Virus record (IMG/VR): IMGVR_UViG_3300039210_000244
Coordinates: 1 to 64,000 of that record
Strand: one strand, 5' to 3'
DNA from: a virus
Length of the DNA stretch: 64,000 bases
Part shown: piece after piece, positions 1-64,000 of the stretch
Position numbering within the stretch: the stretch's first letter is position 1
How the letters are laid out: each line of letters opens with the position of its first letter
The notes under the pieces: generated by a model
What the model was told of the DNA's origin: nothing
What the model saw: only the letters and a program-made list of their open reading frames with translations
Database searches by the model: none
Translations under genes and position numbers: made by a program

Positions 1-483
1 GTAGTCGTCGTGGACTGGAGGATCACCGATGGCACTGGCCCTACAATCGTTGCTGAGGTTAAAGCTGCACTCCCTGAGTGCCGATGGCTTCTCTACACTG
101 CGACACCTGATGCGTTCGTTCTACGAGCCGCCATCAACGCTGGGATTCACGGCGCCGTCTCGAAGGGCGCGCCGCTCGATGTTCTGTTGAGGGGAGTGAG
201 AGAAACCGCCGACGGCCATCAATTTTTCTGTCCCGAAGCAACCCGCGCCCTGCAATCCGTGCTGCTCTCTGCGACGAAGATCCAACAGCTCAACGATACG
301 GAGATTAAGCTGATCCGATTCATCGCCGACGGGATGGAGATGAAAGACGCTGCTTTCTCCGCTGGGATCGCAACCAAGACCGCCCACAACTACCTCACTG
401 GCATTCGAGAAAAACTAGGCTGCGCGAGCATGGTTGACATCGCGACATGGGCGATCCGGCACGGTCTTGCTGTGGGTGAGTAA
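1..483 (+). CDS. NarL/FixJ (LuxR-type HTH) response regulator, 5' end outside the window
   Basis: Receiver-like segment (VVVVD...LLYT...GAVSK) followed by a LuxR HTH (LNDTEIKLIRFIADG...IATKTAHNYLTGIREKLG); frame open from position 1. Confidence 0.85.
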   Translation, partial: VVVVDWRITDGTGPTIVAEVKAALPECRWLLYTATPDAFVLRAAINAGIHGAVSKGAPLDVLLRGVRETADGHQFFCPEATRALQSVLLSATKIQQLNDTEIKLIRFIADGMEMKDAAFSAGIATKTAHNYLTGIREKLGCASMVDIATWAIRHGLAVGE

Positions 484-548
484 CGTACTACATTGTAGCA
501 TGTGCCGGGCGTTGTGCACACTTACAGAGATGCGCTTCGTCATTTTAA

Positions 549-905
549 GTGACAATCTCAGGAGGCCGGAGAAGCAGCTCCATTTCTTTGCCCTACACTG
601 TTGGCCGGGCTCTCACTAAAAGAGCGGCGAGCCTCGATCTGCCGCCAGCCCGCTACGTCCGTCACCTTCTTCGGAATGATCAGATTGCGCCTTATCACGG
701 ACTCGCAGACCTACTCGACCACGTGCCATCGAGTAAGTTCGCGAACGTTAGAATCCCGACCTCGTTACCTGAATACCGCCTCTCCGGAATCCTGATGCGA
801 GCCGCCGAAGAAAAACTCGACGTGTCATCTTACGTGGCCGCGCTCGTTCTGCGTGATCTGGCGATGAACGGGAAAGGCTTCACGATCCTATCGACACCGG
901 CCTGA
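549..905 (+). CDS. Small DNA-binding protein, probably two ribbon-helix-helix-like repeats
   Basis: Two similar units (ISLP...RAASLDLPPARYVRHLLRND and TSLP...RAAEEKLDVSSYVAALVLRD). Confidence 0.5.
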   Translation: MTISGGRRSSSISLPYTVGRALTKRAASLDLPPARYVRHLLRNDQIAPYHGLADLLDHVPSSKFANVRIPTSLPEYRLSGILMRAAEEKLDVSSYVAALVLRDLAMNGKGFTILSTPA

Positions 906-906
906 G

Positions 907-2652
907 TCAGCTCGCCTTCGCCAGCACACCCGGCTCATCGCAGTCGGCGAATAGGTCGGCGGGCTGATTGGTCGGAGCCGAGGGTTTAACCTCGGGAGCG
1001 GGCGTCGGCGCGCCGAGCATCAGAAGCGAGTGGGCGCCGAGCTGCAGCTGCTTGCCGAAATACTTCGGGGCGTTTTTGTCGCCGAGTTCTTCCGCGGCCT
1101 GCGCGCCGTTTTTGAGCCAGCCTTTCAGCCGGCCGTATTCGACGTTCAACGCCAGCGAGAAATCCTGGTTCATCCGCAGGTGGATGTTTCCATTCAGGAA
1201 GGCTCGCACCTCGAACAGCGTATCACTGTGTCCGATCTCTATCACGTTGTTGCAGTAGAATTCCTGACACTCGCCACTCCGCCAGATTGTACGATCCCAC
1301 CGGTTCAGCCTGCGGTCGTCTGTGTTACTGTCGAAACCGAGGTTGCGGGCAACGGTCAGCAAATCACCGAGGAAGTCACAGGCCGTCTCGTTGAGCGATT
1401 GTTCTTTGCCAGACCATTCCTTATTAACACCGCCCATGCGCTGAAGCACCATGCGATATTCGAGCGCGATGTGACTCGGCTTCTCCTCGTTGTAGCGCCA
1501 GCGGTCGTGTACGAATGGACGTTGATTTGAGACGTAGTTTCGGACGTTCGCCGACTCGACCATCGCCTCGAATGTTTCGATCAACTGCTCGTCGAGGTAG
1601 TTGTTCGCGTTCTTGAGCACCCACAGGATGACCGCGTGAATATTGCCCACCGTAAAATCAACGTGACCGTTCGCATTCAGCGTTTCGAGCATCCGGTTCC
1701 GCTTCTTGTGCGTGAGCCTATCCGTCACCTGTTTCATGTGTGCGAACAGCTCTTTCCAGTAGGTGTTGCGCAGTCCGGTCAACCGGGCTTTGAGGCAGCC
1801 TAGAATTCTTACCGGGGTCACGTCGAATTCCTTCAGGAGATCCACGTCTAGCTGCGCGACGAGATCGTAGTTTTTCCGGATATGATCCAGCTCGTCATTG
1901 TAGAGTTCGACCATGCGCTCCGGGTAGTTTGCGCCGACCACGAGTGAAGCGAACTTCGGATTTTGAACATCCTCCTGCCGGTTCTTCTTTCCCTCGGCGT
2001 CCGGGTCAACACCCGCGGCTTCGAATTTCGCTTTCAGGCCAGCGAATTGCTCGTTGAAGAAGCGATCAAAGGCGTCGTCTTTTTCGACGGCCAACTCGAT
2101 ACGGATCAGGTGGACGATCGCGCGGGCCGTGCGGTCCTCCGCGTCTTGGAAGCTAAACTTGCCGACCGTCCTATATTTCGCCTCACGGTATTTGATGGCA
2201 GCCGCGATCTCGACTGACTTCTCCCAGCGCACCGGGATGACGAGATAGACGACCTTCGATGACGACTCACGAATGATCTTCGTGCTCCATGCCTCAAACT
2301 CGGAATAGGGCGGATTGCAGAACGTTACATCCACCTGTTTTGCCACAAGCGACTGCTCGTGAAATTCGGTGCCGACGATAAAGATTGACGGGTCGAGATG
2401 CTGGCACAGCACGATCGATTTCTCGATGGCGTAGAGTTCGGAGAACCCACAGCCGCCCTGGAGCGCGCGCAGCACCTTTCCGTTGCCTGCGCCGATGTCG
2501 AGAACCGAGTTGAAGCCTCGCTTGTAGTCGTAGCGATTGGCCTCCTTGAAGGCGCTGGTATCGCGGATAAGCGCGGCAATGATCTCGTCGGTCGTTGGGT
2601 AGAATTCGAAGTCTTGATCAGACTCTTTGAGTTGTTGGATCAGTTGGTTCAT
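907..2652 (-). CDS. SAM-dependent amino-(N6A/N4C) DNA methyltransferase-like protein with large C-terminal domain (DUF4942-like)
   Basis: FYPT, VLDIGAGNG (motif I) and NPPYS (motif IV); C-terminal RAFLNGNIHLR. Confidence 0.8.
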   Translation of the reverse strand: MNQLIQQLKESDQDFEFYPTTDEIIAALIRDTSAFKEANRYDYKRGFNSVLDIGAGNGKVLRALQGGCGFSELYAIEKSIVLCQHLDPSIFIVGTEFHEQSLVAKQVDVTFCNPPYSEFEAWSTKIIRESSSKVVYLVIPVRWEKSVEIAAAIKYREAKYRTVGKFSFQDAEDRTARAIVHLIRIELAVEKDDAFDRFFNEQFAGLKAKFEAAGVDPDAEGKKNRQEDVQNPKFASLVVGANYPERMVELYNDELDHIRKNYDLVAQLDVDLLKEFDVTPVRILGCLKARLTGLRNTYWKELFAHMKQVTDRLTHKKRNRMLETLNANGHVDFTVGNIHAVILWVLKNANNYLDEQLIETFEAMVESANVRNYVSNQRPFVHDRWRYNEEKPSHIALEYRMVLQRMGGVNKEWSGKEQSLNETACDFLGDLLTVARNLGFDSNTDDRRLNRWDRTIWRSGECQEFYCNNVIEIGHSDTLFEVRAFLNGNIHLRMNQDFSLALNVEYGRLKGWLKNGAQAAEELGDKNAPKYFGKQLQLGAHSLLMLGAPTPAPEVKPSAPTNQPADLFADCDEPGVLAKAS

Positions 2653-2687
2653 GTCTTTTCGGGTTCAGGTTCGGGTTTCGGAAAAAT

Positions 2688-3584
2688 TTAAGCGGCGACG
2701 GGCTGCGTCGCTTTCCACGCCTTGATGGCCTGCGCGAGATCCGGCGGAGTCATGTTCGTGCCGTCGGGCCTAAGCGGGCGAATGTCGAAAAACTCCCACG
2801 GGTCGTCAGCGTCGCCGCCTTCAAGATGCACGGCCTTCTTCCCGATCCGCTTCACGGTATGAGTTGAGCCATTGCACATCAGCTCGACCTTTGTTCCAGG
2901 CGGACAGGTCGCGCGGAGGTAATCGCCGTAAAGGTCGGAGAGGTTTTGTGCCTTCACGCGTGACGGAGCGGTCGCGCACCTCTGGCCGTTTTCGTAGCAC
3001 TCACCGGCCTCCACTGCTTTCTGTCGGGCGATGAAAAAAGCGAGATCGGTCTTCACCTTCTGAAGTTCCACTGAGTCATCGATCAGGCGATCAGCCGCCG
3101 CGTATTGCTTCTTGCGCGTACCGGCGTTGCCGCATCCGGCGCCGAGCGGGAAGTGCGTCGCCATCGGGTCGGCTATGCCGAGTTTCTTTTCGAGCACCGC
3201 TTTGCGGGTCTCAAGTGAGTCGATTCGTTCAGAGAGTGTCATGGTCGTTTCGGGCTTCGGATTCACACCGGGCGACAGTTTGAAAATCTCACTCTGCCAA
3301 AAGCCACCGTTGTTCGTGGCGTATGCGTTGCCGTGTTTCACGCGCTCCACGAGCAAACGCATTCCAGCACGCTCCATCTTCTTTGTAACCTTCACCCACT
3401 CGCGGCGGATTATCATGGTGATGTGGGTTGATCCGCAGCACTCCCGCCAGCCCACTTCGACGGAGCCGGTTTTCGTGAGCGTTGAATACCAGCCCGCGAG
3501 GCTGTTGCTCTGGTATCCGAGCTTTGCGTTTATTTTTTGGTCGGCGACATCAATGGCCGCGACGATCGAGGCGGAGTTTATCAA
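2688..3584 (-). CDS. Hypothetical protein; start uncertain, possible internal start at 3242
   Basis: Long ORF downstream of a promoter motif; the tracked N-terminus KPEPE is a translation of the leader repeat. Confidence 0.55.
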   Translation of the reverse strand: MINSASIVAAIDVADQKINAKLGYQSNSLAGWYSTLTKTGSVEVGWRECCGSTHITMIIRREWVKVTKKMERAGMRLLVERVKHGNAYATNNGGFWQSEIFKLSPGVNPKPETTMTLSERIDSLETRKAVLEKKLGIADPMATHFPLGAGCGNAGTRKKQYAAADRLIDDSVELQKVKTDLAFFIARQKAVEAGECYENGQRCATAPSRVKAQNLSDLYGDYLRATCPPGTKVELMCNGSTHTVKRIGKKAVHLEGGDADDPWEFFDIRPLRPDGTNMTPPDLAQAIKAWKATQPVAA

Positions 3585-3610
3585 AGTAGCATTCGTTTCG
3601 GGTTCGGGTT

Positions 3611-3660
3611 TGACTGACAAGAGAAGTGAAAGGAATTACCGCATTAGTGTAAAGAGAAAA
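3611..3660 (-). promoter_or_regulatory. Repeated phage promoter motif (TCTTTACA -35-like, then GTCAGTCA and leader repeat)
   Basis: One of 8 similar intergenic copies. Confidence 0.6.
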
Positions 3661-3665
3661 ATGAA

Positions 3666-3692
3666 AAAGGCGCGAAGTTTTTTCGCGCCTTT
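3666..3692 (-). terminator. Intrinsic terminator
   Basis: AAAGGCGCGAA/TTCGCGCCTTT hairpin followed by a T-rich run on the minus strand. Confidence 0.6.
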
Positions 3693-3739
3693 GCCATGAA
3701 CCAATGTGGTTCGCTGCGTCGTAATTGAACCAATACGGT

Positions 3740-4246
3740 TCAGCGTTGGTCGCCGCTGCCAGCGATCACGCCGCGAGCCATCCGGCACTCCAGCTTCTCG
3801 ATGTTCAGGCGCATGACCTCGGCTAGCGTCGAGTCGCCGATGAGTTCCGCTTCTCCGGCTACAGCACGAAGAATCAACTCAATTTGCTCGCGCACAAACT
3901 CCGGATTCATCGGCGTGCCGTCACGGATAGTTTTCTTCGCCTTGTTGGCGATCAGCCCGGCGTGGATGACGAGCTGATCGGAAGAGCCAGCTGCCCACTG
4001 CTCGTTTCCGAGCTCGCCCAACTCGATCCCGAACAGATTAGCAAGAACCGCACAATACCAACACACGTCACCGAGCTCTCCGATTACATCCTCCTCGGTC
4101 AGAGGCGCCCCCTGACCTTGGCACTGATATTTCTCAATCAGCTCGGCCACCTCCCCACACAGGCCAAGCGTGAGGTAGGCGAGGGCTTGTTCCGGTGGGA
4201 ACTGAGCGGTTTGTAGTGCGCGTTTCTGGTATTCTTTCGGGTTCAT
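3740..4246 (-). CDS. MazG-like nucleotide pyrophosphohydrolase (duplicated helical unit)
   Basis: LGLCGEVAEL...ELGDVCWY motif; C-terminal NIEKL..R..RGVIAGSGDQR. Confidence 0.85.
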   Translation of the reverse strand: MNPKEYQKRALQTAQFPPEQALAYLTLGLCGEVAELIEKYQCQGQGAPLTEEDVIGELGDVCWYCAVLANLFGIELGELGNEQWAAGSSDQLVIHAGLIANKAKKTIRDGTPMNPEFVREQIELILRAVAGEAELIGDSTLAEVMRLNIEKLECRMARGVIAGSGDQR

Positions 4247-4279
4247 TCAGGATTCGTTTCGGGTTGGTGGTGCTGAGGA

Positions 4280-4768
4280 TCAACGGCGTTGCGGCGGAGG
4301 GCAGTGAGCAGGACTCGGCCTCGCTGCCTGATCCGATGACCGTTCATCCTCTGTCAGTACCGGGATGGCCTTACCCTTCAGCCGGCGAATGTCGAAATCC
4401 ATCGAGGCGACAGCCGCGCCAGTTTTTGCGAGCGTGCCTTTCGGCTGAACGGCGACGTGAACACATCCGCTAATGTGCATGTTGATCCCGATCGCGATTC
4501 CCTTGAATCCGCTGGCGGTGTCCGTCACCTCGGTTCCCAGCACTTCGATCGGGAAAGCTACTGCGTCGAATGCTACACCATCCATATCGAGACGATCTGG
4601 AACGACCCATACGCGATCGACCGGCTGTCCTGTCTCAGGATTGAGGCCGCGGGGTTGAAACGCATATTGGAGCCGGCGGTCGAGCTCCATGTACGCGTGA
4701 GTCACCATGCCCATCAGGCCGGTGGCAGTGTCTTTCGTGACGGAGCCGAGTTTGATGATCTTGATCAT
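4280..4768 (-). CDS. Hypothetical phage protein with internal tandem duplication
   Basis: LGSVTKDTATGLMG...QPRG repeated as LGTEVTDTASGFKG...QPKG. Confidence 0.7.
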   Translation of the reverse strand: MIKIIKLGSVTKDTATGLMGMVTHAYMELDRRLQYAFQPRGLNPETGQPVDRVWVVPDRLDMDGVAFDAVAFPIEVLGTEVTDTASGFKGIAIGINMHISGCVHVAVQPKGTLAKTGAAVASMDFDIRRLKGKAIPVLTEDERSSDQAARPSPAHCPPPQRR

Positions 4769-4813
4769 ATTTTTTTCAGGTTCAGGTTTCGGGTTTTGAT
4801 AACAGGAAAAGGT

Positions 4814-5209
4814 TCAGAGCCAAAGCCGGCGCCACCGGGCGCACCACGCTACACGCATCTGATGCTCGCGTTTGACCCGCTCCATCAACGCTTGGTTCAT
4901 CTGCAACGTTTGCTCCGCGTATCTGTCAATGTGCATTCGTTCCAGATCGCGCCTTCCGCGCGGCGTCTTGCGGCGGATATTTTTGTCCGATACAAGTGCA
5001 TTCCAGCCGTAGCATGACTCTACGGTGTAGCACGGACTACCCGCCGTTGCCCAAACGTCGATAGTTCGCGCAGGATTGTACCACCTTACTGTGCCAGATA
5101 TCACGCCATCTTCCCGGAGGAAATAGACGGCTTCGCCTTTTTTGATTGGCCACTGCTTCTGGGGTAGCGGATTGGAGATCGAAACAGGTTTCTTTGGGTC
5201 GAATTTCAT
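4814..5209 (-). CDS. Hypothetical protein
   Basis: ORF packed in the operon. Confidence 0.6.
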   Translation of the reverse strand: MKFDPKKPVSISNPLPQKQWPIKKGEAVYFLREDGVISGTVRWYNPARTIDVWATAGSPCYTVESCYGWNALVSDKNIRRKTPRGRRDLERMHIDRYAEQTLQMNQALMERVKREHQMRVAWCARWRRLWL

Positions 5210-5215
5210 GGGGAT

Positions 5216-6856
5216 TTAGACGGTGGCCGGCGTGAGTGCCGCGACCGTTTCAAAGAGTTCGCCGGGCTGGCGATTGGTCAGGACGGTCTTGTTGTTCGGC
5301 AGTGTCATGCGGCGCTGGCGCGCGCTGGTGACGACGAGCGATTTCTTTGCCCGGGTCACGGCGACGAAGAATAGTCTGCGTTCCTCCGCCATTTCCTCCG
5401 GCGTGTCGGCGGTGAAGAGTTCCGCGCCGGGAACTATCACAGAATCGAATTCCTCCCCCTTAGCCGCGTGGCAGGTCAGAATGTTCACACCTCGGATCGA
5501 TTTGGCTTCTGGCGAAGCGCGCAGGCACTCCAGCAACGCCTCAACGGTATCCGGTCGGAAGATCCGAATCCGTTCAGCCATCAGCGCGTGGCTCGCTGAG
5601 CTGACGCCGTAGCGGTGGAGATCCGCGTTGAGTGAGAGAATGACCTGCAGAGACGGGAGCGCCCAAATGGCGGCGTTTGGACACCGCTTGCGATACTCTT
5701 CGAGGTTGCGCTCGGCATCGTCCGGACTCGTGCGCTGGATGCGGGCTTGTTCGCGCGCCAGCAGTCGGGCGTTTGCCCAACTTCCGGGCGATGCGATCTG
5801 CTGCAGGATCAGGAGCAGCAAACGCCAGTCGCGCGGTTTCTTCTCGCTCTCCCGTTCGGCTACCGGGATGCCGGCCGCGTGAAGGTCTTCGCGAATTTCG
5901 TCCGCCAGCCGGTTCGTCCGGCACAGCACTGCGATTTCTGCCGGACCAACGCCGGCCGCGATCTCCATTTCGATTTCGAGGCGGACAGTCGCACGCTCGG
6001 CGTCATCGCTGCTCGTGGCGAACGTCTTCACCGTCGCCCCGTCGCCAAGCGCGCTCTCGGTCTTCTTGTCGATCCTGTCCGGATTGAGCGAGATCACGGC
6101 GTTGGCCACGTCGCAGATTTCCCGGCCGCATCGATAATTCAGGTTGAGCACGTGATGCGCGAACAGGTCCGGCATGTTCCAGAACTCCGTGACGTTCTCA
6201 GGACGTGCACCGCGAAATTTGTAAACCGACTGATCACTATCAGCCACGATCAGCAGTTGCTCGGGCTTGGCTGCCAGATAGATCGCGGCATCGACCGGTG
6301 AGCTGTCTTGATATTCGTCAACCGACCAACACGGCCACGGGTTTGATCCGCGGACCTTCATCAGCTTCAGTCCTTCGGTCAGCACCATGTCGAAGTCGAG
6401 CAAGTGCTCGCCCCGCATCCATTGGCGGTATGATCGCACAACGCGCGCGGCCTGCGTCACGCTCCGGTCATCCATCGCCAGCCCGCGAGCGGCCTCCAGC
6501 GCGGTCGCCGTGCCCTTGTAGTCCATCAGCGTCGCGTGACGGGCGAGAAATTCTCCGGCGTCCTGTTCGCCGACCATGACCCACCGCGGGTCATCGCGGC
6601 GTAGGAGCATCAACATCATCGCGTGAAGCGTGCCGACGAAGCCGGGCTTGCCGATCGTGGCGAGCAAACGCTGTTTCAGCACGCGAGCGGCGACGTTGGT
6701 GAACGTCACGAAACATTGTTGCTCGGGCTTGAATCCGATGGTTCCGAGGTGACGCGCACGCTCGACCACCACTTTGCTTTTCCCGCTCCCTGGACCGGCA
6801 ATGACCATATTCCAAGGCGCGGGCGAAATGACTGCGTTGAGTTGTTCGGTGTTCAT
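5216..6856 (-). CDS. UvrD/Rep/PcrA-family SF1A helicase
   Basis: AGPGSGKS, TFTN, DEYQD, QSVYKFRGA, NYRC, TCHAAKGEEFD and FVAVTRAK motifs. Confidence 0.93.
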   Translation of the reverse strand: MNTEQLNAVISPAPWNMVIAGPGSGKSKVVVERARHLGTIGFKPEQQCFVTFTNVAARVLKQRLLATIGKPGFVGTLHAMMLMLLRRDDPRWVMVGEQDAGEFLARHATLMDYKGTATALEAARGLAMDDRSVTQAARVVRSYRQWMRGEHLLDFDMVLTEGLKLMKVRGSNPWPCWSVDEYQDSSPVDAAIYLAAKPEQLLIVADSDQSVYKFRGARPENVTEFWNMPDLFAHHVLNLNYRCGREICDVANAVISLNPDRIDKKTESALGDGATVKTFATSSDDAERATVRLEIEMEIAAGVGPAEIAVLCRTNRLADEIREDLHAAGIPVAERESEKKPRDWRLLLLILQQIASPGSWANARLLAREQARIQRTSPDDAERNLEEYRKRCPNAAIWALPSLQVILSLNADLHRYGVSSASHALMAERIRIFRPDTVEALLECLRASPEAKSIRGVNILTCHAAKGEEFDSVIVPGAELFTADTPEEMAEERRLFFVAVTRAKKSLVVTSARQRRMTLPNNKTVLTNRQPGELFETVAALTPATV

Positions 6857-7105
6857 GGCATGAAAACGAAGACGACGCTAAGCACGTAGCTGACGCCGAG
6901 AGCGGCGCCAAAGAGCAGCGCGGTGAGGTAGGGGTGACGTTTCAAAACGATCCTTTCGTCAGGATCGCGATCGACCGGTAGAGCTGTTTGATCCGAGCCG
7001 TTTGGCGCGGCGTTTCACATTTGCGGCCTCCAAGGTGAAGCATTCGGCGGAGGCGGCTGTTCATCCAGTTCAGGCTGCGCTTGCGGCGTTTCTGGCACGG
7101 GCGGG

Positions 7106-7435
7106 TCACAGTGGACCCTCCGCTTTGGCGATTGCGGCCTCGGCCACTTGTCGCACATCACCGTTGCCAGCCAGCGCATGGCGCCACAACCTCCAATAGA
7201 CAGCCTTCAACGCCGCCAGTAGCTCAGCGTGGTTGTTCACGGCACGAACGATTACCTCGGCGTGGTGGCGACTATCCCGCGGCATGAAGCAGAACGGTTC
7301 CGTTTTTCCGCTAATAGGATCAACGCGATTGGTGCAAACGTACTCGATGTCGAAGCCATCAACATCGCGGGTTTCGATATGGAGTGGCGTTGGAGCGGCC
7401 ACAGCCGTCGTTACAGGCGATTCATTCATGTTCAT
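7106..7435 (-). CDS. Hypothetical phage protein
   Basis: Follows promoter and leader repeat; RAVNNHAELLAALK...AAIAKAEG is a common phage early-protein ending. Confidence 0.65.
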   Translation of the reverse strand: MNMNESPVTTAVAAPTPLHIETRDVDGFDIEYVCTNRVDPISGKTEPFCFMPRDSRHHAEVIVRAVNNHAELLAALKAVYWRLWRHALAGNGDVRQVAEAAIAKAEGPL

Positions 7436-7467
7436 TTCGGGTTCGGGTTACTGACTCGGGTTCGGGT

Positions 7468-7520
7468 TGACTGACAATGGGAGTAAAAGAAATTAGCTCA
7501 TTAGTGTAAAGATAAAAAGA
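7468..7520 (-). promoter_or_regulatory. Repeated phage promoter motif
   Basis: TCTTTACACTAATG...TTGTCAGTCA, very similar to the 3611-3660 copy. Confidence 0.6.
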
Positions 7521-7522
7521 AA

Positions 7523-7548
7523 GAGGCGCAGAAATAAATCTGCGCCTC
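7523..7548 (-). terminator. Intrinsic terminator
   Basis: GAGGCGCAGA/TCTGCGCCTC hairpin with T-run on the minus strand. Confidence 0.65.
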
Positions 7549-7556
7549 AGTGTTCA

Positions 7557-7701
7557 GGATGTGGCCGGGGTGCGTAATCGATTGTACCACTCACTTTTCA
7601 GAGCGAGGCATCGGGTGGAAGGGGACCATGTTCTAGAGCGTCCCGGTTCTCAATGCCTCTGGTTTATGCGTCCCACCTAGCCGGGGACCGGCCGCGCGTC
7701 C
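7557..7701 (+). ncRNA. Candidate structured RNA (irregular rod with internal bubble)
   Basis: Nested pairings found by eye: GGATGTGGCCGG/CCGGCCGCGCGTCC, GGTGCGTAA/TTATGCGTC, GAGGCAT/ATGCCTC, GGGAC/GTCCC; G-U pairs favour the plus strand. Confidence 0.3.
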
Positions 7702-7711
7702 CAAAGGTCCC

Positions 7712-8218
7712 TTAGAAGGAAACGTCTTCGTCGAGATTCTCCGTTGCCGGCGGGCGTTGCTGCTGCTGGCGAGCCGGCGGTGCATTCCGGTTCGGCTGCT
7801 GCTGGCGCTCAGCCGGCGGCGTGTGGCGCTCCTGCTGCTGGTTGCCGTTATCGCTGCTCGACGAGCCCTCGCCGGTCTTCCCGCAGAAGTCGAATCCGCC
7901 GGACGGAAAGTTGATCGTGAGCTTCAGCTTGCTCCGCTTCTGACCGCTCGTCTTGTCCTCCCATTGATCCATCTTCACGCGGCCCCAAACTATGATCGGC
8001 GAACCTTTCACGAAAAACTTCTGGATGATCTCGCCGGTTTTCCCCCACGCTTCGCAGTCGAGGAACGTCACGTCAGACCGATCTGCTCCGCTTTCGTCTT
8101 TCCATGTGCGATTGTTCGCCACGGAAAAGTTACAGATCGCGGTGCCGTTGGGCGTGACGCGAAGTTCGGGATCTCTGGCGAGGTTCCCGCCAAAGGTTAA
8201 ATGGTTGATTCCTGGCAT
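7712..8218 (-). CDS. ssb: Single-stranded DNA-binding protein
   Basis: GNLARDPELRVTPNG, CEAWGK, Q/P-rich linker, acidic tail DEDVSF. Confidence 0.95.
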   Translation of the reverse strand: MPGINHLTFGGNLARDPELRVTPNGTAICNFSVANNRTWKDESGADRSDVTFLDCEAWGKTGEIIQKFFVKGSPIIVWGRVKMDQWEDKTSGQKRSKLKLTINFPSGGFDFCGKTGEGSSSSDNGNQQQERHTPPAERQQQPNRNAPPARQQQQRPPATENLDEDVSF

Positions 8219-8252
8219 ATCGTTTCTTTCGTTTCGAGTATTTGTTTATTAC

Positions 8253-8708
8253 TTACGGTGAATCTGGAGCGGCATTCAGTAAAAGACCGTTCATTCCGGC
8301 CTTCATATAACGCTGGAAAACTGTTTCGCCTGACGAGGTGCGAGCGTACGGCAGAAAAACTTGATCGAGACGGACCATTGCCGTTTGCACGAGCGCGAGC
8401 TGCGCTTCAATCCAGTCTTTGATGATTCGCCAGCCTACGCGGGCAGCCTGCTCGCGCGTGACCAAGCGTGTCGGAATTTTACCGGCCTTGTGCTGCTTCT
8501 GGAGGATCGCGAATACAGCTTCCGTGTTGCATGGCAGCTGGTAGGTTGTCGGGCCAAACTCAGTTGCGATGCGGAATGAGATCCCGGATACGATGCCGCC
8601 GGAATACTCCGTCATGATCGCGATCGCACCCGCCCGCGCGAGGGTGCTCTGGATCTCGGAAACGGATTTCTCCGCTGCGATCTGCGTCGTGTAGTTGAGG
8701 ATGGCCAT
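8253..8708 (-). CDS. Conserved hypothetical phage protein
   Basis: MAILNYTTQI...QAARVGWRIIKDWIEAQLA...VFLPY; start reassigned to ATG 8708. Confidence 0.7.
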   Translation of the reverse strand: MAILNYTTQIAAEKSVSEIQSTLARAGAIAIMTEYSGGIVSGISFRIATEFGPTTYQLPCNTEAVFAILQKQHKAGKIPTRLVTREQAARVGWRIIKDWIEAQLALVQTAMVRLDQVFLPYARTSSGETVFQRYMKAGMNGLLLNAAPDSP

Positions 8709-8718
8709 GCGTGGAAAA

Positions 8719-8988
8719 TTAGAAGACGTGGAGGAACTCCTGCGCATCGACGCGGTAGATTTTGCAGCCAGAAAACTCTGCGCGGTCCGATTCCTCGAAC
8801 GTTGGATCGTAGGTTGGTTTTCCGCCTTTCCATTCAGCTCCCCAAAGGGAGCAGAGCGTAATGAGCTCTGACCATTCGTTATGACCGAGGAAAATCTTCG
8901 TCGGAGTTCCCGCGTGCTTGGCCACGATCTCGGCCATGATGCGGCCGTAAATCGCGACGCGCGGGGTTGGTTGTTCGTTCTCTTTCAT
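8719..8988 (-). CDS. Hypothetical protein
   Basis: ATG overlaps the stop of the Pif1 gene (ATGA). Confidence 0.55.
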   Translation of the reverse strand: MKENEQPTPRVAIYGRIMAEIVAKHAGTPTKIFLGHNEWSELITLCSLWGAEWKGGKPTYDPTFEESDRAEFSGCKIYRVDAQEFLHVF

Positions 8989-10256
8989 GCTGCGTTGAGT
9001 TTGTAGAATTCCAGTGCGGCCGGGTGGGCGTGAATCGAGTTCCCGCTGATGTCGGCGATGAACAAACCTTCGAGCGTCTTGCAGCGTGAGAGCGCGACGT
9101 ACGCCTGTCCCGGCGCGAAACACCGCTTCAGATGCACGCGAACCTTATCGAGCGTCGCACCCTGCGCTTTGTGGGCAGTGATGGCGTACGCAAGGCGAAG
9201 CGGGATCTGCCGGCGGCTGGCGAGCACGTCGTGTTTCGACCTGACGATTTGCCACTCAGCTTGATCAATCTCCAATTTTGCGCCGTTCGTGAACTCAACG
9301 ACAGGGTATTTGCAGCCTGGACGCTCTTTGATCGCGACGACCTCGCCGAGACTTCCGTTCACGAGACCGGCTTCGGTATCGAGGTTCTTGAGCAACATCA
9401 CCTGCGCGCCGATCTTCAGCTGTAGCGTTTTCGGCGCGAGGCAGTCTTTCTCCAGCTTCTTTCGGTTGTGGTCTCCGTCGGCCCAATCGCTGGCGTCCCA
9501 TATGTGCAGGTCTGTTTTCAGCGCCGCCAGCGACTCCGCATTGATTCGGTCGGCGTGTTCGTTGTGTGTCACGATCTCCACCGGCTTGATGCGCGGGTCC
9601 GAGTCCACTGCGTTGATGCGCGGGCGGAGAACCGCACGAACGTCCTCGCTGGTATCGCCAACGCGGACACGGCTGAGGATGTCAGAGAACGCGCGCTCTT
9701 TCTGGCGCATGACTTCCGTCAGCACGAAGACCTTCACTTCAGCGGCCGGCCAGCAACGCGCCTCGAAGGCGAATCGCACCGGTTGACCCTGTTCACCGAT
9801 CGGTGGCAACTGGCAAAAATCACCGATGAAGATCATCTGAATTCCCCCGAACGGCGCCGACTTTTTGCGCACGAGCTGAAGCATCAAGTCGAGCTTATCC
9901 AACAGATCGGCCTCAATCATGGAAATCTCGTCGATCGCCAGCATCTTCGCTTTGCAGATTTCGTAGAACACCCCGTTTTTCCGTTCGAGGTGCTTCTTCG
10001 CGATCTCCATCGCACTGTCTCGCCCCATGCCGAGGCCGGCCCAACTGTGCAGCGTGCTTCCTCCAATTTGGATCGCTGCGATCCCGGTTGAGGCGCAGAC
10101 CTGCAAATCGGAATACTGTGACCGGAGGTAGCGGAGCAACGTGGATTTACCCGTACCGGCGGCGCCAGTGAACATCACGTTTCGTCCGGCGCGGATCTCA
10201 GTCACGCCGGCCTGCTGCTTGGCGTTCAACTGCTCGAATTTGAGTTCGGCTTCCAT
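8985..10256 (-). CDS. Pif1-family SF1B 5'-3' DNA helicase
   Basis: GAAGTGKS, ASTGIAA, DEISM, PFGGIQ, GDFCQLPP, LKIGAQVMLLKNLD, QIPLRLAYAITAHKAQG, GQAYVALSR. Confidence 0.95.
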   Translation of the reverse strand: MEAELKFEQLNAKQQAGVTEIRAGRNVMFTGAAGTGKSTLLRYLRSQYSDLQVCASTGIAAIQIGGSTLHSWAGLGMGRDSAMEIAKKHLERKNGVFYEICKAKMLAIDEISMIEADLLDKLDLMLQLVRKKSAPFGGIQMIFIGDFCQLPPIGEQGQPVRFAFEARCWPAAEVKVFVLTEVMRQKERAFSDILSRVRVGDTSEDVRAVLRPRINAVDSDPRIKPVEIVTHNEHADRINAESLAALKTDLHIWDASDWADGDHNRKKLEKDCLAPKTLQLKIGAQVMLLKNLDTEAGLVNGSLGEVVAIKERPGCKYPVVEFTNGAKLEIDQAEWQIVRSKHDVLASRRQIPLRLAYAITAHKAQGATLDKVRVHLKRCFAPGQAYVALSRCKTLEGLFIADISGNSIHAHPAALEFYKLNAA

Positions 10257-10258
10257 GA

Positions 10259-12598
10259 TCAGACTTCGATGATTTTGAGATCGCTGCGGCCGACGCTGAG
10301 TTCTGGCGCCAATTCGATGGCGTCGATCAGCGACGGGTTTGCCGGACCGATCAAAATAAATTGATCGATGTCACCGCTGCGCACCATGCCGTCGAGATTC
10401 GCGATCAGTTGCACCGCATTGGATGCGTCCAACCGTCCGATCTCGTCCAGCAAGAGCACGCGCAGGTTGCTCTTGGCGGCGAGGCCGGCGGTCAGTCCCA
10501 TCATGACGATCGCTGTCTCGGTGCCGGAGAACACGCGCTGAGAAACAAACTTGTCTCCGACGCGCATCCCTATTTCTCCACATTCGAAAACGAGCGGGCC
10601 TTTGAGGATATTCGCCGCGAGTTTATTCGCGATCGCCAGCGGTGCTTCGATCGAGCCGGACACGATTTCGGTTTTCTTCTGCGCGATGAGATCGATCACC
10701 TTGCCGAAGGTTTTGATCACGCCGTCTTGAACCTTGCGCCGGGCAGCCGCGTCTTCCATGCGCTTCCGGTCCTGCTCGAAGCGGATGATCGAGTGCACAG
10801 TTTCCTCGGAGGTCTTGTAGCTCGCCGATCGGATCTCGTGCTCTTTCTTCAACGCTTCGAGTTCTGCCGGGCTGAATTCAGGGAGAGCCGGAGCCGCGAG
10901 AACTTCGGCGAGCTCTACGCTTGCCTGTTTCCCGTCCGCCTCTGCTGCGTTCGCGGTTGTGAGTGCCTGACGTTCAGGAATCAACCGAGCCATCGCCATC
11001 TTCAGCGCCGCGGTATCGGCGGTGACTTCGGCAGTGAGTGCGTTCATTTCCAGCGGCGTCATCGGTGGCGTGAGCGACTGAGCTCCGAGGCTTTCCATCT
11101 CCGCGGCGGCGTTCTGGCAGAGCGTCAGCGCGTGGCTGGTTTTCTGAGCACGACCGCCGGCGTTGAAGTAGTCCTGCTGACGTGCCCGACATTCGATCGC
11201 AGTCTCGTTCGCTTTTTCAGCTGCATCCGACAGCCGCATTTCGGCTTCGTACTGTCGTGATTGCTCCGCCTCGTCAGCTTCGGGATTCGAGACGGTCTTC
11301 TCCACCCATTGCGTGATCTCGATCGGTTGAACCTCGCCTTGAGCATTCACCTCGATAACCCCGGTCACTTCGTAGCGGCCTGGACCGGCATTCGAAAAAT
11401 CATCTGTGCGGATTTGCGGCGCATCCTCATTCACCGGCGGCTGAGTGGCTTCGCTCTTCAGCGCGTTATACGCCTCTTCGGCGGCTGCATGAGCTTCGAG
11501 GGCTTCCTTCAGCGTTGCTTCGGCGGTGATGAAATCGGCACGAGCAGAATCCGCTTCGGCGCGCACCGTGTCCATCGACTCGATGAGTTCCTTGCAGTAT
11601 TTCATCCGGCCGGACGCGTGTGCGAACTTTGTGCCCTGCTCGGCGGCGGCGCGCAGCCGTTCCCGTTTCTCGGGCAGTTCAGATTGGAGCTTTGCGATCT
11701 CGGCCTCCGTTCCCTGGAGCGTATCAAGCCGTAAGACTGCGAACCGCGCGACGATCTCAGCGTATTTGATCCGCCGCTGAAGTTTCTCGATTCGCTCTGT
11801 GAGTTGTTTCGCCGCGGTCGCCCGCGATTCAGCCGTTGCGATGGCGCCCGTGAGCTCTTGGATCTTCGCCAAGATCCCGGCCTTGTGCGCTTCGGCTTCT
11901 TGACGATCGGGCAGCTTGGCGAGCTCAGCCTCGATCGTGCTGATGTCCGACATTCCCTCGACCATTTTTTGCATCCGGTCCTTCTCGGCCGTCGCCTCCT
12001 TCTTGCGCTCTTTCCAGAACAACTCCGACAGCGCGAGCAGCTCATTGACCGTCGGTGCCTTCGCCAGCACCTCGCTGGCCCACCGGCCGTAAACCTGAAT
12101 GTGCGGAGGCAACACAGTTGTTCCGGCGCCTTCAACGTTCAGGCTGAGTGCCTCACCGATCGCGTCGGCAATTTCTTTCGGCGAGCCGCCTTGGCTCTGC
12201 ACGAGCTCACAGGCTTTCGAGATCCGCGCGTTGTCCGACAGACCGAAGAAAATCGACGGGTCGAACAGGACGCGCGTGGCGTCGTCGAGCACGCCGTGCG
12301 TGGCCAGCGTGACATCAGCGGTTTGTTTGACCGTCGATTTCACTTTTTCGAATGCCACCACCTGCTCAGGCATTCCGTCATGCGACATCGCGATCCGCAT
12401 CGGGTAATCGCTGGCGAACATTTTTAGAGCGGCGGCGGTTTTTGCCACGTCCGGGATGTACCCCAGCACTAGACAGCGGATCGCTTGATCGATCGCCGAC
12501 TTGCCTGAAAAATTGCGGCCTTGGATGAGATTTTCCTTTGCGAACTCATAGGACGCTGTGACGCCTTTGAAGTTCATCAGGCTTAGATTCGTAATCAT
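10259..12598 (-). CDS. SMC/SbcC (Rad50)-like coiled-coil ATPase
   Basis: N-terminal Walker A GRNFSGKS, long coiled coil, signature FSGTE, Walker B LLLDE. Confidence 0.85.
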   Translation of the reverse strand: MITNLSLMNFKGVTASYEFAKENLIQGRNFSGKSAIDQAIRCLVLGYIPDVAKTAAALKMFASDYPMRIAMSHDGMPEQVVAFEKVKSTVKQTADVTLATHGVLDDATRVLFDPSIFFGLSDNARISKACELVQSQGGSPKEIADAIGEALSLNVEGAGTTVLPPHIQVYGRWASEVLAKAPTVNELLALSELFWKERKKEATAEKDRMQKMVEGMSDISTIEAELAKLPDRQEAEAHKAGILAKIQELTGAIATAESRATAAKQLTERIEKLQRRIKYAEIVARFAVLRLDTLQGTEAEIAKLQSELPEKRERLRAAAEQGTKFAHASGRMKYCKELIESMDTVRAEADSARADFITAEATLKEALEAHAAAEEAYNALKSEATQPPVNEDAPQIRTDDFSNAGPGRYEVTGVIEVNAQGEVQPIEITQWVEKTVSNPEADEAEQSRQYEAEMRLSDAAEKANETAIECRARQQDYFNAGGRAQKTSHALTLCQNAAAEMESLGAQSLTPPMTPLEMNALTAEVTADTAALKMAMARLIPERQALTTANAAEADGKQASVELAEVLAAPALPEFSPAELEALKKEHEIRSASYKTSEETVHSIIRFEQDRKRMEDAAARRKVQDGVIKTFGKVIDLIAQKKTEIVSGSIEAPLAIANKLAANILKGPLVFECGEIGMRVGDKFVSQRVFSGTETAIVMMGLTAGLAAKSNLRVLLLDEIGRLDASNAVQLIANLDGMVRSGDIDQFILIGPANPSLIDAIELAPELSVGRSDLKIIEV

Positions 12599-12715
12599 TG
12601 TTCTTTCGGGTTCGGGTTTCTATTCGGGTTCGAGAGACGGAGACGCGCGGGTGATTCATGCCCATCTATTCTCGGGAGCGCCGGATTGCCCGGCACAACA
12701 CACCCCGCGCGAAAT

Positions 12716-13564
12716 TCAGTTGAATGGCTGGCCCTGGCGTTCGGGTTGGCCGGTGTTCGTGTTGCCGTTCGTGGCCGGCTGTTCGTAGCTCTGGAACGGC
12801 TTCATCGGGAAGTTCTCAATGTCGGCCGGTTTCATTGTCCAGCAGGCATTGACCATGAATCCCATCGCCATCTTTTCGATGATTTCGATCGTGGGCTCGA
12901 ACTTCGTTCCGTGCCGTTTGTTAAGATCCGCGATCGCCTTGAACGCGGCGTCAACGCAGCGGTGATACGCGGCTGTAGTTTTTGCCACGCGCTTGTCGAA
13001 GAGCTTCATCTGCACCGCGCGATCCGCGGCGATGCTCTCTTTCGTGGCGCCCTGCGGGGCTGGCTCGGAGTCTGCCGGCTGTGAGCGACCATTCGAGCGG
13101 TTGGGCGGCGGCTGGTTGCCGTCGTCGTTGCGCTGCTGCGATTGCTGACCGTTCGGCGGTGGCGCCTGCTCCTGTTGTTGCGCGGGCGGCGTGACCGGCT
13201 GGCCGCTCCCGTCCTCAAACGAAAGGTCCGGCGACTCGTACACTGAAATTTGCGGCGTTGTCTTGCCCTGATAATTGTTATCCTTGCGAACGAGTCCGCC
13301 AATCCCGCGATCGGAGCGGCCGGCTATCGCGTAAAGCTGTGAGCCTTCCATCCGGCGACTCACTTCTTCACGAGACCACAGCTTCAGCTCGATCTGAGCT
13401 TTGCCGTCCGTGATCACTAGCATCTGGATCGTATAATCGGGTTTGCCGACTTCCTTCGATTTGAATGGCTTGCGCGGATAGACCTTCGTGATCTTGCCGC
13501 GGAACGCTTCGGGCTTCGCGCCGTCGCTCATGTCGATGAGCTGGGAGACAGTATTAACGAGCAT
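12716..13564 (-). CDS. Putative OB-fold nucleic-acid-binding protein with Q/P/N-rich linker
   Basis: FRGKITKVYP...ITDGKAQIELKLW resembles an RPA-type OB fold; ends in PFN. Confidence 0.5.
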   Translation of the reverse strand: MLVNTVSQLIDMSDGAKPEAFRGKITKVYPRKPFKSKEVGKPDYTIQMLVITDGKAQIELKLWSREEVSRRMEGSQLYAIAGRSDRGIGGLVRKDNNYQGKTTPQISVYESPDLSFEDGSGQPVTPPAQQQEQAPPPNGQQSQQRNDDGNQPPPNRSNGRSQPADSEPAPQGATKESIAADRAVQMKLFDKRVAKTTAAYHRCVDAAFKAIADLNKRHGTKFEPTIEIIEKMAMGFMVNACWTMKPADIENFPMKPFQSYEQPATNGNTNTGQPERQGQPFN

Positions 13565-13643
13565 GTTTCTTTCGGGTTATCGGGTTTTAATCTTTTCGGT
13601 TCGGGTTCGGTTCGGGTTCGGTTCGGGTTCTAACGATAGCAGC

Positions 13644-13922
13644 CTATTGTTTTTTCGGCGGCTCCAGTTTGGCGAGCTCCATGATCTTGTCTCGGAGCTT
13701 CGGAAATTTTTCAGCGTACGCGTCGATGGCTTCCTGCGTCGGTCGATTAGGCAGGCGTTCTTCGCTGATCTTCTCCTCGACGAACCCTCCCTCTGAAAAC
13801 TTTTTCATTTCAGCGACAGATTTGCGGAAGCAAATAACTTTGAGCCTCAATACGAGGTCGGGATCGATCCGGGCGTTCCAGAGAATTTTCTCTTCGCCGG
13901 GCGGGAGTGGAGGACGGGCCAT
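13644..13922 (-). CDS. Small putative DNA-binding regulator (RHH-like)
   Basis: MARPPLPPGEEK...NARIDPDLVLRLK; first gene after a promoter motif. Confidence 0.55.
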   Translation of the reverse strand: MARPPLPPGEEKILWNARIDPDLVLRLKVICFRKSVAEMKKFSEGGFVEEKISEERLPNRPTQEAIDAYAEKFPKLRDKIMELAKLEPPKKQ

Positions 13923-13942
13923 ATTCTTTTCGGGTTACAGAT

Positions 13943-13995
13943 TTGACTGAGCAACCGGAACCTAAGCCTATGGCCTGAATAAGTAAAGATAAATA
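13943..13995 (-). promoter_or_regulatory. Repeated phage promoter motif
   Basis: TTTACT-N17-TAGGTT followed by TCAGTCA. Confidence 0.6.
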
Positions 13996-14002
13996 CAACC
14001 GA

Positions 14003-14245
14003 TCACTTGTTTTTCTTTGGCGCCTCAGCGTAAAAATTCGTTGGGTGTAATTTTCCGCCCGCGGTGAGGACGCGGCGACGAATCTTCAGCACGACCTTGG
14101 CGCGGACGCCGCTGACCAGTAGGCGATTCGCTCCAGAGCGATCCATCTTCCACTTCTTCGCCCATTGCAGCGCAGAATAATATCCGAACGGCACATGATC
14201 CGGAACGTTGATCGACTCTCTGATTCGCTTGAGCAGATTGTTCAT
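14003..14245 (-). CDS. Small basic protein, possible winged HTH
   Basis: SALQWAKKWKMDRSGANRLL. Confidence 0.55.
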   Translation of the reverse strand: MNNLLKRIRESINVPDHVPFGYYSALQWAKKWKMDRSGANRLLVSGVRAKVVLKIRRRVLTAGGKLHPTNFYAEAPKKNK

Positions 14246-14248
14246 AAA

Positions 14249-15223
14249 TTATGCGGCCTTCGCCAGAGGGATCGGCGCGAATGCGGAGGTGAACAACGAC
14301 ACACCGTTGATGATCGGGATATTGAGGTGCAGAAATTTCCCGGTATGACTCACGAACTGAACCGCGTATCCGTGCGTCCAATCCGTGTGCCGTCCGTGAC
14401 ACCATAATGGTTGCATTTCGCAGAGACATCCCGGATTCCACGATCCGACGACGCCGACTCCAACCTTGCGCACAATGTCCGACTGCGCCCGGTGCGTGTG
14501 GGCAAACACAATGTTTCCGGCCATGCCGACCTGCGTGGCAGCCGCGGCGTTCTTGGCTGCGAGTACGCCGTGGTGAAAGTAACACTTCCCGCGTTTGATG
14601 ATCCCAGGGACGCTCAGGCCGTCGTGGCATTCGCCGCTCCTGCGGTAGTGAATCCCACGGTCACTAAGTTTCAGCAACGCTTCCGGCCCGACCAAGCTGA
14701 GCAGGAACTTGCCGTCGGACCCGTGTCTCAGCGTCTCGGTCACGCACCACGTCTCTACGCGACGACAGTGGTTCCCTTCGATGAAATCGATCACCGCATT
14801 CGGCGCCGCCGACTGCACGCCGTCGAGAAACCCGTTCGCAGCCGCGATGTCGCCTTCGTACGAATACGCTGTTTCCGCGACGTATCCCATGACGTGATGC
14901 TGCGCGAGGAAGCCTCCGCAATCGATGATGTCGCCGTTTAGGATCAACTCTTGAGGGTTTAGCTGCTTCGCGTCGCGCAAGAATGCCGAGACCGCCGGCC
15001 GAGCCATCTTCGCCCCGTGCACATCGCACGCGATCATTCGGATCGTGTCGCCCCGGAGGCGTGGCATGCGCTTAGCCGGCTGAACGGTCACTTTCCTCGC
15101 CCGGCGCTGACGTTCTACCGCGGCGACCGTTGTCGCCAGCAGCTTCTCAAGTTGAGCGACACGCTTATTCGCGTCCTGCGCTTTTTTGGATTCAACGGCG
15201 GCGCGGATCGTGTCTGGCTTCAT
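14249..15223 (-). CDS. Calcineurin-like metallophosphoesterase
   Basis: DVH, GDIID, EGNH, HHG and AHTHR motifs. Confidence 0.9.
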   Translation of the reverse strand: MKPDTIRAAVESKKAQDANKRVAQLEKLLATTVAAVERQRRARKVTVQPAKRMPRLRGDTIRMIACDVHGAKMARPAVSAFLRDAKQLNPQELILNGDIIDCGGFLAQHHVMGYVAETAYSYEGDIAAANGFLDGVQSAAPNAVIDFIEGNHCRRVETWCVTETLRHGSDGKFLLSLVGPEALLKLSDRGIHYRRSGECHDGLSVPGIIKRGKCYFHHGVLAAKNAAAATQVGMAGNIVFAHTHRAQSDIVRKVGVGVVGSWNPGCLCEMQPLWCHGRHTDWTHGYAVQFVSHTGKFLHLNIPIINGVSLFTSAFAPIPLAKAA

Positions 15224-15291
15224 GCGATTTGCAGCGCATGATTACAAAAGCACTCTGTCGAATTTTACCTCTAAAAATCAGGGTAACGGCA

Positions 15292-16263
15292 CTAAACAAC
15301 GAACTCCAGCGTTTCAAGCGGACTTACTGCGCGCTCCAAATGCGGGTGACGATACGTCTGCGTTGTCTCCAAAGACTTGTGACCGAGAATAGCCTGCAGG
15401 TCGCGAATATCACCTTCGAAATGCGTGCCGAACCCGTGACGCAGGCAGTGCGGCGTGATTCTCGCCAAGATGCCAGCCTTGTCACAAGCGATATAAAATG
15501 CCCGCTGAATCTCGCGGTCCCGCATGTGCCAGCGAAGCATCTGGCCAGACCGAGGGTGCTCTTGCGGCCCGATCGACGGAAACAGAAACATCCACCCCAA
15601 TGAATGCGGAGCCCGTGGATATTTCTTTGCAAGTGCTCCCGGCGTTTGGATAGGCAGTGGCGTCGGACGACGTGATTGGTCCTGTTCGAAAACACGTTTG
15701 GCGTGATCGATCTGGCGGCGGATCTGCACGTGCAGTATTTCTGGCAACGGAACCACGCGATCATGGCCGTGTTTTGGCGCGCGGATCACCAGTCGGCACT
15801 CAGACATCCGAATATCTTTCAACCGAACTTCCAGCGCCTCATTCACGCGCAGCCCGCAACCGTATAGCATGAGGGCAACCAGTCGAGCGGGGATCGCGGG
15901 TGTGTCGAACAGTGCGCCTAGCAGAGCGACCGTCTCTTCACGTGACGGGCAATGACGCTCATAGACCGGCCGCTTGGCGCGAATGGCATCAACATTACCG
16001 AGCGTTTTTCCGACTGAAGCGTACAGCGCATTGATCGCCGCTAGATCGTGGTTTTGCGTGGATGCAGAAACGTTGTCCCGTGTCACTCGCTGGGAAAGGT
16101 ATGCCTCTGCGATCTGCTCCGATGTCCATTCTTTTGGACACGACAGAGCGAAATCGTAGTACAAGCCAGCGACCCGGCAGTACCCCTCCTCGGTATCGTG
16201 CTGCTGGCCCTTTAGGCGGATGCACTGAGCGAGCCGGGCGAGAACCTCACTTTTCGGTTTCAT
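15292..16263 (-). CDS. intI: Integron integrase (tyrosine recombinase with IntI-specific insertion)
   Basis: VSASTQN, LYGCGLR, K, HCLRH, LGH and TTQTY catalytic set; IntI patch PGALAKKYPRAPHSLGWMFLFPS...HPRSGQMLRWH; C-terminal SPL. Confidence 0.93.
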   Translation of the reverse strand: MKPKSEVLARLAQCIRLKGQQHDTEEGYCRVAGLYYDFALSCPKEWTSEQIAEAYLSQRVTRDNVSASTQNHDLAAINALYASVGKTLGNVDAIRAKRPVYERHCPSREETVALLGALFDTPAIPARLVALMLYGCGLRVNEALEVRLKDIRMSECRLVIRAPKHGHDRVVPLPEILHVQIRRQIDHAKRVFEQDQSRRPTPLPIQTPGALAKKYPRAPHSLGWMFLFPSIGPQEHPRSGQMLRWHMRDREIQRAFYIACDKAGILARITPHCLRHGFGTHFEGDIRDLQAILGHKSLETTQTYRHPHLERAVSPLETLEFVV

Positions 16264-16289
16264 GTTACTATGGTTGTAGTTTACTGAAT

Positions 16290-16326
16290 CCGTTATCCGC
16301 GAATTGTCGGAGAATCACTGTTCGGC
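16290..16326 (+). other. Putative attI site (core GTTCGGC at 16320-16326)
   Basis: Lies 57 bp from the intI start; core is complementary to GCCGAAC of the first attC; no attC-like hairpin to its left. Confidence 0.7.
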
Positions 16327-16327
16327 A

Positions 16328-16627
16328 TCACGGTTTGAGTGCCGCGAGTAGGCGGCGGAAGATTCCGGGGCGCTTACGGTTTTGCGCCGCTTGCGACGAC
16401 GCATAGATGGGGTTCTGGCGGATCGCGACGAAGCCGTGCGTTTCGCAGAGCTGCCCCAGGTGCTTGCCGCGTCCGCTGAGTTTCCAGCGTGTGAGCGAGC
16501 CGCAGACTGGGCAGGTTGTCGGCCACGTAGTCGGAGCCGAACTAGACGCCACACCCAATTCGGGGGCGCGTCCGTCGCAGGCTCCGGCGGGAGTCACAGG
16601 AAGAGAAGGAAGGGTTGCAGTGCTCAT
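16328..16627 (-). CDS. Cassette 1 protein, small Zn-ribbon-like (CPVC...CETH)
   Basis: ATG lies in the loop of attC1. Confidence 0.65.
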   Translation of the reverse strand: MSTATLPSLPVTPAGACDGRAPELGVASSSAPTTWPTTCPVCGSLTRWKLSGRGKHLGQLCETHGFVAIRQNPIYASSQAAQNRKRPGIFRRLLAALKP

Positions 16628-16668
16628 AAAGTTTTCAGGCCCCCGAATTGGTGATCTTGGTGTTCGGC
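16536..16668 (+). repeat. attC site 1
   Basis: GCCGAAC...CACCCAATTCGGGGGC // GCCCCCGAATTGGTG...GTTCGGC, extra base in the left arm. Confidence 0.85.
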
Positions 16669-16958
16669 AAAACGAAGACGCCCGGCCTTACGCGGACAAG
16701 CAGCCTGCGTTTCACCATTGTTGAGAGGGTCGCGCCGACGTGTTTTCCGGCGTTGCAGTAGATATTTCTCCCGATGAGTTCTACCGCGGCTTCGAGTGTG
16801 ATTTTCCCGCAGATGTGGCAGTGTTCGATTACGGCTTTTTGCTTCGGCGAGAGTCGCACCGCCGAACCAGACGCCAGAGCACAACGCGCCAGCGTGGCCC
16901 GTTTTTCGGGAGTGGCTTCAACGCTCAACATCTCCAGTTGTTCAGGCGCGTGGCTCAT
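16635..16958 (-). CDS. Cassette 2 protein, winged-HTH-like
   Basis: LSPKQKAVIE...LSTMVKRRLLVRVRPGVF; starts in attC2, ends in attC1. Confidence 0.7.
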   Translation of the reverse strand: MSHAPEQLEMLSVEATPEKRATLARCALASGSAVRLSPKQKAVIEHCHICGKITLEAAVELIGRNIYCNAGKHVGATLSTMVKRRLLVRVRPGVFVLPNTKITNSGA

Positions 16959-16972
16959 CTTAGGTGTTAGGC
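16861..16972 (+). repeat. attC site 2
   Basis: GCCGAACCAGACGCCAGAGCACAACGCGCC // GGCGCGTGGCTCATCTTAGGTGTTAGGC. Confidence 0.88.
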
Positions 16973-16976
16973 ACGA

Positions 16977-17267
16977 TCAATTGAAGCCCTCGATGTAGTG
17001 GCGCATTTGAACGGGCGAAGAAAGCAGACCGGCCATGAGCTGCATCATGCCGAGCTGGATGCCCACGTGTCCCTCGGTATCGGGGTGCTTCCCAAGGTCG
17101 CTGGCCATGCTCGCGAAGGCTTGGTTTACGTCTCCCATGTCGCAGTATTCGAGGGCGCGTTTCTTGCACCACGCTAGATGCTCGGCGCGTGAAGACGGAG
17201 CCGAACCATGTGCTAGAGAGGAACGCCCACTATCGGGGCCTTCGATTGAGTCTGTTGGATTTTTCAT
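16977..17267 (-). CDS. Cassette 3 protein, phage-type hypothetical
   Basis: RAEHLAWCKKRALEY...SDLGKHPDT; ATG in the loop of attC3. Confidence 0.75.
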   Translation of the reverse strand: MKNPTDSIEGPDSGRSSLAHGSAPSSRAEHLAWCKKRALEYCDMGDVNQAFASMASDLGKHPDTEGHVGIQLGMMQLMAGLLSSPVQMRHYIEGFN

Positions 17268-17324
17268 GTTGGTTTTGGTTACTGAGATTTTTCCCGGTGG
17301 GCGTCCCTCACCACGCCGTTCGCC
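17200..17324 (+). repeat. attC site 3
   Basis: GCCGAACCATGTGCTAGAGAGGAACGCCCAC // GTGGGCGTCCCTCACCACGCCGTTCGCC. Confidence 0.85.
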
Positions 17325-17632
17325 AAAGCTATTTTACGATGGTGCTCGCACGGCGCACTTTCAGGGCAGCAATCCGTGATCCCGATGCGGCGACCTTCCG
17401 CGTTCAGGCATGGCCCTAGCCAAACTCGTTCGCCGTCGTAGTTTGTTATCACCATGTCCACGTTCCAACTGAGTGCCTTTAGTAGCAGCTCCGCCTCTCT
17501 GGTTGTGGGCTGGTCCCTGTCGAGCGATTCCCGAAGAGAACGCAGAGGCGAACCAGCGATTACAGACAACGACCCGCACTGTCCGGCTGGCGAAGGGTCA
17601 GCGTTGGCGGGAGTTTGGATTTCAGGTTTCAT
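17279..17632 (-). CDS. Cassette 4 protein, hypothetical with Cys/His cluster (DCC...PCEHH)
   Basis: Starts in attC4, ends in attC3. Confidence 0.7.
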   Translation of the reverse strand: MKPEIQTPANADPSPAGQCGSLSVIAGSPLRSLRESLDRDQPTTREAELLLKALSWNVDMVITNYDGERVWLGPCLNAEGRRIGITDCCPESAPCEHHRKIALANGVVRDAHREKSQ

Positions 17633-17677
17633 GGTTTGAGTGGTTCGGCGGGTCGTGTCTGACTCGCGCCGTTAGCC
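17547..17677 (+). repeat. attC site 4
   Basis: GGCGAACCAGCGATTACAGACAACGACCCGC // GCGGGTCGTGTCTGACTCGCGCCGTTAGCC. Confidence 0.88.
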
Positions 17678-18015
17678 AGAAGGGCGTTTCCGAGCTTGTC
17701 GTAAGCGTAGCGCAGCTCCCGCACGGCGTCGCCAGATAGCCCGACCTTGCCTTGCTGAGCAGCATGTAGGTGGTCGAAGTCGAACCATGCGCGGGCTTCG
17801 CCTATCGTGTTACGCAGGCATGCGTCTTCGTAGCCCTCCGGAGAGCACCGCATCTTCACGCACGTCCATCCCTTGCGCCGAGCCTGTCGCCATTTCATGT
17901 CGCTGAGCCACGCATCGAAAGCGGTGATGCATTCGGCGCGGGTTGGGCGCATTAAGAAGGGGCAGTGACCGCCTTCGGGGGTCGCGATGACCCACATTAC
18001 ATAAGGGAATTTCAT
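17629..18015 (-). CDS. Cassette 5 protein, hypothetical
   Basis: Starts just outside attC5; ends in attC4 with an ATGA overlap. Confidence 0.65.
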   Translation of the reverse strand: MKFPYVMWVIATPEGGHCPFLMRPTRAECITAFDAWLSDMKWRQARRKGWTCVKMRCSPEGYEDACLRNTIGEARAWFDFDHLHAAQQGKVGLSGDAVRELRYAYDKLGNALLANGASQTRPAEPLKP

Positions 18016-18026
18016 AGATTTTCAGA

Positions 18027-18112
18027 GGCTAACCAGCCATCAGAGCCAACGCCGACAATCGTCAGGGATAGATTAGGCATTGGGGCGGCGTGGCTCACCG
18101 TGACCGTTCGGC
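18027..18112 (+). repeat. attC site 5
   Basis: GGCTAACCAGCCATCAGAGCCAACGCCG // CGGCGTGGCTCACCGTGACCGTTCGGC. Confidence 0.88.
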
Positions 18113-18468
18113 GAAGGTGAGCCGTGAGGATCGTAGGCGTTGCAGTGAGGGCATCGTTCGGTGAAGGTGCGCGGCTCCATTTCGACCGCGCCCGCGCAGT
18201 TCCAGCAGTCGCGGCAGTCTATGCTAGCGACTGCACGCGCATAAGCTGCGCGAAGAGGTTTCTCGCGGAAGTCGCGGCAGAGTTGCCGGACCTCGACTGA
18301 TTCATGCGCCAGTTCGCGCTCGAACAGATGTGCGATTTTCGCGATTCGGCGTGGGTGGTTGAGCGGAATATTGTCGCGACCGCGCGGCATTACCGGAGCC
18401 GAACCAGTTGCCAGAGCCAACGTCTCTGCCGGCCCGTCCTTTTTCGATTGGTTTTCTTGAGTGCTCAT
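18073..18468 (-). CDS. Cassette 6 protein, hypothetical with Zn-ribbon (CWNC...CPHC)
   Basis: Starts in attC6, ends in attC5. Confidence 0.7.
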   Translation of the reverse strand: MSTQENQSKKDGPAETLALATGSAPVMPRGRDNIPLNHPRRIAKIAHLFERELAHESVEVRQLCRDFREKPLRAAYARAVASIDCRDCWNCAGAVEMEPRTFTERCPHCNAYDPHGSPSPNGHGEPRRPNA

Positions 18469-18516
18469 AGTTGAGAGTTTTTCGCGGCAGAGCCGTTGCT
18501 CATCGTGGTGTTCGCA
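18398..18516 (+). repeat. attC site 6
   Basis: GCCGAACCAGTTGCCAGAGCCAACGTCTCTGCCG // CGGCAGAGCCGTTGCTCATCGTGGTGTTCGCA. Confidence 0.88.
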
Positions 18517-18905
18517 GAATCAATCACGTCGCGCATGAGTCGGTAAGTTTTCGGTGCGTTGTAAGCCTTGCACCAGTCGAGTCCGACTTCGTTCAAGAAC
18601 GCCTGCTCGATTTCATTCCAGCGGGCTATCAGCGCGGCCCACACTTTCGACGCCACGGCGATTTTCGGGAAAGCGTCACGTACTGCAGGCGCAGCCTTGA
18701 GCAGCAGCAGGCAGCGGTTCAGGTCGTCGGGGTCGTGTGGGTAGTTGATGCGTTCCGGCGTTGAGCCGAGCGCGATCATGGCCATCGTTTTTGACGAGAG
18801 GCCGACGCGCCCGTTTGCGAGCCAGTCTAAGACACGCGAACCAGTCGCGACAGACAACGATCCGCCACTGTCCGTTTTCGTGGAGTTTTCAGTTGGATTA
18901 TTCAT
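18465..18905 (-). CDS. Cassette 7 protein, phage-type hypothetical
   Basis: WLANGRVGLSSKTMA...PHDPDDLNRCLLLL; starts in attC7, ends in attC6 (ATGA overlap). Confidence 0.75.
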   Translation of the reverse strand: MNNPTENSTKTDSGGSLSVATGSRVLDWLANGRVGLSSKTMAMIALGSTPERINYPHDPDDLNRCLLLLKAAPAVRDAFPKIAVASKVWAALIARWNEIEQAFLNEVGLDWCKAYNAPKTYRLMRDVIDSANTTMSNGSAAKNSQL

Positions 18906-18948
18906 GTTTGGAAATTTGGGCGGATCGCGTCTGCCCTAGGTGTTAGGC
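18835..18948 (+). repeat. attC site 7
   Basis: CGCGAACCAGTCGCGACAGACAACGATCCGCC // GGCGGATCGCGTCTGCCCTAGGTGTTAGGC. Confidence 0.88.
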
Positions 18949-19427
18949 TTTCTTTCGCTTGGGCAAAACGGGGTCATTTCATGCACGCTAAGAGCCTCCG
19001 TCCGTGGTTTGCCGCGAATCATTCCGCAGGACCACACCGAAGCATCTCCCTCGGGGTCGAGTTGTTCGATAAGCCAGCAAAGGCCTTTCGCAGCCTTCAC
19101 AGCACGCGCGTCGCGACGGGCCTGCATCGCGGCTTTCTTTTCGAGCCGATCGCTCTCGTCTTGCGCCATTTTGGCCAGCATCTCAGAGACGCCTAGGGCG
19201 AAGATCGCGGCCTGTGCCGGGAAGTCCTTCCCGAGTTTTGCGAGGTGTTCCCATGCCTTTTTTGGCTGCTCACCGTAATAGAGCTTGGTCCACATCGGAT
19301 GATCCTTCGTTTTCGAGATCGAATCCAGGCTGGCGATATTGTGCTGCGCCATGATGGCCGCGCGTTCATCGTCGGACATTGGGATCTCGCAGCGGTGTTC
19401 AAGCAGGAGTTTTGACAGGGTGCTCAT
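18936..19427 (-). CDS. Hypothetical protein, first gene of the operon reading into the array (no attC of its own seen)
   Basis: Follows promoter and leader repeat; ends KPNT* inside attC7. Confidence 0.7.
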   Translation of the reverse strand: MSTLSKLLLEHRCEIPMSDDERAAIMAQHNIASLDSISKTKDHPMWTKLYYGEQPKKAWEHLAKLGKDFPAQAAIFALGVSEMLAKMAQDESDRLEKKAAMQARRDARAVKAAKGLCWLIEQLDPEGDASVWSCGMIRGKPRTEALSVHEMTPFCPSERKPNT

Positions 19428-19447
19428 GTCGTTTCGGGTTCGGGTTA

Positions 19448-19500
19448 AACTGACTACCCGAATAAACTATTCGAACGCACGATAAAAGTAAAGATAAAAA
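19448..19500 (-). promoter_or_regulatory. Repeated phage promoter motif, likely driving the cassette array and intI
   Basis: TTTACT-N17-TAGTTT, then GTAGTCAG and AACCCGAACCCGAA leader. Confidence 0.65.
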
Positions 19501-19522
19501 AGACGGTTTGTTTTGTAAATCT

Positions 19523-20014
19523 CTACGCTGATGCCTTGAAAAACCCAAGCATCCCGGTGCACGCGACGAACGGCAGCGGCCGGATCTCGTCTAGGACATA
19601 GCCGTATTCGCCCATGAACCACGGGCTGGAACTTCCAGTAACGCATGCGCCGAGCTTCGCCATGCCGGTGATCCCGCCGAGCTCATAGCTGTCGAACCGT
19701 TTCGACGCGAACACGTCCGCCACCGACTGTGGCAGCCGGCCGAGACCGATGCCGCGTTGAATCACCTCCATCGCGCAGTCGAATGCTTCGGCGGTCATCT
19801 TCGCTTTCGAGGCATGAACGAGAAACCATGTCCGCCGGTGCGACCGCCGGCTTCGGTTCTCGATGTTTTTGCACTCCTGCTTGCGCTTGTCCGGATCGGT
19901 GAGATCAGGCCGCGTGATCAGGAACGCCCACGGCTGCTTAATAGCGAGGGCAGGGAAGAGGCGCATGTAATGGCGAGTGTCTGAGTCGGTCATGGCTTTA
20001 ACGTTCGCGTTCAT
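19523..20014 (-). CDS. ASCH/PUA-domain protein
   Basis: ALAIKQPWAFLI...KNIENRS...LVHASK...GMLGFF. Confidence 0.85.
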   Translation of the reverse strand: MNANVKAMTDSDTRHYMRLFPALAIKQPWAFLITRPDLTDPDKRKQECKNIENRSRRSHRRTWFLVHASKAKMTAEAFDCAMEVIQRGIGLGRLPQSVADVFASKRFDSYELGGITGMAKLGACVTGSSSPWFMGEYGYVLDEIRPLPFVACTGMLGFFKASA

Positions 20015-21039
20015 GCTGTCGGGTAGCCGTTGTGTTCGACGCCATCGAGCAATCGGCCGGCAGCGGCTTTGCCGACTCGCGCCATGTATGTCTGCGTTTT
20101 GTCCATGTTCTGAAACAGATACCACTCCGGATTGATGGGGCACTTCGTTGATAGGTCGTGCGTGAATTCTACTCGGTTGTCATCGAGGACTTTCACGGGC
20201 GCCCACTCTCCCCATTGTTTATAAAGAAAAGGCACGCCCGCAGCAGAGCACTGATTGCGCAGCGATATTGCCCATGTCGGATGCATCGGACGCGCGTTAG
20301 GTCCAGACTCGCCGCCGCAAATTACCCAATGGATTCCAGTGAGGGCTTTTTTCCCAAGCTGCGCAACCGCGTCGGAACGCTTCGTTACGTTCGAGAATTC
20401 CAGCGGCCCGAGCAACGGCTCGCACGAAAGAAATCGCACGACGGCCGGAATTGCGAGCAGCGATGGGATTCGCTCGTCGGCACGTTGCCGGTCTTCGACT
20501 GACGTTCCGATCCACACGTTAGCGGGCGGCTCAGGATCGACATTTATGAGTGCACCATCAGCCTTCTGGCCGATCCATGCGAAAATCCAGTTCTCAAGAT
20601 CCATCCGACCTACGCAGCTCTCCATCGCTGCGAGCAAACGCGGACGGAAATTCTCCGGACGCTTCGTGAGCAGCAGCCAATCGAGGTGCTGGCATTTGCG
20701 GATGAGATCAAGCAAGTCAGCCAGCCAATCAAGCGGAACCTCGTCGTCCAACCAGTCGGAGAGCGATGCGCAGAAGACGCGTGGACGACGTTTTTTCGCG
20801 TCTCCCTTTTCAGCCCACCGAAGGCAGTCGGCTTCGGCGTTTCGACTCCATCGGATAGGCTCTTTCCAATTCGCAGCGGATGTGCGCGAGCGCGGATTGC
20901 CCTTGCCCCATTTTACGCGGCCATAGCGCGCGTCCATCAGCGTTTCGGCATAGCAGTGCGCACAGCCGGGTGAAACCTTTGTGCAACCGATCCACGGATT
21001 AAACGTGTGATCGGTCCACTCGATTTTTGAGTTTTCCAT
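20011..21039 (-). CDS. Phage Gp37/Gp68 (DUF5131) family protein
   Basis: SKIEWTDHTFNPWIGCTKVSPGCAHCYA, LLTKRPEN, RFLSCEPLLG, WVICGGESG, KQWGEW. Confidence 0.93.
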   Translation of the reverse strand: MENSKIEWTDHTFNPWIGCTKVSPGCAHCYAETLMDARYGRVKWGKGNPRSRTSAANWKEPIRWSRNAEADCLRWAEKGDAKKRRPRVFCASLSDWLDDEVPLDWLADLLDLIRKCQHLDWLLLTKRPENFRPRLLAAMESCVGRMDLENWIFAWIGQKADGALINVDPEPPANVWIGTSVEDRQRADERIPSLLAIPAVVRFLSCEPLLGPLEFSNVTKRSDAVAQLGKKALTGIHWVICGGESGPNARPMHPTWAISLRNQCSAAGVPFLYKQWGEWAPVKVLDDNRVEFTHDLSTKCPINPEWYLFQNMDKTQTYMARVGKAAAGRLLDGVEHNGYPTA

Positions 21040-21087
21040 AATTCGGGTTCGGTTCAGGGTGTTGGATAGAGCGGGCGACCTTGGCGA

Positions 21088-21489
21088 TCAGCGCGGTGTT
21101 CCCGAAACCGGATCGGGGAGCAGCTCGGCGAGATCGATGCCGCGCTGTAGTCCGGCAACGTACCCGTCGAAATACTTCGTCACAACTTCCGGGAAGGTCG
21201 GATATCCGAGGACAAACCGATCCAATTCGGCGATGTCGATCGCGCGACGGAGGCTGGCTATGAGTTCCGCCTTGGTGATCGGAACGAATGGCGCTGGCGA
21301 CACCGCCACTACCGGGACAATCACGGCTGGCGCGGCGGTGATGACGGCCTTGGGAGCCAGATTGACGGGTGCAGGCGGGATGATTTTAGGCGGCGCATAG
21401 CCGCGGTATTGGGTGAACGGAGCCGCGCCACAGACGACGGCAGCGATCAGGAACAGGACTGACAGGATGGTGTACTTTATCGGTTTCAT
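21088..21489 (-). CDS. Hypothetical protein with N-terminal signal/TM segment
   Basis: MKPIKYTILSVLFLIAAVVCGA. Confidence 0.6.
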   Translation of the reverse strand: MKPIKYTILSVLFLIAAVVCGAAPFTQYRGYAPPKIIPPAPVNLAPKAVITAAPAVIVPVVAVSPAPFVPITKAELIASLRRAIDIAELDRFVLGYPTFPEVVTKYFDGYVAGLQRGIDLAELLPDPVSGTPR

Positions 21490-21525
21490 TTTCGTTTCAG
21501 GTTCAGGTTTCGTTGCTGACAAAAA

Positions 21526-21729
21526 TTAGAATAGCTCAGGCTCACTCTGCGCGGCCTTCACCGCGGCGATTATCCCCATCACATCATTGATGTTTGGATT
21601 CGTGAGGCGGGCGGACTGTTTCGAGCCGTTCGGAAAGTGCAGAGTAAACACGCCGTCCTCGCGCGTGACGCTATCGACGCCGGAGGCTTCGCACTGCGCG
21701 AACGACGGATGCATCGTGAGCACGTTCAT
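21526..21729 (-). CDS. Hypothetical protein
   Basis: ATGA overlap with the upstream ORF. Confidence 0.5.
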   Translation of the reverse strand: MNVLTMHPSFAQCEASGVDSVTREDGVFTLHFPNGSKQSARLTNPNINDVMGIIAAVKAAQSEPELF

Positions 21730-21914
21730 GCCGCGGCCTTGCTTGATAGATCGATCTGGTATGCCAGTTCGTCGATCAACTCCTGTGCGTACTGTGTCTG
21801 CCATGCGCGGTCGATCGGATCATCGATCAGCTCGGCTACCGCCAGATCCGCGCGCAACATCGCGAGATCGTTCTGGAGGTGCTGCAATTGCTGGCGGTCG
21901 ATTCGGGTGATCAT
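21726..21914 (-). CDS. Hypothetical protein
   Basis: Packed small ORF. Confidence 0.5.
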   Translation of the reverse strand: MITRIDRQQLQHLQNDLAMLRADLAVAELIDDPIDRAWQTQYAQELIDELAYQIDLSSKAAA

Positions 21915-21935
21915 GTTCGTGGCGGTTCAGCGAAG

Positions 21936-22292
21936 TCACTTGATGACCTCGATTATCATGGTACCGCGAATCTCCACGAGCAGGCCGGTTTTCTCGTCCT
22001 CGAAGTAGCAGCCGTCACCCTGCACGTCGGTCACGGCTCCGGTTGTCGTCCAAGATTCGATCGGATTTCCGCTGTTTCCGTAGAGCGTGATCTTGTGCCG
22101 CTTTCCCAGCGCATTGAAGGACGCCACTTCCGCGTCAGTGCAGGCAGCGAGAAAGAGCAGAGCCAAACCAGCCACTAGAGCCAACGCCCACAGTCGGGGG
22201 CTTCGGCGATTGGCGGCGCGGATGATTCGGCTGTAAGCCATCCTCAGTTCGGGGATGGCGGACACTGCAACTGTCATGTTTTTCGTGCTCAT
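21936..22292 (-). CDS. Putative lipoprotein
   Basis: Hydrophobic stretch ending in LAAC lipobox. Confidence 0.6.
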   Translation of the reverse strand: MSTKNMTVAVSAIPELRMAYSRIIRAANRRSPRLWALALVAGLALLFLAACTDAEVASFNALGKRHKITLYGNSGNPIESWTTTGAVTDVQGDGCYFEDEKTGLLVEIRGTMIIEVIK

Positions 22293-22311
22293 GTCGTTTC
22301 GGGTTCTGGTT

Positions 22312-22362
22312 GCTGACTGACACGAACAAACTACCCGTTACATCGTTAGATGTAAATATAAT
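22312..22362 (-). promoter_or_regulatory. Repeated phage promoter motif
   Basis: TTTACA-N17-TAGTTT then GTCAGTCA. Confidence 0.6.
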
Positions 22363-22399
22363 AATTTAACCAGGAGCGAAATAATTCGCTCACCGCCGA

Positions 22400-22747
22400 T
22401 CAATTCCGCGTCGCCAGCCAACCGATCAGTGCACCGACGAACGGACCGACTGACGCCAGCCATCCCACCAGTTTGTATCCACCGCGAATTTGGTTCGCAA
22501 TCTCCTTGAACTGATCCACCGCGATCCGGAGTTCGGCTGATTCTTTTTGTGCGGCCTCGAACCGGGCGCTGCTCTCTTTTTGATTGGCTTGGAGCTGTGT
22601 TCGCAACTCGACGATCGCCGATGGTTCCTGCTCCGCCCGCGTCTTCAGCGTGGCATCGATCGCTGCCACCTTTTGAGCCATCTCGCCGACCTGCTTCGTC
22701 AGCACTTCAATCAGTCGTTCGAGGCGTTGCGTAGAATCGTCAGACAT
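22400..22747 (-). CDS. Coiled-coil protein with C-terminal TM helix (possible holin-like lysis protein)
   Basis: Coiled coil followed by LVGWLASVGPFVGALIGWLA. Confidence 0.5.
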   Translation of the reverse strand: MSDDSTQRLERLIEVLTKQVGEMAQKVAAIDATLKTRAEQEPSAIVELRTQLQANQKESSARFEAAQKESAELRIAVDQFKEIANQIRGGYKLVGWLASVGPFVGALIGWLATRN

Positions 22748-22812
22748 GGTTGAGAGGGTTCATCTGTAAGAGAACAACCTCCCATCATTCGGGAATTTAT
22801 TTCGCTAAAATT

Positions 22813-23883
22813 CTATGCAGCCAACGGCGCCGTATTTGCTCCCTCAACCTGCATCCTCGAATCGATCGCTTTCTCTATCGAGGTTTTCGCGCCATCAACT
22901 GCTCGCGGAATGCGATAGCGCAAATGCTCCTTGAGTTCGGAGAACGCGGCCACCGCTTTAGGGACGCCCACAGACGCCTCATCCTTGAGGTCCTGCACGC
23001 TCGCGCGGAGCTTCCGCTCAATCTGCCCAGTGAGCCACAGATGGCGCGCCACGAGCCCGCCGCCGATGAGGATCAGCGCAAGGCCACCGCCCGCGACATA
23101 GATGAACCACGTTTGACCGACGATATAACCGGCGCCGATTAGCAGCATGCCACCGACGGCACCCGGGACCGCTTTAGTCAGCGCCGCGATGCCGGTGAAA
23201 AAGAGTAGGGCACCACAACCGAGCACGACCGCCATTCCCGTGCCGACCAAAATGCGAGACGCCCATCGGAGAAGATCGTCCGCGTGCTTTTTGTTCGCGG
23301 CCACAATCGCAGCCTTCGCCGCCGCAACTTCCGCGTCTTTGTCGGCGATGACCTTTTCGAGCGCGCTCTTCTGCTCGGCGAGCTCGGTGTCGGCGGCCGT
23401 TCGCAGCGCCACGAGTTGCTCGTCGCGCGCTTTGATTGTCTTCTGTTCCGCCTCCATCGCCAGCTTCAACCGCGACGTTTCATCGAGCGCAGAGCCGTAA
23501 AGTTTTTTCTGCTCCGCGAGATCACCTTTGACCGTCGCGAGAATTCGCGCGTCAGCCTCCGCTTTCTTCGCCGGTGTTGGATCTCCGACGATCGCGTGCG
23601 CGAGGTCAGCCTCCGCCGTGATAATTTCCTTCCCCTTGCTCGCTTCCGTTTTCTCCGCGCCCTGGCCTATGCCGTAAACGTTACCGGCGAGATCACCAAG
23701 CAGAGAATCTTTCGCCTCCAGCTGTTGTCCGAGCGCGGCGATTTGTTTTTGCTGCTCCTGTCCCAGCTGTTCCGTCTTCGGTCCGACTGGAGCAACGACC
23801 GTTTTCGTACTCTGGCAGCTGACGTTCAACAGAAGCACAAAGGCAACGACGAATAGTCCAAGGCAAGCGAGCGCGTTTTTCAT
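22813..23883 (-). CDS. Lipoprotein with long coiled coil and C-terminal TM helices (possible spanin-like)
   Basis: Signal peptide ending NVSC, Ala/Lys/Glu coiled coil, about 3 TM segments. Confidence 0.5.
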   Translation of the reverse strand: MKNALACLGLFVVAFVLLLNVSCQSTKTVVAPVGPKTEQLGQEQQKQIAALGQQLEAKDSLLGDLAGNVYGIGQGAEKTEASKGKEIITAEADLAHAIVGDPTPAKKAEADARILATVKGDLAEQKKLYGSALDETSRLKLAMEAEQKTIKARDEQLVALRTAADTELAEQKSALEKVIADKDAEVAAAKAAIVAANKKHADDLLRWASRILVGTGMAVVLGCGALLFFTGIAALTKAVPGAVGGMLLIGAGYIVGQTWFIYVAGGGLALILIGGGLVARHLWLTGQIERKLRASVQDLKDEASVGVPKAVAAFSELKEHLRYRIPRAVDGAKTSIEKAIDSRMQVEGANTAPLAA

Positions 23884-23959
23884 TTCAGGTTCGGGTTCTC
23901 CTTCAGCTCTGAGCGTCGGAGGTATCAGAGCAAGCTATACAGATTAAAATCCTCCTCAG

Positions 23960-24215
23960 TATATTGCCCGTTCCAGAGGCACCTGCCAAAGTCCCCCCTT
24001 CCCCACGCGATAAGGCATGAGGAAAGGGATGACGATGACGGTGCCTCCAAATTGCCCTGTCCCTGTCGGCCCCACCAGTTTTCCAAGCAGCAGCTCCCGC
24101 CGAGTATGGCCCCACGTTTCACGGTTCTTTATCGCTGTGCTCAGGTCGGCCCCAGTCTTCGCCGGGTCCGCCATTCAGCTGTAACGGGTGGTAGTTGCCA
24201 CCGATCACAGCACTC
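23960..24215 (-). ncRNA. Candidate multi-stem structured RNA
   Basis: Minus-strand stems GCTGTG/CACAGC, GGTGG/CCACC, GGAGGCACC/GGTGCCTCT, CCCTTTCCTCATGC/GCGTGGGGAAGGG inside a ~570 bp region without a convincing ORF. Confidence 0.35.
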
Positions 24216-24284
24216 GCCAAAAATGAACACGATTGCCGATGTCGGCCCTCGTTTTCCGTTCGTTCGTAGCCGCGACGTAAAAAC

Positions 24285-24324
24285 AAGAACACCTCGGCGT
24301 GTCTCACGACGCCGAGGTGTTCTT
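24285..24324 (-). terminator. 16-bp perfect hairpin, probable terminator after the tail operon
   Basis: AAGAACACCTCGGCGT-N8-ACGCCGAGGTGTTCTT. Confidence 0.6.
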
Positions 24325-24456
24325 TTCGATTCAGGTCTTAGTGACGGGATCGCCGTCACTCAAATTGGGTTCCTCGTTGCTGTGAGACTCGCAACGCAGA
24401 AACGGATGAGATCAAACACCGCGGAAGTAAAGATTATTCAGAAAACAATCTGTCAC

Positions 24457-24822
24457 TTAGACATCGATCGCGTCCGAGAAAACAGTGAGCTGTCCCGCTT
24501 CCGGCTGAAAATCACAGATGGCCGGCTCAACCTTCGCGGCGGCGTAAATCTGAGCGCGGAAAGGATCATCCGCTGGATTTGCGGCAAGCGCGGTGGTCGA
24601 GAGCCATTGGTCGAACTTCGCACCGCTCAATCGCAGCTTGGCAAACGGGCGATCAGCCATCGAAAGCGTGGCCTTGGGGTTGGTCGCAGCCTGCGCGGCA
24701 CTGAGGTAAAGCCCGAACCAAACAGAAATTTCTTTGCTCAGATAGTCAGCCGGCGCGGCGATAATCTTGACGTAGTTGCCTGCGGCACCGTTGGGCAGGG
24801 TGAATGTTTTTTGGAGAGCCAT
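24457..24822 (-). CDS. Tail-associated hypothetical protein (possible fibre chaperone)
   Basis: MALQKTFTLPNG...FSDAIDV directly after the tail tip gene. Confidence 0.6.
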   Translation of the reverse strand: MALQKTFTLPNGAAGNYVKIIAAPADYLSKEISVWFGLYLSAAQAATNPKATLSMADRPFAKLRLSGAKFDQWLSTTALAANPADDPFRAQIYAAAKVEPAICDFQPEAGQLTVFSDAIDV

Positions 24823-24827
24823 GACGT

Positions 24828-27800
24828 TTAGGCGTATTCGGTGAGCGAAATCTGGCAGCGGTATTGCGCGCTAGCCCCTATGTTGGACGCGTCGCGGGTC
24901 CAGAGTTTTATATAGGCCGTGGTGGACGTGCTGGTGGCGCCGTCAACGGCGAGATAACGTCCGAGAACGTTGTCGTCGGATTCGACCTGAACCGATCCCA
25001 CGTCGGGATGCGCCGAGAAACCGCGATTGCTGATGTCGAGGGCGAAAATTTCGGACGCCGCGCCGCCGGTGAGCGGAGAAGTGACCATGTTCTCATCGTA
25101 CTTTGCGAGCACCTGGCGCACGCTCGATCCGCTGCCGGTCTTGACGCCGCTCATCGATACGTTCGCCGAACTTTGCTCGGACATCGATCCAGCCGCTAAC
25201 GCGAGAGTGAAATTTATCCAAATCCCCGTGTCCGTCCAATTGCCGCTGTCGGAATAATTCCCTGTGCGATCGCGTGTGCGAACCCACAGGCGCTGAGACG
25301 TAGTTGTGCCGCTGTAGAAAAAAACTTTCTCCGCAGTCCCATCTACAATCGTATCGGCCGAACTCGGCGGCGTTCCGGTGCTTCCGCTGATTCCAAATTC
25401 GTAATTAGCAACATCGCGATCCGCGCTTCTGGTGAACGTAACCGTCATTCCGTATATCTGAGTGGAGCCCCAATACTTGGCGGCAATCGGGTAGGAAGAG
25501 TCAGGCGCGTGACCTACAAAGCCGGTGGGGTTGGCCGGGCCGGACGATTTATTTGGCGCCGTGAAAGGCGAACCGGTAGCCAAAACAATTGCGCTCGGAG
25601 CAAGATCGAACGTGAACACCTGCACCGCCACCTCGTACGACATGTTGGGCGCGAGGTCGTCGATCGTGCTCGTGCGCGGCGTCGGATTCCGGTTGTTGTC
25701 CCATTGGTCAGCGACTATCCATCCGGTCGATCCGTTCTTCCGATACAGAACGTTCATGATGTACCCGCCGGTGGGCATTGCCGGGACGTTGATCACGAGG
25801 CGGGAAAGCGCGGTGCCGTCACCGGCGAGATACGCGCTCGACGTGTTGAGGGTAGGCGCAGCCGGGTCTGTCGGCGGCGTCGTTTCGACGTAACCTTGGA
25901 GCAAGATCCACGTGTAGCTTCCGACCAACGTGCTCGGCGTCGCGCTATTGCTGGAGTACGTGCCGATGTACTTACCAACGACATCCCCTCCGGAGGCCGT
26001 GAACGTCGCGCCGCCGTCATTCGAGAACTTGAAATAAAAGTAAGCGTTGTCCCCAGGCGTGCCATCGTCACCGATGATCTTCATCGCCGCCGTGAACGTG
26101 CCGGTGGTGCCGACTTTTTGATGCTGGTAAAGATCGCCAACGGTGAACGTCGAATGCCACGAGGCACCATCCACGGAATACTCAATGATTACGTCGTTTC
26201 CGGCTACTCCGTCATAGCCTTCGCGGACTTTGACGATCGAGATATAATCTTCCACGCCGTCCCAAACGACTTTCACGGTGATCGCCTCGCTCAGCATGGA
26301 TGAGACATCGACCGCACACGTGGTGCCTGTGACGGTCAGAGTCGCGCTGCCTGACGTGACGCTGAAGGTCGGCGAGCCCGCGAGATTCTGGCCGGTCGCC
26401 GTAAAGTTGATTGTCGCCGGAACCGGCGTCGTCGGCGCGGCCTTCGCGTATTGGACGGTCTGAGTGTCCGAGGTGAGCACAACCAACTTGGCGTTCGTGC
26501 CGCCGGTGCCGGCTTTTGACTTCGTGATCGTGAACCGCCGTACAATTGAATCGTAGCCAGTCCGCGCCGCGGTGATGTCCACGTATCCAACGTCCGCCGA
26601 CAGCGCCGAAACGGTCACAACGCGGCCAACCAGCGCCGACGTGCAGTCCGTGTCCGCTTTCGTGACGGTCCAATCTGCCGACGAATCAACCACGCCCTCA
26701 TAAATCTTGATCTCCGTCGAGGCGCCCGCAAACGACGACACCACGCCGGCAGAGTCTGCGGGAACAAGGTGAGCCTCGTTCGTCAGGATCGCATTCGGGC
26801 CACCGACGCCGCGTGGCGTGATTGCGGCGGAATTGCTTTTCTCTCCGATCAATTCGCCAGCCGACACCCCGGAGATCCAATACCAATATGGCACGTCAAC
26901 ATCGACCGTCACATCAACGAACCGCGGGTAAGCCTGCTCCGCGATCTCGGTCGATGCAGCCGGATCGCTCGTGGTGCCTCGGAAAATCTTGTATTCAACC
27001 GCGCCCGGGATCGCGGTCCACGTGAGGCCAATCGCTTTGCCGGTGCCAGCAATCGCCGCGAGGTCGGTCGCCGCGGCCGGAGTCGCGTCCGGTACGACAA
27101 CCGTAATCTGCGGAACGTACGCGGCGCTCGTTTGAGGGTAGAATTCCGCAAGCGTTACGGCATCAGCCACGCGGCGAACGTGCTCCGCATACGCAGTGTC
27201 GGGATCGTACAGCCCCGCGTTGCCGAACGGGATCATCCGGAAGTAGCTCGGATCTAGCGCAACGTTCGGTGCCTCAAAATCTGGGTGCCAAAGGAAAGAG
27301 ACATTTTCGATCGGCGCGCACCAAACCTCATACGTCGCCCACGAATCAGGGAACGAACCGGCCGAAAATTCCGCCGCAACCGTGTTCCTACGAGCGCGAA
27401 GCACAGGCACATCGAAAGTGTCGGTCGCAACCGCGCTCACCGGGCCGGCCACCGACAGGAATTCAACCCAAGGTTTCCCGTCCGGCTTCGCGACGATGTT
27501 ACCGCCACCGTCTTTTTTAATTAGACAAATGACCATCGAATCCATCGCGGCCTCGCCAGCGCCGCCGTTCCAGTTCGTCAGATAGGTCGAATCACGCCGC
27601 GGGTCCACGCCGTTTGAGCCCGTGAGCAACGACACGCGCAGGGTCGTGGCAACGTTCGAGAACGCGGCAACGAGATTGAGCGGCAAGGCAAACGCCGGCT
27701 GCCGACCAATCTCCGCGTAGTCGCCAGCGACGGTCTTGCAGTATTGGACGATGTACCAAAAGGCCATGTCCGCAGGCCGTGCGGCAAAAGCAACAACACT

Positions 27801-29075
27801 CGGGCTGTCGCCAGTAACGTCCGAATCGAGTGAGACAATCCGAGAATAATTGACCGGCGGAGTCGCATCATCCGCGACATTGATGACCGGAGTCGGCACG
27901 ACCACCTGCACGGCGCCGTTCGTTTCAAGCTCACCGGTGATTGTGATCGGACCCGTTTTGTCGAACGATCGACGCAAAATGAAAAAAAGTCGGATGTCTG
28001 ACGCCTCACCCTGTTCCTCGACCGGGAAGGTGAAGTAGTCGCCGGGACGTAGTTTTGTCCCGTCGGAATTCACCGCTTTCCCGCGTTTGACTTCGAGTTC
28101 GAGCGTGGTTTTTGGATACGCCGCCGCGCGCAGGAGATCCGCACCGTGCGCAAAAACTTGAGCCTCGTGGGTGAGCAGCTGGCGCGACGCCGTTTTGCGC
28201 CGCACGATCCCCGTGGATCGGACGGAAGCGGTATTGTCCACCGTTCGAGCGTCGCCCTTGTGGTGTTTGTCGGCGTTTCGGAATTCGATCGAGAACGAGT
28301 TCGGTAGCGCCGAGGCGTCTTCCGTTTCAAAATGGGCTGAGTCAACGTCGTCATGAGTGAGAGCGGTAGCGCCTGCCACGACCCCTGTCCGTATGCGTCG
28401 GCCAGCCTCGATTCGACCATCCGCACCCATTCGTAGCCACGCATTGGAGACGCTTGAGAGATCGGCGAGCGCCGACTTCATGTTCGTCTTCTCATTCCAG
28501 AATGGAGCAACCGATGACGAGATTCGGTTCGTTCCTGCAACCGTCTCGGCAGCGAGGTCATTGCTCAATGTCACGAACGACGCTGCGTTCAACTTGTCGG
28601 ACGGCAGTCCACCGAAATTCCACGAGGTAAGGATCTCAGCCGCTACCGCCGCGGGATTACATGTGTCGTTGCCGTCAATCTGCTCCGTACCGTTGCTGAT
28701 TATCAGCTGATTTGGCGCGCGGCTCCAACACACCTCGATCGTCGGCGCGGCGGTCTCGCCACTTACGCCAAAGGAGCAATCCACCAAAACAAGATACACC
28801 CACCCACGGTACGCAGGCTGGAGTTTGAACGACGCGAGCACGCTGTCGGCCGCCTGCGTTTCCGTGCCCCAGTAGAAATATGCCGGCCCAACTCCGGTCA
28901 GAAAAATTGCCGAATAGTCAGCGCCTACTGGTTTACTGAGCGGTCCAGACCAAACGGTTTTACCTCCGAAAACGATCCATTCTAGGCTATACGCCGGCCC
29001 CTCGCCAAGCGCGCCTGCGAGGGTGCCGTGGTACTCGTTGGTCGTGCTCGCCCCGCCTTTTGATCCGGAACTCAT
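24828..29075 (-). CDS. Tail tip / central fibre (host-specificity) protein with FN3/Ig-like domains
   Basis: 1415 aa, GTETQAAD...PAYRG, NPA motif, FN3-like repeats; follows NlpC/P60. Confidence 0.8.
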   Translation of the reverse strand: MSSGSKGGASTTNEYHGTLAGALGEGPAYSLEWIVFGGKTVWSGPLSKPVGADYSAIFLTGVGPAYFYWGTETQAADSVLASFKLQPAYRGWVYLVLVDCSFGVSGETAAPTIEVCWSRAPNQLIISNGTEQIDGNDTCNPAAVAAEILTSWNFGGLPSDKLNAASFVTLSNDLAAETVAGTNRISSSVAPFWNEKTNMKSALADLSSVSNAWLRMGADGRIEAGRRIRTGVVAGATALTHDDVDSAHFETEDASALPNSFSIEFRNADKHHKGDARTVDNTASVRSTGIVRRKTASRQLLTHEAQVFAHGADLLRAAAYPKTTLELEVKRGKAVNSDGTKLRPGDYFTFPVEEQGEASDIRLFFILRRSFDKTGPITITGELETNGAVQVVVPTPVINVADDATPPVNYSRIVSLDSDVTGDSPSVVAFAARPADMAFWYIVQYCKTVAGDYAEIGRQPAFALPLNLVAAFSNVATTLRVSLLTGSNGVDPRRDSTYLTNWNGGAGEAAMDSMVICLIKKDGGGNIVAKPDGKPWVEFLSVAGPVSAVATDTFDVPVLRARRNTVAAEFSAGSFPDSWATYEVWCAPIENVSFLWHPDFEAPNVALDPSYFRMIPFGNAGLYDPDTAYAEHVRRVADAVTLAEFYPQTSAAYVPQITVVVPDATPAAATDLAAIAGTGKAIGLTWTAIPGAVEYKIFRGTTSDPAASTEIAEQAYPRFVDVTVDVDVPYWYWISGVSAGELIGEKSNSAAITPRGVGGPNAILTNEAHLVPADSAGVVSSFAGASTEIKIYEGVVDSSADWTVTKADTDCTSALVGRVVTVSALSADVGYVDITAARTGYDSIVRRFTITKSKAGTGGTNAKLVVLTSDTQTVQYAKAAPTTPVPATINFTATGQNLAGSPTFSVTSGSATLTVTGTTCAVDVSSMLSEAITVKVVWDGVEDYISIVKVREGYDGVAGNDVIIEYSVDGASWHSTFTVGDLYQHQKVGTTGTFTAAMKIIGDDGTPGDNAYFYFKFSNDGGATFTASGGDVVGKYIGTYSSNSATPSTLVGSYTWILLQGYVETTPPTDPAAPTLNTSSAYLAGDGTALSRLVINVPAMPTGGYIMNVLYRKNGSTGWIVADQWDNNRNPTPRTSTIDDLAPNMSYEVAVQVFTFDLAPSAIVLATGSPFTAPNKSSGPANPTGFVGHAPDSSYPIAAKYWGSTQIYGMTVTFTRSADRDVANYEFGISGSTGTPPSSADTIVDGTAEKVFFYSGTTTSQRLWVRTRDRTGNYSDSGNWTDTGIWINFTLALAAGSMSEQSSANVSMSGVKTGSGSSVRQVLAKYDENMVTSPLTGGAASEIFALDISNRGFSAHPDVGSVQVESDDNVLGRYLAVDGATSTSTTAYIKLWTRDASNIGASAQYRCQISLTEYA

Positions 29076-29272
29076 TTCTTTCCCCCAGACTGTGCCGGCA
29101 CCTTAACCACGCGCTGACCGTAGATTGGCGTGAGCCAGCGGATCGTCGTCTTGATTGTCCCCATTCCGAGCGGGATCGCCTGCGCCGCACGAGCGGACGA
29201 CAGCGACTCGTCCTCCGCCTTGAATTCGTCGGTCGTGTTCGGTTCTGCGGCTTGGTCTGTCCTTGCGCCCAT
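29072..29272 (-). CDS. Small tail tip assembly protein
   Basis: IPLGMGT...W...SGGKK; position between NlpC/P60 and tip protein. Confidence 0.6.
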   Translation of the reverse strand: MGARTDQAAEPNTTDEFKAEDESLSSARAAQAIPLGMGTIKTTIRWLTPIYGQRVVKVPAQSGGKK

Positions 29273-29276
29273 TTGA

Positions 29277-29720
29277 TTATTTGATTGGACGCCATGCGCG
29301 GCGTAGTCGTTTCAATAGCTGCTTCTCCCTGAATGACGCGACGTGCACGCCGCCCTTCTGCCAGCTGTGCACCATTTCGTTCGCATCGAGCGCAAGCCCG
29401 ATGTGTCCGATGCCGGCATAGAAAAGTAGAACGTCGCCCGCGCTGATCCCGGTCAAATTTATCGGGTAAAAAAATGCAGGATGATCATCGAGCACATGGG
29501 CGATCCGCTCCAACGACTCGGATTTCGACACGTCGGCGCGATCAAACGGCTCCGGCCCTTCGTGGCCGAACTTCTGCAAGATCGCAAATGGCAGCCCGCC
29601 GCAACTGGCACCCGTGCCCTTCATTGGAACCCCGTTCCCAACCCACGGCGTACCGAACCATGACATCGCTTCGGCGCGAAGGGCGATCGCGTCTGCAGCC
29701 GTTGAAATCACGGGGATCAT
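29277..29720 (-). CDS. NlpC/P60 tail-associated peptidase
   Basis: EAMSWFGTPW...KGTGASC...GDVLLF...HIGL...MVHS. Confidence 0.85.
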   Translation of the reverse strand: MIPVISTAADAIALRAEAMSWFGTPWVGNGVPMKGTGASCGGLPFAILQKFGHEGPEPFDRADVSKSESLERIAHVLDDHPAFFYPINLTGISAGDVLLFYAGIGHIGLALDANEMVHSWQKGGVHVASFREKQLLKRLRRAWRPIK

Positions 29721-31510
29721 TTCTTCCCTCCGGTGTTTGTCTTCGCAGCGATCATGGTCGGATCAGCCTTCGGCATTTCCGGTGCTCCCCGGAAATTGTC
29801 GTAGTTGCTGTGCGCTTGACACGCTTCGGGAGTGCCGAGGCACCCGGGGACCAAGACCCAGCCCGGTTCAACCGCGGTCGGAGCGGGCGTAACTGGAGCG
29901 GCGAATATACACGAAAGATTTCCGTCCGGCAGATTCACAGAATCGACAATCGGATAGACCTGCGTTTCTCCGCCAATCACGCGTTCAGCATAGCCGTTCG
30001 CAAACCAATGATCAGGCAAGGCCGACGGACCGAATTCCGCTACGCCGGCGGTGATGCCGGCCAGCGCATGCGTGACCTGCACGTCCGCTTTCAATTTCGT
30101 GCACTTGGCATCGCAGAACACGGCTGCGCAATTCGGCGACAACGAGTAGCGCGGACCTTCGATGTCTAGCATCGAGCCGAGACCTTTCAGCTTCATCGTC
30201 AGGATCGGACCATCCCCCTTCGGGGCAACGGCCTTGCCCGTGTAGATCAGCTCGGCTGCGGTTGGGTTGTCTGCCGTCCCCTCGTAAATTTTAACTTCGA
30301 GAGGTATTGCGGCCGGCCGGTTGCGGAGCCTCGTAAATGGCGACCCCGCCCAATTTGCGACGGTCAAATCACAATCGTTGATCTGGAGGTTGATCTCCTC
30401 CGTGATCGTCCCGTGCTCGATCCCGCGGTGCTCGTACGTACCTCCCGGTCCCTCCCCACCAACTTCGTACGGTGTGAAGCGCCAAGTCGTATAACCGTCG
30501 CTCACGACATATCCGAACCACGGTCCGGGCACGCCGCCGATCGTCACGCCCGGAGTCTCGCCGGTCAGGACGAGGGTCTCTGTCGGCAGCTTGATAAACT
30601 CGATCTGACCGCTCACGCATTCGCCCGCGATCGCCGGAAGCTCCCAGTTCAACGTCAACGCGTCGCCGTAGAACCGGCCGACGTTGTAAACCGCTGAATC
30701 GTTGTTCGACGGGCAGCGCCACGCGCCCACCGTGCCACACCGGTCTCGGAACAGGGTCAGCAGATAACACGTCTCCGACAGATCCATCGCCTTGAAGTTG
30801 ATCGTCTGCTTACCGCGCGGAATCTGGGAATAGTATTCGTCGGCGTCCTCGCGACCGAAGCCGACCTTGGACCGCTTGATCCGCACATCATATTTTTCAG
30901 AGTTCGCGCCCCACGTGAACGGAACCGTCAGGGTTGGAACCGTCACCGTGCGCACGACCGATGTCGTCAACGCGACGACGTTCGGACGGAGCGCATTTGC
31001 GGCTGATCCATTCTCAATCACCTCGAACGAAACGACGTGATCGCCCTGGCCGTTAATCGTTATCAGCTCCGGGAATTGCGCGTCGAACCGCCCCCACAGG
31101 ACCGGAGCAACCATGCACAGCGACGACGGAACGAACGTGGACGGTCCCGCACCGGTTCCAATTTCATAAGTGGCAAAATCCGCCTCGAACCAAATCTTCA
31201 GCGCGCCAACGACGCTCGCTTCTTTGCCTCCAGAAAGGAGTGTCACCGCCGGCCAGAAGGGAGTGAGTACCGGACGATTGTCCCACGCGTCGAGCGATGC
31301 CGTCAGCACACCGTATTCGCCGGCGGTAAGCAGTCCGGTGAATTTGAAGGACGTAGTGGTTTCAACCGCCAACGGGAACCGCTCTTCACGATTCGTTTTG
31401 CCAGTGTTGCGCGTCGCCTTCGCCAAGATTTTTGCTGCGATCGGCTTCGACCAATCGTGCAGGTGGGGGATCAGAAATACGGCCTGGCCGAGATATGTCG
31501 TGGAGATCAT
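29717..31510 (-). CDS. Distal tail / baseplate hub protein (DUF2163/BR0599-like C-terminus)
   Basis: C-terminal CAAVFCDAKC...PGC...C...NFRGAPEMP cysteine pattern; follows tape measure. Confidence 0.75.
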   Translation of the reverse strand: MISTTYLGQAVFLIPHLHDWSKPIAAKILAKATRNTGKTNREERFPLAVETTTSFKFTGLLTAGEYGVLTASLDAWDNRPVLTPFWPAVTLLSGGKEASVVGALKIWFEADFATYEIGTGAGPSTFVPSSLCMVAPVLWGRFDAQFPELITINGQGDHVVSFEVIENGSAANALRPNVVALTTSVVRTVTVPTLTVPFTWGANSEKYDVRIKRSKVGFGREDADEYYSQIPRGKQTINFKAMDLSETCYLLTLFRDRCGTVGAWRCPSNNDSAVYNVGRFYGDALTLNWELPAIAGECVSGQIEFIKLPTETLVLTGETPGVTIGGVPGPWFGYVVSDGYTTWRFTPYEVGGEGPGGTYEHRGIEHGTITEEINLQINDCDLTVANWAGSPFTRLRNRPAAIPLEVKIYEGTADNPTAAELIYTGKAVAPKGDGPILTMKLKGLGSMLDIEGPRYSLSPNCAAVFCDAKCTKLKADVQVTHALAGITAGVAEFGPSALPDHWFANGYAERVIGGETQVYPIVDSVNLPDGNLSCIFAAPVTPAPTAVEPGWVLVPGCLGTPEACQAHSNYDNFRGAPEMPKADPTMIAAKTNTGGKK

Positions 31511-34500
31511 GCGAGTTCGTACTGCACGCCTTTGATGTAATCGTTCATGAAGCGCCGGCCCGGCATCGTCTGAAGCCATTGCTCTGCCGACTGCTCGTTT
31601 CCGAAGTGCGCGACGTTCACGGTCTGGCCACTGCCGGACGAACCGGTGACAACCCCGCTCGCGCCGCCAGTGGTTGATTTGAGCGCGCCGCCAGCTGCGG
31701 CGGAACCTCCACTCTGCACGTAAACGTCAGCCTGCGCCGCGCGCTGCGCGTCAGTCCGCGTGTCGGAAACAGTTCCGGTCTGCGACTGCGGTCCGCGATA
31801 GATACTCACGAGTTTGTCGTCGATGCCGGTAAACAGCATCTTGCCGAGCCAGCCGCCGGTTTTGAAACCGGGGATCTTCTTCCCCAGCCGAGCCGCTTCG
31901 TTGAGCCCCATAAGCCAGCGGTATTTCGGATTCTGCGCGACCTCCGCGGTCTGCACGTATTCGCCGTTCGACAACCGCGCGTCGATCTTGTCGTCCTTGG
32001 GACCGCCCGGACCGACCACGGCACCGCCGCCATCGGCGTAGTTGACCGGGCCACCATCACGGAAATTCTTTTTCATCACCGCCGCGCCCGCCGCGATGAT
32101 CGCCGCCAGCGCCGCGATGGCGAGGAATGGCCCAACGTACGGAATGCTCGCGACGGCGGTCATGCCTTTGATGCCGGCCTGAATCAGCGAAGATCCGCTC
32201 TCAGCGTTCGACGCAGCGATACGTGAGGTGGCGCCGCCGACCGTCACCGCTGTTTTCGTTCCCTCGGTAGCGATCGTGCCCACAACTTCCTTCGTGCGGA
32301 AGATCGCCGAGACCGCGGCCATCAATGTGTGTTTGATGACCCATTGAGCGGCCATGTCGGAAATCGATTTCACAACCGTCTTGGCGATCCCAAGGAAAAC
32401 GCCGTTGACCGCTTGGCCGACGGTCATCGTCTTGTTGAGCAAACCCTCGATGCTCCCGGACACGGAATTGATCGCACTGCCCATCACGTCTGCAATTGAG
32501 CTTCCGATGGTTTTGAATCCGTTCTGCAGCTGAGTCATGGACGCGGTGACGGATTGGGAGAGATTGTTTGGATTCGGCCCGGCGTTAGCGGCATCGCCCT
32601 GCGCCCGTCCAAGATCGCGGCTCGCGCCAGCCACGTTCGTGTCTCCGATCGCGATCGCTTCGGGCGAGACGGCATGGCTCCGAATATCCTGCATCTGCTT
32701 CAGGTATTCCTTCGCCGCTACCACGGAGTCATCGAGCGCCTGCTTTCGCGCGTTCCATTTCTCCGCATCGGTGTGCGTGAAATCGGCATCGATATTCGCG
32801 AGCCGGAGCTGGATTTCATCCTGCTTATTCTCCAGAGCCAGCTTCTGCACGTCGATTTGTGCACGGGTCGCCTTCAACTCCGCCTCTTCCACTTTCTTGG
32901 CAGCGGCAATCTGATCGTCCGCGGCTTTTTTCTTTTCGTCGGCGATTTTGGTGTCCAGCGCGCCCTGCTTCGCGCCGATCTCCAGTTTCGTCTCCTGCAA
33001 TTTAAGGCCCGCTGCCTCAATGGCATTGTCGTCGCCGACGAGGCGCGCGGCTGCTAGATCGATTTTATAGATCTCCTCCGCCTTCGCCTTTTCGGCGTCG
33101 ATCATCACCTGTTTCTTCTGATTGTCGGCAAGGGTATATTGCGCGGTCTCGATCTGATTGGCGTAGGCGTCCTTCTGCTTGTCGAGTTCGGCTGTCGTTT
33201 CCTTGGCCTTGTCCAGCGCCGCGGTTTCGGCCGCTGCTTGTTTCTCTTTTTCTCCACGCGCCGCCGCTTCGACCTTTAGCCGGGCAGTGACCTTTTCCTT
33301 CAGCTGTGTTTCGAGATTCGAAATCTCCTGATTGTAGGCGACGACCTGTTTGCGCTCGTTGTCGCCGAAGGTGTCGGTTTTTCCTACCGTCACAGTCCCG
33401 CCGCCCATGTTAGTCCCCACAACCTGATCTTTGTAGCGGCCCTTCATCAGCGCGTCGCGTTTTGCGATTAGATCATCAATCTCTTTTCGCGCCGCATCGT
33501 TGGCGGTATCCACCCCACCAGCACTCGTCGCCGTCTTGGCAGCATTTCTGATCTGATTCCCCTTCCCGTAGATTTCCGCGAGCTTGGTGTCGGCCTCCTC
33601 AATACCCTTCAAGACCGAATCGCGTATCGAGGCGATAATGATCGCGCCAAGTGCAACGGTCAGCGCCGCCCCCATGGGTGAAAAAAGAGCCGAACTGATC
33701 GACTTCCCAACGCTCGCCCAATTCCAACTAATCATACCCATCGACCATTTTGCCGCGAATCCCCTACCGAGAGGAACGGCGAGACCCGGCATGATCGACA
33801 ACATTTTGGACAACCCGGAGAACGCACCAAAGCCGACCGCAGCCGTCGTCAGTCCTTCTCCGATCGCGCTGATTGCAGCACCATAGTCGGCGAGAAAACG
33901 GGTAATGTCCGCCTTCCACTCCAAAAGGCGAAGGTTCATCGGAGCGAAGGCGATGGAGAGACGATTGGACGCGTGTTCACCCGCGAAAGCCGTCTCCACG
34001 AGCGCGTCTGACATCTCCTTCGAGAGAATTCCGGCGGTCTTCTGCACACTCTTCGACATCGCATCAAATCCCTGCTCATTGAGTGTCTTCAACACATCCA
34101 GCATCGGTCCCGCAAAGCGCCCGAAGAGTGTCATCGACAAACGCGCTTTTTCGTTCTCGCTAGAGATCTTCGAGAACGATCTCGCGAGCTCTTCGAGCTG
34201 TTGCTGCATCGGCAGCGCGTCAAGCGCCTTGGGGTCGAGACCCAATTGTGATCCAAACATCGCCGCTTGCGGTCCCTTCGGATCAATCAGCGCCGCGCCG
34301 AGCGCCGCACGATACTGCTGGAGGTGCATCGCCAGCTCCGAAAACGCCATCTTGCCACCGGCCGCCAAGACCTGCGTCGCATCGCCCGCAAGGCCGGTGG
34401 CACGCGTCACCCGCCACATCTCATCCGCCAACCGACTCGATCCGTTGACCGCCTCCCCGATCTTCTCGGTGATCGCCTGAATCCCGATGGTCGCGATACC

Positions 34501-34683
34501 GAAGGCGGCGCCAAACTCCAGGAGACTATGGCCAGTCTCGGTCAGCTTTGAGTCGAGTTTGGAAACCTCCTCGGTGGTGCCCTTGACTTCTTGTTTGGCC
34601 GTTACAAATCCTTTGGCCATATCTGTCAATCCGGCGAGGTCCGCCTGAATTTTCAGCAGGATAGAGGTGGATGTATCGGGCAT
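31507..34683 (-). CDS. Tail tape measure protein
   Basis: >1000 aa, Ala-rich helical; C-terminal GPGGPKDDKIDARLSNGEYV. Confidence 0.9.
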   Translation of the reverse strand: MPDTSTSILLKIQADLAGLTDMAKGFVTAKQEVKGTTEEVSKLDSKLTETGHSLLEFGAAFGIATIGIQAITEKIGEAVNGSSRLADEMWRVTRATGLAGDATQVLAAGGKMAFSELAMHLQQYRAALGAALIDPKGPQAAMFGSQLGLDPKALDALPMQQQLEELARSFSKISSENEKARLSMTLFGRFAGPMLDVLKTLNEQGFDAMSKSVQKTAGILSKEMSDALVETAFAGEHASNRLSIAFAPMNLRLLEWKADITRFLADYGAAISAIGEGLTTAAVGFGAFSGLSKMLSIMPGLAVPLGRGFAAKWSMGMISWNWASVGKSISSALFSPMGAALTVALGAIIIASIRDSVLKGIEEADTKLAEIYGKGNQIRNAAKTATSAGGVDTANDAARKEIDDLIAKRDALMKGRYKDQVVGTNMGGGTVTVGKTDTFGDNERKQVVAYNQEISNLETQLKEKVTARLKVEAAARGEKEKQAAAETAALDKAKETTAELDKQKDAYANQIETAQYTLADNQKKQVMIDAEKAKAEEIYKIDLAAARLVGDDNAIEAAGLKLQETKLEIGAKQGALDTKIADEKKKAADDQIAAAKKVEEAELKATRAQIDVQKLALENKQDEIQLRLANIDADFTHTDAEKWNARKQALDDSVVAAKEYLKQMQDIRSHAVSPEAIAIGDTNVAGASRDLGRAQGDAANAGPNPNNLSQSVTASMTQLQNGFKTIGSSIADVMGSAINSVSGSIEGLLNKTMTVGQAVNGVFLGIAKTVVKSISDMAAQWVIKHTLMAAVSAIFRTKEVVGTIATEGTKTAVTVGGATSRIAASNAESGSSLIQAGIKGMTAVASIPYVGPFLAIAALAAIIAAGAAVMKKNFRDGGPVNYADGGGAVVGPGGPKDDKIDARLSNGEYVQTAEVAQNPKYRWLMGLNEAARLGKKIPGFKTGGWLGKMLFTGIDDKLVSIYRGPQSQTGTVSDTRTDAQRAAQADVYVQSGGSAAAGGALKSTTGGASGVVTGSSGSGQTVNVAHFGNEQSAEQWLQTMPGRRFMNDYIKGVQYELA

Positions 34684-34802
34684 AACGCACCGCACGGAAT
34701 CCCAGCGAGCCCGTCAAATTTTACCTCCTAAAAATATACTTTCGAAAGCCGTCTGCGCGCTTTGCGACTTGTCCGCGTAGGTTTAACCGGCTACCAGCGG
34801 AA

Positions 34803-35279
34803 ATGACTCGCCACATTTTCGTATCAGTTTTGGCACTCGCATCGCTGTTTTTGGCGGGCTGCAAGCAGAGCGACAAATTCAAGACCCATGCAGAGACATG
34901 GCTGATCCACTCCGAAGGAGCACCCAACAGCCTGAATCTGCGGCTGCTGCAGGCAGCACAATTCATCAAGCCCGATGAACTGTTGAGCAAGGACGAGATC
35001 GCACGGATATGGGCCGTGATCGATGAATCGACCGGAAACCAATGGCTGGCGACCTCAGCCACCCAGATCCGAGCTTCTTTCAATCAGATTGGTCAGCCGC
35101 CATCGGAGTTTCGTGATACCTACGCTGACATGCAGCAGTTCACGCGGCTAATCGAAGAGGCCGTAGTTTACGAAATGAACCACAGGGACGATCCGCGGGA
35201 AGTCTATGCGACCGTCAAGCCGATGACAGACCGAGCAGAACAGTTACTTGCCGTGATCCGTCTCCGGCTTGGGAAGTGA
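34803..35279 (+). CDS. Lipoprotein on the opposite strand (moron-like)
   Basis: Lipobox LAGC; inserted between tail chaperones and tape measure. Confidence 0.7.
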   Translation: MTRHIFVSVLALASLFLAGCKQSDKFKTHAETWLIHSEGAPNSLNLRLLQAAQFIKPDELLSKDEIARIWAVIDESTGNQWLATSATQIRASFNQIGQPPSEFRDTYADMQQFTRLIEEAVVYEMNHRDDPREVYATVKPMTDRAEQLLAVIRLRLGK

Positions 35280-35663
35280 CGGCGGCACCGCCGGGCGCGG
35301 GGTTTCCGCTACGAGCGCGAGCAGCTTCGAGAACAGGCTGTTCTTTTTCTTCTCGGCCGGGGTCAGCGGACGAATGATCGCTTTCAGCGCGGAGGCGCAA
35401 CGGTCAAACGCACTTCCACCTTTCTCGCCGACAAGCAGCGGAGCAACCGCAGCGTGAACCGTGTCGAGATTCTGCAACGCGAGCGCAGCGTCCCGGCGAT
35501 CACAGCCGGCCAACGCCACGCGGATTTGGGGCACGGACATTTCTCGCACCTCGAACCAAGTACCTACGCCCCTAGCTACGGCGTCGCCAAGGAATTCGTC
35601 AAGGCGGACACTTCTTGCGAGCTGATCGCCATCGGCTTCACGCCCTGTAGTGTCTTCTTTTGG
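35244..35663 (-). CDS. Tail assembly chaperone, gpT-like part (probably reached by -1 frameshift)
   Basis: Frame open from ~35690, overlapping the gpG-like ORF; C-CAA-AAG at 35663-35657. Confidence 0.55.
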   Translation of the reverse strand, partial: PKEDTTGREADGDQLARSVRLDEFLGDAVARGVGTWFEVREMSVPQIRVALAGCDRRDAALALQNLDTVHAAVAPLLVGEKGGSAFDRCASALKAIIRPLTPAEKKKNSLFSKLLALVAETPRPAVPPSLPKPETDHGK

Positions 35664-35983
35664 CGGGCAAGAAGACGGGCAAAGCGAGGGTCATTTTGGG
35701 CTTTCCCCAATTCGTCGATCGCGTAGAGCGAATCGTCGTCGAGGGTTTCCGCCCAGCCCTTCGGCATGTCGGTCACGAATTCAACGAACGCGTGAATGTC
35801 GCCGATTGTGTCGAAATACTGCGCCACTTTCGTGAGTGGGACCAAACGCACGTTTACGACTTCCGTCGCTCCGTGCATGTAGGTGATCGGCTGGTCTTGC
35901 CCCCTGCCGTCGTGGTGCACAACCGTTGCCGGCTGTGCACCGTTGATGATTGTCTGTGCCGCTATCGGGTTCGGTTCGCTCAT
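35576..35983 (-). CDS. Tail assembly chaperone, gpG-like
   Basis: Position between major tail protein and tape measure. Confidence 0.65.
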   Translation of the reverse strand: MSEPNPIAAQTIINGAQPATVVHHDGRGQDQPITYMHGATEVVNVRLVPLTKVAQYFDTIGDIHAFVEFVTDMPKGWAETLDDDSLYAIDELGKAQNDPRFARLLARQKKTLQGVKPMAISSQEVSALTNSLATP

Positions 35984-36027
35984 TTCAGTTCGGGATCAGT
36001 TCGTTTCAGGTTCTAAAAAAATCAGGA

Positions 36028-36531
36028 TCAGGCGAGCAACGCGTTAGGCGTGAGCACGACCTTCTCCAGCGCGTCGATCTTGATCGTCGCCTTGGTGACC
36101 TCGCCGGCGGTCAGCTTGAAACCGCCGTCGAGCTGCCAGCTCGCTTTGAAAATGTTCGAGTGCAGGGCAATCGCGGTCACGGCATCATCGGGATCGACGA
36201 TGAAGACTTCGGCGGTGCCGGTGGAGAAACCGCCTTCGATTCCAGTGGAACCAGCGAACGCGCCCGCGAGCGTCTTCACGTCTTCAACCTCGAACTTGAA
36301 CCCCTGCGTACGTTTCTTCGGCACGGTGCGATCGGGGCGGAGGAAACCGTCAGCGTCCGGAACCTCGCGCTGCGTGGTCTCGATCGTTTGCTCGTAATCA
36401 CAAAGCTTCCCAATAATTGAAACCGGTGTTTGCGGAACGCCGGCTACCGACGGGGTAAGCGTGACGTACGTTTTACGAGGAATTATGGTCTTCGTCGGGT
36501 CGAAGGTAACGGTTGGGATCACGATAGGCAT
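36028..36531 (-). CDS. Major tail (tube) protein
   Basis: 167 aa beta-rich protein upstream of the chaperones. Confidence 0.65.
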   Translation of the reverse strand: MPIVIPTVTFDPTKTIIPRKTYVTLTPSVAGVPQTPVSIIGKLCDYEQTIETTQREVPDADGFLRPDRTVPKKRTQGFKFEVEDVKTLAGAFAGSTGIEGGFSTGTAEVFIVDPDDAVTAIALHSNIFKASWQLDGGFKLTAGEVTKATIKIDALEKVVLTPNALLA

Positions 36532-36627
36532 GGTAGGAGTCGGTTCAGGTTCAATTCAGGTTCAGGTTCTTTGCTCCTCTGTCGTCGGAGTCCGCGCACC
36601 CTCCGTCAAATTTTACCTGTTTAATTC

Positions 36628-36978
36628 TCAGCGCATCGCCAACCGCCGCCGTCTCGCCCGATAATCAGCGGTCAGCTTGCGCTCGATCCCGCCCTTTGGA
36701 GGCGTCTTTTTTCGCTGGATACCCGCAAGGCAGGTGACGAGGCGATCGCTTACCGCATCGTAAACCACGGTCATCGCCTTTCCGTACATCCGCACCTTCC
36801 AGATCGTTCGCGCTTTTGATGTTCCTGCGCCGACGAACCGTACGCACTCGCGACCTTCGCGCACCGCGGTTAGAATCACATCGTAGCTTGAAGGGTAGAG
36901 CTTGAGCCCAAGGCGCTCGTTCGCGCGCCGGATGAAGTGCCTCTCCTGCGCAAGCTGCGTGACCGCGAGATCGTTCAT
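36628..36978 (-). CDS. Hypothetical protein
   Basis: HFIRRANERLG...VVYDAVSDRLVTCL. Confidence 0.6.
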   Translation of the reverse strand: MNDLAVTQLAQERHFIRRANERLGLKLYPSSYDVILTAVREGRECVRFVGAGTSKARTIWKVRMYGKAMTVVYDAVSDRLVTCLAGIQRKKTPPKGGIERKLTADYRARRRRLAMR

Positions 36979-37111
36979 GGTGAGACCGCCCGATTACGAC
37001 GCCGGCATTTCGGTAACACGTTTGAGGTCGGATCCGGCCGCGGAACACGCGGGTAACACGGACGCGCAAACTGGCGCGTCTGCACCGCAAGCCAGAGGAT
37101 AACCGCCGCGG

Positions 37112-37657
37112 TCATAGAGCATACATGTCCGCGGTGATCGGGGACAGCCGGCGGTTCGCGCGGCGTCCAGTCGGAACGACGAACGAGAGATCCAACTGCC
37201 AGAGAAACGACTGCTCGCTGATCTCCGACATGCGTCCGTCCCAAGTGAACGCCTCCGTGAGCAGCGCGACTGACGGCTCATTCTTACCGGCAACGACCGT
37301 CCCGTCGGCATTGTGCACCTTGAGGAGCAGTTCCGGCTTGAGATCCGACGGCGCCGTCTCGATCGCGTCCATCAAACTCTCGGCCCAATCGAGCAGACCT
37401 GGCTCAGCGCGCGGATCGAGCTTCACGAAGTCCTGCTTCTTCTTCGTGCGAAGGAACAGTGAGACCTTGCCAGTGGCTTTGCCGCCGACGCTCTCTGTCA
37501 TCGTGAGGTCAACCATCGTCACGAGCGGCAGATCCTTCTCACCGGTGATCGTAAACTCGTTGCCCTTTTTCACGGCAAGGCCAGCCAGCAGACCGTAAGT
37601 CTGCGAGTGAAAAACGAGGCGCGTCCAGATTTCGCGAGCGATGGCGGAGTAGATCAT
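37112..37657 (-). CDS. Putative tail terminator/completion protein
   Basis: Position after neck genes; LPLVTM motif. Confidence 0.5.
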   Translation of the reverse strand: MIYSAIAREIWTRLVFHSQTYGLLAGLAVKKGNEFTITGEKDLPLVTMVDLTMTESVGGKATGKVSLFLRTKKKQDFVKLDPRAEPGLLDWAESLMDAIETAPSDLKPELLLKVHNADGTVVAGKNEPSVALLTEAFTWDGRMSEISEQSFLWQLDLSFVVPTGRRANRRLSPITADMYAL

Positions 37658-37914
37658 TTGAGAGTGATGTTTTTACTGTCTGACCAAAGCAGCTCCCAAT
37701 GGTCGCCACAGTCGGCGACGTTGTGCTTTGTGCACTCGGTTTCGGTACGAACAAAAGCCAGCACGAATTCAGTGGGACGGATGCGGACACGAACACGCCC
37801 AACAGGCGTCGGAACGATCGGCTTCACAGGATCGGCCTCGGGGCCGTACAGGATTTGCTCCGCGTCGATTTCGGTCCCGCAGACCGTGATGATTTTACTC
37901 ATGGGGTAGCTCAT
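37654..37914 (-). CDS. Hypothetical protein
   Basis: ATGA overlaps at both ends. Confidence 0.5.
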   Translation of the reverse strand: MSYPMSKIITVCGTEIDAEQILYGPEADPVKPIVPTPVGRVRVRIRPTEFVLAFVRTETECTKHNVADCGDHWELLWSDSKNITLK

Positions 37915-38438
37915 TTGATTACTTTCTGCAGGAAGGATTTCATTTCCGCTTGGAGTAGCGCACGCGCCTTGGGCCGCATGTTCTCGACGATTCGCATCGC
38001 CTTGATTCCGCGCACGCGCTTCGCCAAAACGTAGTCGGTCCCGAACTTCATCCCGGGCGTCCAGCCGCCAACTGCTGCGGTCGAGGTGAGGGGAATAAAT
38101 AGCAGCCGCGCAGTCTTCGGATAGATGTAGCCGCCATTGCTCGTCGGCGTGCCGGCGTTGCCGGTTCCCTTCTCCAGCCAAAGCATGATCTTGTTCGGGT
38201 TGGCCGGATTCCCGTCGGTCGAATTGAAGATCAGCCGCTCGCTATCGTTTGTCTTCAGGATCGTCCAATTCCGACGCGTGTTGCCGGTCCAGCCCTTCGG
38301 CGTGGCGGCGATCAAAGCCGTCCTCGTTCTCCACGCGGCGATCTCAACTGGCTTGTCAAACGACTTGTCGGTCAGCGCCAGCTTTATCCGAGCGATCATG
38401 CGATCACCGGCGTCGGTGTTGGCGGTCGCGCGAATCAT
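37911..38438 (-). CDS. HK97 gp10-like neck/tail-completion protein
   Basis: TPKGWTGNTRRNW...LEKGT...AKRVRGIKA. Confidence 0.7.
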   Translation of the reverse strand: MIRATANTDAGDRMIARIKLALTDKSFDKPVEIAAWRTRTALIAATPKGWTGNTRRNWTILKTNDSERLIFNSTDGNPANPNKIMLWLEKGTGNAGTPTSNGGYIYPKTARLLFIPLTSTAAVGGWTPGMKFGTDYVLAKRVRGIKAMRIVENMRPKARALLQAEMKSFLQKVIK

Positions 38439-39076
38439 ACGAGCCCGATTCGGTAGCGATCCAAAATATCCGTGACCTCAGCGGGGATCTTGCGAAGCGT
38501 GACCGTTTGCCGGTCGCCATTCACGCCGACGTACTCGCGCGTCGAACGGCCTGAACTGACCGCGGCAAAGATCGTGCACGCGCGGGTGATGTTGGCTGGG
38601 ATGCCTGTTGGCGGGACCGTCAACGGGTTCGTTGCATCGAGCGCATAGCCAAATTTACCCTGTAGCGTGATCTGCTTCAGCAGCGGAAACGTGCGACCTC
38701 CGTTGAGCACGTCCATTCGAAATGTGTCCGGGCGAAGCCAGCGACCGACGCGGACAATCTTAGCATCCTTCGAGAATGGCGCCGTCTCCAGTCGGTATTG
38801 ATCGGCCGGCAAAACCTCGCCGTCCACTTGGATCTCCGTGAGCTCGATGCACGGGAACGGCAGCCAAATCCTATTCAGAGCGATCCAGTATGACGGCACT
38901 ACGAGCACCGAGGATGAGTGGTCGTGGAACAGGAAGTCGCGATGACAGTAATCGTCGATCGCTCGCGACGCCGCGTTGATGCAGTCCGTGAACAGGTCTA
39001 TTTCGGTATCGTCGGTGTTGCGCGTTTCAGCCTGAACGTTCGCGACGGTACAATACGGATAAAGGAGCGTGCTCAT
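38435..39076 (-). CDS. Head-tail adaptor (gp6/gp15-like)
   Basis: YCTVANVQ...INAASRAIDDYCHRDF...GY...IPANITRAC...ILDRYR. Confidence 0.85.
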   Translation of the reverse strand: MSTLLYPYCTVANVQAETRNTDDTEIDLFTDCINAASRAIDDYCHRDFLFHDHSSSVLVVPSYWIALNRIWLPFPCIELTEIQVDGEVLPADQYRLETAPFSKDAKIVRVGRWLRPDTFRMDVLNGGRTFPLLKQITLQGKFGYALDATNPLTVPPTGIPANITRACTIFAAVSSGRSTREYVGVNGDRQTVTLRKIPAEVTDILDRYRIGLV

Positions 39077-39312
39077 ATTGTGCAGAGCGTAACCATTTTC
39101 TTGTCACGCGGAGAGGGAGACTGACCGTGCCAGTAGCGGCGGTGACTCTGGAGTACCTTCGTCCGGCACTTCTCCACCTCGATCTGGTAGTCCCGCACAA
39201 CCGCGGCGACTCCATCGTGGGATGCGATCTTCAGCCGGCGGAGCAAGAGATCCTGCTCGGCGAGAGCGATCACCGATTCCCTGATCGTCTGAGCGAGTTT
39301 GTCGCGGTCCAT
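39073..39312 (-). CDS. Hypothetical protein
   Basis: ATGA overlap with the adaptor gene. Confidence 0.45.
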   Translation of the reverse strand: MDRDKLAQTIRESVIALAEQDLLLRRLKIASHDGVAAVVRDYQIEVEKCRTKVLQSHRRYWHGQSPSPRDKKMVTLCTI

Positions 39313-39359
39313 AAGCTGAGCGGTTTAGCCCGCAGCTGCCGCGGGCAGGTGAAAGAAAA

Positions 39360-39381
39360 AGAGCGGCGCAACGGCCGCTCT
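39360..39381 (-). terminator. Intrinsic terminator
   Basis: AGAGCGGC/GCCGCTCT with T-run. Confidence 0.55.
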
Positions 39382-39384
39382 CGT

Positions 39385-39582
39385 TTACTCAGCGGACGGC
39401 TTCGCTACTTGGCCGGTCTTTGCGGGAACAGGAACCTCGGGAACGAGCTTGAACTGTTCTGGCGCGTGCTTCTCAAGGCCAGCGGCCTGTTCGGCCGTGA
39501 CTGTGATGATGCAGCCTTCGGTGACTAGACCGACGCCAGCAAGATTCTGTTTCACTTTACCAATGTATTTATAGCGCGGCAT
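39385..39582 (-). CDS. Small head-associated protein
   Basis: Follows the capsid gene; preceded by the leader repeat. Confidence 0.6.
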   Translation of the reverse strand: MPRYKYIGKVKQNLAGVGLVTEGCIITVTAEQAAGLEKHAPEQFKLVPEVPVPAKTGQVAKPSAE

Positions 39583-39885
39583 AAAATTCGTTTCGGGTTC
39601 AATTCAGTTCGGGTACAAACACCGTGCGAAATCGAGTCGCGGCCATGCAAGCAATATCGCTGAAAATCAATCAGCAGCCGTTGTCCCTTCAACGCACAGC
39701 GCGAATCTCATCGGACTCGATACAGAACGGCGGCAGAAAAAAGAGCCCCGTTAAATCGAAAAGAAAAGGCCGGCTCCACCCGATGGAACCGGCCTCCCGA
39801 TTAACAAGAGCAAGGAACAAGCTCGCTCTACCCATCAGCATCAGCGGGCGCGGACGCGTATCCGTCAAACAATTCCGAAAATAAA

Positions 39886-39913
39886 AAGCCCGCCCCAGTT
39901 AAGGAGCGGGCTT
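39886..39913 (-). terminator. Intrinsic terminator after the major capsid gene
   Basis: AAGCCCGC/GCGGGCTT with T-run. Confidence 0.65.
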
Positions 39914-39934
39914 GAAGGTATCAGACAGGCTCGC

Positions 39935-41527
39935 TTAGGCCGTCCAATTGAAACCGATCGCAGCCGCTTTCGTGTTTGCGAGTGATTCCATCGGCGCGAA
40001 GGCGCGACGGAACGAGGCAACCACGCAGTTGACCTGCTTCTGCACGTCACGGAACGTTTCGAGCATGAAGCCACGACGCACGCCAGCGATCCAGGCCGGC
40101 TTGTAAACGATCAGGATCGAACCCTTGGTCGTGGTGATGCCATCGTACACGCCGGTAGCGTTCAAGTCCTCGCGGACCGCAGCCGACGGAACGATGTCGA
40201 TGCCGAAGACGCTCGGCGCCACACCGGTGAAGATGCGAGCGTTCTGAGTACCGCCGGCCTTTTCCGCCGTGAGGGTTTCAGGGAGCAGGATCAGATCGTT
40301 GTAGGCCAGAGGGCCGGCAATGATCAGGAGTTGCTTCGGGTCCATGCCCCACTTTCCAAGCAGCTTGCGGAGAGCACCGATGTTGGCCGCGGAGACGCCG
40401 CCCGTCGCGAGCGACAACTGGAGCGAAGCCTGCGCGAGCGCGAGCTTGCGGATGCCGTTGAACGCGCGGGCAACATGCGTTGCACCGAGAGCGAGGATGT
40501 CGGAATCCTGAGCGCCGGTCGTGTCACCACTGACCATCGCGAACTCCAGCGCGGCAGCCGCGGCTTCACCGAGCTGCGACGTGATGAGCGGGAGAACCGC
40601 GATCAACGAGTCCTCATCGGCCTCGTAATCGTAGTTCGTCTGGCCCATGATCTTCGCAGCCGTCAGCGTCAGCTTGTCAGTGCCAGGGCTCGATTCCGTG
40701 GCCGCGGTCGAGGAGGTGCCCAATTGGAACACCGGTCGAGTCGTGGACAGCGGGAACGGGAACGGATTGGTCGGCATGTTGACCTCGGTGCCAGCCAGCG
40801 CGACCGCCAGCTTGCTTTCGAGGTACAAGCGTTGGAGCAGCGTGCTCGACAGCGTGACGTTCATCAATTCCAAGCCGCTGCCAGCGGCACCGGAGGTGAT
40901 CGCTTTGGTTTGGATGCTGGACATCAGGCGCTTTTCAGAGCGCACGCCGCGGTCGGTCGCGTCTTTCAACACGGACTCCGGAATGCCGTCGTTGATGACT
41001 TCGTCCGGGATCGCGCCTTGGCCGAGGAAGCGGCCACCCTTGGTCAGCACGTTGAGGAGCTGCTTCTGGGAGACCGACAAATTGCCGGCGCGGTGAGCGA
41101 TGGGGAACTCGATACCGGATTCCTCCGGAAATTCCATTTTAGAAGGAGCGCGGACGCCCTTGACGGCTTGATCGACGATCGCCTTGACGGCTTCGGCTGT
41201 GAGACCGGCGGTGGCCGATTTCTTGACGGCCTCGGCGACGGCGCTCGCGAGAGCGACGGGATCGAGGTTTTCGATCTTGATCGCCTTAACGGCGGTCGAG
41301 ACGATTTCCGTGACCTTGGCTTCGGTGACGTTGCCAGCGGTCGCGTCCTTGACGGCTTTCGTCACGGTCGCAGTCAGGTCAGCCTCGGTCATCGAGCTTT
41401 CGTCGGTGGAAGCAGCGGCCTTCGCTTGAAGGTCGGCGAGTTCGATTTTTTCCTCTGCCGTATGACTGGCAGCGGATTTGGCAATCAGCTCTAGGAGCCG
41501 TTTGAGTTGTGCAGCGGTGAGTTTCAT
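39935..41527 (-). CDS. Major capsid protein (HK97 fold, N-terminal scaffold/delta domain)
   Basis: Coiled N-terminus then KAIT...G.EL, LTLTAAKI, EADEDS, AMVSGD, FGIDIV; follows the protease. Confidence 0.9.
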   Translation of the reverse strand: MKLTAAQLKRLLELIAKSAASHTAEEKIELADLQAKAAASTDESSMTEADLTATVTKAVKDATAGNVTEAKVTEIVSTAVKAIKIENLDPVALASAVAEAVKKSATAGLTAEAVKAIVDQAVKGVRAPSKMEFPEESGIEFPIAHRAGNLSVSQKQLLNVLTKGGRFLGQGAIPDEVINDGIPESVLKDATDRGVRSEKRLMSSIQTKAITSGAAGSGLELMNVTLSSTLLQRLYLESKLAVALAGTEVNMPTNPFPFPLSTTRPVFQLGTSSTAATESSPGTDKLTLTAAKIMGQTNYDYEADEDSLIAVLPLITSQLGEAAAAALEFAMVSGDTTGAQDSDILALGATHVARAFNGIRKLALAQASLQLSLATGGVSAANIGALRKLLGKWGMDPKQLLIIAGPLAYNDLILLPETLTAEKAGGTQNARIFTGVAPSVFGIDIVPSAAVREDLNATGVYDGITTTKGSILIVYKPAWIAGVRRGFMLETFRDVQKQVNCVVASFRRAFAPMESLANTKAAAIGFNWTA

Positions 41528-41641
41528 TGTCGTTCTTTCGTTTCTGTCGTTTCGAGTCGTTTCGTTTCAGGTTCAGGTTTTCCGAAGGCTACTCCCGCTG
41601 AGGGTTTGGCCGTGATCGCCTAAAAAATTTGGGGCGCGCTT

Positions 41642-42673
41642 TCATTCCGTGCGGAGGGATTTCTTGCTGCGCCAAAACTTGGAGAATGCTTTCTGGCAGT
41701 CGGCGGCGCCGAGGCTGCGTGTGCGCACGAGCGCGTCCGGGTTCATCGGGACCGCCACGAGGCTGATCTCGTACAAATCCGCCGTGTGGATACCGCGACC
41801 ATCGTCCTCGTAGTACCAGATGCCGCCGATCGACACGCCTTTCAGGTGGCCTTCGACGAGCTTGTACCGGACATCGCACATCCCGGGCGCGTTGCTGATC
41901 CGTCCGCGAACCGCGAGACCTTGCGCGGTGACGCCAACTTTCTCCCAGCTTCCGGCGATGGCATCGACCTCGTTCTCGTGATCGGTCAGAATCACGGGGT
42001 TGGTCATGAACTCCGGGATCGTCGCATCGAATGCGCCCGGGAGAATATAGTCGCCACCGCGGTCCTTCGGCGTCGTTGAGACGAAGGTGGAGGCGAAGCC
42101 TTCGATCACCACGTCCTGATAATCACAGATCGGGCAGTCGGCATCGTCCGCAGCACCGGCGTCAACCATGCTGGTGCCGTCGGCTGCCGTCTTCGGCGCC
42201 ATTGGGCGCGGCATGCGAATCGGTTTAGCTTTGCAGTCAGCCGGGAGCGTGAGTGCCGCCGAGGCTTCAAAAATCTTGATTTGCTGGCCGGAGATCAGCG
42301 CCTTGCCGAGTTCGAGATCCGTCTGCTTAACCGCGGTCGTCGCTTCGGTCAGATAGAGCCGACCGTCGCGGCCCGGGATCGCCATCTGTGCGATGACGTT
42401 CGCGCCCTCGATGCGTAGTGCCTTGCCGGCTACGCGCGCACCCTCGTAGGCAAAGAACACCGGTTTGCCCAACAACTCTGCCATCGCCTTCTCGTGCGCG
42501 TTCGGCGCGAGCAGATTCCCTACGACGTGACGTCCGGTTTCGGACGCGAGCCACGCCTTCATCTCCGTTTGGTTGGAGTGATTACGCACGAGCAAAATCT
42601 TTTGCGCGGGCTTTTTGAGTTGGAGAATCTTGCTCACGTATTTGGGTTTCACGACGCACCGCAGGTCGGTCAA
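41642..42673 (-). CDS. HK97-family prohead protease with N-terminal extension (start uncertain)
   Basis: IEGFAST...DRGGDYILPGAF...NPVILTDH...GVSIGG...LYEISLVAVPMNPDA. Confidence 0.92.
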   Translation of the reverse strand: MTDLRCVVKPKYVSKILQLKKPAQKILLVRNHSNQTEMKAWLASETGRHVVGNLLAPNAHEKAMAELLGKPVFFAYEGARVAGKALRIEGANVIAQMAIPGRDGRLYLTEATTAVKQTDLELGKALISGQQIKIFEASAALTLPADCKAKPIRMPRPMAPKTAADGTSMVDAGAADDADCPICDYQDVVIEGFASTFVSTTPKDRGGDYILPGAFDATIPEFMTNPVILTDHENEVDAIAGSWEKVGVTAQGLAVRGRISNAPGMCDVRYKLVEGHLKGVSIGGIWYYEDDGRGIHTADLYEISLVAVPMNPDALVRTRSLGAADCQKAFSKFWRSKKSLRTE

Positions 42674-42690
42674 ATTTAACGTGAATAAAA

Positions 42691-42716
42691 AGAGCCGCCC
42701 ATTTCGGAGCGGCTCT
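42691..42716 (-). terminator. Intrinsic terminator
   Basis: AGAGCCGC/GCGGCTCT with T-run. Confidence 0.55.
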
Positions 42717-42803
42717 GTAATGCCTCACGCGGTGTTAGCTACCGGGTGAGGCGAGTGGCCTAAGAGCCAAGTGGTCCAATAAAGCCGAGCCCTTCAAAAA
42801 AAC

Positions 42804-43130
42804 TTAGACGGACCGCGATCCCAAGAAGCCTCGGACCGTGATGGTGCCGGACGCCCACGCAGAGATCGTCGCGCGAATCGCCTGCCCGAAAAGATTCGGC
42901 AGCTGGATCGCCGTCTGTGCACCGACGGTCGTGAATGCGGCCTGCGCCACACGGTGCCAGTTCGTGCCATCGGGGTTCAAAACCTCGATGGTCAGCGTCA
43001 TTCCAGCGGTGGCGCCGGCCGTGACCGGGAGAATCACAATCGTATCCTGCCCCTTCTTGGTCTCGACCGCTTGTCCACTGCCGTTCGCGCCCTGCGCGTT
43101 GAGGAGAATAAAATCAGATACAATTTGCAT
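42804..43130 (-). CDS. Hypothetical beta-sandwich protein, possibly virion-associated
   Basis: IEVLNPDGTNW...IRATIS...GTITV. Confidence 0.6.
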   Translation of the reverse strand: MQIVSDFILLNAQGANGSGQAVETKKGQDTIVILPVTAGATAGMTLTIEVLNPDGTNWHRVAQAAFTTVGAQTAIQLPNLFGQAIRATISAWASGTITVRGFLGSRSV

Positions 43131-43180
43131 GGTGCCAACTTTCTTCCGCCGTGCTGGCGGTCAATTTATTGTGCAAAAAT

Positions 43181-43771
43181 TCAGAGCCACGATGGCCCCT
43201 TGACGCCCTTGGGAATGCGCAGAATCAGCCGGACAACGAATTTAAAAATGATGTACGCCTTGAGCTTCATGCTCTCCACAAACAGCCAGCGGCAGGCACC
43301 GTGGAGTCTCACACTGAACGGCACGACCCAGCCAGTGACGACGTACACCGGGAGCGCGTCCGGGTGAATGAAATCCAGCGACACGCCAGAAGTCATCGCG
43401 TAGGTTTGATCCATCCACTGGCCAACCTGGATGTGGGCACCTTGGCGCCCTGGATCGCTGAGAATCGTTCCGCCGAGATCAATCGCGTGCGAACCACCCT
43501 TGACGGTGATCACTTGCCCACCAGCCGGCGCGACACCCAACGTCCCGAATTCACCGCGGAGCCTGATGTTCGTCGCGACATCAATATCCACCGCATTCTC
43601 GCGGAATTGTGGGAGCTTCACGCTCTCGCCGTGCACGTCGGAGACATGCGCGATCTTTAGCGGCGCGCTCATCGTCGTGTCTGGCGCGGTCGTGAGGTCG
43701 AGGCCGTCGAGGCATTCGCCCGCGGTGGCAACCTTCGTATAGGTGTCAATCGTTTCGGAGGCTGTGTTCAT
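43181..43771 (-). CDS. Hypothetical protein
   Basis: 196 aa ORF in the dominant orientation. Confidence 0.6.
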   Translation of the reverse strand: MNTASETIDTYTKVATAGECLDGLDLTTAPDTTMSAPLKIAHVSDVHGESVKLPQFRENAVDIDVATNIRLRGEFGTLGVAPAGGQVITVKGGSHAIDLGGTILSDPGRQGAHIQVGQWMDQTYAMTSGVSLDFIHPDALPVYVVTGWVVPFSVRLHGACRWLFVESMKLKAYIIFKFVVRLILRIPKGVKGPSWL

Positions 43772-43822
43772 TCGAGTGTCGCGACTCTCCGAGTGCGAGG
43801 TTGTCAGTCAATTTATGGCTGC

Positions 43823-44050
43823 TTAATTCGGCAGCGATTTTTCGGCATCGGCAATCGCGATGGCGGCGGGCGCAACCGACACGACATTTGTTGAGCACCC
43901 GCTGAGCAGAAAGCCGAGGATCGCCGCGACAACCAACAGACCAACGCGCACGCTGCTATATTCGAACAGCGCCAGCACGGCCCGCGCGAAATGTTTCCCC
44001 GCGCATCCTGCGTGGTAAGCGGCCTGCTGTGCTGGCGTAAGCGTGCTCAC
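43823..44050 (-). CDS. Small membrane/lipoprotein
   Basis: TM segment ending LSGC. Confidence 0.5.
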   Translation of the reverse strand: MSTLTPAQQAAYHAGCAGKHFARAVLALFEYSSVRVGLLVVAAILGFLLSGCSTNVVSVAPAAIAIADAEKSLPN

Positions 44051-44051
44051 G

Positions 44052-44294
44052 TCATTCCGACCTTTTGTTAATCGCGAACAACACCACGACAGCAGCCGCC
44101 GATGCGCCTGCAAAGCCAGTTACAGAGCCCGGGATTTCAAGGAGCTTTGAAGCCAAGCCCGAAAGCCAGAACCACAGCAGACCCGGTAGAATAATCGTGA
44201 CAAACACGACCGATAAAAACGCGAGACGAGATGAGGAAACGTTGCCGGTTCCGTCGTCGATTGCTGAACGTAGCCAATCTGGGATGAGTTTCAT
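44052..44294 (-). CDS. Holin-like two-TM membrane protein
   Basis: DDGTGNVSSSRL followed by two TM segments and a charged tail. Confidence 0.6.
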   Translation of the reverse strand: MKLIPDWLRSAIDDGTGNVSSSRLAFLSVVFVTIILPGLLWFWLSGLASKLLEIPGSVTGFAGASAAAVVVLFAINKRSE

Positions 44295-44358
44295 AAATTC
44301 TTTATTGGTTTGCGTAGTCTAGGGAGTTGGCACTACCTTGCCGCGTCTCTTCCCCCAC

Positions 44359-44976
44359 ATGAAATCTCCCCTGTTTGCTTGCTTGTTCGCCGGGCTGTGC
44401 GCCTCGGCTTCGGCTTCCGGCTTCGACTGCTCGATACTCAGCCACATCACCTTCGATCAGCCGTGGCGCGACCTTGATAACTGGTACGCCTATATCGACA
44501 CGGCGGGAGACGGCGCATACTCCGTGAGCACGTTCGACTCTCAGGGGTACAGCGGAACGCGGTGGGGGCAGCGAACGATACTGAGCGGGACGGCGGGCGA
44601 TGGCGTGAACGCAGGAAGCGCCAGTGGCTCCGTAGAAATCTACACGATCTTCTGGTTTGATTTTGGCATCGAGGGAGGAGCCCTGAGCTTCACGCATCAA
44701 CGGCTGGCTAACTACGCCTATGCTTTGGGAAATGCAGACGGCATGGCGTTCGATTCGATTCTGTTCGATGGTGTCGAGACCAACCGAACGAGCTTCGACG
44801 GCCTGCAATTCTGGCATTCCGTGCAGCTCACGACGCGCGTTGAGGGGTGGGCGGTTGAGAATAACGAGGCCAGCCATGTGCCGGACGGCGGATCGACCGT
44901 TGGGCTGCTTTTGATTGCGTTGTCTGGATTCGCGATTCATAGGGTTTTATGCCTAGTTCAGAATGTTCAGTTCTAA
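44359..44976 (+). CDS. Secreted protein with VPDSG-CTERM/PEP-CTERM-type sorting signal
   Basis: Signal peptide (ASA); C-terminal VPDGGSTVGLLLIALSGFAIHR. Confidence 0.85.
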   Translation: MKSPLFACLFAGLCASASASGFDCSILSHITFDQPWRDLDNWYAYIDTAGDGAYSVSTFDSQGYSGTRWGQRTILSGTAGDGVNAGSASGSVEIYTIFWFDFGIEGGALSFTHQRLANYAYALGNADGMAFDSILFDGVETNRTSFDGLQFWHSVQLTTRVEGWAVENNEASHVPDGGSTVGLLLIALSGFAIHRVLCLVQNVQF

Positions 44977-44987
44977 CCCCTGTAAAA

Positions 44988-45533
44988 ATGAAAATCAGAA
45001 ATATAGTCGCGGGCCTCGGCCTGCTCGCTTCGGTGTTCGCGTGTTCGACCGCTTCGGCCCTTACTATGTGGCAGTCGCAAACAAGCACGATTGACCAGAC
45101 CGCGTATATAACGGCTGTTTATGGAGCATTTGCCACCGACGATCTGAACTCGAACGGGGTAATTACCGCCGATGAAATATCGCAGCACGCTGACGTTCCT
45201 TACGGGGCAACGTTTGCGGGCGTCCGGATTTCGGGCGTAGGCGGCGCACCCGTCGAACTCACATGGGGCAATTTTCAATTGGTTCATGCGGTTTACAATT
45301 GGCGTTATGCAGTCGGCGACTTCACCGGCATTTTTGCGGGAGGTAGCATTGAGTGGTCGGGGGATGCCAGCGGAGGGCTGCTAACCGTAACCGCTGGCGG
45401 AAACGACCCAGTAGCATACGCCACAACCGGCTTTCTGATGCAGCCCATGCCCGACGCCGGGCAAACGGCGGGACTTATCGCCTTCGCTCTTGTGGGGCTC
45501 GGCTTGATACGTCGAAGGCTTTCGACGGCGTAA
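44988..45533 (+). CDS. Secreted protein with VPDSG-CTERM/PEP-CTERM-type sorting signal
   Basis: Signal peptide (ASA); C-terminal MPDAGQTAGLIAFALVGLGLIRRR. Confidence 0.85.
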   Translation: MKIRNIVAGLGLLASVFACSTASALTMWQSQTSTIDQTAYITAVYGAFATDDLNSNGVITADEISQHADVPYGATFAGVRISGVGGAPVELTWGNFQLVHAVYNWRYAVGDFTGIFAGGSIEWSGDASGGLLTVTAGGNDPVAYATTGFLMQPMPDAGQTAGLIAFALVGLGLIRRRLSTA

Positions 45534-45564
45534 CCTGAGAGGAAGAACTCTTGATTCCAAAACC

Positions 45565-45592
45565 GCCCTACTCGTAACCGAGTGGGGCTTTT
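45565..45592 (+). terminator. Intrinsic terminator of the plus-strand moron
   Basis: GCCCTACTCG-TAAC-CGAGTGGGGC-TTTT. Confidence 0.7.
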
Positions 45593-45624
45593 CGTTCTGC
45601 GCTTACTTTGTTGTGCGGCGTGCA

Positions 45625-47760
45625 TCAGTTGAAAAACAGAGCCCCGCGACGCAACCGTGCATGGACGGGTGTGCTTGGGGGCGCCTGAGTTGTCGCGCTG
45701 GCGTTTGCCGTGTAGCTGGAGTTTCCGAAGCTATTCACGGCGCGCACACGGTAATAGTACGTCGTCGAAGCCGACAGACTGGTGTCAGTGTAGGCCGTCG
45801 CGTTACTGGCTGTCGTGAAGATCAACGTCCAGCCCGTCGATCCGTCTAAGCTGCGCTCAATCTCGAACCCGGTTTCATCGGAGGACGTGTCAACCCACGT
45901 TAAATCAATAGACGATGTGGTGAAAGACGGAGCCGCGAGCGTGTTCGGTGCGGTCGGGGCAGAGCCGGTGCCCGGTGAATAGGCATAGGCCCCAATGTCC
46001 CAGCTTGTGCGCGTTGCTCCAGTGATGTCGGTCGTGAAGTAAGCGGATAGGTCTTGCCCGGCACCAATAAGTGGTGATCCAGCGGTCGGTCGGGCATCCC
46101 ACGTTGAGGGGTTCCCCGAGGTACTGACTAATGCTGGATCAGCCCACAGGCTATTCAGGTCCACGCCGCGTTTAGTTTGCCAAGCCGCGAGGGTATTATA
46201 TGTGGTGTCGTAAATTGCCCGAGCTGCATTACCTCCGTAGAACAAGTTATTGTCTGACGTGAAGTCGGTTATCTGATCGGCTTGAATAGTAACAACCACG
46301 TCAGCGAAGTTTCTAAAAAACGCATTGTTCCTAATATCAACCAATTGGTGCTGATTAACATTAGACTCTACCCCTAAACCACGGTTTGATCCTACGAAAG
46401 TATTATTCCATATTCGGACAACAGAAGCCATCCCGGGCGAGGCAAAACCCACGTCAATATACTCCGAATTGTGGTCGTCCAGAAAAAGACAGTTGTATAT
46501 GTCCACGCTTGGACCTTGGCTGACATAAATTGATGCCGTTCCTCCATTGCTGGTCTGGTCGGAATAAAATTTCGAGTTACGAATGACGATATTATCCCAC
46601 GTCGAGACGAGTCCCGTCGTCCTTAGAAAAATCCCGTCTTGGTGAGGCTTTTCCCCAAACCCCTGCCAATTAGGGCTATCAAACTCTTTGTAATCATGGA
46701 ACGTGCAACCGTCAATTAATATGTTCCTAAACGTAGCTCCCGTAGTGTGGACCGCGATGTCGATTAACCAATGTACATAGTTGTGAAACGTGCATCCTAA
46801 AACCGATATGTCGGATATTGTTGCAGACGACTTAATTCCTACTGGATTAGCCATGCGTGTAAAATCACAGCCAGAAATGGTAATCCCAGTGTTGTTTTCC
46901 AGGGCAACCCCACTACCTGTAACGCTATTCCCGCCATCCATAGGAATTATGGGCTGCCACTGCCCAATTTCAGAAAATGTACAGTTGCTAATCGTGACGT
47001 TTGACCCACCTGACGCTAAATAGACTCCACCTCCACCCGGTGGAGTTATAACCGGTCTCCAGCCATAAACTGTACCTGTACCGGCAGCCGTAAGGTCGAA
47101 CTGAGAGCCCCCGCTTAGGGTTGAAATAGTAAACTCTGTCGGAGAAATAACCGACTGGACATAGTACGGTTTTGCGCTTGTTCCAGAGCCGACTTCACGA
47201 GTCAAAGGGGTTGGAAAAGTCCCACCGCCGACGGTGAATTTCACGGTGTTTCCGACAGACAGCCCGTGCGCCGTTGCGGTCGCAAAGCTGTTGGCCGTTA
47301 TGTCGATTGTGCACGCTTGTCCCGATGCCCAAATTGGGTCTGTTTCGGCATACCCACCGATATTGTAGTATGCAAAACCAGTGATAACAACATTGCTCTT
47401 TGCCGCGCCTCCGTCGGTGAACGCATTTGCGACAACGTTGTTTGACGTTATTACTGCCCTTGTACCCGCCCCCCACGTACTTCCGTCATAGGTAATAGGA
47501 CTTGCGGCGCTTCCGCTGGAAAGTGTGAGCCCGGCCGAACCTACAACATAAGAAACGTCGTTCTTAAATTGTACTGTATCACCAGCTAAAAATGTCGTAG
47601 ATGAAGCGAGACCTGTGGCTAGCGGGTCGCCATGACAGTGTTTCCAGGGCGTGGAGGTCGTAGTTCCGTTTGCGGAATCAGAACCGGTCGCGTAATCGAC
47701 GTAGTATGTAGATGCCGAAACGGTCGCGAACGACAATAGGAATATAATTATGGCGCGCAT
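45625..47760 (-). CDS. Parallel beta-helix (pectate-lyase-like) protein with C-terminal FN3 domain and signal-peptide-like N-terminus
   Basis: TYYVD...GSDSANGT...PWK, repeated I.NC.F turns, SPLIGAG...DIGAY, FN3 (IDLTW...YYYRVRAVN); AT-richer core. Confidence 0.8.
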   Translation of the reverse strand: MRAIIIFLLSFATVSASTYYVDYATGSDSANGTTTSTPWKHCHGDPLATGLASSTTFLAGDTVQFKNDVSYVVGSAGLTLSSGSAASPITYDGSTWGAGTRAVITSNNVVANAFTDGGAAKSNVVITGFAYYNIGGYAETDPIWASGQACTIDITANSFATATAHGLSVGNTVKFTVGGGTFPTPLTREVGSGTSAKPYYVQSVISPTEFTISTLSGGSQFDLTAAGTGTVYGWRPVITPPGGGGVYLASGGSNVTISNCTFSEIGQWQPIIPMDGGNSVTGSGVALENNTGITISGCDFTRMANPVGIKSSATISDISVLGCTFHNYVHWLIDIAVHTTGATFRNILIDGCTFHDYKEFDSPNWQGFGEKPHQDGIFLRTTGLVSTWDNIVIRNSKFYSDQTSNGGTASIYVSQGPSVDIYNCLFLDDHNSEYIDVGFASPGMASVVRIWNNTFVGSNRGLGVESNVNQHQLVDIRNNAFFRNFADVVVTIQADQITDFTSDNNLFYGGNAARAIYDTTYNTLAAWQTKRGVDLNSLWADPALVSTSGNPSTWDARPTAGSPLIGAGQDLSAYFTTDITGATRTSWDIGAYAYSPGTGSAPTAPNTLAAPSFTTSSIDLTWVDTSSDETGFEIERSLDGSTGWTLIFTTASNATAYTDTSLSASTTYYYRVRAVNSFGNSSYTANASATTQAPPSTPVHARLRRGALFFN

Positions 47761-47761
47761 T

Positions 47762-49846
47762 TTAATAGAGCAGGTAGTACGCATTAACGTTATTCCGAAG
47801 CGTTGCTTCATCAGCGCCTAGGGTCGTAAGCGAAGCGTTGAACCAAATGTCCTCGCTTACGTCTGCCAGCGGACTAAGCGTCGCACTCCCCAATCGTAAT
47901 TCTGACGGGGCGTTATCTCCCGCTGTTCCAACAGTGGGGCTACCTGCGTTCACCTGAAGACTGTCATTTATTCCGGTCTCAAAATATGCGGTAACAACAT
48001 ATTGCGATCCTATGGAGTATGCCGTCGTGTTAGTGAGGTTTGCCCCAGACGAGATTAAGAAGGTGTTTCCAGTGTTTTGCTTGAGACCTGTCCGAATTGC
48101 ACCACCTCCGCTCACAATCGAATCCAATGCGGTCGTTGAGTTGTTGGTCACGACCGCAAAGACAGTAATAGGAAGCGTTGGAGAGAGGGCCGCTGTAACA
48201 ATCGTATCGTCTGTTCCGTCCAAACTGACTTTCGCGTGACCGTGCGCGTCCACAATCACCGTGCCCGCTGAGACGATCTTAGGCTGTGCAGTTGTGGTTG
48301 CTTGCGTTTGGTTTCTTCCATTTGTGGTTTGATCATACCGCGTCACGACAAAGCCGTCCGTTCCAGCGCAGAAAGCAGCAAGTGCAGTCGTGTCTAAGTC
48401 TTCACCTGAAAATCCGATGTCCTGTTCGGTGTTATCGCTCGCGCGCCGAACACGAATAGCTGAACCAGCATAGGCCGCGCGCAACTTGCGAAGACTATAT
48501 GCCGCGTAAGCCGAGGTAGAGATTGCATCTAGCGCGTAAGTGGACGCGGATATTGTGTAAGCAGCCGATGCAACCGCGCTGTCTTCGTAATACGGCGGGC
48601 CATCAATATACCCCGTCGCCTGCACGGTCTGAGTCGTGCTGACGGTGATCGCTGAGGTGTAGTCAGACCCAGCCGAACGCGACGGAGTCGTCACACCATC
48701 GACCGAATATTTCTGTCCCGTCGCCGTGCCGTAGTCGATAGTCACAGTCTGCGCCGACGAGTAGGTGCCTGCGGGAGGGGAGAACGTGGGCGTCGGTACC
48801 GTGCCAGCTCCAACAATCGTCGGGGTCACGCCGCCGCCGAGTCCAGTGACAGTCGGCGTCCCGTTCGTGCCATCCGCAGCTAACCAATTCGTCGGCAGAT
48901 TGCCGAGGTCCGCCGTGACCCACCATCCGCCCGTTCCTACCGGGACTGATCCTGCGACTACGCCGGCAATCTGAGTGTCAACATAAGCGGTGCTCGCTTT
49001 GGTATCTAATGCCGACTGAGTTGCGGTCGAAACAGGAAGTGATCCAGCCGTGACCTTCTTCTTCGCATTCAATGCCGCCGCATCTTCGATCACCAGTAGA
49101 TCGCTCGTCGTTGGTGTCGTCTTGCTGGCAATACCGCTGATTTCGCCAGAGGCGTTGACGTGTATCGCATTGGTGTCAGTGCCGCCACCGCCACCCGCGC
49201 CTAGCTGCTGTAATGCCGCTTCGACGTTGTCGGTCGTGAAATAGCTGCCTGCATCGACGATGGGTAAGTCTGCTCCGGTTACAACCGTGTCGTCCAAGAA
49301 CAGCGTTGAGCCGGCGTCTGGCGTCCAAACGCGAAACGTGTGATTCCCGACCGGGACGGCGATCGTCGTTGCGCCAAGGGCCGTCGTGCTGCCGTTGCGA
49401 TAGACCGTGCCGCCTGCGGCAGAGATCGTGAGCGTGACCGGGACTGTTGCGCTAACCTGGACGACGCCGCCTCGGCCTGCGGTGTAGGCGCTATTCGCGA
49501 TCGTCAGTGTCTTAGGGCTGCTGCTCCATGTCACAGGGTTGATCGGCCATGGAGCTGATCCAAGCGTGAGCGTGTCGCTGACAAGCAAGCTAACGGTGAG
49601 CGCGGGCGCCGCGCCGACGTCTGACAGCGTTACCGACACGTCTCCGCTGAGTGCGTGGCCGTTGACTGTGCGCGAGGTTGGCACACTGGCAGCCGCCGCC
49701 GCATTCGCCTTCGTGGTTGCGTCGGAAGCCGCGGTCGAGATCGCGTCGGCCTTCGCCGTGTCCACATAAGCAGTTGTCGCCGTTTTCTGAACCGTCTGAC
49801 CAAAGAGCGGTAGCGCCAGCGTGAGAAAAACAAGGATACGTTTCAT
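47762..49846 (-). CDS. Fibre/decoration-like protein with FN3-associated and LamG/lectin-like C-terminal domains
   Basis: VPTSRTVNGHALSGDV fibre repeat, PTFSPPAGTY, AYSLRKLRAAYAGSAIRVRR...YDQ. Confidence 0.7.
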   Translation of the reverse strand: MKRILVFLTLALPLFGQTVQKTATTAYVDTAKADAISTAASDATTKANAAAAASVPTSRTVNGHALSGDVSVTLSDVGAAPALTVSLLVSDTLTLGSAPWPINPVTWSSSPKTLTIANSAYTAGRGGVVQVSATVPVTLTISAAGGTVYRNGSTTALGATTIAVPVGNHTFRVWTPDAGSTLFLDDTVVTGADLPIVDAGSYFTTDNVEAALQQLGAGGGGGTDTNAIHVNASGEISGIASKTTPTTSDLLVIEDAAALNAKKKVTAGSLPVSTATQSALDTKASTAYVDTQIAGVVAGSVPVGTGGWWVTADLGNLPTNWLAADGTNGTPTVTGLGGGVTPTIVGAGTVPTPTFSPPAGTYSSAQTVTIDYGTATGQKYSVDGVTTPSRSAGSDYTSAITVSTTQTVQATGYIDGPPYYEDSAVASAAYTISASTYALDAISTSAYAAYSLRKLRAAYAGSAIRVRRASDNTEQDIGFSGEDLDTTALAAFCAGTDGFVVTRYDQTTNGRNQTQATTTAQPKIVSAGTVIVDAHGHAKVSLDGTDDTIVTAALSPTLPITVFAVVTNNSTTALDSIVSGGGAIRTGLKQNTGNTFLISSGANLTNTTAYSIGSQYVVTAYFETGINDSLQVNAGSPTVGTAGDNAPSELRLGSATLSPLADVSEDIWFNASLTTLGADEATLRNNVNAYYLLY

Positions 49847-49850
49847 AGGG

Positions 49851-50708
49851 TTACATTCCAAAATTTACGGGGTAGGTTGAGCGGAGCGGATTCCACTTGG
49901 TCCCGTCGTGATATAGCTCGAACAGCGCGTCATCGCCCGACGCGTCGGTTTCGATCGAGTAAAGCGTGTCGCCGGTCGTGTTCTTAATCGTGATGATTAC
50001 TCCAGCCGTCGCAGGGAGGCGGAACATCAATTCGAGTTTGTTTGCCGCCGCGCGCGTCGCCGATGTTTCATCATCGACCGTCAACAGAGCAGCCCCAGCC
50101 GCGAGTGAGACGGTGACGATTTCAAGATGCCGGTGGGCATTCGCATCTGCGATTACGGTCGCGTCTCCAGCCGCCCACGTCTGCACGTGGAATCCGTCGG
50201 GAACACTTCCAGCTGTAACTACGCCGACCGGAGTGCCATCGCTCGCCATGTTCACTTCGCAGAGCAGCTTGAACGGCTGCTGCGCGAACGTGTAGCGGGT
50301 CACGACGCCGGTTCCATCGGACGATGAAATTTCGACCTCGAAAAAAACAGTGATGTAGCGGTCGGACGAAACAGGAATGGAGTCCACCAGCGCCAGTATT
50401 TCGGTTGTGTTCAGGTTCAGCCGCGTCGTCGCAACGTCGGCCACGAGCGTGTACGCACCGGATACCGCCAGCAGAGCGCCATCGCTGGTGTACCGTCGCA
50501 AACCAACCCGCATCTCCGTTCCCGCCGGCAGAACGCTCCCCGTCACCTTTGTCGGGGTCGATCCCGTGGCCCCGGCGGTGAACACGATTTCGAGATCCAT
50601 GATGTCCCCCGCATACAACTGCGCCATGAGGTTTGCTGGCACGGCGCCGTCGCCGAACGAGCGCGTGAGCACAGCTGTTGGGATGTCGATGGTGAAACGT
50701 GGGAGCAT
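49851..50708 (-). CDS. Putative structural protein (BppU-like fibre attachment)
   Basis: Beta-rich, LNLNTTEI...FFEVEI; upstream of the fibre-like genes. Confidence 0.45.
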   Translation of the reverse strand: MLPRFTIDIPTAVLTRSFGDGAVPANLMAQLYAGDIMDLEIVFTAGATGSTPTKVTGSVLPAGTEMRVGLRRYTSDGALLAVSGAYTLVADVATTRLNLNTTEILALVDSIPVSSDRYITVFFEVEISSSDGTGVVTRYTFAQQPFKLLCEVNMASDGTPVGVVTAGSVPDGFHVQTWAAGDATVIADANAHRHLEIVTVSLAAGAALLTVDDETSATRAAANKLELMFRLPATAGVIITIKNTTGDTLYSIETDASGDDALFELYHDGTKWNPLRSTYPVNFGM

Positions 50709-50807
50709 AGCGCGTCGGGATCAGTCCCTACTGCGCAAGCCAATGAATCCACGAAGCCTGTCGAGAAATACGCTGTTTATTCTTCCGTGATACCTAACTG
50801 AGAGCGT

Positions 50808-51158
50808 TCATGTGCGTGCCTTTGCTTTCTCAATCTTGCGTCCAATGCGGCGCTTCCGTTGGGCTTCCTCACCATCGCAGCAACTCCCGCAGAAGTGATA
50901 CGGCGCGTGGCCGAAGTCTAGACACTCGCCCGCGCTCCATTCGTTATACCAGTCACCGCAAACCTCACACCGCTCAACGTGGTCAGTGACTTGCCAGTCT
51001 TGATTGCCGAGAAACCAGATCACCGTTGCGGCTTGCTCTGGCGTGAGCTTTGGCATGTGGGCTGGCACGATCACGTGCCCTTCCTGCACTTCACCCTGCA
51101 AGAAGCTAAACAGCTCCTCTGTGTTCTTTCTGTCGAGTTCGTTTTGGTCGGCTCTCAT
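50808..51158 (-). CDS. Hypothetical protein with Zn-finger-like CxxC pairs
   Basis: CEVC...CGSC; ATGA overlap. Confidence 0.6.
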   Translation of the reverse strand: MRADQNELDRKNTEELFSFLQGEVQEGHVIVPAHMPKLTPEQAATVIWFLGNQDWQVTDHVERCEVCGDWYNEWSAGECLDFGHAPYHFCGSCCDGEEAQRKRRIGRKIEKAKART

Positions 51159-51496
51159 CGCCCCACCTCGTCGAGTAGTTGCGACGCTGCTGCCCGGCAT
51201 CGGTCGAGCTCGCGCATGTGCACGAGCGTTGGCTTCGCGTCGTCCTCGACGATTCGAGCGGCAGCACTGGCGAGATTGCGCAGTGCCTCAGCCAGCTTAG
51301 ACGCTAGTACACTGGCGGCATCATACGCGGCGGTCTGCTTCTGCCACTGATCTCTCCAGTACGCGACCGCTGGCACCGCGTCGTTTGCACTGCGCGCTTC
51401 GGTGATGATCGCTTCGAGTTCAGGCACCAACGCAATTGCCTCGGGCATGTTCACGTCGTCGGCGATCGCGCAGATATGCTCGGCGAGATTTTTCAT
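51155..51496 (-). CDS. Hypothetical protein
   Basis: Preceded by the leader repeat. Confidence 0.6.
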   Translation of the reverse strand: MKNLAEHICAIADDVNMPEAIALVPELEAIITEARSANDAVPAVAYWRDQWQKQTAAYDAASVLASKLAEALRNLASAAARIVEDDAKPTLVHMRELDRCRAAASQLLDEVGR

Positions 51497-51530
51497 TTTC
51501 GTTTCGGGTTCGGGTTTCGTTTCGGGAAAT

Positions 51531-51809
51531 TTAGCCGACGGGTAAAGACCGCGCCGGCGGTTGGACTGTGATGGGTTTTATCTCATCGGAAGTGACTTGG
51601 AAATAGAGCTGCCCGCGCTGGCTGATCATACCGATCCGCACGAGCGCACCCATCAGGTTCTCGAACTGCGGGAGCGTGCATCCTTGCGACAAGAGCGCCG
51701 CGTAGAGCACACCGGCCGGAGCGCCGAAGGGACCGGCGGCTTTCACGCCTTCGATCACGGCATCACAGACCGCCTTCAGAGCGGCGTTTTGTTGGGGAGT
51801 AGGGTTCAT
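51531..51809 (-). CDS. Hypothetical phage protein (winged-helix-like)
   Basis: GAPAGVLYAAL...LVRIGMI; preceded by the leader repeat. Confidence 0.65.
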   Translation of the reverse strand: MNPTPQQNAALKAVCDAVIEGVKAAGPFGAPAGVLYAALLSQGCTLPQFENLMGALVRIGMISQRGQLYFQVTSDEIKPITVQPPARSLPVG

Positions 51810-51846
51810 GTCTTTTCGGGTTCGGTTCGGGTTGCTGACGGAGAAT

Positions 51847-52047
51847 TTACCGCGGGCAGTAGCCGTGTTTTGACAGCGCCCGGCGCACTTCTTCGAGTGC
51901 GCCCATCATCTGATACGCCTCTTCTTTGTCGCAGGCGTTGTCGGTGTGTCTGAGTACCGTGTCGTAACCTACGCGCTTCAGGAATTGGGCGAGCGCATGG
52001 CGTTCGTCTTCGGTAAGGTCCGCGGTAAGGATAAGTGGATTTTCCAT
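51847..52047 (-). CDS. Small conserved hypothetical protein
   Basis: ALAQFLKRVGY...EAY...VRRALSKHGYCPR. Confidence 0.7.
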   Translation of the reverse strand: MENPLILTADLTEDERHALAQFLKRVGYDTVLRHTDNACDKEEAYQMMGALEEVRRALSKHGYCPR

Positions 52048-52063
52048 GGTAGTGTTCGGTTGG

Positions 52064-52597
52064 TCAGCTCTGCTTCTCTAACTTGAAATATCCACTCGGC
52101 GCCGCCTGAACCGCCAGCGAGGTGAAGAGCTCCAGCCCTTTCTTGCGTGAGTCACCGTGCAGACACCAATCGCGGATCTCCGGCATGATCTTCGGAACCG
52201 CGTACTGCAGCAGGTTGTTCTCTGCGATGATTTGAAGATGCTCGGCCATCAGCGCCGGACAGGCACCATCCGGACCGGTGAACCCATGCGCACGGTGTTC
52301 CTTGTCGCACTCAGCGAACCACGGCGTCGTTTGCGAATCCGGCGCGAGCCAGATGTATTTCATGTCGGTGATGACCTCGCCCAGCTTCTCGCCACGGGCG
52401 ACGTTCTTCGGATCGACCGTGAACGTGTAGAGCTCGAACAGCGGTTGAATGTAGGCGTCAACGCGCTCGCGTTCGAGTTGGGCGAAGGCTTTGGCCATCG
52501 CGTACGCCTTCACGCAGGCCCAGAACGTCGGGTCTTTGGCGAAGGCTTTGAGCTTCGGGATAGTGAGCGGAGAGGACTTCGTTTCGGTGGTTGTCAT
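52064..52597 (-). CDS. Hypothetical protein
   Basis: First gene after the promoter motif (~52615-52667) and leader repeat. Confidence 0.65.
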   Translation of the reverse strand: MTTTETKSSPLTIPKLKAFAKDPTFWACVKAYAMAKAFAQLERERVDAYIQPLFELYTFTVDPKNVARGEKLGEVITDMKYIWLAPDSQTTPWFAECDKEHRAHGFTGPDGACPALMAEHLQIIAENNLLQYAVPKIMPEIRDWCLHGDSRKKGLELFTSLAVQAAPSGYFKLEKQS

Positions 52598-52725
52598 TTC
52601 GGGTTCGGGTTCTAACTGGAACGATCTAAGAAGATCATAAAGGCCGGTTAGTGTAAAGATAAAAAAGAACTAAGTTTCGTCGTCCGCCACGCACTCGTCG
52701 TTAATTCGGGTTTAGGTTAAAACGC

Positions 52726-53187
52726 TCAGTAGCCTGCACGACGCAGTAGCGCCCATGCCGACTCGTCACCTGCTCCCCACGCTTTCTCTGCACTCCAGCC
52801 GTACTTCTGTCCAGTCGCCTGAACATGTGGCGACTCACGCAGCCGCTTTTCATCGGCCTCCTGCCTAGCGTCGTCGGCTTCGCGCTGCTTTGCTCGTTCG
52901 ATCTGTCCAGCGATATCTTCGGGCATTTCTCGGAGGCCCACCAACCACGCATTTTTTTCAACGAAGCAGTTGCCGGGAAGGCGTTCGCGAAGTTCCGAGA
53001 TCAAATCGCGCAGTCGCGCCCATGCATCCGGCCTCGTCTTCCAGTATTCAGTAAACCTCGCATGAAAGCGGGCGGGCGCATCATGCGCTTCGGAAGCCGG
53101 GAGCACAATGCTTTGGGACGGCATTGCGTTGTTTATTTCGCCGAGCGGCGAGTATTGATAGGTCAGAGACGGCGTGAAAATTTCCAT
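52726..53187 (-). CDS. Hypothetical protein
   Basis: ORF with start reassigned to ATG 53187. Confidence 0.55.
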   Translation of the reverse strand: MEIFTPSLTYQYSPLGEINNAMPSQSIVLPASEAHDAPARFHARFTEYWKTRPDAWARLRDLISELRERLPGNCFVEKNAWLVGLREMPEDIAGQIERAKQREADDARQEADEKRLRESPHVQATGQKYGWSAEKAWGAGDESAWALLRRAGY

Positions 53188-53227
53188 GTTGGGTGGGCGG
53201 TTGAGGTTGAGACCTGCGAGGACGTGG

Positions 53228-53725
53228 TTAAACCCGCGCCATCTGGAGCGCAAGAGCTTCGACGGCCCAGGTCTCGCGCTTCGCTTCGTACGCGCGGATG
53301 TAGCAGCCACGGTCAGCGAGGTCGTTGGCCGTAACCCACATTTCGCCTCTCTCGTGCTGGAGGTACTTGCCATTGCTCAGGATCAGCGCGTTTCCCTCGG
53401 CTACGATCGTGACCGCGTTGCGGATCTCTTCGAAGTGCGGAGCGGCGTGGACCTCATCGACCTCGCGCGTGGTCTCCACACGGACGCTCTGACCCCAGTG
53501 GTAGTCGGTCTCGTCCGATTGCGCAGTGTGGAACGGCTTCGCGAACGCCTTCACCTTGGCCAAGTCAACCGAGGCATCGCGGACGGTGATCCGGAGCCCG
53601 GGATAGCCATCGGACGAGACTGTGACCTGCCGGGCATTGTAGCCGAGATTGGCTTTGATCAGCTGGCGGAGAGCTTCTGGCGTTACGCGTTCGCTGCTGG
53701 AGCGGGTAAGTGTTTCGGTTGTCAT
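53228..53725 (-). CDS. Hypothetical protein
   Basis: First gene after the promoter motif (~53748-53800); GYNARQVTV. Confidence 0.65.
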   Translation of the reverse strand: MTTETLTRSSSERVTPEALRQLIKANLGYNARQVTVSSDGYPGLRITVRDASVDLAKVKAFAKPFHTAQSDETDYHWGQSVRVETTREVDEVHAAPHFEEIRNAVTIVAEGNALILSNGKYLQHERGEMWVTANDLADRGCYIRAYEAKRETWAVEALALQMARV

Positions 53726-53832
53726 GTTCTATTCGGGTTCGGGTTAATCTGACTACCCAAATAGAAGAACAGAAATCCGTGTTAATGTAAAGAGGAAAAA
53801 CAAATAAATCGAAAGTATTTTCGCCGGTCTTT

Positions 53833-54240
53833 TCAGCGACCAAGCTCCGGGTTCAGCTCGCACAGCCGTTCATACGCGCCTTTGTCCGCCGGGCACTCGA
53901 CGTAATCGACGCTCCAGCTAAATCCGTTGTGAAACGTCTGCACTTTCTCATCGGTGAAGCAGCCGCGCTCCTCGCTCCATTTCGATTCCGAGCAGAGCAC
54001 CGACGGCGTGACGTTGATCCTGCCAACGCATCCGAACATCACCGGCCGCGCCACGACGTAGCACCATGCCGCGCCGTTGTGCGTATCCGGCTTAGGATGG
54101 CCCTGGCTATACGCTGGCAGCCGCAGGTTCATCAGATGGCCTGCGCGTGGCCCGGCGGTGGGTAGGGCAGCGACGTGCAGCCATTCCTTGCCGTCGGGAT
54201 CTCGCTTCAAAACAGCAGTGCCTTTGATCTCGTCGCTCAT
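53833..54240 (-). CDS. Hypothetical protein
   Basis: ORF in the dominant orientation. Confidence 0.55.
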   Translation of the reverse strand: MSDEIKGTAVLKRDPDGKEWLHVAALPTAGPRAGHLMNLRLPAYSQGHPKPDTHNGAAWCYVVARPVMFGCVGRINVTPSVLCSESKWSEERGCFTDEKVQTFHNGFSWSVDYVECPADKGAYERLCELNPELGR

Positions 54241-54291
54241 GTCCGCAGCACAGAGCCGTGGCCGAGTCGGTCAAACTTCTGACCAAACAAA

Positions 54292-54636
54292 TCACTGCCG
54301 AGGCATCACGTCGAGGTACGGGCCTCCGGAGCCAGCGCCCGTCAGGTGGATCGAGTACGCGACGCGACCGTGCGGCTTCTGCGTCGGCCATCCGTCATGA
54401 TAGTATTTATCGTCAACCTCACGATCGACGCACACGAAGCAGCCGCCCACCGCGTCCCGCATCGCCCGGACCAACGTCAGGGCATCGACCGCGAGCTCGG
54501 TCCACGGGATCGCTACGAGATCCATGTCTCGCGTGTTCGTGCCGTGCGTCGCCAGCGCGTAACCGTGGGCGCGTGCGACCTCTGAGAGCTGAGGGTAGAG
54601 CACCACATACGCCGCCGTTATCGACGCGGGTTTCAC
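54292..54636 (-). CDS. Conserved hypothetical phage protein (nucleotidyltransferase-like HG...RD.D motif)
   Basis: ARAHGYALATHGTNTRDMDLVAIPW...KPHGR. Confidence 0.65.
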   Translation of the reverse strand: MKPASITAAYVVLYPQLSEVARAHGYALATHGTNTRDMDLVAIPWTELAVDALTLVRAMRDAVGGCFVCVDREVDDKYYHDGWPTQKPHGRVAYSIHLTGAGSGGPYLDVMPRQ

Positions 54637-55490
54637 TCGTAGAACGATTCAGGAACGATCACCCCGCCGTGGTTGGGGTGAAATTCCAGCTCATCGACGC
54701 GCTGCGCATCTACCCCTGTTATGTTGCACGTGGGCCTCCCGTCGAACGTCGGAATACCTGGCTCTACCGCTTGGCAACCCACCACGCACACCGTCTTCAC
54801 GACAGCCGACTCTTTGATTGCCTGCATGGTCCCCTGATCGACCGCCCGGCCGATCTCCGTTCGGGCGATCGTCGGAATGCGTGCACTTGCGATCTCCGGA
54901 ATGGACGATCGAACTGCGTCCACCGTTTCACGGATCGTCAGGCCGTCGGCCATCGACTGCTGAATCACCCGGTTGAGGTTGGCCTTCGTGGTGTCGTTGA
55001 TCCGCGTGACCTGCTGCGCAAGCGTGATCGACCGGCGGAGGATGATCGAACTAGCATCGTGCACCGCTTCCTCGCCGAGAAAAGTAACCGTTCGATCGTA
55101 CGCCTTGGCTGCCACGCTCTGCACCGCCGGCTGGTAGTCCATCACGAGCTCGATGTCCGCATCAGCTCCGAGAACTTCCTCGATCGCTTGCCGCCAGAGT
55201 GCTTCGTGAGCGCCAAGGTGGATGTCGAGCTCTGCTGTCTTGGTCATCGGTACGTCAGCCGAGGCGTAGTGCGCCCGCTGTTCGAACCATGTGCATACCG
55301 CCTCGATCTTCTGCGTGAAAAAGTTATGCAAGATCCGCGAAAGGTTACGCTGACCGGCGATCATCAATTGCCGGCGGCTTCGGATCATGTCGCTGCGGAT
55401 ACGCGCGCGCTGAGCGTGCACCGCTTTCGCGCCGGCGTGGAGTGGAACTGACGACGTACGAAAGCACTTGAGCTGACGCGCGGCGTTCAT
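54633..55490 (-). CDS. Head morphogenesis protein (SPP1 gp7/MuF-like)
   Basis: INDTTKANL...IARTEIGRA...HPNHGG; directly after portal. Confidence 0.85.
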   Translation of the reverse strand: MNAARQLKCFRTSSVPLHAGAKAVHAQRARIRSDMIRSRRQLMIAGQRNLSRILHNFFTQKIEAVCTWFEQRAHYASADVPMTKTAELDIHLGAHEALWRQAIEEVLGADADIELVMDYQPAVQSVAAKAYDRTVTFLGEEAVHDASSIILRRSITLAQQVTRINDTTKANLNRVIQQSMADGLTIRETVDAVRSSIPEIASARIPTIARTEIGRAVDQGTMQAIKESAVVKTVCVVGCQAVEPGIPTFDGRPTCNITGVDAQRVDELEFHPNHGGVIVPESFYE

Positions 55491-55521
55491 TGGCCGGCGG
55501 CACGCGCAGGGCTCCGGAAGA

Positions 55522-56961
55522 TTAAGCAACAACGGCATTGTCTTTGCCGGGCTTCGGCTTGCCGGCCGCAGGGCCGTTCGGATTATTCTGATCTTGCGGC
55601 GGGGCTCCCGTCGGAGGATTCGCGCTCGCATTAGAGCCCGCCCGTGCATCGTCCGGAGCGATGCCCGCGACCTCGATCGGCACGTGGATGTTCGAGATGA
55701 AATACTGATCCATGTATGGATCATTGATCGTCGGAAGGCCGCAGAACTTGCGTAGCTCATTCGGCGAACAGCCACCGCGGTCGAACAGCGGGCCATGATC
55801 CTTCATTACCTGCTCAACGTCGATCAGGCCGGAGAGCGAGAAGTCGAGCTTCAGGTCGGGACCGAACGATGGGATCAGCCCGTGCGGCGAGTTTATCGCA
55901 TCGGTAAAAAGATTGAGGAGCGGCAGGCAGGTGTATTTTCGGAACTGGATGTCCTCGACGCGGGCCGTGGCGTAGTTGCTTGAGCCAAATCCAGCGACGG
56001 ACAGCGGTACACCGTGGTTCAGGAAAATCTGCTCAACATTCACCTTCGCCTTTTCCATCTCCTGCATCTGCTGCGCGGTAATGCCCATCTGGAGTAGCGA
56101 CCATTTGCCGTTCATCCAGGCGACTTTGCCGGAATTTTTAACGCCGGCATATTTATCGTTGAACGCCGCCTGCTGTTTTTCCCAGTCGGACTGCACGCCC
56201 TTAAACTCTTCTCGCACGAGAACAGCCGACGGCATGGCGCCGTTCTGCATGAACCGTTCGTTGTAGAGAGCGCGGTTGATGAAATCGTCGAAGACCGACT
56301 CGGCTTGTTCGATCTCACCCAAGCCCCAAATCTGACTACCTGCATTCGGGCGCTTGAAATGGATAATCTCGTCCGGCGTAAACTCCACCTCACCGCCGCT
56401 CACCCGGTAGCAGTATTTTGCCACGCGCATTGTCCTGTCGGGAATGATACGGATTAGGTGCGGGTAGAGGGCGAAGATGTTCTTCGGCTGTCCGTAGCCG
56501 TTCATCTCATCCTTAAACCAGAAGCAGTTGCCCGTGGATTTCATGTGCGCGACCCACAGATACAGCAGCTCGGAAATTGTGTCGTACGGGTTCGGGTTCT
56601 TCAGCAACCGCGCCAGTTCTGGATCCACCTTTACCTTTGCGCCGCGCTTTCTTTTGTCCGGGTCGCTTGAGACGAAACTCATGTCGGTCGAGAGCACGAC
56701 GTTCGCCACGAGGTCGATCGCGCGAGCGGAGGCCCAGACCTGTTTCGTGCTGGCCTTGATGTAGGACGAAAAGCCGGCGAACTTATTCGTCGCGACGCCA
56801 GGGCCTAGCGACATGATGCCGCCGAACGATCCGTCACCTTCGTTATCATCGACTCCGAGTAGCATTTTCTGATCGTTAGATCGGAAAGCTCCAACCAAAG
56901 ATTGGCGGTCAGCAATGAGCGCAGCCGCCTTGGCGGTCGGTGATCCAAAGAATCGCGGCAT
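55522..56961 (-). CDS. Portal protein (HK97 family)
   Basis: LLKNPNPY, GNCFW, EIIHFKRPN, NGAMPSAVL, GVKNSGK, GVPLS, SPNELR. Confidence 0.95.
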   Translation of the reverse strand: MPRFFGSPTAKAAALIADRQSLVGAFRSNDQKMLLGVDDNEGDGSFGGIMSLGPGVATNKFAGFSSYIKASTKQVWASARAIDLVANVVLSTDMSFVSSDPDKRKRGAKVKVDPELARLLKNPNPYDTISELLYLWVAHMKSTGNCFWFKDEMNGYGQPKNIFALYPHLIRIIPDRTMRVAKYCYRVSGGEVEFTPDEIIHFKRPNAGSQIWGLGEIEQAESVFDDFINRALYNERFMQNGAMPSAVLVREEFKGVQSDWEKQQAAFNDKYAGVKNSGKVAWMNGKWSLLQMGITAQQMQEMEKAKVNVEQIFLNHGVPLSVAGFGSSNYATARVEDIQFRKYTCLPLLNLFTDAINSPHGLIPSFGPDLKLDFSLSGLIDVEQVMKDHGPLFDRGGCSPNELRKFCGLPTINDPYMDQYFISNIHVPIEVAGIAPDDARAGSNASANPPTGAPPQDQNNPNGPAAGKPKPGKDNAVVA

Positions 56962-57065
56962 GGTAGTGTTCAGTTCAGTTCGGTTCAGCTCTGGCGTTCG
57001 CACGCTTAGAGAAACACCTCTGGCCGTCTAGCAATTCCCTTAACTTTCGCGCATGGGCACAAAAA

Positions 57066-57091
57066 AGCCGGCCCACCTCGGCGGACCGGCT
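57066..57091 (-). terminator. Intrinsic terminator
   Basis: AGCCGG/CCGGCT hairpin with T6 on the minus strand. Confidence 0.55.
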
Positions 57092-57108
57092 CGAAACTAT
57101 CTCAACGA

Positions 57109-57369
57109 TCAACCTCGTTCGACACCGCGCGGCCCCGGGATCTTGCCGAGCAATCGGTGATAGTCCGTGACCTCGTTCTGGATCGCCTCGAACACCTTTG
57201 CCGAATCGTCGGGAGAGAGATTGGCTGTCTCCATGATTCGAAAGAAGCACGCGGCGTATCCAGCCATGAACATACGTTCACTCTCTTGTTTCTGAGTCTG
57301 GCTGATCGGGTGCATGTGCGGCTCCCAGACAGAGGCGCACAAAGATTTGAAAGCGTTTTGTGCGTTCAT
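57109..57369 (-). CDS. Hypothetical phage protein
   Basis: QKQESERMFMAG; ATGA overlap. Confidence 0.6.
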   Translation of the reverse strand: MNAQNAFKSLCASVWEPHMHPISQTQKQESERMFMAGYAACFFRIMETANLSPDDSAKVFEAIQNEVTDYHRLLGKIPGPRGVERG

Positions 57370-57731
57370 GGTGAGAGTTTGGTGAGTAGAGCCGCGTTCG
57401 CCTGCGCGTCGTGCAGCTCGCGCTCGGTGCGTGCGTGGAAGTAGCGGATGACCGCGTTTCGGTGATTCCAGAAAACACCCTCCAGCCGATCCAGCGACCC
57501 GCACGGACAGTCAAACACGTGTGACACGCCGTTGAAGTCGCCGACGCTGATCGAGCTGCTCGCGTTGTCCGGGATGTAGAGATCCGGCTTCGCCTTGCGA
57601 TTCGCTTCGAGCGCTGCGAGCTCACCGTCATCCATGTTCTCGCCGGTCGCGACGTAGTGCTTGCGGCCACACTGGCACGTCGCGGTCGGTGATCCTCCCC
57701 AGCTAAGCATTGCTTCGAATTCTTTTGTCAT
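57366..57731 (-). CDS. Hypothetical protein
   Basis: CQCGRKH...CPCG. Confidence 0.6.
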   Translation of the reverse strand: MTKEFEAMLSWGGSPTATCQCGRKHYVATGENMDDGELAALEANRKAKPDLYIPDNASSSISVGDFNGVSHVFDCPCGSLDRLEGVFWNHRNAVIRYFHARTERELHDAQANAALLTKLSP

Positions 57732-57734
57732 AGG

Positions 57735-58091
57735 TCAGAGGGTTTCAGGTTGAACGCGATCAGGAATGGCCGGCAGTGGCATCCACGCTTCAGGCGGACT
57801 CACGCGCTGCTCACGCGTTCCCCGGGCACCGGTCGTTCGCCAATACGGCGCCGGCCTATTGGCATACTTGTCGTCATCCCATTCCGCGAGCTCGTGGTAG
57901 CCTTTGAATGGTGTTCGGACGAGCACGAGGATTCGTGTTCCATCCCTCGGCGCAGAGTCCATCGGTTGCCAAGGCGGAGGCAACGCGCAGGGCTTTTTCG
58001 CGAACAGAAAAGCGAACTCCGGCCGCGTGAAATGCTCGATGATCTTGGCCGCGACTAGACCGTGAGGATCTTTGGGGTCGAAGTGACTCAC
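57735..58091 (-). CDS. DUF551-like phage protein
   Basis: WQPMDSAPRDGTRILV...WMPLP. Confidence 0.75.
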   Translation of the reverse strand: MSHFDPKDPHGLVAAKIIEHFTRPEFAFLFAKKPCALPPPWQPMDSAPRDGTRILVLVRTPFKGYHELAEWDDDKYANRPAPYWRTTGARGTREQRVSPPEAWMPLPAIPDRVQPETL

Positions 58092-58486
58092 GTTGGCACC
58101 TCCAATCCGCCGGTCGCATGACACCAAACCCGGCTGTGCGCCATCAGCGCCTCGTCGTTCTTCTTAATCTGCTGCCACAGCCCCTCCGCCCCGGCCCTAT
58201 GGACGCTGCGCAGGATCTCATTGTGCCGGGCGCGTATGATGTTGTCGCTCGCGCGTAGCGCCGTCTCCAACGCCTCGATTCGGGCATGCAGCGTCGCCAG
58301 TTCGGCGACGTCCGCCGTTCGCTCTTTGTCTTTGGCGATGATCACGCGGGCGGACATTGCCAAGCCGTGCGTGGCCTCGATCAACTCGCGTTCGATCTTC
58401 TCGGCGAAGTCGAGGCATTCATGCGCCCAAAGGGCAACGAGTGGGACGCGCGCCCGCAGCCCGTCTGTTCGTGGTGTGCCGCTCAT
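58088..58486 (-). CDS. Hypothetical coiled-coil phage protein
   Basis: MSGTPRTD...FAEKIEREL. Confidence 0.65.
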   Translation of the reverse strand: MSGTPRTDGLRARVPLVALWAHECLDFAEKIERELIEATHGLAMSARVIIAKDKERTADVAELATLHARIEALETALRASDNIIRARHNEILRSVHRAGAEGLWQQIKKNDEALMAHSRVWCHATGGLEVPT

Positions 58487-58818
58487 GGCGTGGCCTTTCG
58501 CGCGGCGGAGATCGTCAAGCGAGCCACCTCGGTCGCGAGTTTGTCGGCACTGTGACACGCAACCTTGTACTGGCCCGCCCAACTTTCCGCGGCTTCGGTT
58601 GCCCGATCCGCCCGTGCTTTCTCTTCGGCGTATGCGTCGAGGCGTTGGGATGACCGCTCACCGATTTCCCTGATGAAGTCTTCGGTCGAGTAGTCGCCTT
58701 CCAGCACGCTATGGCGCTGTGCGAGATGGTAGAGACTGCTCAGCCGGCCATACGCCTCGGCCAGAGCGCCTCCGTTCCAGGCTCGTTTGTACGCCTCGAC
58801 GAATTGGACCGCGCTCAT
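58483..58818 (-). CDS. Hypothetical protein
   Basis: ATGA overlaps at both ends. Confidence 0.55.
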   Translation of the reverse strand: MSAVQFVEAYKRAWNGGALAEAYGRLSSLYHLAQRHSVLEGDYSTEDFIREIGERSSQRLDAYAEEKARADRATEAAESWAGQYKVACHSADKLATEVARLTISAARKATP

Positions 58819-60065
58819 GCGGTGTCCTTTTCGCTTCTCGTACGTAATGGGTTGTACTCCACGAAGCCGAGCAACGCATCGCCGGAAAAGGTATCCACGA
58901 TCGACGCGGCGACCTTCCGTCCGGTCAGAGCCTCGCAAATTCCGTTGATCAGACCGATCGGGCGAAGGGAGAAACCTACACCGGCGTCATCCACATAGCG
59001 AACCTGAATGGTCGGATGATTCGCCAGTACTTCGTTACAAGAAACACCCTTGTTCAGCAGCTCCATCACCGCCCGCGAATCGGCTTTGCACGCCTCGTTG
59101 AGTACACGAAGGAACGAGTCAAACGTATCGGCAGCGGGTCGATTCCGTTCGATTTTCGCCGCGTCTTCTAGGTAGCGAATGCGACCGCGTTGGCGCTCGA
59201 TCTTTGCCCGCAGTTCGTCGTTCACCTTCCGTTCGGTCTGCAACTTCACGTCGTAGATGGTGGACTCAGTAATGGCCAACGCCTGACGGTTGTTGGCAGC
59301 CTCGACCTGCATGGCGATGTGCTCTTCGAGTGAGCAGAGGTCACGGCGCCAGTCCTTCTCATCGTGCACGTAGCGGAATCGCTCACACAGCCGGGCGTGG
59401 AATGACTTGAACATGCCCAAAATAGCTTGGGCGTCGTTCTCTCGCTCGGCGGAACGTTGCATCATTGCGGCCACGTCCGCGAGTGGGAATGGCTCATATC
59501 CCTCCTTACATGAAGCGATCATCGGGCTCGTGATTCCGCACTTCTTATCCGCCAGCGGCGCGCCCGGTCCGGGCGCCACGACGTTGCAGCCGGTCAACTC
59601 CTTCAGCGCCGTCGCCCATTGGGCATGTTTTTGCGTCCCTCGGAAGTGCGCATGGTTGTCGCCGTAGGCTCGGCAGAGCGCGAATCCCATCTCCCATGCG
59701 AGGCGCAGGAGATCCTCGTTAACGATACGCGCGGGCACCACGTCCGCAACCGCAGGTTCGCCGGCGGGACAAACGCGAAGCATATCCGCATGCGTCCGCA
59801 GCCGCCGCGGGCAGCCGTAGAGCACGAGCGCTCGGATCGCCAGCGCCGCACACTTGCGCAGCTCGTGGAGCGCCCTGTCGCCGGAGTGATACACATACGC
59901 GCCACGCGCGATCATCACCTGATCTTCGAGCGTCAGGATTTGGCCCTGCACTCCGTTGTCTTTGGCATCGGCGCGGCTCGTTCCGGCCATGCGGTTCTGG
60001 TGGGCGAGCTCTTCGTTCAGAGCTTCGATGACGCTGGGCGTCAGTTGTACGTTCACAGTGTCCAT
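58815..60065 (-). CDS. Composite hypothetical protein; N-terminus resembles an all-alpha NTP-pyrophosphatase-like unit
   Basis: EELAHQ...ELRKCAALAIRAL; follows the promoter motif (~60100-60150) and leader repeat. Confidence 0.55.
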   Translation of the reverse strand: MDTVNVQLTPSVIEALNEELAHQNRMAGTSRADAKDNGVQGQILTLEDQVMIARGAYVYHSGDRALHELRKCAALAIRALVLYGCPRRLRTHADMLRVCPAGEPAVADVVPARIVNEDLLRLAWEMGFALCRAYGDNHAHFRGTQKHAQWATALKELTGCNVVAPGPGAPLADKKCGITSPMIASCKEGYEPFPLADVAAMMQRSAERENDAQAILGMFKSFHARLCERFRYVHDEKDWRRDLCSLEEHIAMQVEAANNRQALAITESTIYDVKLQTERKVNDELRAKIERQRGRIRYLEDAAKIERNRPAADTFDSFLRVLNEACKADSRAVMELLNKGVSCNEVLANHPTIQVRYVDDAGVGFSLRPIGLINGICEALTGRKVAASIVDTFSGDALLGFVEYNPLRTRSEKDTA

Positions 60066-60249
60066 AATCAGTTCGGGTTCAATTCGGGTTAACCAACACC
60101 AACAGGAAACCGAACGAGATCAGAGGACGCGCTAAATGTAAAGATAGAATGCGAGCACGAACAAATATCGTGTATGTAATTCCGTGCGGTGGCGCCCTGC
60201 CATTTTTCTCCTATGAAGCCGCAAAACGCATGATTTCATAACTAACGAA

Positions 60250-62304
60250 TCACGCCATGAGCAGCACGTCATCATTCGACGCCATTTCCCACAACACCGT
60301 CACCGCGTCCACTTGGTCATCGTGCGTGCAGTTCGGGAACTGGCGGAGTTCGTCGAGGAAATCCTGATTCCACAGCCCCTCGACGATAAACAAATTGTCG
60401 GCCGCGATCGTCGCCAGCCACGGCAGAGCACGCGTCTGCTTGTCCGCCGCCGGACGGTAGTCCTGCACGATCGCACGGCCAACCAGCGTTTCACGCAACT
60501 CCTGCGCTGCCACTTCCCAGCCTCTCACCGCCTCGATGCCAACACGTCCAACATTGTCCACGTTCACCGCGTAGTTCGTAATGGTCTTCTTTTGGTCGGG
60601 CCACGCGCGTTTGTCCCGGTCGATGTGAACGATGTAGAGCTGCCTGAGCTCGACTTCTTCGCCGTTGTCCAGCTTGCGTTTCACCGTCCGAACACCGCCG
60701 TACACACCCACCGAGTAATCGGCCGCGGTCTTGATACTGATCGCCAAATCCCATCCGCGCATCAGCTCCATGTCCGCCGGCACTTCGCTGCGCTTGATCT
60801 TCCGGACCCTGTTCACGTCGCACAAATTGCCGTCCGGTGGGTTCGGCCGCTGCTGGTACTGCGCATTCCACTCGAATGGTCCAACGATCAGCCGGCGTGC
60901 CTGTAGCTTGCCAACCGTCCAACGCTCCGGCCACAACGCCTCACCGGCCTTGCGGTGCATCGGGTCGGTCTCCGGGTTCTCGCAGATTGCCTCCATGTTC
61001 ACGAGCTCGAACACCTCTTCAGGGAAACCCGCATCCTCCAGCTCCTTCACGCGCTTCGGATCTTTCAGCCGGCCGATCAAATCGTCTTCGTGCCAACGCG
61101 TCTGGATCACGATCACCACGCCGTCAGGGCTCAGACGGTTGACCACCGTGCCAGTGAACCAATTCCACACCTCGTCGCGCCGCGCCTGACTGTTCGCCTC
61201 TGCGCGATTCTTGATCGGGTCGTCGATTATGAAGCAATTATGAGTGAGGATTCCATTAGCGAAGAAGTTCTCAGTTCCTTCAACCTGAAGATTGAACACA
61301 TCGGTGTCGCGGTATATTCGCTCAACCATGGCCACAGAATCACTGACCGTTTGGATTTCTGAGCAGCATGGAATTGCGTGTGACATTTCAGACAGAGCGT
61401 CACGAGGTTCGTTGGTCTGTGATCCGTCGGATCTAGATTGTTCGAGCAGTAGAATTCCATTAGCCCTCGCTTCAGATGCTTGTGCATCTCGTGCGGTTTT
61501 CTTGTCATCGGTTTTCGGCATCGCGAGCACGAGACGATCACCGGGGGCAAGTTCCATCGCCCGCGTGTATTCTTTTCCCGTGAAGAAAGGATGCTCTCCC
61601 GTAGCCTCAACCACTCGTCCAGAGGCAGTGCTAATTCTATAGATGGTCGCAGCTCGTCGAAAAGCAGTTGCTCTAACACGCCTCCAACACAGTCCTTCGG
61701 GTTCATGACTATATGATAACACATAAACGTCGCGTTGCGATATGTTTATATCCGAAATTGGGATGTTACCCTCGCTCGTTGTAATGAGCGTATCTGGTGT
61801 TAAACAATCTGCGCCTCTTCCGACACCGCCACCGCCGACGCCGGTCGCGAAGTACGCGCCGCCGTGAACCGTGCGCCAGAGCTTCGTCGTGTCGTGCGTT
61901 ACGTCGATGACCTGCTCAGGAAAGAATCGCCGGCACCGTGCGCTGTTGAGCACGGCCTTGGTCTGGATCGAAAACTCTTCCGAGAGCTCAGCCGTGTAGC
62001 CGGCCTGGATGATTTCAAGCGCCATCTTCCGCGCGGCGGATTTGATATGTGCCCACGCAGGGAACATGACCGAAGTCGTGCGCGACTTGCCGTGACGCGG
62101 AGGAAACGAAATCGCCAGCCGCTTGATCTTTCCCGTGTAGCAGTCTTCCAGCTTCCGGCTCAGCAGCTCGTGACACGCGCCCGCGCGATACTTCGGATCG
62201 ACCAATTCGGAGAATGCCGCCAGCGAATTGAGCGCCCCGTCCTTTAGCAGAAACTCCTGCTCACGCTGGAGCGTCTGCGGGTCGGTTGCGCTGGATACGC
62301 TCAT
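60250..62304 (-). CDS. terL: Terminase large subunit containing an intein
   Basis: PPRHGKS Walker A, GRGAD|C...HN|CFIIDDPIK, QTRWHEDDL, YQQRP, WDLA, DYS, HDDQVDA. Confidence 0.95.
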   Translation of the reverse strand: MSVSSATDPQTLQREQEFLLKDGALNSLAAFSELVDPKYRAGACHELLSRKLEDCYTGKIKRLAISFPPRHGKSRTTSVMFPAWAHIKSAARKMALEIIQAGYTAELSEEFSIQTKAVLNSARCRRFFPEQVIDVTHDTTKLWRTVHGGAYFATGVGGGGVGRGADCLTPDTLITTSEGNIPISDINISQRDVYVLSYSHEPEGLCWRRVRATAFRRAATIYRISTASGRVVEATGEHPFFTGKEYTRAMELAPGDRLVLAMPKTDDKKTARDAQASEARANGILLLEQSRSDGSQTNEPRDALSEMSHAIPCCSEIQTVSDSVAMVERIYRDTDVFNLQVEGTENFFANGILTHNCFIIDDPIKNRAEANSQARRDEVWNWFTGTVVNRLSPDGVVIVIQTRWHEDDLIGRLKDPKRVKELEDAGFPEEVFELVNMEAICENPETDPMHRKAGEALWPERWTVGKLQARRLIVGPFEWNAQYQQRPNPPDGNLCDVNRVRKIKRSEVPADMELMRGWDLAISIKTAADYSVGVYGGVRTVKRKLDNGEEVELRQLYIVHIDRDKRAWPDQKKTITNYAVNVDNVGRVGIEAVRGWEVAAQELRETLVGRAIVQDYRPAADKQTRALPWLATIAADNLFIVEGLWNQDFLDELRQFPNCTHDDQVDAVTVLWEMASNDDVLLMA
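61227..61724 (-). pseudogene. Out-of-frame HNH endonuclease remnant nested in the intein
   Basis: Alternate frame reads CSRCRKPM...FYCS and DHRPTNLVTLCLKCHTQFH. Confidence 0.6.
61237..61806 (-). mobile_element. Intein (190 aa) just before terminase Walker B
   Basis: Starts CLTPDTLI; block B EATGEHPF; ends VFNLQVEGTENFFANGILTHN; +1 residue Cys; AT-richer than flanks. Confidence 0.93.
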
Positions 62305-62857
62305 AGTGTCGTTTCAAAAGATCGTCCTTCTCTATGTCGGTCATCCCGGTCGTATCCGTGGTCTCGGTCTGGATCGGCGCACCGTTCGGGCCGGAGTGCT
62401 CCGCCTTCACGAAGTTGCGCTGCCCCCACTTGTCCGGGTTCTTCCGCTCAAGGCGCCACGCCGCGGCCTGCCAGCTTTTGACGCTGGCTTTCTTGATCGT
62501 CACCACGTCGGACAGGTCCGCTTCAGCGACCGCTTTTTCAATTGCGTCAAGAAACTGCAGCAGGAGGCGCTGCTTCGAGCCGATGCGCTGCCTGCCGCCG
62601 CCAAGCTCTGCTTTCTTTATGTTCTCGCGTATATCGTTGGCGTCCTTGAACCACGTGAAGTAAGTCTGCTTTGACACGCCCGCGGCAATGGCCGCGGTTT
62701 CGATGTAGCTCCCCATGCGGACGTAGCTGACGATCGTGGCGATCAGCTCGGGTGAGAGCTTGGTTGGACGCCCTTCGCGAATGCGGGGAGCCCGTTTTGC
62801 TGCAGCTTTTGCCAAAGCTGGCGGGATTTCCGGCGTGCTGTTGGCTTCAGACGACAT
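62261..62857 (-). CDS. terS: Terminase small subunit
   Basis: GRPTKL...AAIAAGVSKQTYFTW...WQAAAWRLERK...EHSGPNGAPI; directly upstream of terL. Confidence 0.85.
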   Translation of the reverse strand: MSSEANSTPEIPPALAKAAAKRAPRIREGRPTKLSPELIATIVSYVRMGSYIETAAIAAGVSKQTYFTWFKDANDIRENIKKAELGGGRQRIGSKQRLLLQFLDAIEKAVAEADLSDVVTIKKASVKSWQAAAWRLERKNPDKWGQRNFVKAEHSGPNGAPIQTETTDTTGMTDIEKDDLLKRHYERIQRNRPADAPA

Positions 62858-63650
62858 TGGGAGCGGGCGTTGAGGCTGGCTGATCCGTAGAGTCGGCCTG
62901 CGTTGACGTTGTGGCGGTGGCCAGCATCGAGGTGAGCTGATCGATCAGGGCGGACATCGCGACGGCGGTGTTCTTGATGTTGTCCCGCCGCTTCTTCTCC
63001 ATGATGGCCTTGAAGAGATCATCGTACTTGGCGAGCGGTGCGATATACACCTGCTTGGCGCCGACGAGCTCGGCCATCTTGTCGAGCAAGGCGTCGAAGT
63101 TCTTCACCTCGTCAGGGAGGAACCAAAGTGTGATTGCCTCCGTGCGGATCTGTTCGGCGCCGAAGCCTGCGAAGTTCACCTTGGAGATTTCGCCGAGCAC
63201 CTTCGAGTCGAGACCCGAGTAGATGCGGTCGCTGATGTCGTCGATCTCGTGCCACAGCTCAACGAGCAACTGCAGGTCATCCTGGCCAACGATCGCGTTG
63301 TGCGACAGCTGGACCGCGCGCTTCTTTCCGACCTTCAGCTCGTAGCTGAAGCAGAGAATGATTATCTCCTTTACGCCGGCTTCGACCGCAGCTTTGACGC
63401 GGTGATTGCCTGAGATGATTTCGATACCGCCCGCATCAAGCTTGTGGCAGAGCGGGACGGACTGGAGCGCGCCGTCGCCTTTGACGTTCTGCATCAGTTG
63501 GTCGAAGACCTCCTTTGGCATGTAACGCGCGTTCTTCCGTGTGGGCAGCAAATCAGCTGGATTTACGACGAGCAGTTCGAGCTTGTCGCCGAAGATGCGC
63601 TTGCTGATTTCGGTCAGCTTCGCGTTCAGGGATTCGATGTCTTCATTCAT
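62847..63650 (-). CDS. ParB/Srx-like N-terminal domain protein
   Basis: KNARYM...IISGNHRVKAA...LSHNAIVGQDD. Confidence 0.85.
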   Translation of the reverse strand: MNEDIESLNAKLTEISKRIFGDKLELLVVNPADLLPTRKNARYMPKEVFDQLMQNVKGDGALQSVPLCHKLDAGGIEIISGNHRVKAAVEAGVKEIIILCFSYELKVGKKRAVQLSHNAIVGQDDLQLLVELWHEIDDISDRIYSGLDSKVLGEISKVNFAGFGAEQIRTEAITLWFLPDEVKNFDALLDKMAELVGAKQVYIAPLAKYDDLFKAIMEKKRRDNIKNTAVAMSALIDQLTSMLATATTSTQADSTDQPASTPAPNVV

Positions 63651-64000
63651 TGGCTACGTCTTTCGATTTGAGGCTTTGCTGTTTCTGTAACCATTCGGCG
63701 TACAGGGCGCGCATCCGCTTCTGGCCGATGTGCGCATAATAATTGATGGACCACACTCCGCTGTCCGTCTTCTTACGGGAATGGAGCTTGAAGGCGCCGC
63801 GGTACTTCATCGACGCGGGGTTGTGCGAGAATGCGGTCGTGAAGATGAACTTCACCGACTGCATCGTTCGGTGTTCGAGCTCGGTCTGCATTTCCTTCGA
63901 GCAGAGCGCGGCGAGCACGAGTTTCGAGAGACGGGGATGATTCTCCAACGTCACCGGGAGATCCGACATCAGGTAGAGGCACTGAGCTCCGATGTTCTGG
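63643..64000 (-). CDS. C-terminal part of a ParB-associated putative DNA-modification (GNAT-like) protein; 5' end outside the window
   Basis: YLMSDLPV...RLSKLVL...TTAFS.NPASMKYRG; frame open to the window end. Confidence 0.55.
   Translation of the reverse strand, partial: QNIGAQCLYLMSDLPVTLENHPRLSKLVLAALCSKEMQTELEHRTMQSVKFIFTTAFSHNPASMKYRGAFKLHSRKKTDSGVWSINYYAHIGQKRMRALYAEWLQKQQSLKSKDVANE

Follow-up and report, generated by a model that had tools for sequence, protein, structure and literature searches.

A complete integron, comprising an IntI-type recombinase, an attI core, and seven attC hairpins, occupies positions 15292-18948 of the window, the 64,000-nt stretch analyzed here. The window belongs to an 84-kb IMG/VR record of an uncultured soil phage that is 88% complete. 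Integrons are textbook bacterial gene-capture devices and have so far been described chiefly on the chromosomes and plasmids of bacteria. This one lies inside the early operon of the phage rather than at the end of its genome. It probably represents a phage-resident integron of a Verrucomicrobiota-associated IntI clade, in which a canonical platform carrying reversed, coding cassettes is used for gene turnover.

Integron elements and their phage surroundings

The sequence-only reading of this DNA had proposed a complete integron in a phage early operon, with a tyrosine recombinase bearing the catalytic residues and the integron-specific insertion, an attI-like core GTTCGGC at 16320, seven imperfect palindromes bounded by AAC and GTT, phage genes on both flanks, and no transposon ends. 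All of these elements were found where they had been placed:

15292-16263, minus strand: intI, an integron-type tyrosine recombinase of 323 aa with NCBIfam TIGR02249 as the top match
16264-16326: attI region, with the crossover core GTTCGGC at 16320-16326 (bottom strand GCCGAAC) and a GAATCA motif at 16312-16317
16536-16668: attC1, 101.7 bits with model R1
16861-16972: attC2, 89.5 bits with model R1
17200-17324: attC3, 103 bits with model R1
17547-17677: attC4, 109.6 bits with model R1
18027-18112: attC5, a short attC, 74 bits with model R1
18398-18516: attC6, 99.3 bits with model R1
18835-18948: attC7, 96.3 bits with model R1

The genes flanking the integron (phrog_221 metallophosphoesterase, phrog_3193, and phrog_2045/DUF5131) are phage genes, and TerL, portal, protease/capsid, tape measure, and helicases are encoded elsewhere in the window. 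The G+C content was uniform, and a search for flanking terminal inverted repeats found none. Searches against Rfam and for tRNA genes returned no family match and no tRNA, respectively. The promoter and terminator scan performed no better than on shuffled sequences, except for one strong terminator at 24324-24285.

Among NCBIfam models, the intI product matched TIGR02249 best, over its full length and with 212.7 bits (XerC scored only 85), which is below the curated cutoff of 265 bits. Members of its clade scored 160-287, straddling the cutoff, and proteobacterial controls scored 434-472; the subclade of the window's IntI was the most divergent, with L048 scoring 160. The match to PF00589 reached 87 bits. 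The catalytic R-K-H-R-H-Y residues (R139, K164, H272, R275, H295, and Y304) did not vary across 40 aligned relatives, and neither did K214, Y215, P216, W224, F228, and P229 of the IntI-specific insert between patches II and III. This insert, ALAKKYPRAPHSLGWMFLFPS, showed a gap-free alignment to its counterpart in VchIntIA (2A3V).

An IntI phylogeny, suggested earlier as a check, placed the protein in a 100-supported clade shared with chromosomal integron integrases that adjoin attC arrays. Its closest relatives (P0001-P0047) were 60-87% identical, whereas identity to IntI1 and to the Shewanella and Vibrio IntIs was 29-35%. In a metagenome scan, the matches listed were at most 45% identical, save one partial match at 54%, and a viral scan with the IntI protein alone returned no match. 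The 84-kb record contained no clear second recombinase, and no serine recombinase was found in it. The only other tyrosine-recombinase hint, at 83058-83486 of G000 (11.5 bits), was not confirmed by Pfam.

The attI core is located 57 nt from the intI ATG and is exactly complementary to R'' of attC1. Its surroundings were kept in 11 phage-type relatives, where the bottom-strand motif RCCGAAC-N2-3-(T)GATT occurs 20-60 nt ahead of the intI ATG. Each of the seven attC sites, 86-133 nt long, starts with xxxxAAC and ends with GTTxxxx. Their folding is supported by compensatory changes in the long stem, found in 12 of 15 pairs by count (with double changes in 13 pairs) and in 12 of 14 by RNAalifold, and by the fraction of paired cells, 81.6% as opposed to 31-42% when the sites were slid. 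All seven carry one or two extrahelical bases on the plus-strand 5' arm, opposite the AAC of the recombined strand. The unpaired R-L spacer is about 8-9 nt long, and the commonest core, GTTCGGC, deviates from GTTRRRY at position 4. With DNA parameters, the bottom strand was the more stable fold in three of the seven sites; in mobile integrons, the bottom strand tends to fold more stably than the top strand (PMC5027507).

The cores flanking each cassette had been described as exactly complementary for cassettes 1, 2, 4, 5, and 6, with one mismatch each for cassettes 3 and 7, and our recount agreed. Complementarity held at 47 of 49 positions, compared with 39 of 49 within sites. The value of 47 is the maximum possible and was reached by 24 of 5,040 permutations (p = 0.005). 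Because core complementarity is symmetric, it cannot fix the polarity of the array and was rejected for that purpose; polarity was set by the one-sided bulge together with the cassette borders in two related phage contigs, L004 and L007.

The covariance model R1 was built solely from the window's seven attC sites. Next to relatives of IntI it detected 87 sites, every one of them on the strand opposite intI, which is the canonical polarity. Where mapped, these sites were mostly upstream of intI, with a few downstream (L003, L006, and L132). Distant integron loci totaling 1.09 Mb yielded only 5 sites. Isolated attC pairs were observed far from intI in L006, L003, and L048. In related phages, one gene also occurs both with an attC and without it, as seen for window positions 50808-51200 and a cassette of L048. 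An eighth site resembling attC, at 22157-22244, was weak and was rejected as part of a cassette, since the 3' end of the ORF has no complementary core.

Reversed cassettes and coding attC sites

All seven cassette ORFs are on the bottom (recombined) strand and point toward intI, a feature absent from the first sequence-only reading:

16321-16662, minus strand: cassette 1 with attC1; ORF 16328-16627 (99 aa, CxxC protein), own stop 2 nt ahead of the attI core
16663-16966, minus strand: cassette 2 with attC2; ORF 16635-16958 (107 aa), reads through attC1 R' as P-N-T, stop in the attC1 loop
16967-17318, minus strand: cassette 3 with attC3; ORF 16977-17267 (96 aa), ATG within the attC3 loop
17319-17671, minus strand: cassette 4 with attC4; ORF 17279-17632 (117 aa), C-terminal tail A-N-G... 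encoded by the attC3 arm
17672-18106, minus strand: cassette 5 with attC5; ORF 17629-18015 (128 aa), ATG 12 nt outside attC5, stop overlapping the ORF4 ATG as ATGA
18107-18510, minus strand: cassette 6 with attC6; ORF 18073-18468 (131 aa), weak sub-threshold zinc-ribbon match
18511-18942, minus strand: cassette 7 with attC7; ORF 18465-18905 (146 aa), phrog_1229 family
18936-19427, minus strand: backbone gene (163 aa), reads into attC7 R' as K-P-N-T-stop, own leader

The coding strand is backed by GC content by codon position and, for cassette 7, by a match to phrog_1229 (E = 3.9e-34, residues 23-131) and homologues in 261 phage records; in the best 12 of the 261, the match was limited to residues 23/24-127/128. 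Cassette 6 scored 20.1 bits against PF14599 (cutoff, 27), and neither Pfam nor PHROGs matched any of cassettes 1-5. The ESM Atlas yielded only sub-threshold leads for cassettes 5 and 6, to viral hypothetical clusters. A promoter-like site is present at 19491-19519, near the 163-aa backbone gene.

In described integrons, promoterless ORFs are on the top strand and are expressed from Pc away from intI, whereas the seven cassette ORFs here are opposite. The window cassettes are reversed relative to described integrons. Among the related arrays checked, orientation was uniform per locus, reversed in every phage and canonical in Verrucomicrobiota chromosomes. No cassette was scored as pointing away from intI in phage loci L002, L003, L006, L009-L012, L048, L056, and L062, and none as pointing toward it in chromosomal loci L050, L064, L132, L049, L054, L059, and L143; some cassettes were ambiguous in this scoring, and the phage or chromosome contexts of the loci were verified. 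The reversed layout was found in at least 8 different phage backbones, adjoining portal, terminase, or DnaB genes. The coding strand is further supported by a DNA methyltransferase cassette in the related L002 array and by a GNAT cassette of the chromosomal L132, which is on the other strand.

The attC arms in the window are within reading frames, which the first sequence-only reading did not mention either. Across 38 sites of phage arrays, the AAC of the crossover box was an in-frame Asn codon (phase 0) in 32 (p = 1.4e-10). The stop of the upstream gene was 3-59 nt past the core in 34 of these sites and inside it in the remaining four; the next ATG, where assignable, was usually -4 to +30 nt from the stop. 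The hairpin loop holds both the stop of the upstream gene and the ATG of the next.

The platform geometry is canonical: intI and the attC top strand diverge, attI adjoins the 5' end of intI, and the extrahelical bases are opposite the cut AAC. In the direction of transcription, each cassette presents its attC first and its ORF second, and we propose that the array is therefore transcribed with the early operon toward attI and then through intI. In the recombined strand, the 5' arm would provide a short C-terminal tail and a stop codon for whichever gene is upstream, the attC loop would hold the next ATG, and the 3' arm plus the R'' core would encode a leader of about 20-35 residues. As the AA/C crossover would always interrupt an Asn codon at one fixed phase, any cassette could join any other, or attI, and still terminate and stay translationally coupled. 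IntI may be produced during infection through read-through and may excise and insert cassettes via the folded bottom strand. The phage would thereby be able to acquire, discard, and rearrange small accessory early genes.

Cassette turnover and alternative explanations

The sequence-only reading had further suggested that the phage uses its integron to gain and shuffle genes and that related phages should be compared for cassette content. This comparison supported the idea through two related phage contigs, L004 and L007. They were otherwise identical, but L007 contained two additional cassettes exactly at the attI AAC. The cores flanking the extra cassettes were perfectly complementary, and the borders fell at the AAC of the arm opposite the bulge. 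Contig L005 terminates at the same attI AAC. The difference between L004 and L007 is a natural recombination product, a cassette-sized indel inside a phage genome; for the window's own phage, we infer that the integron is active. An all-versus-all comparison found no cassette common to different loci and none of the window's seven in other sampled arrays, so the mobility of these seven is deduced from their sequence signatures.

IntI could instead be chiefly a lysogeny integrase, with the phage acting as a giant cassette that enters attI or attC sites of the host's chromosomal integron and the internal array either arising as a by-product or providing docking sites. We find this unlikely. The record has no other clear recombinase, phage attC and chromosomal Verrucomicrobiota attC were found by the same model, and an attC-flanked Vibrio prophage has been described (PMC9892861). 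However, another phage integrase may be missing, because the record is only 88% complete. Moreover, the L004/L007 indel is cassette-sized and located at attI inside the phage rather than at a phage-chromosome junction, and no contig with such a junction at an attC was seen. A lysogeny role of IntI would be compatible with cassette shuffling.

It is very unlikely that the hairpins are mainly RNA-level elements, serving translational coupling, processing, or attenuation, with a recombinase that no longer acts and an integron that is a fossil. Stops and starts are indeed packed in the loops, with ATGA overlaps, and in assembled contigs the array was identical in four soil samples of one study. 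No excision joints or variants were seen in assembled Logan contigs, which are uninformative on rare events. Against this explanation, the full-length recombinase retains all catalytic residues, core complementarity is at its maximum, and the sites show compensatory change and a one-sided bulge, the latter not needed for RNA coupling. In addition, cassettes turned over in a related phage.

Less credible still is that the array is a piece of a host chromosomal integron acquired passively, via aberrant prophage excision or illegitimate recombination, as in the V. anguillarum phages (Qi et al. 2023). The few integrons reported in phage records, those of V. anguillarum prophages, a P1 isolate with class 1 integrons, and Shewanella prophage M16-3, were in every case attributed to capture from a host or a plasmid (Qi et al. 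2023, PMC9892861), and the IntI clade includes chromosomal members in likely hosts. Here, however, the integron is within an early operon of uniform G+C content instead of at a prophage or genome end, all ORFs run opposite to those of chromosomal arrays, a gene family widespread among phages is part of the cargo, and the reversed layout recurs in different phage backbones.

A chimera of host integron and phage, raised earlier as a concern for this metagenome-assembled record, can be dismissed, since contigs from four samples bridge both junctions (an independent 13.6-kb Logan contig with an even depth of 53 spans 13500-19854 with zero differences, and contigs from three further soil samples bridge 15189-15655, 15684-16556, and 17880-20028) and the same layout occurs in other phage contigs.

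Beyond a phage-resident integron in the window, we lean slightly toward a broader view, in which Verrucomicrobiota phages keep one or more integron lineages of their own and a separate pool of reverse-built cassettes, with attC doubling as coding sequence of fixed crossover phase and stop-less genes swappable in frame. Since the attC type is common to both, phage and host integrons may exchange DNA or serve phage integration. A phage-adapted integron, if true, would offer a specific route by which small early or accessory phage genes turn over rapidly. The layout of the array shows that attC can sit inside reading frames under a simple phase rule, and genes that occur naturally both with an attC and without one may bear on the question of cassette origin. 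The locus and its relatives supply new IntI/attC pairs for recombination assays.

Comparison with known integrons

The locus shares much with sedentary chromosomal integrons, such as the V. cholerae superintegron with VchIntIA and Verrucomicrobiota L050 and L132. The common features are an IntI with the family-specific insert, attI by the 5' end of intI, and an array of AAC/GTT attC hairpins with extrahelical bases on one arm, uniform polarity, complementary cores, and an AA/C crossover. In contrast to these integrons, the array of the window is in a phage, its ORFs are on the bottom strand, attC precedes the ORF, and the attC arms are translated. Its intI follows 64 nt downstream and is encoded on the same strand, leaving no space for divergent Pc and Pint; the R-L spacer is longer, and IntI scores under the TIGR02249 cutoff.

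In the reverse integron of Treponema denticola, the intI gene is reportedly flipped and located upstream of canonical cassettes, in which the ORF precedes attC. As in the window, intI and the cassette genes are said to be transcribed in the same direction. The window, however, keeps the canonical intI/attI/attC geometry and has its ORFs flipped instead, and its intI is therefore downstream of the cassettes.

The integrons of Qi et al. (2023, PMC9892861) likewise combine intI and cassettes in a phage record. No phage-integron lineage and no reversed or coding cassettes were described there, whereas the window has the latter two. The CALINs of virulent phages (PMC9892861) also consist of attC-bounded genes in phage genomes, to which the isolated attC pairs of L006, L003, and L048 are comparable, but CALINs are without an integrase, whereas the locus in the window has both intI and attI.

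The phage locus and its integrase

The window forms the first 64 kb of a linear, 84,461-bp IMG/VR virus record (CheckV 88%), and nearly all of its genes are on the minus strand. The following phage genes were named through PHROGs:

14249-15223, metallophosphoesterase
20011-21039, DUF5131-type protein
31507-34695, tape measure
41642-42673, protease/capsid
55522-57003, portal
60250-62304, TerL
within the window, two helicases

The G+C content of the integron locus is even (0.57-0.59). An independent 13.6-kb Logan contig (depth 53) from a 2014 soil-metagenome study showed zero differences over 13500-19854, and contigs from three more samples spanned both outer junctions (left and right) as well as the one from intI through attI to cassette 1. 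These contigs rule out a chimera of host integron and phage, which the sequence-only reading had considered, and with it an assembly artefact at the locus.

The ORF at 15292-16263 (minus) matched the integron integrase family TIGR02249 over its full length at 212.7 bits, compared with about 85 for XerC and XerD. The family's curated cut-off, 265, is not reached. In the same clade, chromosomal members scored 257-276 bits and other phage members 261-287, the nearest of the relatives compared (L048) reached only 160, and proteobacterial controls scored 434-472. These scores mark the window's IntI subclade as a divergent branch of the family. The catalytic residues and integron-specific insertion claimed earlier were borne out: all six catalytic positions, and six within the insert, are invariant across 40 relatives, and the IntI-specific segment aligned to VchIntIA (2A3V) without gaps. 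Past the window end, a 430-aa ORF (G000 83058-83486) pointed to the tyrosine-recombinase family at 11.5 bits, and a Pfam check did not confirm it.

attC sites and the coding grammar of the cassettes

Computation showed the parts of the integron, its polarity, the cassette signature, the coding grammar, the association of phage context with reversed cassettes, and a natural indel at the attI of a related phage. All seven palindromes are built alike: a 7-nt core that ends in AAC is followed by about 9 unpaired nt, a stem of 13-15 bp, a 30-80 nt loop, the return stem, 8-9 unpaired nt and a core starting with GTT. Paired cells made up 81.6% of the stem, as opposed to 31-42% with slid partners, and none of 500 shuffles matched the real value on four of five measures. 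Double changes occurred in 12 of 15 stem pairs, showing that compensatory change maintains the stem, and RNAalifold recovered this stem too, with a single bulged column in the 5' arm. In every one of the seven sites the 5' arm of the plus strand carries one or two surplus bases; on the minus strand the extra bases therefore lie on the arm opposite its 5' AAC, the hallmark of the recombined bottom strand (PMC5027507). The strand stability of the sites departs from the canonical trend.

A covariance model trained solely on these seven sites scored them at 74-110 bits and found no site above 24 bits in the rest of the window. In 0.53 Mb surrounding IntI relatives, the model detected 87 sites, all on the strand opposite intI; those mapped were mostly upstream of intI, with a few downstream (L003, L006). 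Metagenome loci added 19 sites. Since such sites abound beside IntI relatives but are rare near distant integron integrases (only 5 in 1.09 Mb), this attC type is native to the IntI clade, and the platform has canonical polarity. A weak, 24-bit attC-like site (22157-22244) covers the start of a lipoprotein-like minus-strand ORF (21936-22292). Its bottom strand, CCGAAC-TGA-gg-ATG, resembles the cassette grammar, and no complementary core was present at the 3' end of the ORF; this could be either a fossil cassette or a chance match.

The proposed complementarity of cassette-bounding cores held: each cassette-start core and the inverse core of the cassette's own attC were complementary at 47 of 49 positions; within a single site, core against core, the figure was 39 of 49. 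Forty-seven was the maximum, reached by 24 of 5,040 permutations. Because this signature is symmetric, it cannot set polarity by itself.

All seven cassette ORFs are on the minus (bottom) strand, and codon-position G+C mostly fits minus-strand coding, more weakly than in reference genes. Cassettes 1-6 had no significant family match. Cassette 7 matched phrog_1229 (E 3.9e-34), with homologues in 261 phage records. Similarity is limited to residues 23-131 in the PHROG match and to 23/24-127/128 in the best 12 of the 261 records. The first 22 residues come from the attC7 loop and 3' arm and the last 15-18 from the attC6 5' arm, and both stretches are attC-coded add-ons.

In the mRNA sense, the upstream gene crosses the crossover box with AAC read as an Asn codon (P/A-N-T/G) and stops inside the hairpin; a few nucleotides on comes the next ATG, which in two cases overlaps the stop as ATGA. 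Of the 38 sites with a long incoming frame, taken from the window plus twelve phage-type loci related to it, 32 have AAC in phase 0 (p = 1.4e-10). Four of the other six reach their stop codon within the core itself. In most relatives attI also offers a stop in the AAC phase ahead of the intI ATG. Since the AA/C cut always splits the codon at one fixed position, a cassette joined to any other cassette, or to attI, can still terminate.

Phage context tied to reversed cassette orientation

The IntI phylogeny suggested by the sequence-only reading placed the relatives in a Verrucomicrobiota-associated clade (support 100) with three subclades. Cassette ORF orientation was uniform within each locus and tracked context, with ambiguous cassettes in most loci. 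None of the scored cassettes pointed away from intI in L002, L003, L006, L009-L012, L048, L056 or L062, and none pointed towards it in L050 (13 sites), L064, L132, L049, L054, L059 or L143. Homology confirmed the strand assignment in L002, through a DNA methyltransferase cassette, and in L132, through a GNAT cassette. The towards-intI loci examined for phage context, and two loci from the other group, had these neighbours:

L002, L010: portal and capsid
L006: DnaB
L048, L056: TerL and ParB
L013: minor head, tail fibre
L007: TerS, TerL, portal, protease, capsid
L050, L132 (away from intI): sulfatases, hybrid histidine kinase and the like

Additional attC-like sites of the same polarity were located 7-9 kb from intI (L006 19009-19861, L003 8635-9089, L048 43-186). 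The two in L006 bracket a 248-aa ORF as CALIN-like secondary sites in phage genomes. Across 12.3 kb, an IMG/VR contig (L008) showed 100% identity with a Burkholderiales-binned one (L057), and a sister locus (L062) was binned as Polyangiaceae; these binned contigs are probably mis-binned phage contigs. The intI DNA of L011 (8459-9427) and L012 (1614-2582) was 88% identical, with unrelated cassettes and phage backbone on both flanks; the intI/attI module seems to move among phage backbones.

Two IMG/VR contigs from different samples, L004 and L007, were 100% identical across 11 kb, a stretch that takes in both intI and the packaging module, and the 1,442-bp surplus of L007 sits precisely at attI (...TCTAA/C (insert) ...ATACAA/C GATGTTTCT-intI). 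A third contig, L005, terminates at this AAC. The insert consists of two cassettes, each with its hairpin first, and in each the inner core complements the 3' end of the same cassette without a mismatch (GTTAGCC with GGCTAAC, GTTGTAT with ATACAAC). On the ORF-sense strand the borders fall at its AAC, with the extra bases on the other arm; L007 thus independently confirms this strand as the recombined one. This natural insertion/deletion is direct evidence of turnover in a related phage. The earlier claim that the phage gains genes through its integron is backed by L004/L007 for a related phage, and would extend to the window phage.

No cassette was common to different arrays among those sampled. 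A small Cys-rich gene outside the window's array (50808-51200) matched an L048 cassette gene (7992-8303) at 73% (protein) and 77% (DNA). The similarity stops at the L048 attC sites; the same gene therefore exists with and without attC. In run X1, several 31-nt Logan records of other depths matched the attC5 R''-L'' arm (18027-18057) with one or two changes, and one 210-nt record departs from the window exactly at 18027. The same community holds further cassettes whose attC arm is almost identical.

Proposed expression and comparison with known integrons

Transcription would start at a promoter upstream of 19427 and run through the array into intI. A promoter-like TTTACA-17-TATCTT is present at 19519-19491, and no terminator was found between it and intI. 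IntI would be made during infection and recombine cassettes via the folded minus strand; the cassettes may be accessory genes, possibly for counter-defence. We speculate that in the reversed layout the non-template strand of transcription is the recombinogenic one. The leader gaacccgaaacgacATGagcac occurs twice (19428-19522 and 22293-22330), ahead of two minus-strand genes, and with the promoter-like site is consistent with GAA-rich leaders. A strong minus-strand terminator with a 16-bp stem (24285-24324) is probably the upstream boundary of the integron-containing transcription unit.

Our literature search found no report of reversed arrays or phage-resident integron lineages. Qi et al. (2023) reported three complete integrons and one In0 in phage genomes and described them as host superintegron captures, as a class 1 mosaic carried by P1 or as belonging to an inactive prophage (PMC9892861).

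Follow-up and report, generated by a model that had tools for sequence, protein, structure and literature searches.

A phage integron with reversed cassette genes whose attC sites appear to supply gene starts and stops

The window analysed here, a 64,000-nt stretch of an 84-kb phage record, bears an integron made up of an integrase gene (intI), an attI core and seven attC sites, and all seven of its cassette ORFs lie on the minus strand. The carrier is a soil phage of Opitutales-type Verrucomicrobiota, and the integron is real and complete. The reading we prefer, to which we give a probability of roughly three in four, is that of a classical integron platform residing in a phage and holding reversed cassettes, for which attC supplies the stop, the restart and the leader. 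What is read directly from the sequence comprises the platform and its strand, the limits of the cassettes, where starts and stops lie, the conservation of this placing across 38 related arrays, and plain homologues that are free of extensions; minus-strand transcription, translation, the start sites and translational coupling are inferred, there being no RNA or protein data.

The integrase gene (15,292–16,263, minus strand, 323 aa) aligns with positions 2–313 of the 315 of TIGR02249 at 212.7 bits, by far the best score of any family and one that lies under the curated cut-off of 265. Its best solved relative is VchIntIA (2A3V), with an alignment that runs unbroken through the IntI-specific ALAKKYP...W..LFPS segment, and the catalytic residues R139, K164, H272, R275, H295 and Y304 are invariant in 40 relatives. 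We predict the product to be an intact tyrosine recombinase of the IntI family. The closest relatives of the protein are 65–87% identical to it; their arrays are not included in this study, and the nearest arrays that are have integrases 56–58% identical to the window's. A metagenome scan for intI gave, among the matches listed, relatives of at most 45% identity, and these loci were left out of the statistics; a single-protein scan of viral contigs gave no matches. The attI region (16,264–16,326, plus strand, read from the sequence) carries the core GTTCGGC (16,320–16,326), to which the R'' box of attC1 is complementary. The region adjoins the 5' end of intI as the definition of an integron asks, its function as attI being inferred only. 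A CALIN (an integrase-less attC cluster) is ruled out by the intact intI, which starts 57 nt from the attI core.

The attC sites, given from the first base of R'' to the last base of R' with the plus strand as the top strand, are attC1 (16,536–16,668, 133 nt), attC2 (16,861–16,972, 112 nt), attC3 (17,200–17,324, 125 nt), attC4 (17,547–17,677, 131 nt), attC5 (18,027–18,112, a short site of 86 nt), attC6 (18,398–18,516, 119 nt) and attC7 (18,835–18,948, 114 nt). A second core-like GTTCGGC is present in attC4 at 17,643–17,649. Sites were searched for with covariance models, which found 193 in 50 sources (7 in the window and 186 elsewhere); a palindrome scanner of our own was dropped, as it recovered 6 of the 7 window sites and gave false matches at the level of the shuffled control.

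At each of the seven sites the left arm on the plus strand has more bases between the R box and the inner stem than the right arm, and in the folded minus strand the bulges stand in the 3' arm, opposite the 5' AAC arm. Folds and arm alignments thus confirm the extrahelical bases that the preliminary description had placed there. Extra bases opposite the AAC arm identify the bottom strand that recombines (Nivina et al. 2016, PMC5027507). Because the extra bases are opposite AAC, and because each left core matches the boundary of the preceding cassette, the recombining bottom strand is the minus one, and the sites have the usual orientation to intI as a result. The same orientation, on the strand opposite intI, is found for 193 of 193 sites in the window and 49 related sources. 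At attC2, 4, 5, 6 and 7 of the window the R'' box pairs with the half-core at the other end of the cassette it belongs to, and over all loci the four variable bases that it complements are those of the downstream R' in 85 cases and those of the R' of its own attC in 6, with 15 ties (p = 6e-19). This complementarity is the footprint, as deduced from the boxes, of IntI crossovers at R'. Arms, folds, core matches and ORF calls agree with the earlier proposal that the attC orientation is plus, and so canonical to intI, with every cassette ORF on the minus strand. A plus-strand reading of the cassette genes is rejected, since their homologues (91 relatives of ORF7 and 168 of ORF4, the latter with an alignment) all match the minus-strand ORFs.

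Six of the seven ORFs start in their own attC, with the ATG in the loop of the site. These are ORF1 (16,328–16,627, 99 aa), ORF2 (16,635–16,958, 107 aa), ORF3 (16,977–17,267, 96 aa), ORF4 (17,279–17,632, 117 aa), ORF6 (18,073–18,468, 131 aa) and ORF7 (18,465–18,905, 146 aa), whose right-hand coordinates mark the ATG within attC1, 2, 3, 4, 6 and 7, respectively. They cross the left core in one frame, as xGT TCG, giving VASSSA, LASGSA, LAHGSA, VIAGSP, LATGSA and VATGSR. The only exception is ORF5 (17,629–18,015, 128 aa), which starts 12 nt outside attC5, a site with no internal start. Pfam, NCBIfam and PHROGs name no cargo function, except for the match of ORF7 to the phage family phrog_1229, itself of unknown function, and a weak zinc-ribbon match in ORF6.

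The ends of the genes are likewise tied to the recombination sites. ORF2, 4, 5, 6 and 7 cross the right core with AAC in frame as Asn and stop in the neighbouring attC, namely in attC1 (16,635), attC3 (17,279), attC4 (17,629), attC5 (18,073) and attC6 (18,465), and the upstream phage gene (18,936–19,427, minus strand, 163 aa) runs in the same way into attC7, where it ends as KPNT at 18,936. ORF1 and ORF3 have stops of their own, 1 nt from the attI core and 4 nt ahead of the attC2 core. Stops in the AAC frame that no gene uses are present in attC2 (after PNT) and on the minus strand of attI (after PNSDSPTIRG, 30 nt ahead of the intI ATG). Two junctions are ATGA overlaps, between the stop of ORF5 and the ATG of ORF4 (17,629–17,632) and between the stop of ORF7 and the ATG of ORF6 (18,465–18,468). 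The preliminary description had claimed these starts, read-through ends, unused stops and overlaps, and all of them hold, down to the exact tails that it listed. The chance of six out of six falling in one frame is about 0.004 per core if frames are independent; given the kinship of sites within an array, the stronger evidence comes from comparing the window with 38 further arrays.

In the classical platform with reversed cassettes that we read here, integrase, attI and attC are arranged in the classical way, the point of recombination being AA↓C of the R' box in the folded bottom strand, and the cassettes are built in reverse, with the gene on the bottom strand. The 5' arm of each long attC prolongs the frame of the incoming gene from the Asn codon AAC, at the crossover point, to a stop; the A/C-rich unpaired loop holds this incoming stop and, adjoining or overlapping it, the site's own ATG; and the 3' arm together with the left core would encode roughly the first 20–30 residues of the protein (..LAxGSA..), in frame with the cargo that follows. 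As an excised circle, each cassette would form a reading frame that almost closes on itself, stopping within its own attC, and in the array each cassette gene would end in the attC of its neighbour. Since the sites share one layout, cassettes could be reordered and yet still be terminated and restarted, and reordering would alter only a short C-terminal tail.

A more far-reaching reading, which we hold only tentatively, is that Verrucomicrobiota phages run a separate functional form of integron, characterized by circular frames, a multi-role attC, an operon tail, shuffling linked to transcription and a store in the host. Each cassette would then in effect be a circular reading frame, and attC would be at once the recombination site, the tail and terminator of the previous gene, and the leader and N-terminus of its own gene. 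The array would be the last stretch of a phage operon, with intI as its final gene, and would be expressed as such. Because the recombining bottom strand is here the non-template strand, transcription would expose it and so tie shuffling to expression. Host chromosomal arrays, with short normal and long reversed cassettes, might in turn represent a silent store of phage cassettes.

The 38 related arrays allow the start and stop layout to be examined beyond the window, with the reservation that sites within one array are related and the counts are not fully independent. At 106 of 150 long attC sites a bottom-strand ATG opens an ORF that extends 40 codons or more beyond R'', as against 17 for the mirror control on the top strand; the same is true of 5 of 41 short sites. 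The distance from this ATG to the R'' that follows it has a median of 65 nt, and the ATG stands in the unpaired loop, in an A-rich, G- and T-poor context. Among the attC-started ORFs with a known neighbour (n = 81), 42 cross AAC in frame and 1 in another frame, a further 11 end at the TAA inside the YTAAC core, and 23 have a stop of their own. The AAC frame has a stop within 12 nt of the next ATG, or overlapping it, at 69 of 102 long sites, compared with 18 and 9 in the other two frames; the ATGA overlap occurs at 40 of these 102 sites, and 20 (about a fifth) have no AAC-frame stop before the ATG. Where no incoming ORF uses the stop, it is nevertheless kept at 15 of 28 sites, against a background of 9–18% in the other frames. 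These figures lend support to the earlier idea that attC is a portable stop-and-restart module. The accompanying expectation of a conserved frame at both cores is borne out only for the right core (42 versus 1); at the left core the three frames are mixed (53, 26 and 22), with conservation only within lineages. Because the left-core frame is set inside each attC, this mixture leaves portability unaffected.

It could be argued that the shared frames and stops reflect descent from a common ancestral attC rather than selection for interchangeable cassettes, and the likeness of sites within an array, as well as a left-core frame that is uniform only in the window and in two related arrays (L002 and L083), would fit this. 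We consider the explanation unlikely, because arrays with integrases just 35–58% identical to that of the window still show the in-frame AAC and the stop next to the ATG, and because the frame at AAC belongs to the cargo end and not to attC, so that each cassette has met it separately; the retention of unused stops also speaks against it.

Less probable still is that the cassette genes truly start downstream of attC, so that attC would provide only a 5' leader and the attC-encoded N-termini would be artefacts of taking the longest ORF. Two genes do have alternative starts directly past attC (GTG at codon 34 of ORF2, ATG at codon 27 of ORF6), and database protein predictions, which use the longest ORF, are no proof of starts in attC. 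Against this, no start codon lies in frame between attC and the conserved core in ORF1, 3, 4 or 7. All in-frame starts of ORF1 are inside attC1, and the next starts of ORF3, 4 and 7 (codons 44, 58 and 41) fall inside or beyond the core; in ORF7 the invariant residues W28 to S38 precede the next Met. The excess of ATGs in an A-rich unpaired context over the mirror strand, and the frequency with which the incoming stop adjoins the attC ATG relative to control frames, point the same way.

Homologues outside cassettes bear on the same question, and for the families of ORF7 and ORF4 they do lack the attC-encoded ends, as had been suggested for a check. The phrog_1229 family spans only residues 23–131 of ORF7; its plain members begin MKDK(I/V)L.W and finish at the core, and cassette relatives have variable leaders ending in xxGS and differing tails after SAN. 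The ORF4 family spans approximately residues 40–103, and an unrelated protein (P0329) shares with ORF4 only the attC-encoded first 32 residues. In the AF2 model of ORF7 the core is confident and residues 1–20 and 131–146 are weaker, which agrees with a modular build of constant core and variable ends; the lower confidence of the attC-encoded segment is at the same time a point in favour of a downstream start.

As for mobility, IntI-catalysed excision and insertion of cassettes and present-day recombination of the array are inferred, and the evidence is indirect only, consisting of the hybrid cores and of the complete turnover of cargo between related arrays. Related phages carry an array in the same position with wholly different cargo (in L083 it occupies the same place, flanked by phrog_2045, primase and ParB), and a tblastn search with eight window proteins gave no match to any of them in 240 related loci, the cassette proteins included. 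The array sequence is identical across contigs from four DNA runs that belong to a single soil study, and two of these runs possibly represent the source sample; the contigs contain no joints at attC, and so give no direct sign of recent rearrangement in the window's phage. That the array is a fossil, in which phage early genes are fixed, the attC hairpins act only as intergenic RNA structures for stability or coupling, and the integrase no longer moves anything, would suit this uniformity and the position of all cassettes in a one-way phage operon, but is improbable given an intact integrase with its catalytic residues, cores that each still match their own cassette end, the exchanged cargo, and the same attC-encoded leader on unrelated cargo.

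In the textbook integron, insertion is strand-selective, and genes that lack promoters are thereby directed away from a promoter beside the integrase. The corresponding criterion, promoterless top-strand genes expressed from Pc at intI/attI, is not met here; Pc could not express the phage cassette genes, because they lie on the bottom strand and point to intI. Nearly all phage genes are on the minus strand, and the cassettes sit inside a one-way phage operon. A promoter-like site on this strand (TTTACA, 17 nt, TATCTT; 19,491–19,519), identified by a consensus match and a dip in GC only, lies in the AT-rich gap upstream of the phage gene that precedes the array; with so weak a match it is no more than a candidate for the start of a transcript through the array and intI. 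No promoter-like sites were found at the cassettes, the cassette genes gave no toxin-antitoxin family matches, and the sole promoter-like site on the plus strand, some 800 nt into intI, does not exceed chance expectation. Expression might thus be by read-through from an upstream phage promoter at about 19.5 kb across the array into intI, and translation at the stop/ATG junctions by termination-reinitiation.

In the integron literature searched, we did not find a layout with reversed genes and coding attC sites. The phage array shares with classical integrons (mobile ones of class 1 and sedentary chromosomal ones like that of Vibrio cholerae with VchIntIA) the IntI-specific segment, attI at the 5' end of intI, the R''-L''-L'-R' boxes, the extra bases opposite the AAC arm, the crossover at R' and an attC top strand diverging from intI. 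It differs from them in that its genes are on the bottom strand and directed towards intI, in that the start codon and some 20–30 codons are inside attC, in that most genes have no stop of their own and end in the neighbouring attC, and in being carried by a phage. Reverse-oriented cassettes of chromosomal integrons, which are mostly toxin-antitoxin cassettes with their own promoters, likewise have a gene whose strand, relative to attC, is the reverse of the usual. They are exceptional and bring a promoter, a start and a stop of their own, whereas in the phage array all cassettes are reversed and starts and stops are supplied by attC. A few promoter-bearing cassette exceptions have been mentioned (PMC5027507). 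The inverted integron-integrase group of the Treponema denticola type (PMC3607928, PMC4889954) also has integrase and cassette genes on one strand, but in the phage the relation of intI to attC is normal at every site and it is the relation of gene to attC that is reversed. An inverted integrase of this type is accordingly rejected, intI being opposite the attC top strand in all sources.

Class 1 integrons contain short ORFs in attI1 (ORF-11) and attC, from which termination-reinitiation helps the next cassette, and attC hairpins in mRNA are barriers that ribosomes can open (PMC8876359). In both systems a frame that ends in or near the recombination site aids, or in the phage would aid, translation of the next cassette. 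The class 1 coupling ORFs are separate, small and on the top strand, whereas in the phage array it is the genes on either side that read through attC, on the bottom strand, and both of their proteins are encoded in part by attC. Integron parts (integrons and CALINs) have been reported in phages by Qi et al. (2023, PMC9892861), who surveyed 10,705 phage genomes and described three complete integrons as host or class 1 fragments; the portion of that paper available to us makes no mention of reversed gene polarity or coding attC.

If a classical platform with reversed cassettes is the correct description, the recombination machinery is unchanged and the logic of expression is reversed, with genes pointing to the integrase and a recombination site that is translated; new cassettes would land at the promoter-distal end. 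One structured DNA recombination site could then carry a stop/start junction as well as coding sequence for portions of two proteins, a strong joint constraint. Genes without native start or stop, fused in frame to attC on both sides, offer a route to the open question of cassette origin, and phages seem to possess a pool of exchangeable early genes of their own, overlapping with host chromosomal arrays. Software for integron annotation, where it assumes that genes lie on the top strand of attC, could give a wrong description of such reversed arrays. Strand calls from stop-free stretches, which we counted as weak support only, are ambiguous for most cassettes in this GC-rich DNA; the clear cases are 21 bottom versus 6 top at long sites, and 2 bottom versus 10 top at short sites.

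The virus record behind the window is 84,461 bp long in IMG/VR, with an estimated completeness of 88%, and only its first 64 kb are considered here. Nearly all phage genes of the window, which include helicases, a metallophosphoesterase, and tail and head proteins, are on the minus strand. The integron platform comprises intI (15292-16263, minus), an attI core (GTTCGGC, 16320-16326) to the right of intI, and seven attC sites to the right of that core (attC1-attC7, numbered from attI), the last of which ends at 18948. The product of intI is a 323-aa tyrosine recombinase whose best family is TIGR02249, the integron integrase model, which it matches from end to end at 212.7 bits, under the curated 265. 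Its closest solved structure is VchIntIA (2A3V), the alignment passes through the IntI-specific segment, and the catalytic residues are invariant across 40 relatives. The platform is laid out as in classical integrons, because three independent lines concur that plus is the attC top strand and minus is the recombining bottom strand.

In the plus-strand view, with R'' as the left and R' as the right outer core box, the stretch from the R box to the inner stem has more bases in the left arm than in the right in all seven window sites. When the minus strand is folded, as the preliminary description proposed, the bulges fall in the 3' arm and face the arm with 5'-AAC-3', the same position as that described by Nivina et al. 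2016 (PMC5027507) for the extrahelical bases of the attC bottom strand. The left cores of attC2, 4, 5, 6 and 7 show complementarity to the TTxxxx in the right core that precedes them, rather than to their own right core, which is the footprint that would be expected from crossovers at G|TT of R'; the same test over related arrays gives 85 vs 6, with 15 ties (p = 6e-19). Covariance models built from the window sites recover 193 attC sites from 50 sources, every one of them on the strand opposite intI. Arm lengths, folds, core complementarity and covariance-model orientation thus concur with the original assignment of a plus orientation, canonical relative to intI.

The cassette genes (ORF1-ORF7) are all on the minus strand. 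Six of the seven open at an ATG in the unpaired loop of their own attC and read the left core as xGT TCG, while ORF5 starts 12 nt outside attC5, the sole short site of the window array (86 nt). ORF2, 4, 5, 6 and 7, together with the upstream phage gene (18936-19427), lack a stop of their own; they read AAC as Asn at the crossover point (AA|C in the R' box, bottom strand) and end 2-15 codons further on, in the neighbouring attC. ORF1 and ORF3 each end at a stop of their own, 1 nt (ORF1) and 4 nt (ORF3) short of the core. Stops in the AAC frame are present and unused in attC2 and attI, and two stop/start pairs overlap as ATGA. Every start, stop and frame detail that had been put forward from inspection of the sequence is reproduced. 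A second core-like GTTCGGC occurs in the attC4 loop (17643-17649), directly upstream (minus strand) of the ORF4 ATG, and might either be left over from a fused site or serve for secondary crossover.

Related arrays were scored for a bottom-strand ATG in the attC that opens an ORF of at least 40 codons past R'', with the top strand as mirror. Long attC sites (at least 80 nt) are positive in 106 of 150 cases, vs 17 in the mirror, and short sites in 5 of 41, vs 3. The ATG precedes R'' by a median of 65 nt, in a context that is A-rich and poor in G and T. Among 81 attC-started ORFs for which the next attC is known, 56 end inside it, 23 end earlier at a stop of their own, and 2 read through. The 56 comprise 42 with AAC in frame, 11 that use the TAA of a YTAAC core, one in another frame, and two with an unplaced core. 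In the 11 YTAAC cases the TAA falls entirely on the side of the AA|C crossover that belongs to the cassette itself, which is a second way to build a self-contained reversed cassette (i.e., one with its gene on the attC bottom strand). An AAC-frame stop within 12 nt of the site's ATG, or overlapping it, is found in 69 of 102 long sites (18 and 9 for the other two frames), 40 of the 102 have the ATGA overlap, and the AAC-frame stop is retained in 15 of 28 sites without an incoming ORF that uses it. The proposal that frames are conserved at both core sites holds for the AAC frame (42 vs 1) and only in part for the left core, whose frame is biased across arrays (53, 26, 22) and uniform only in the window (6/6) and in two related loci, L002 (9/11) and L083 (5/6). 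Because each attC sets its left-core frame internally, that frame has no bearing on interchangeability. Sites within one array are not independent, a caveat that applies to all of these counts.

The attC-encoded protein ends were examined in ORF7, which has 91 relatives and belongs to phage family phrog_1229, whose profile spans residues 23-131 only. Plain members of this family start with MKDK(I/V)L.W, 4-5 residues ahead of the conserved core, and terminate at the core; they are thus without the attC-encoded leader and tail, as the preliminary description had asked of non-cassette homologues. In ORF7 and its closest relatives the leader is variable, 17-24 residues long, and ends in ..VATGS, ..VIAGS or ..LAHGS; the tails of these proteins differ after ..SAN. 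Invariant residues W28 to S38 precede the next in-frame Met (codon 41), and therefore translation of ORF7 must, as deduced without RNA or protein data, begin inside the attC if the conserved core is to be made. In the AlphaFold model of ORF7 the block means are 89-98 for the core (confident) and lower at the two ends, 61-69 for residues 1-20 and 72-83 for the tail. Matches to the 168 relatives of ORF4 span approximately residues 40-103, and several have ..GSPL leaders; an unrelated protein of 136 aa (P0329) has only the first 32 residues, which are attC-encoded, in common with ORF4 (84% identity). Every start codon of ORF1 is inside its own attC, and ORF2 and ORF6 have alternative starts available just past theirs.

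Cassettes of the related arrays fall into two types. In chromosomal Opitutaceae arrays (e.g., L085 and L092), short attC sites, of about 60 nt, accompany top-strand genes. The genes that accompany long sites are reversed and begin within the attC. A stricter call of gene strand is ambiguous for most cassettes, and gives the same result where it is clear. Viral contigs hold 109 long vs 5 short sites, and long sites are scattered in chromosomal arrays. Three Verrucomicrobiota MAG contigs (L085, L086 and L087; 57-711 kb) mix short sites (about 60 nt, normal top-strand genes) with long ones (114-135 nt, reversed), examples being the long attC at 5628-5741 of L085, with a reversed ORF at 5691-5981, and that at 4711-4844 of L087, with a reversed ORF at 4788-5222. 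These mixed arrays suggest that phage and host share one cassette pool. A quick tree of the integrases places the chromosomal arrays with short sites among the reversed arrays carried by phages.

Integrase relatives at 65-87% identity to the window enzyme exist outside the set of arrays compared here. Within that set, the nearest enzymes, from two Opitutales MAG contigs, share 56-58% of residues with it, and many IMG/VR contigs and Verrucomicrobiota MAGs encode enzymes at 35-46% identity. The array of L083, a Candidatus Didemnitutus MAG contig, is in the same place as that of the window, beside phrog_2045 (20011-21039 in the window), a primase and ParB, which suggests that L083 is a related (pro)phage with an integron at the same position. 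In L083, ParB-like, phrog_2045, primase-like and more phage-type genes occupy 559-7034, just upstream of the array. Contigs from four runs of one soil study hold the same array as the window, without rearrangement.

Recombination in this system follows the classical scheme; expression is inferred, with neither transcripts nor proteins available. Upstream of 19427, a promoter-like site (19519-19491) has a weak consensus match and a GC dip is also present; transcription would start in this phage promoter region and run through the upstream gene and the seven cassettes into intI. On the mRNA, each long attC would act as a stop-and-restart unit: an incoming ribosome would read the 5' arm, open the hairpin, and terminate in the loop beside the cassette's own ATG. 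After reordering, each gene would still be terminated and restarted, and only the short tail after the Asn would be exchanged. Termination-reinitiation of a similar kind has been suggested for the short ORFs of attC sites and for ORF-11 of attI1 (PMC8876359), but in the window the genes themselves do the reading. A full-text search of the integron literature returned no cassettes whose genes are on the bottom strand, begin in an attC and stop in that of the neighbour, and the retrieved passages of a 2023 phage-integron survey (PMC9892861) make no mention of such a layout. Since the window has a complete platform (intI and attI), the reversal resides in the relation of gene to attC, not in the integrase.

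Two further features lie outside the array. An attC-like match at 22162-22238 (plus strand; 36.9 bits with model R2, 23.4 with R1) is convincing in its left arm alone (GCCAAAC, then ..GAGCCAACG..), and its right end is without a GTT core. It sits in the signal-peptide part (lipoprotein-type, ..WALALVAGLALLFLAAC) of a minus-strand ORF (21936-22292), and may be a chance match, or else what is left of an attC arm that has been taken over for coding. An identical 17-nt start-codon leader (catgtcgtttcgggttc, plus strand) is present at 19423-19439 and 22290-22306, ahead of two minus-strand genes. A contig from run X1 agrees with the window as far as 19446 and continues with the letters of 22312-22341; it either represents a minor variant without the approximately 2.9 kb between the 17-nt repeats, or only fits in part, by way of the repeat.
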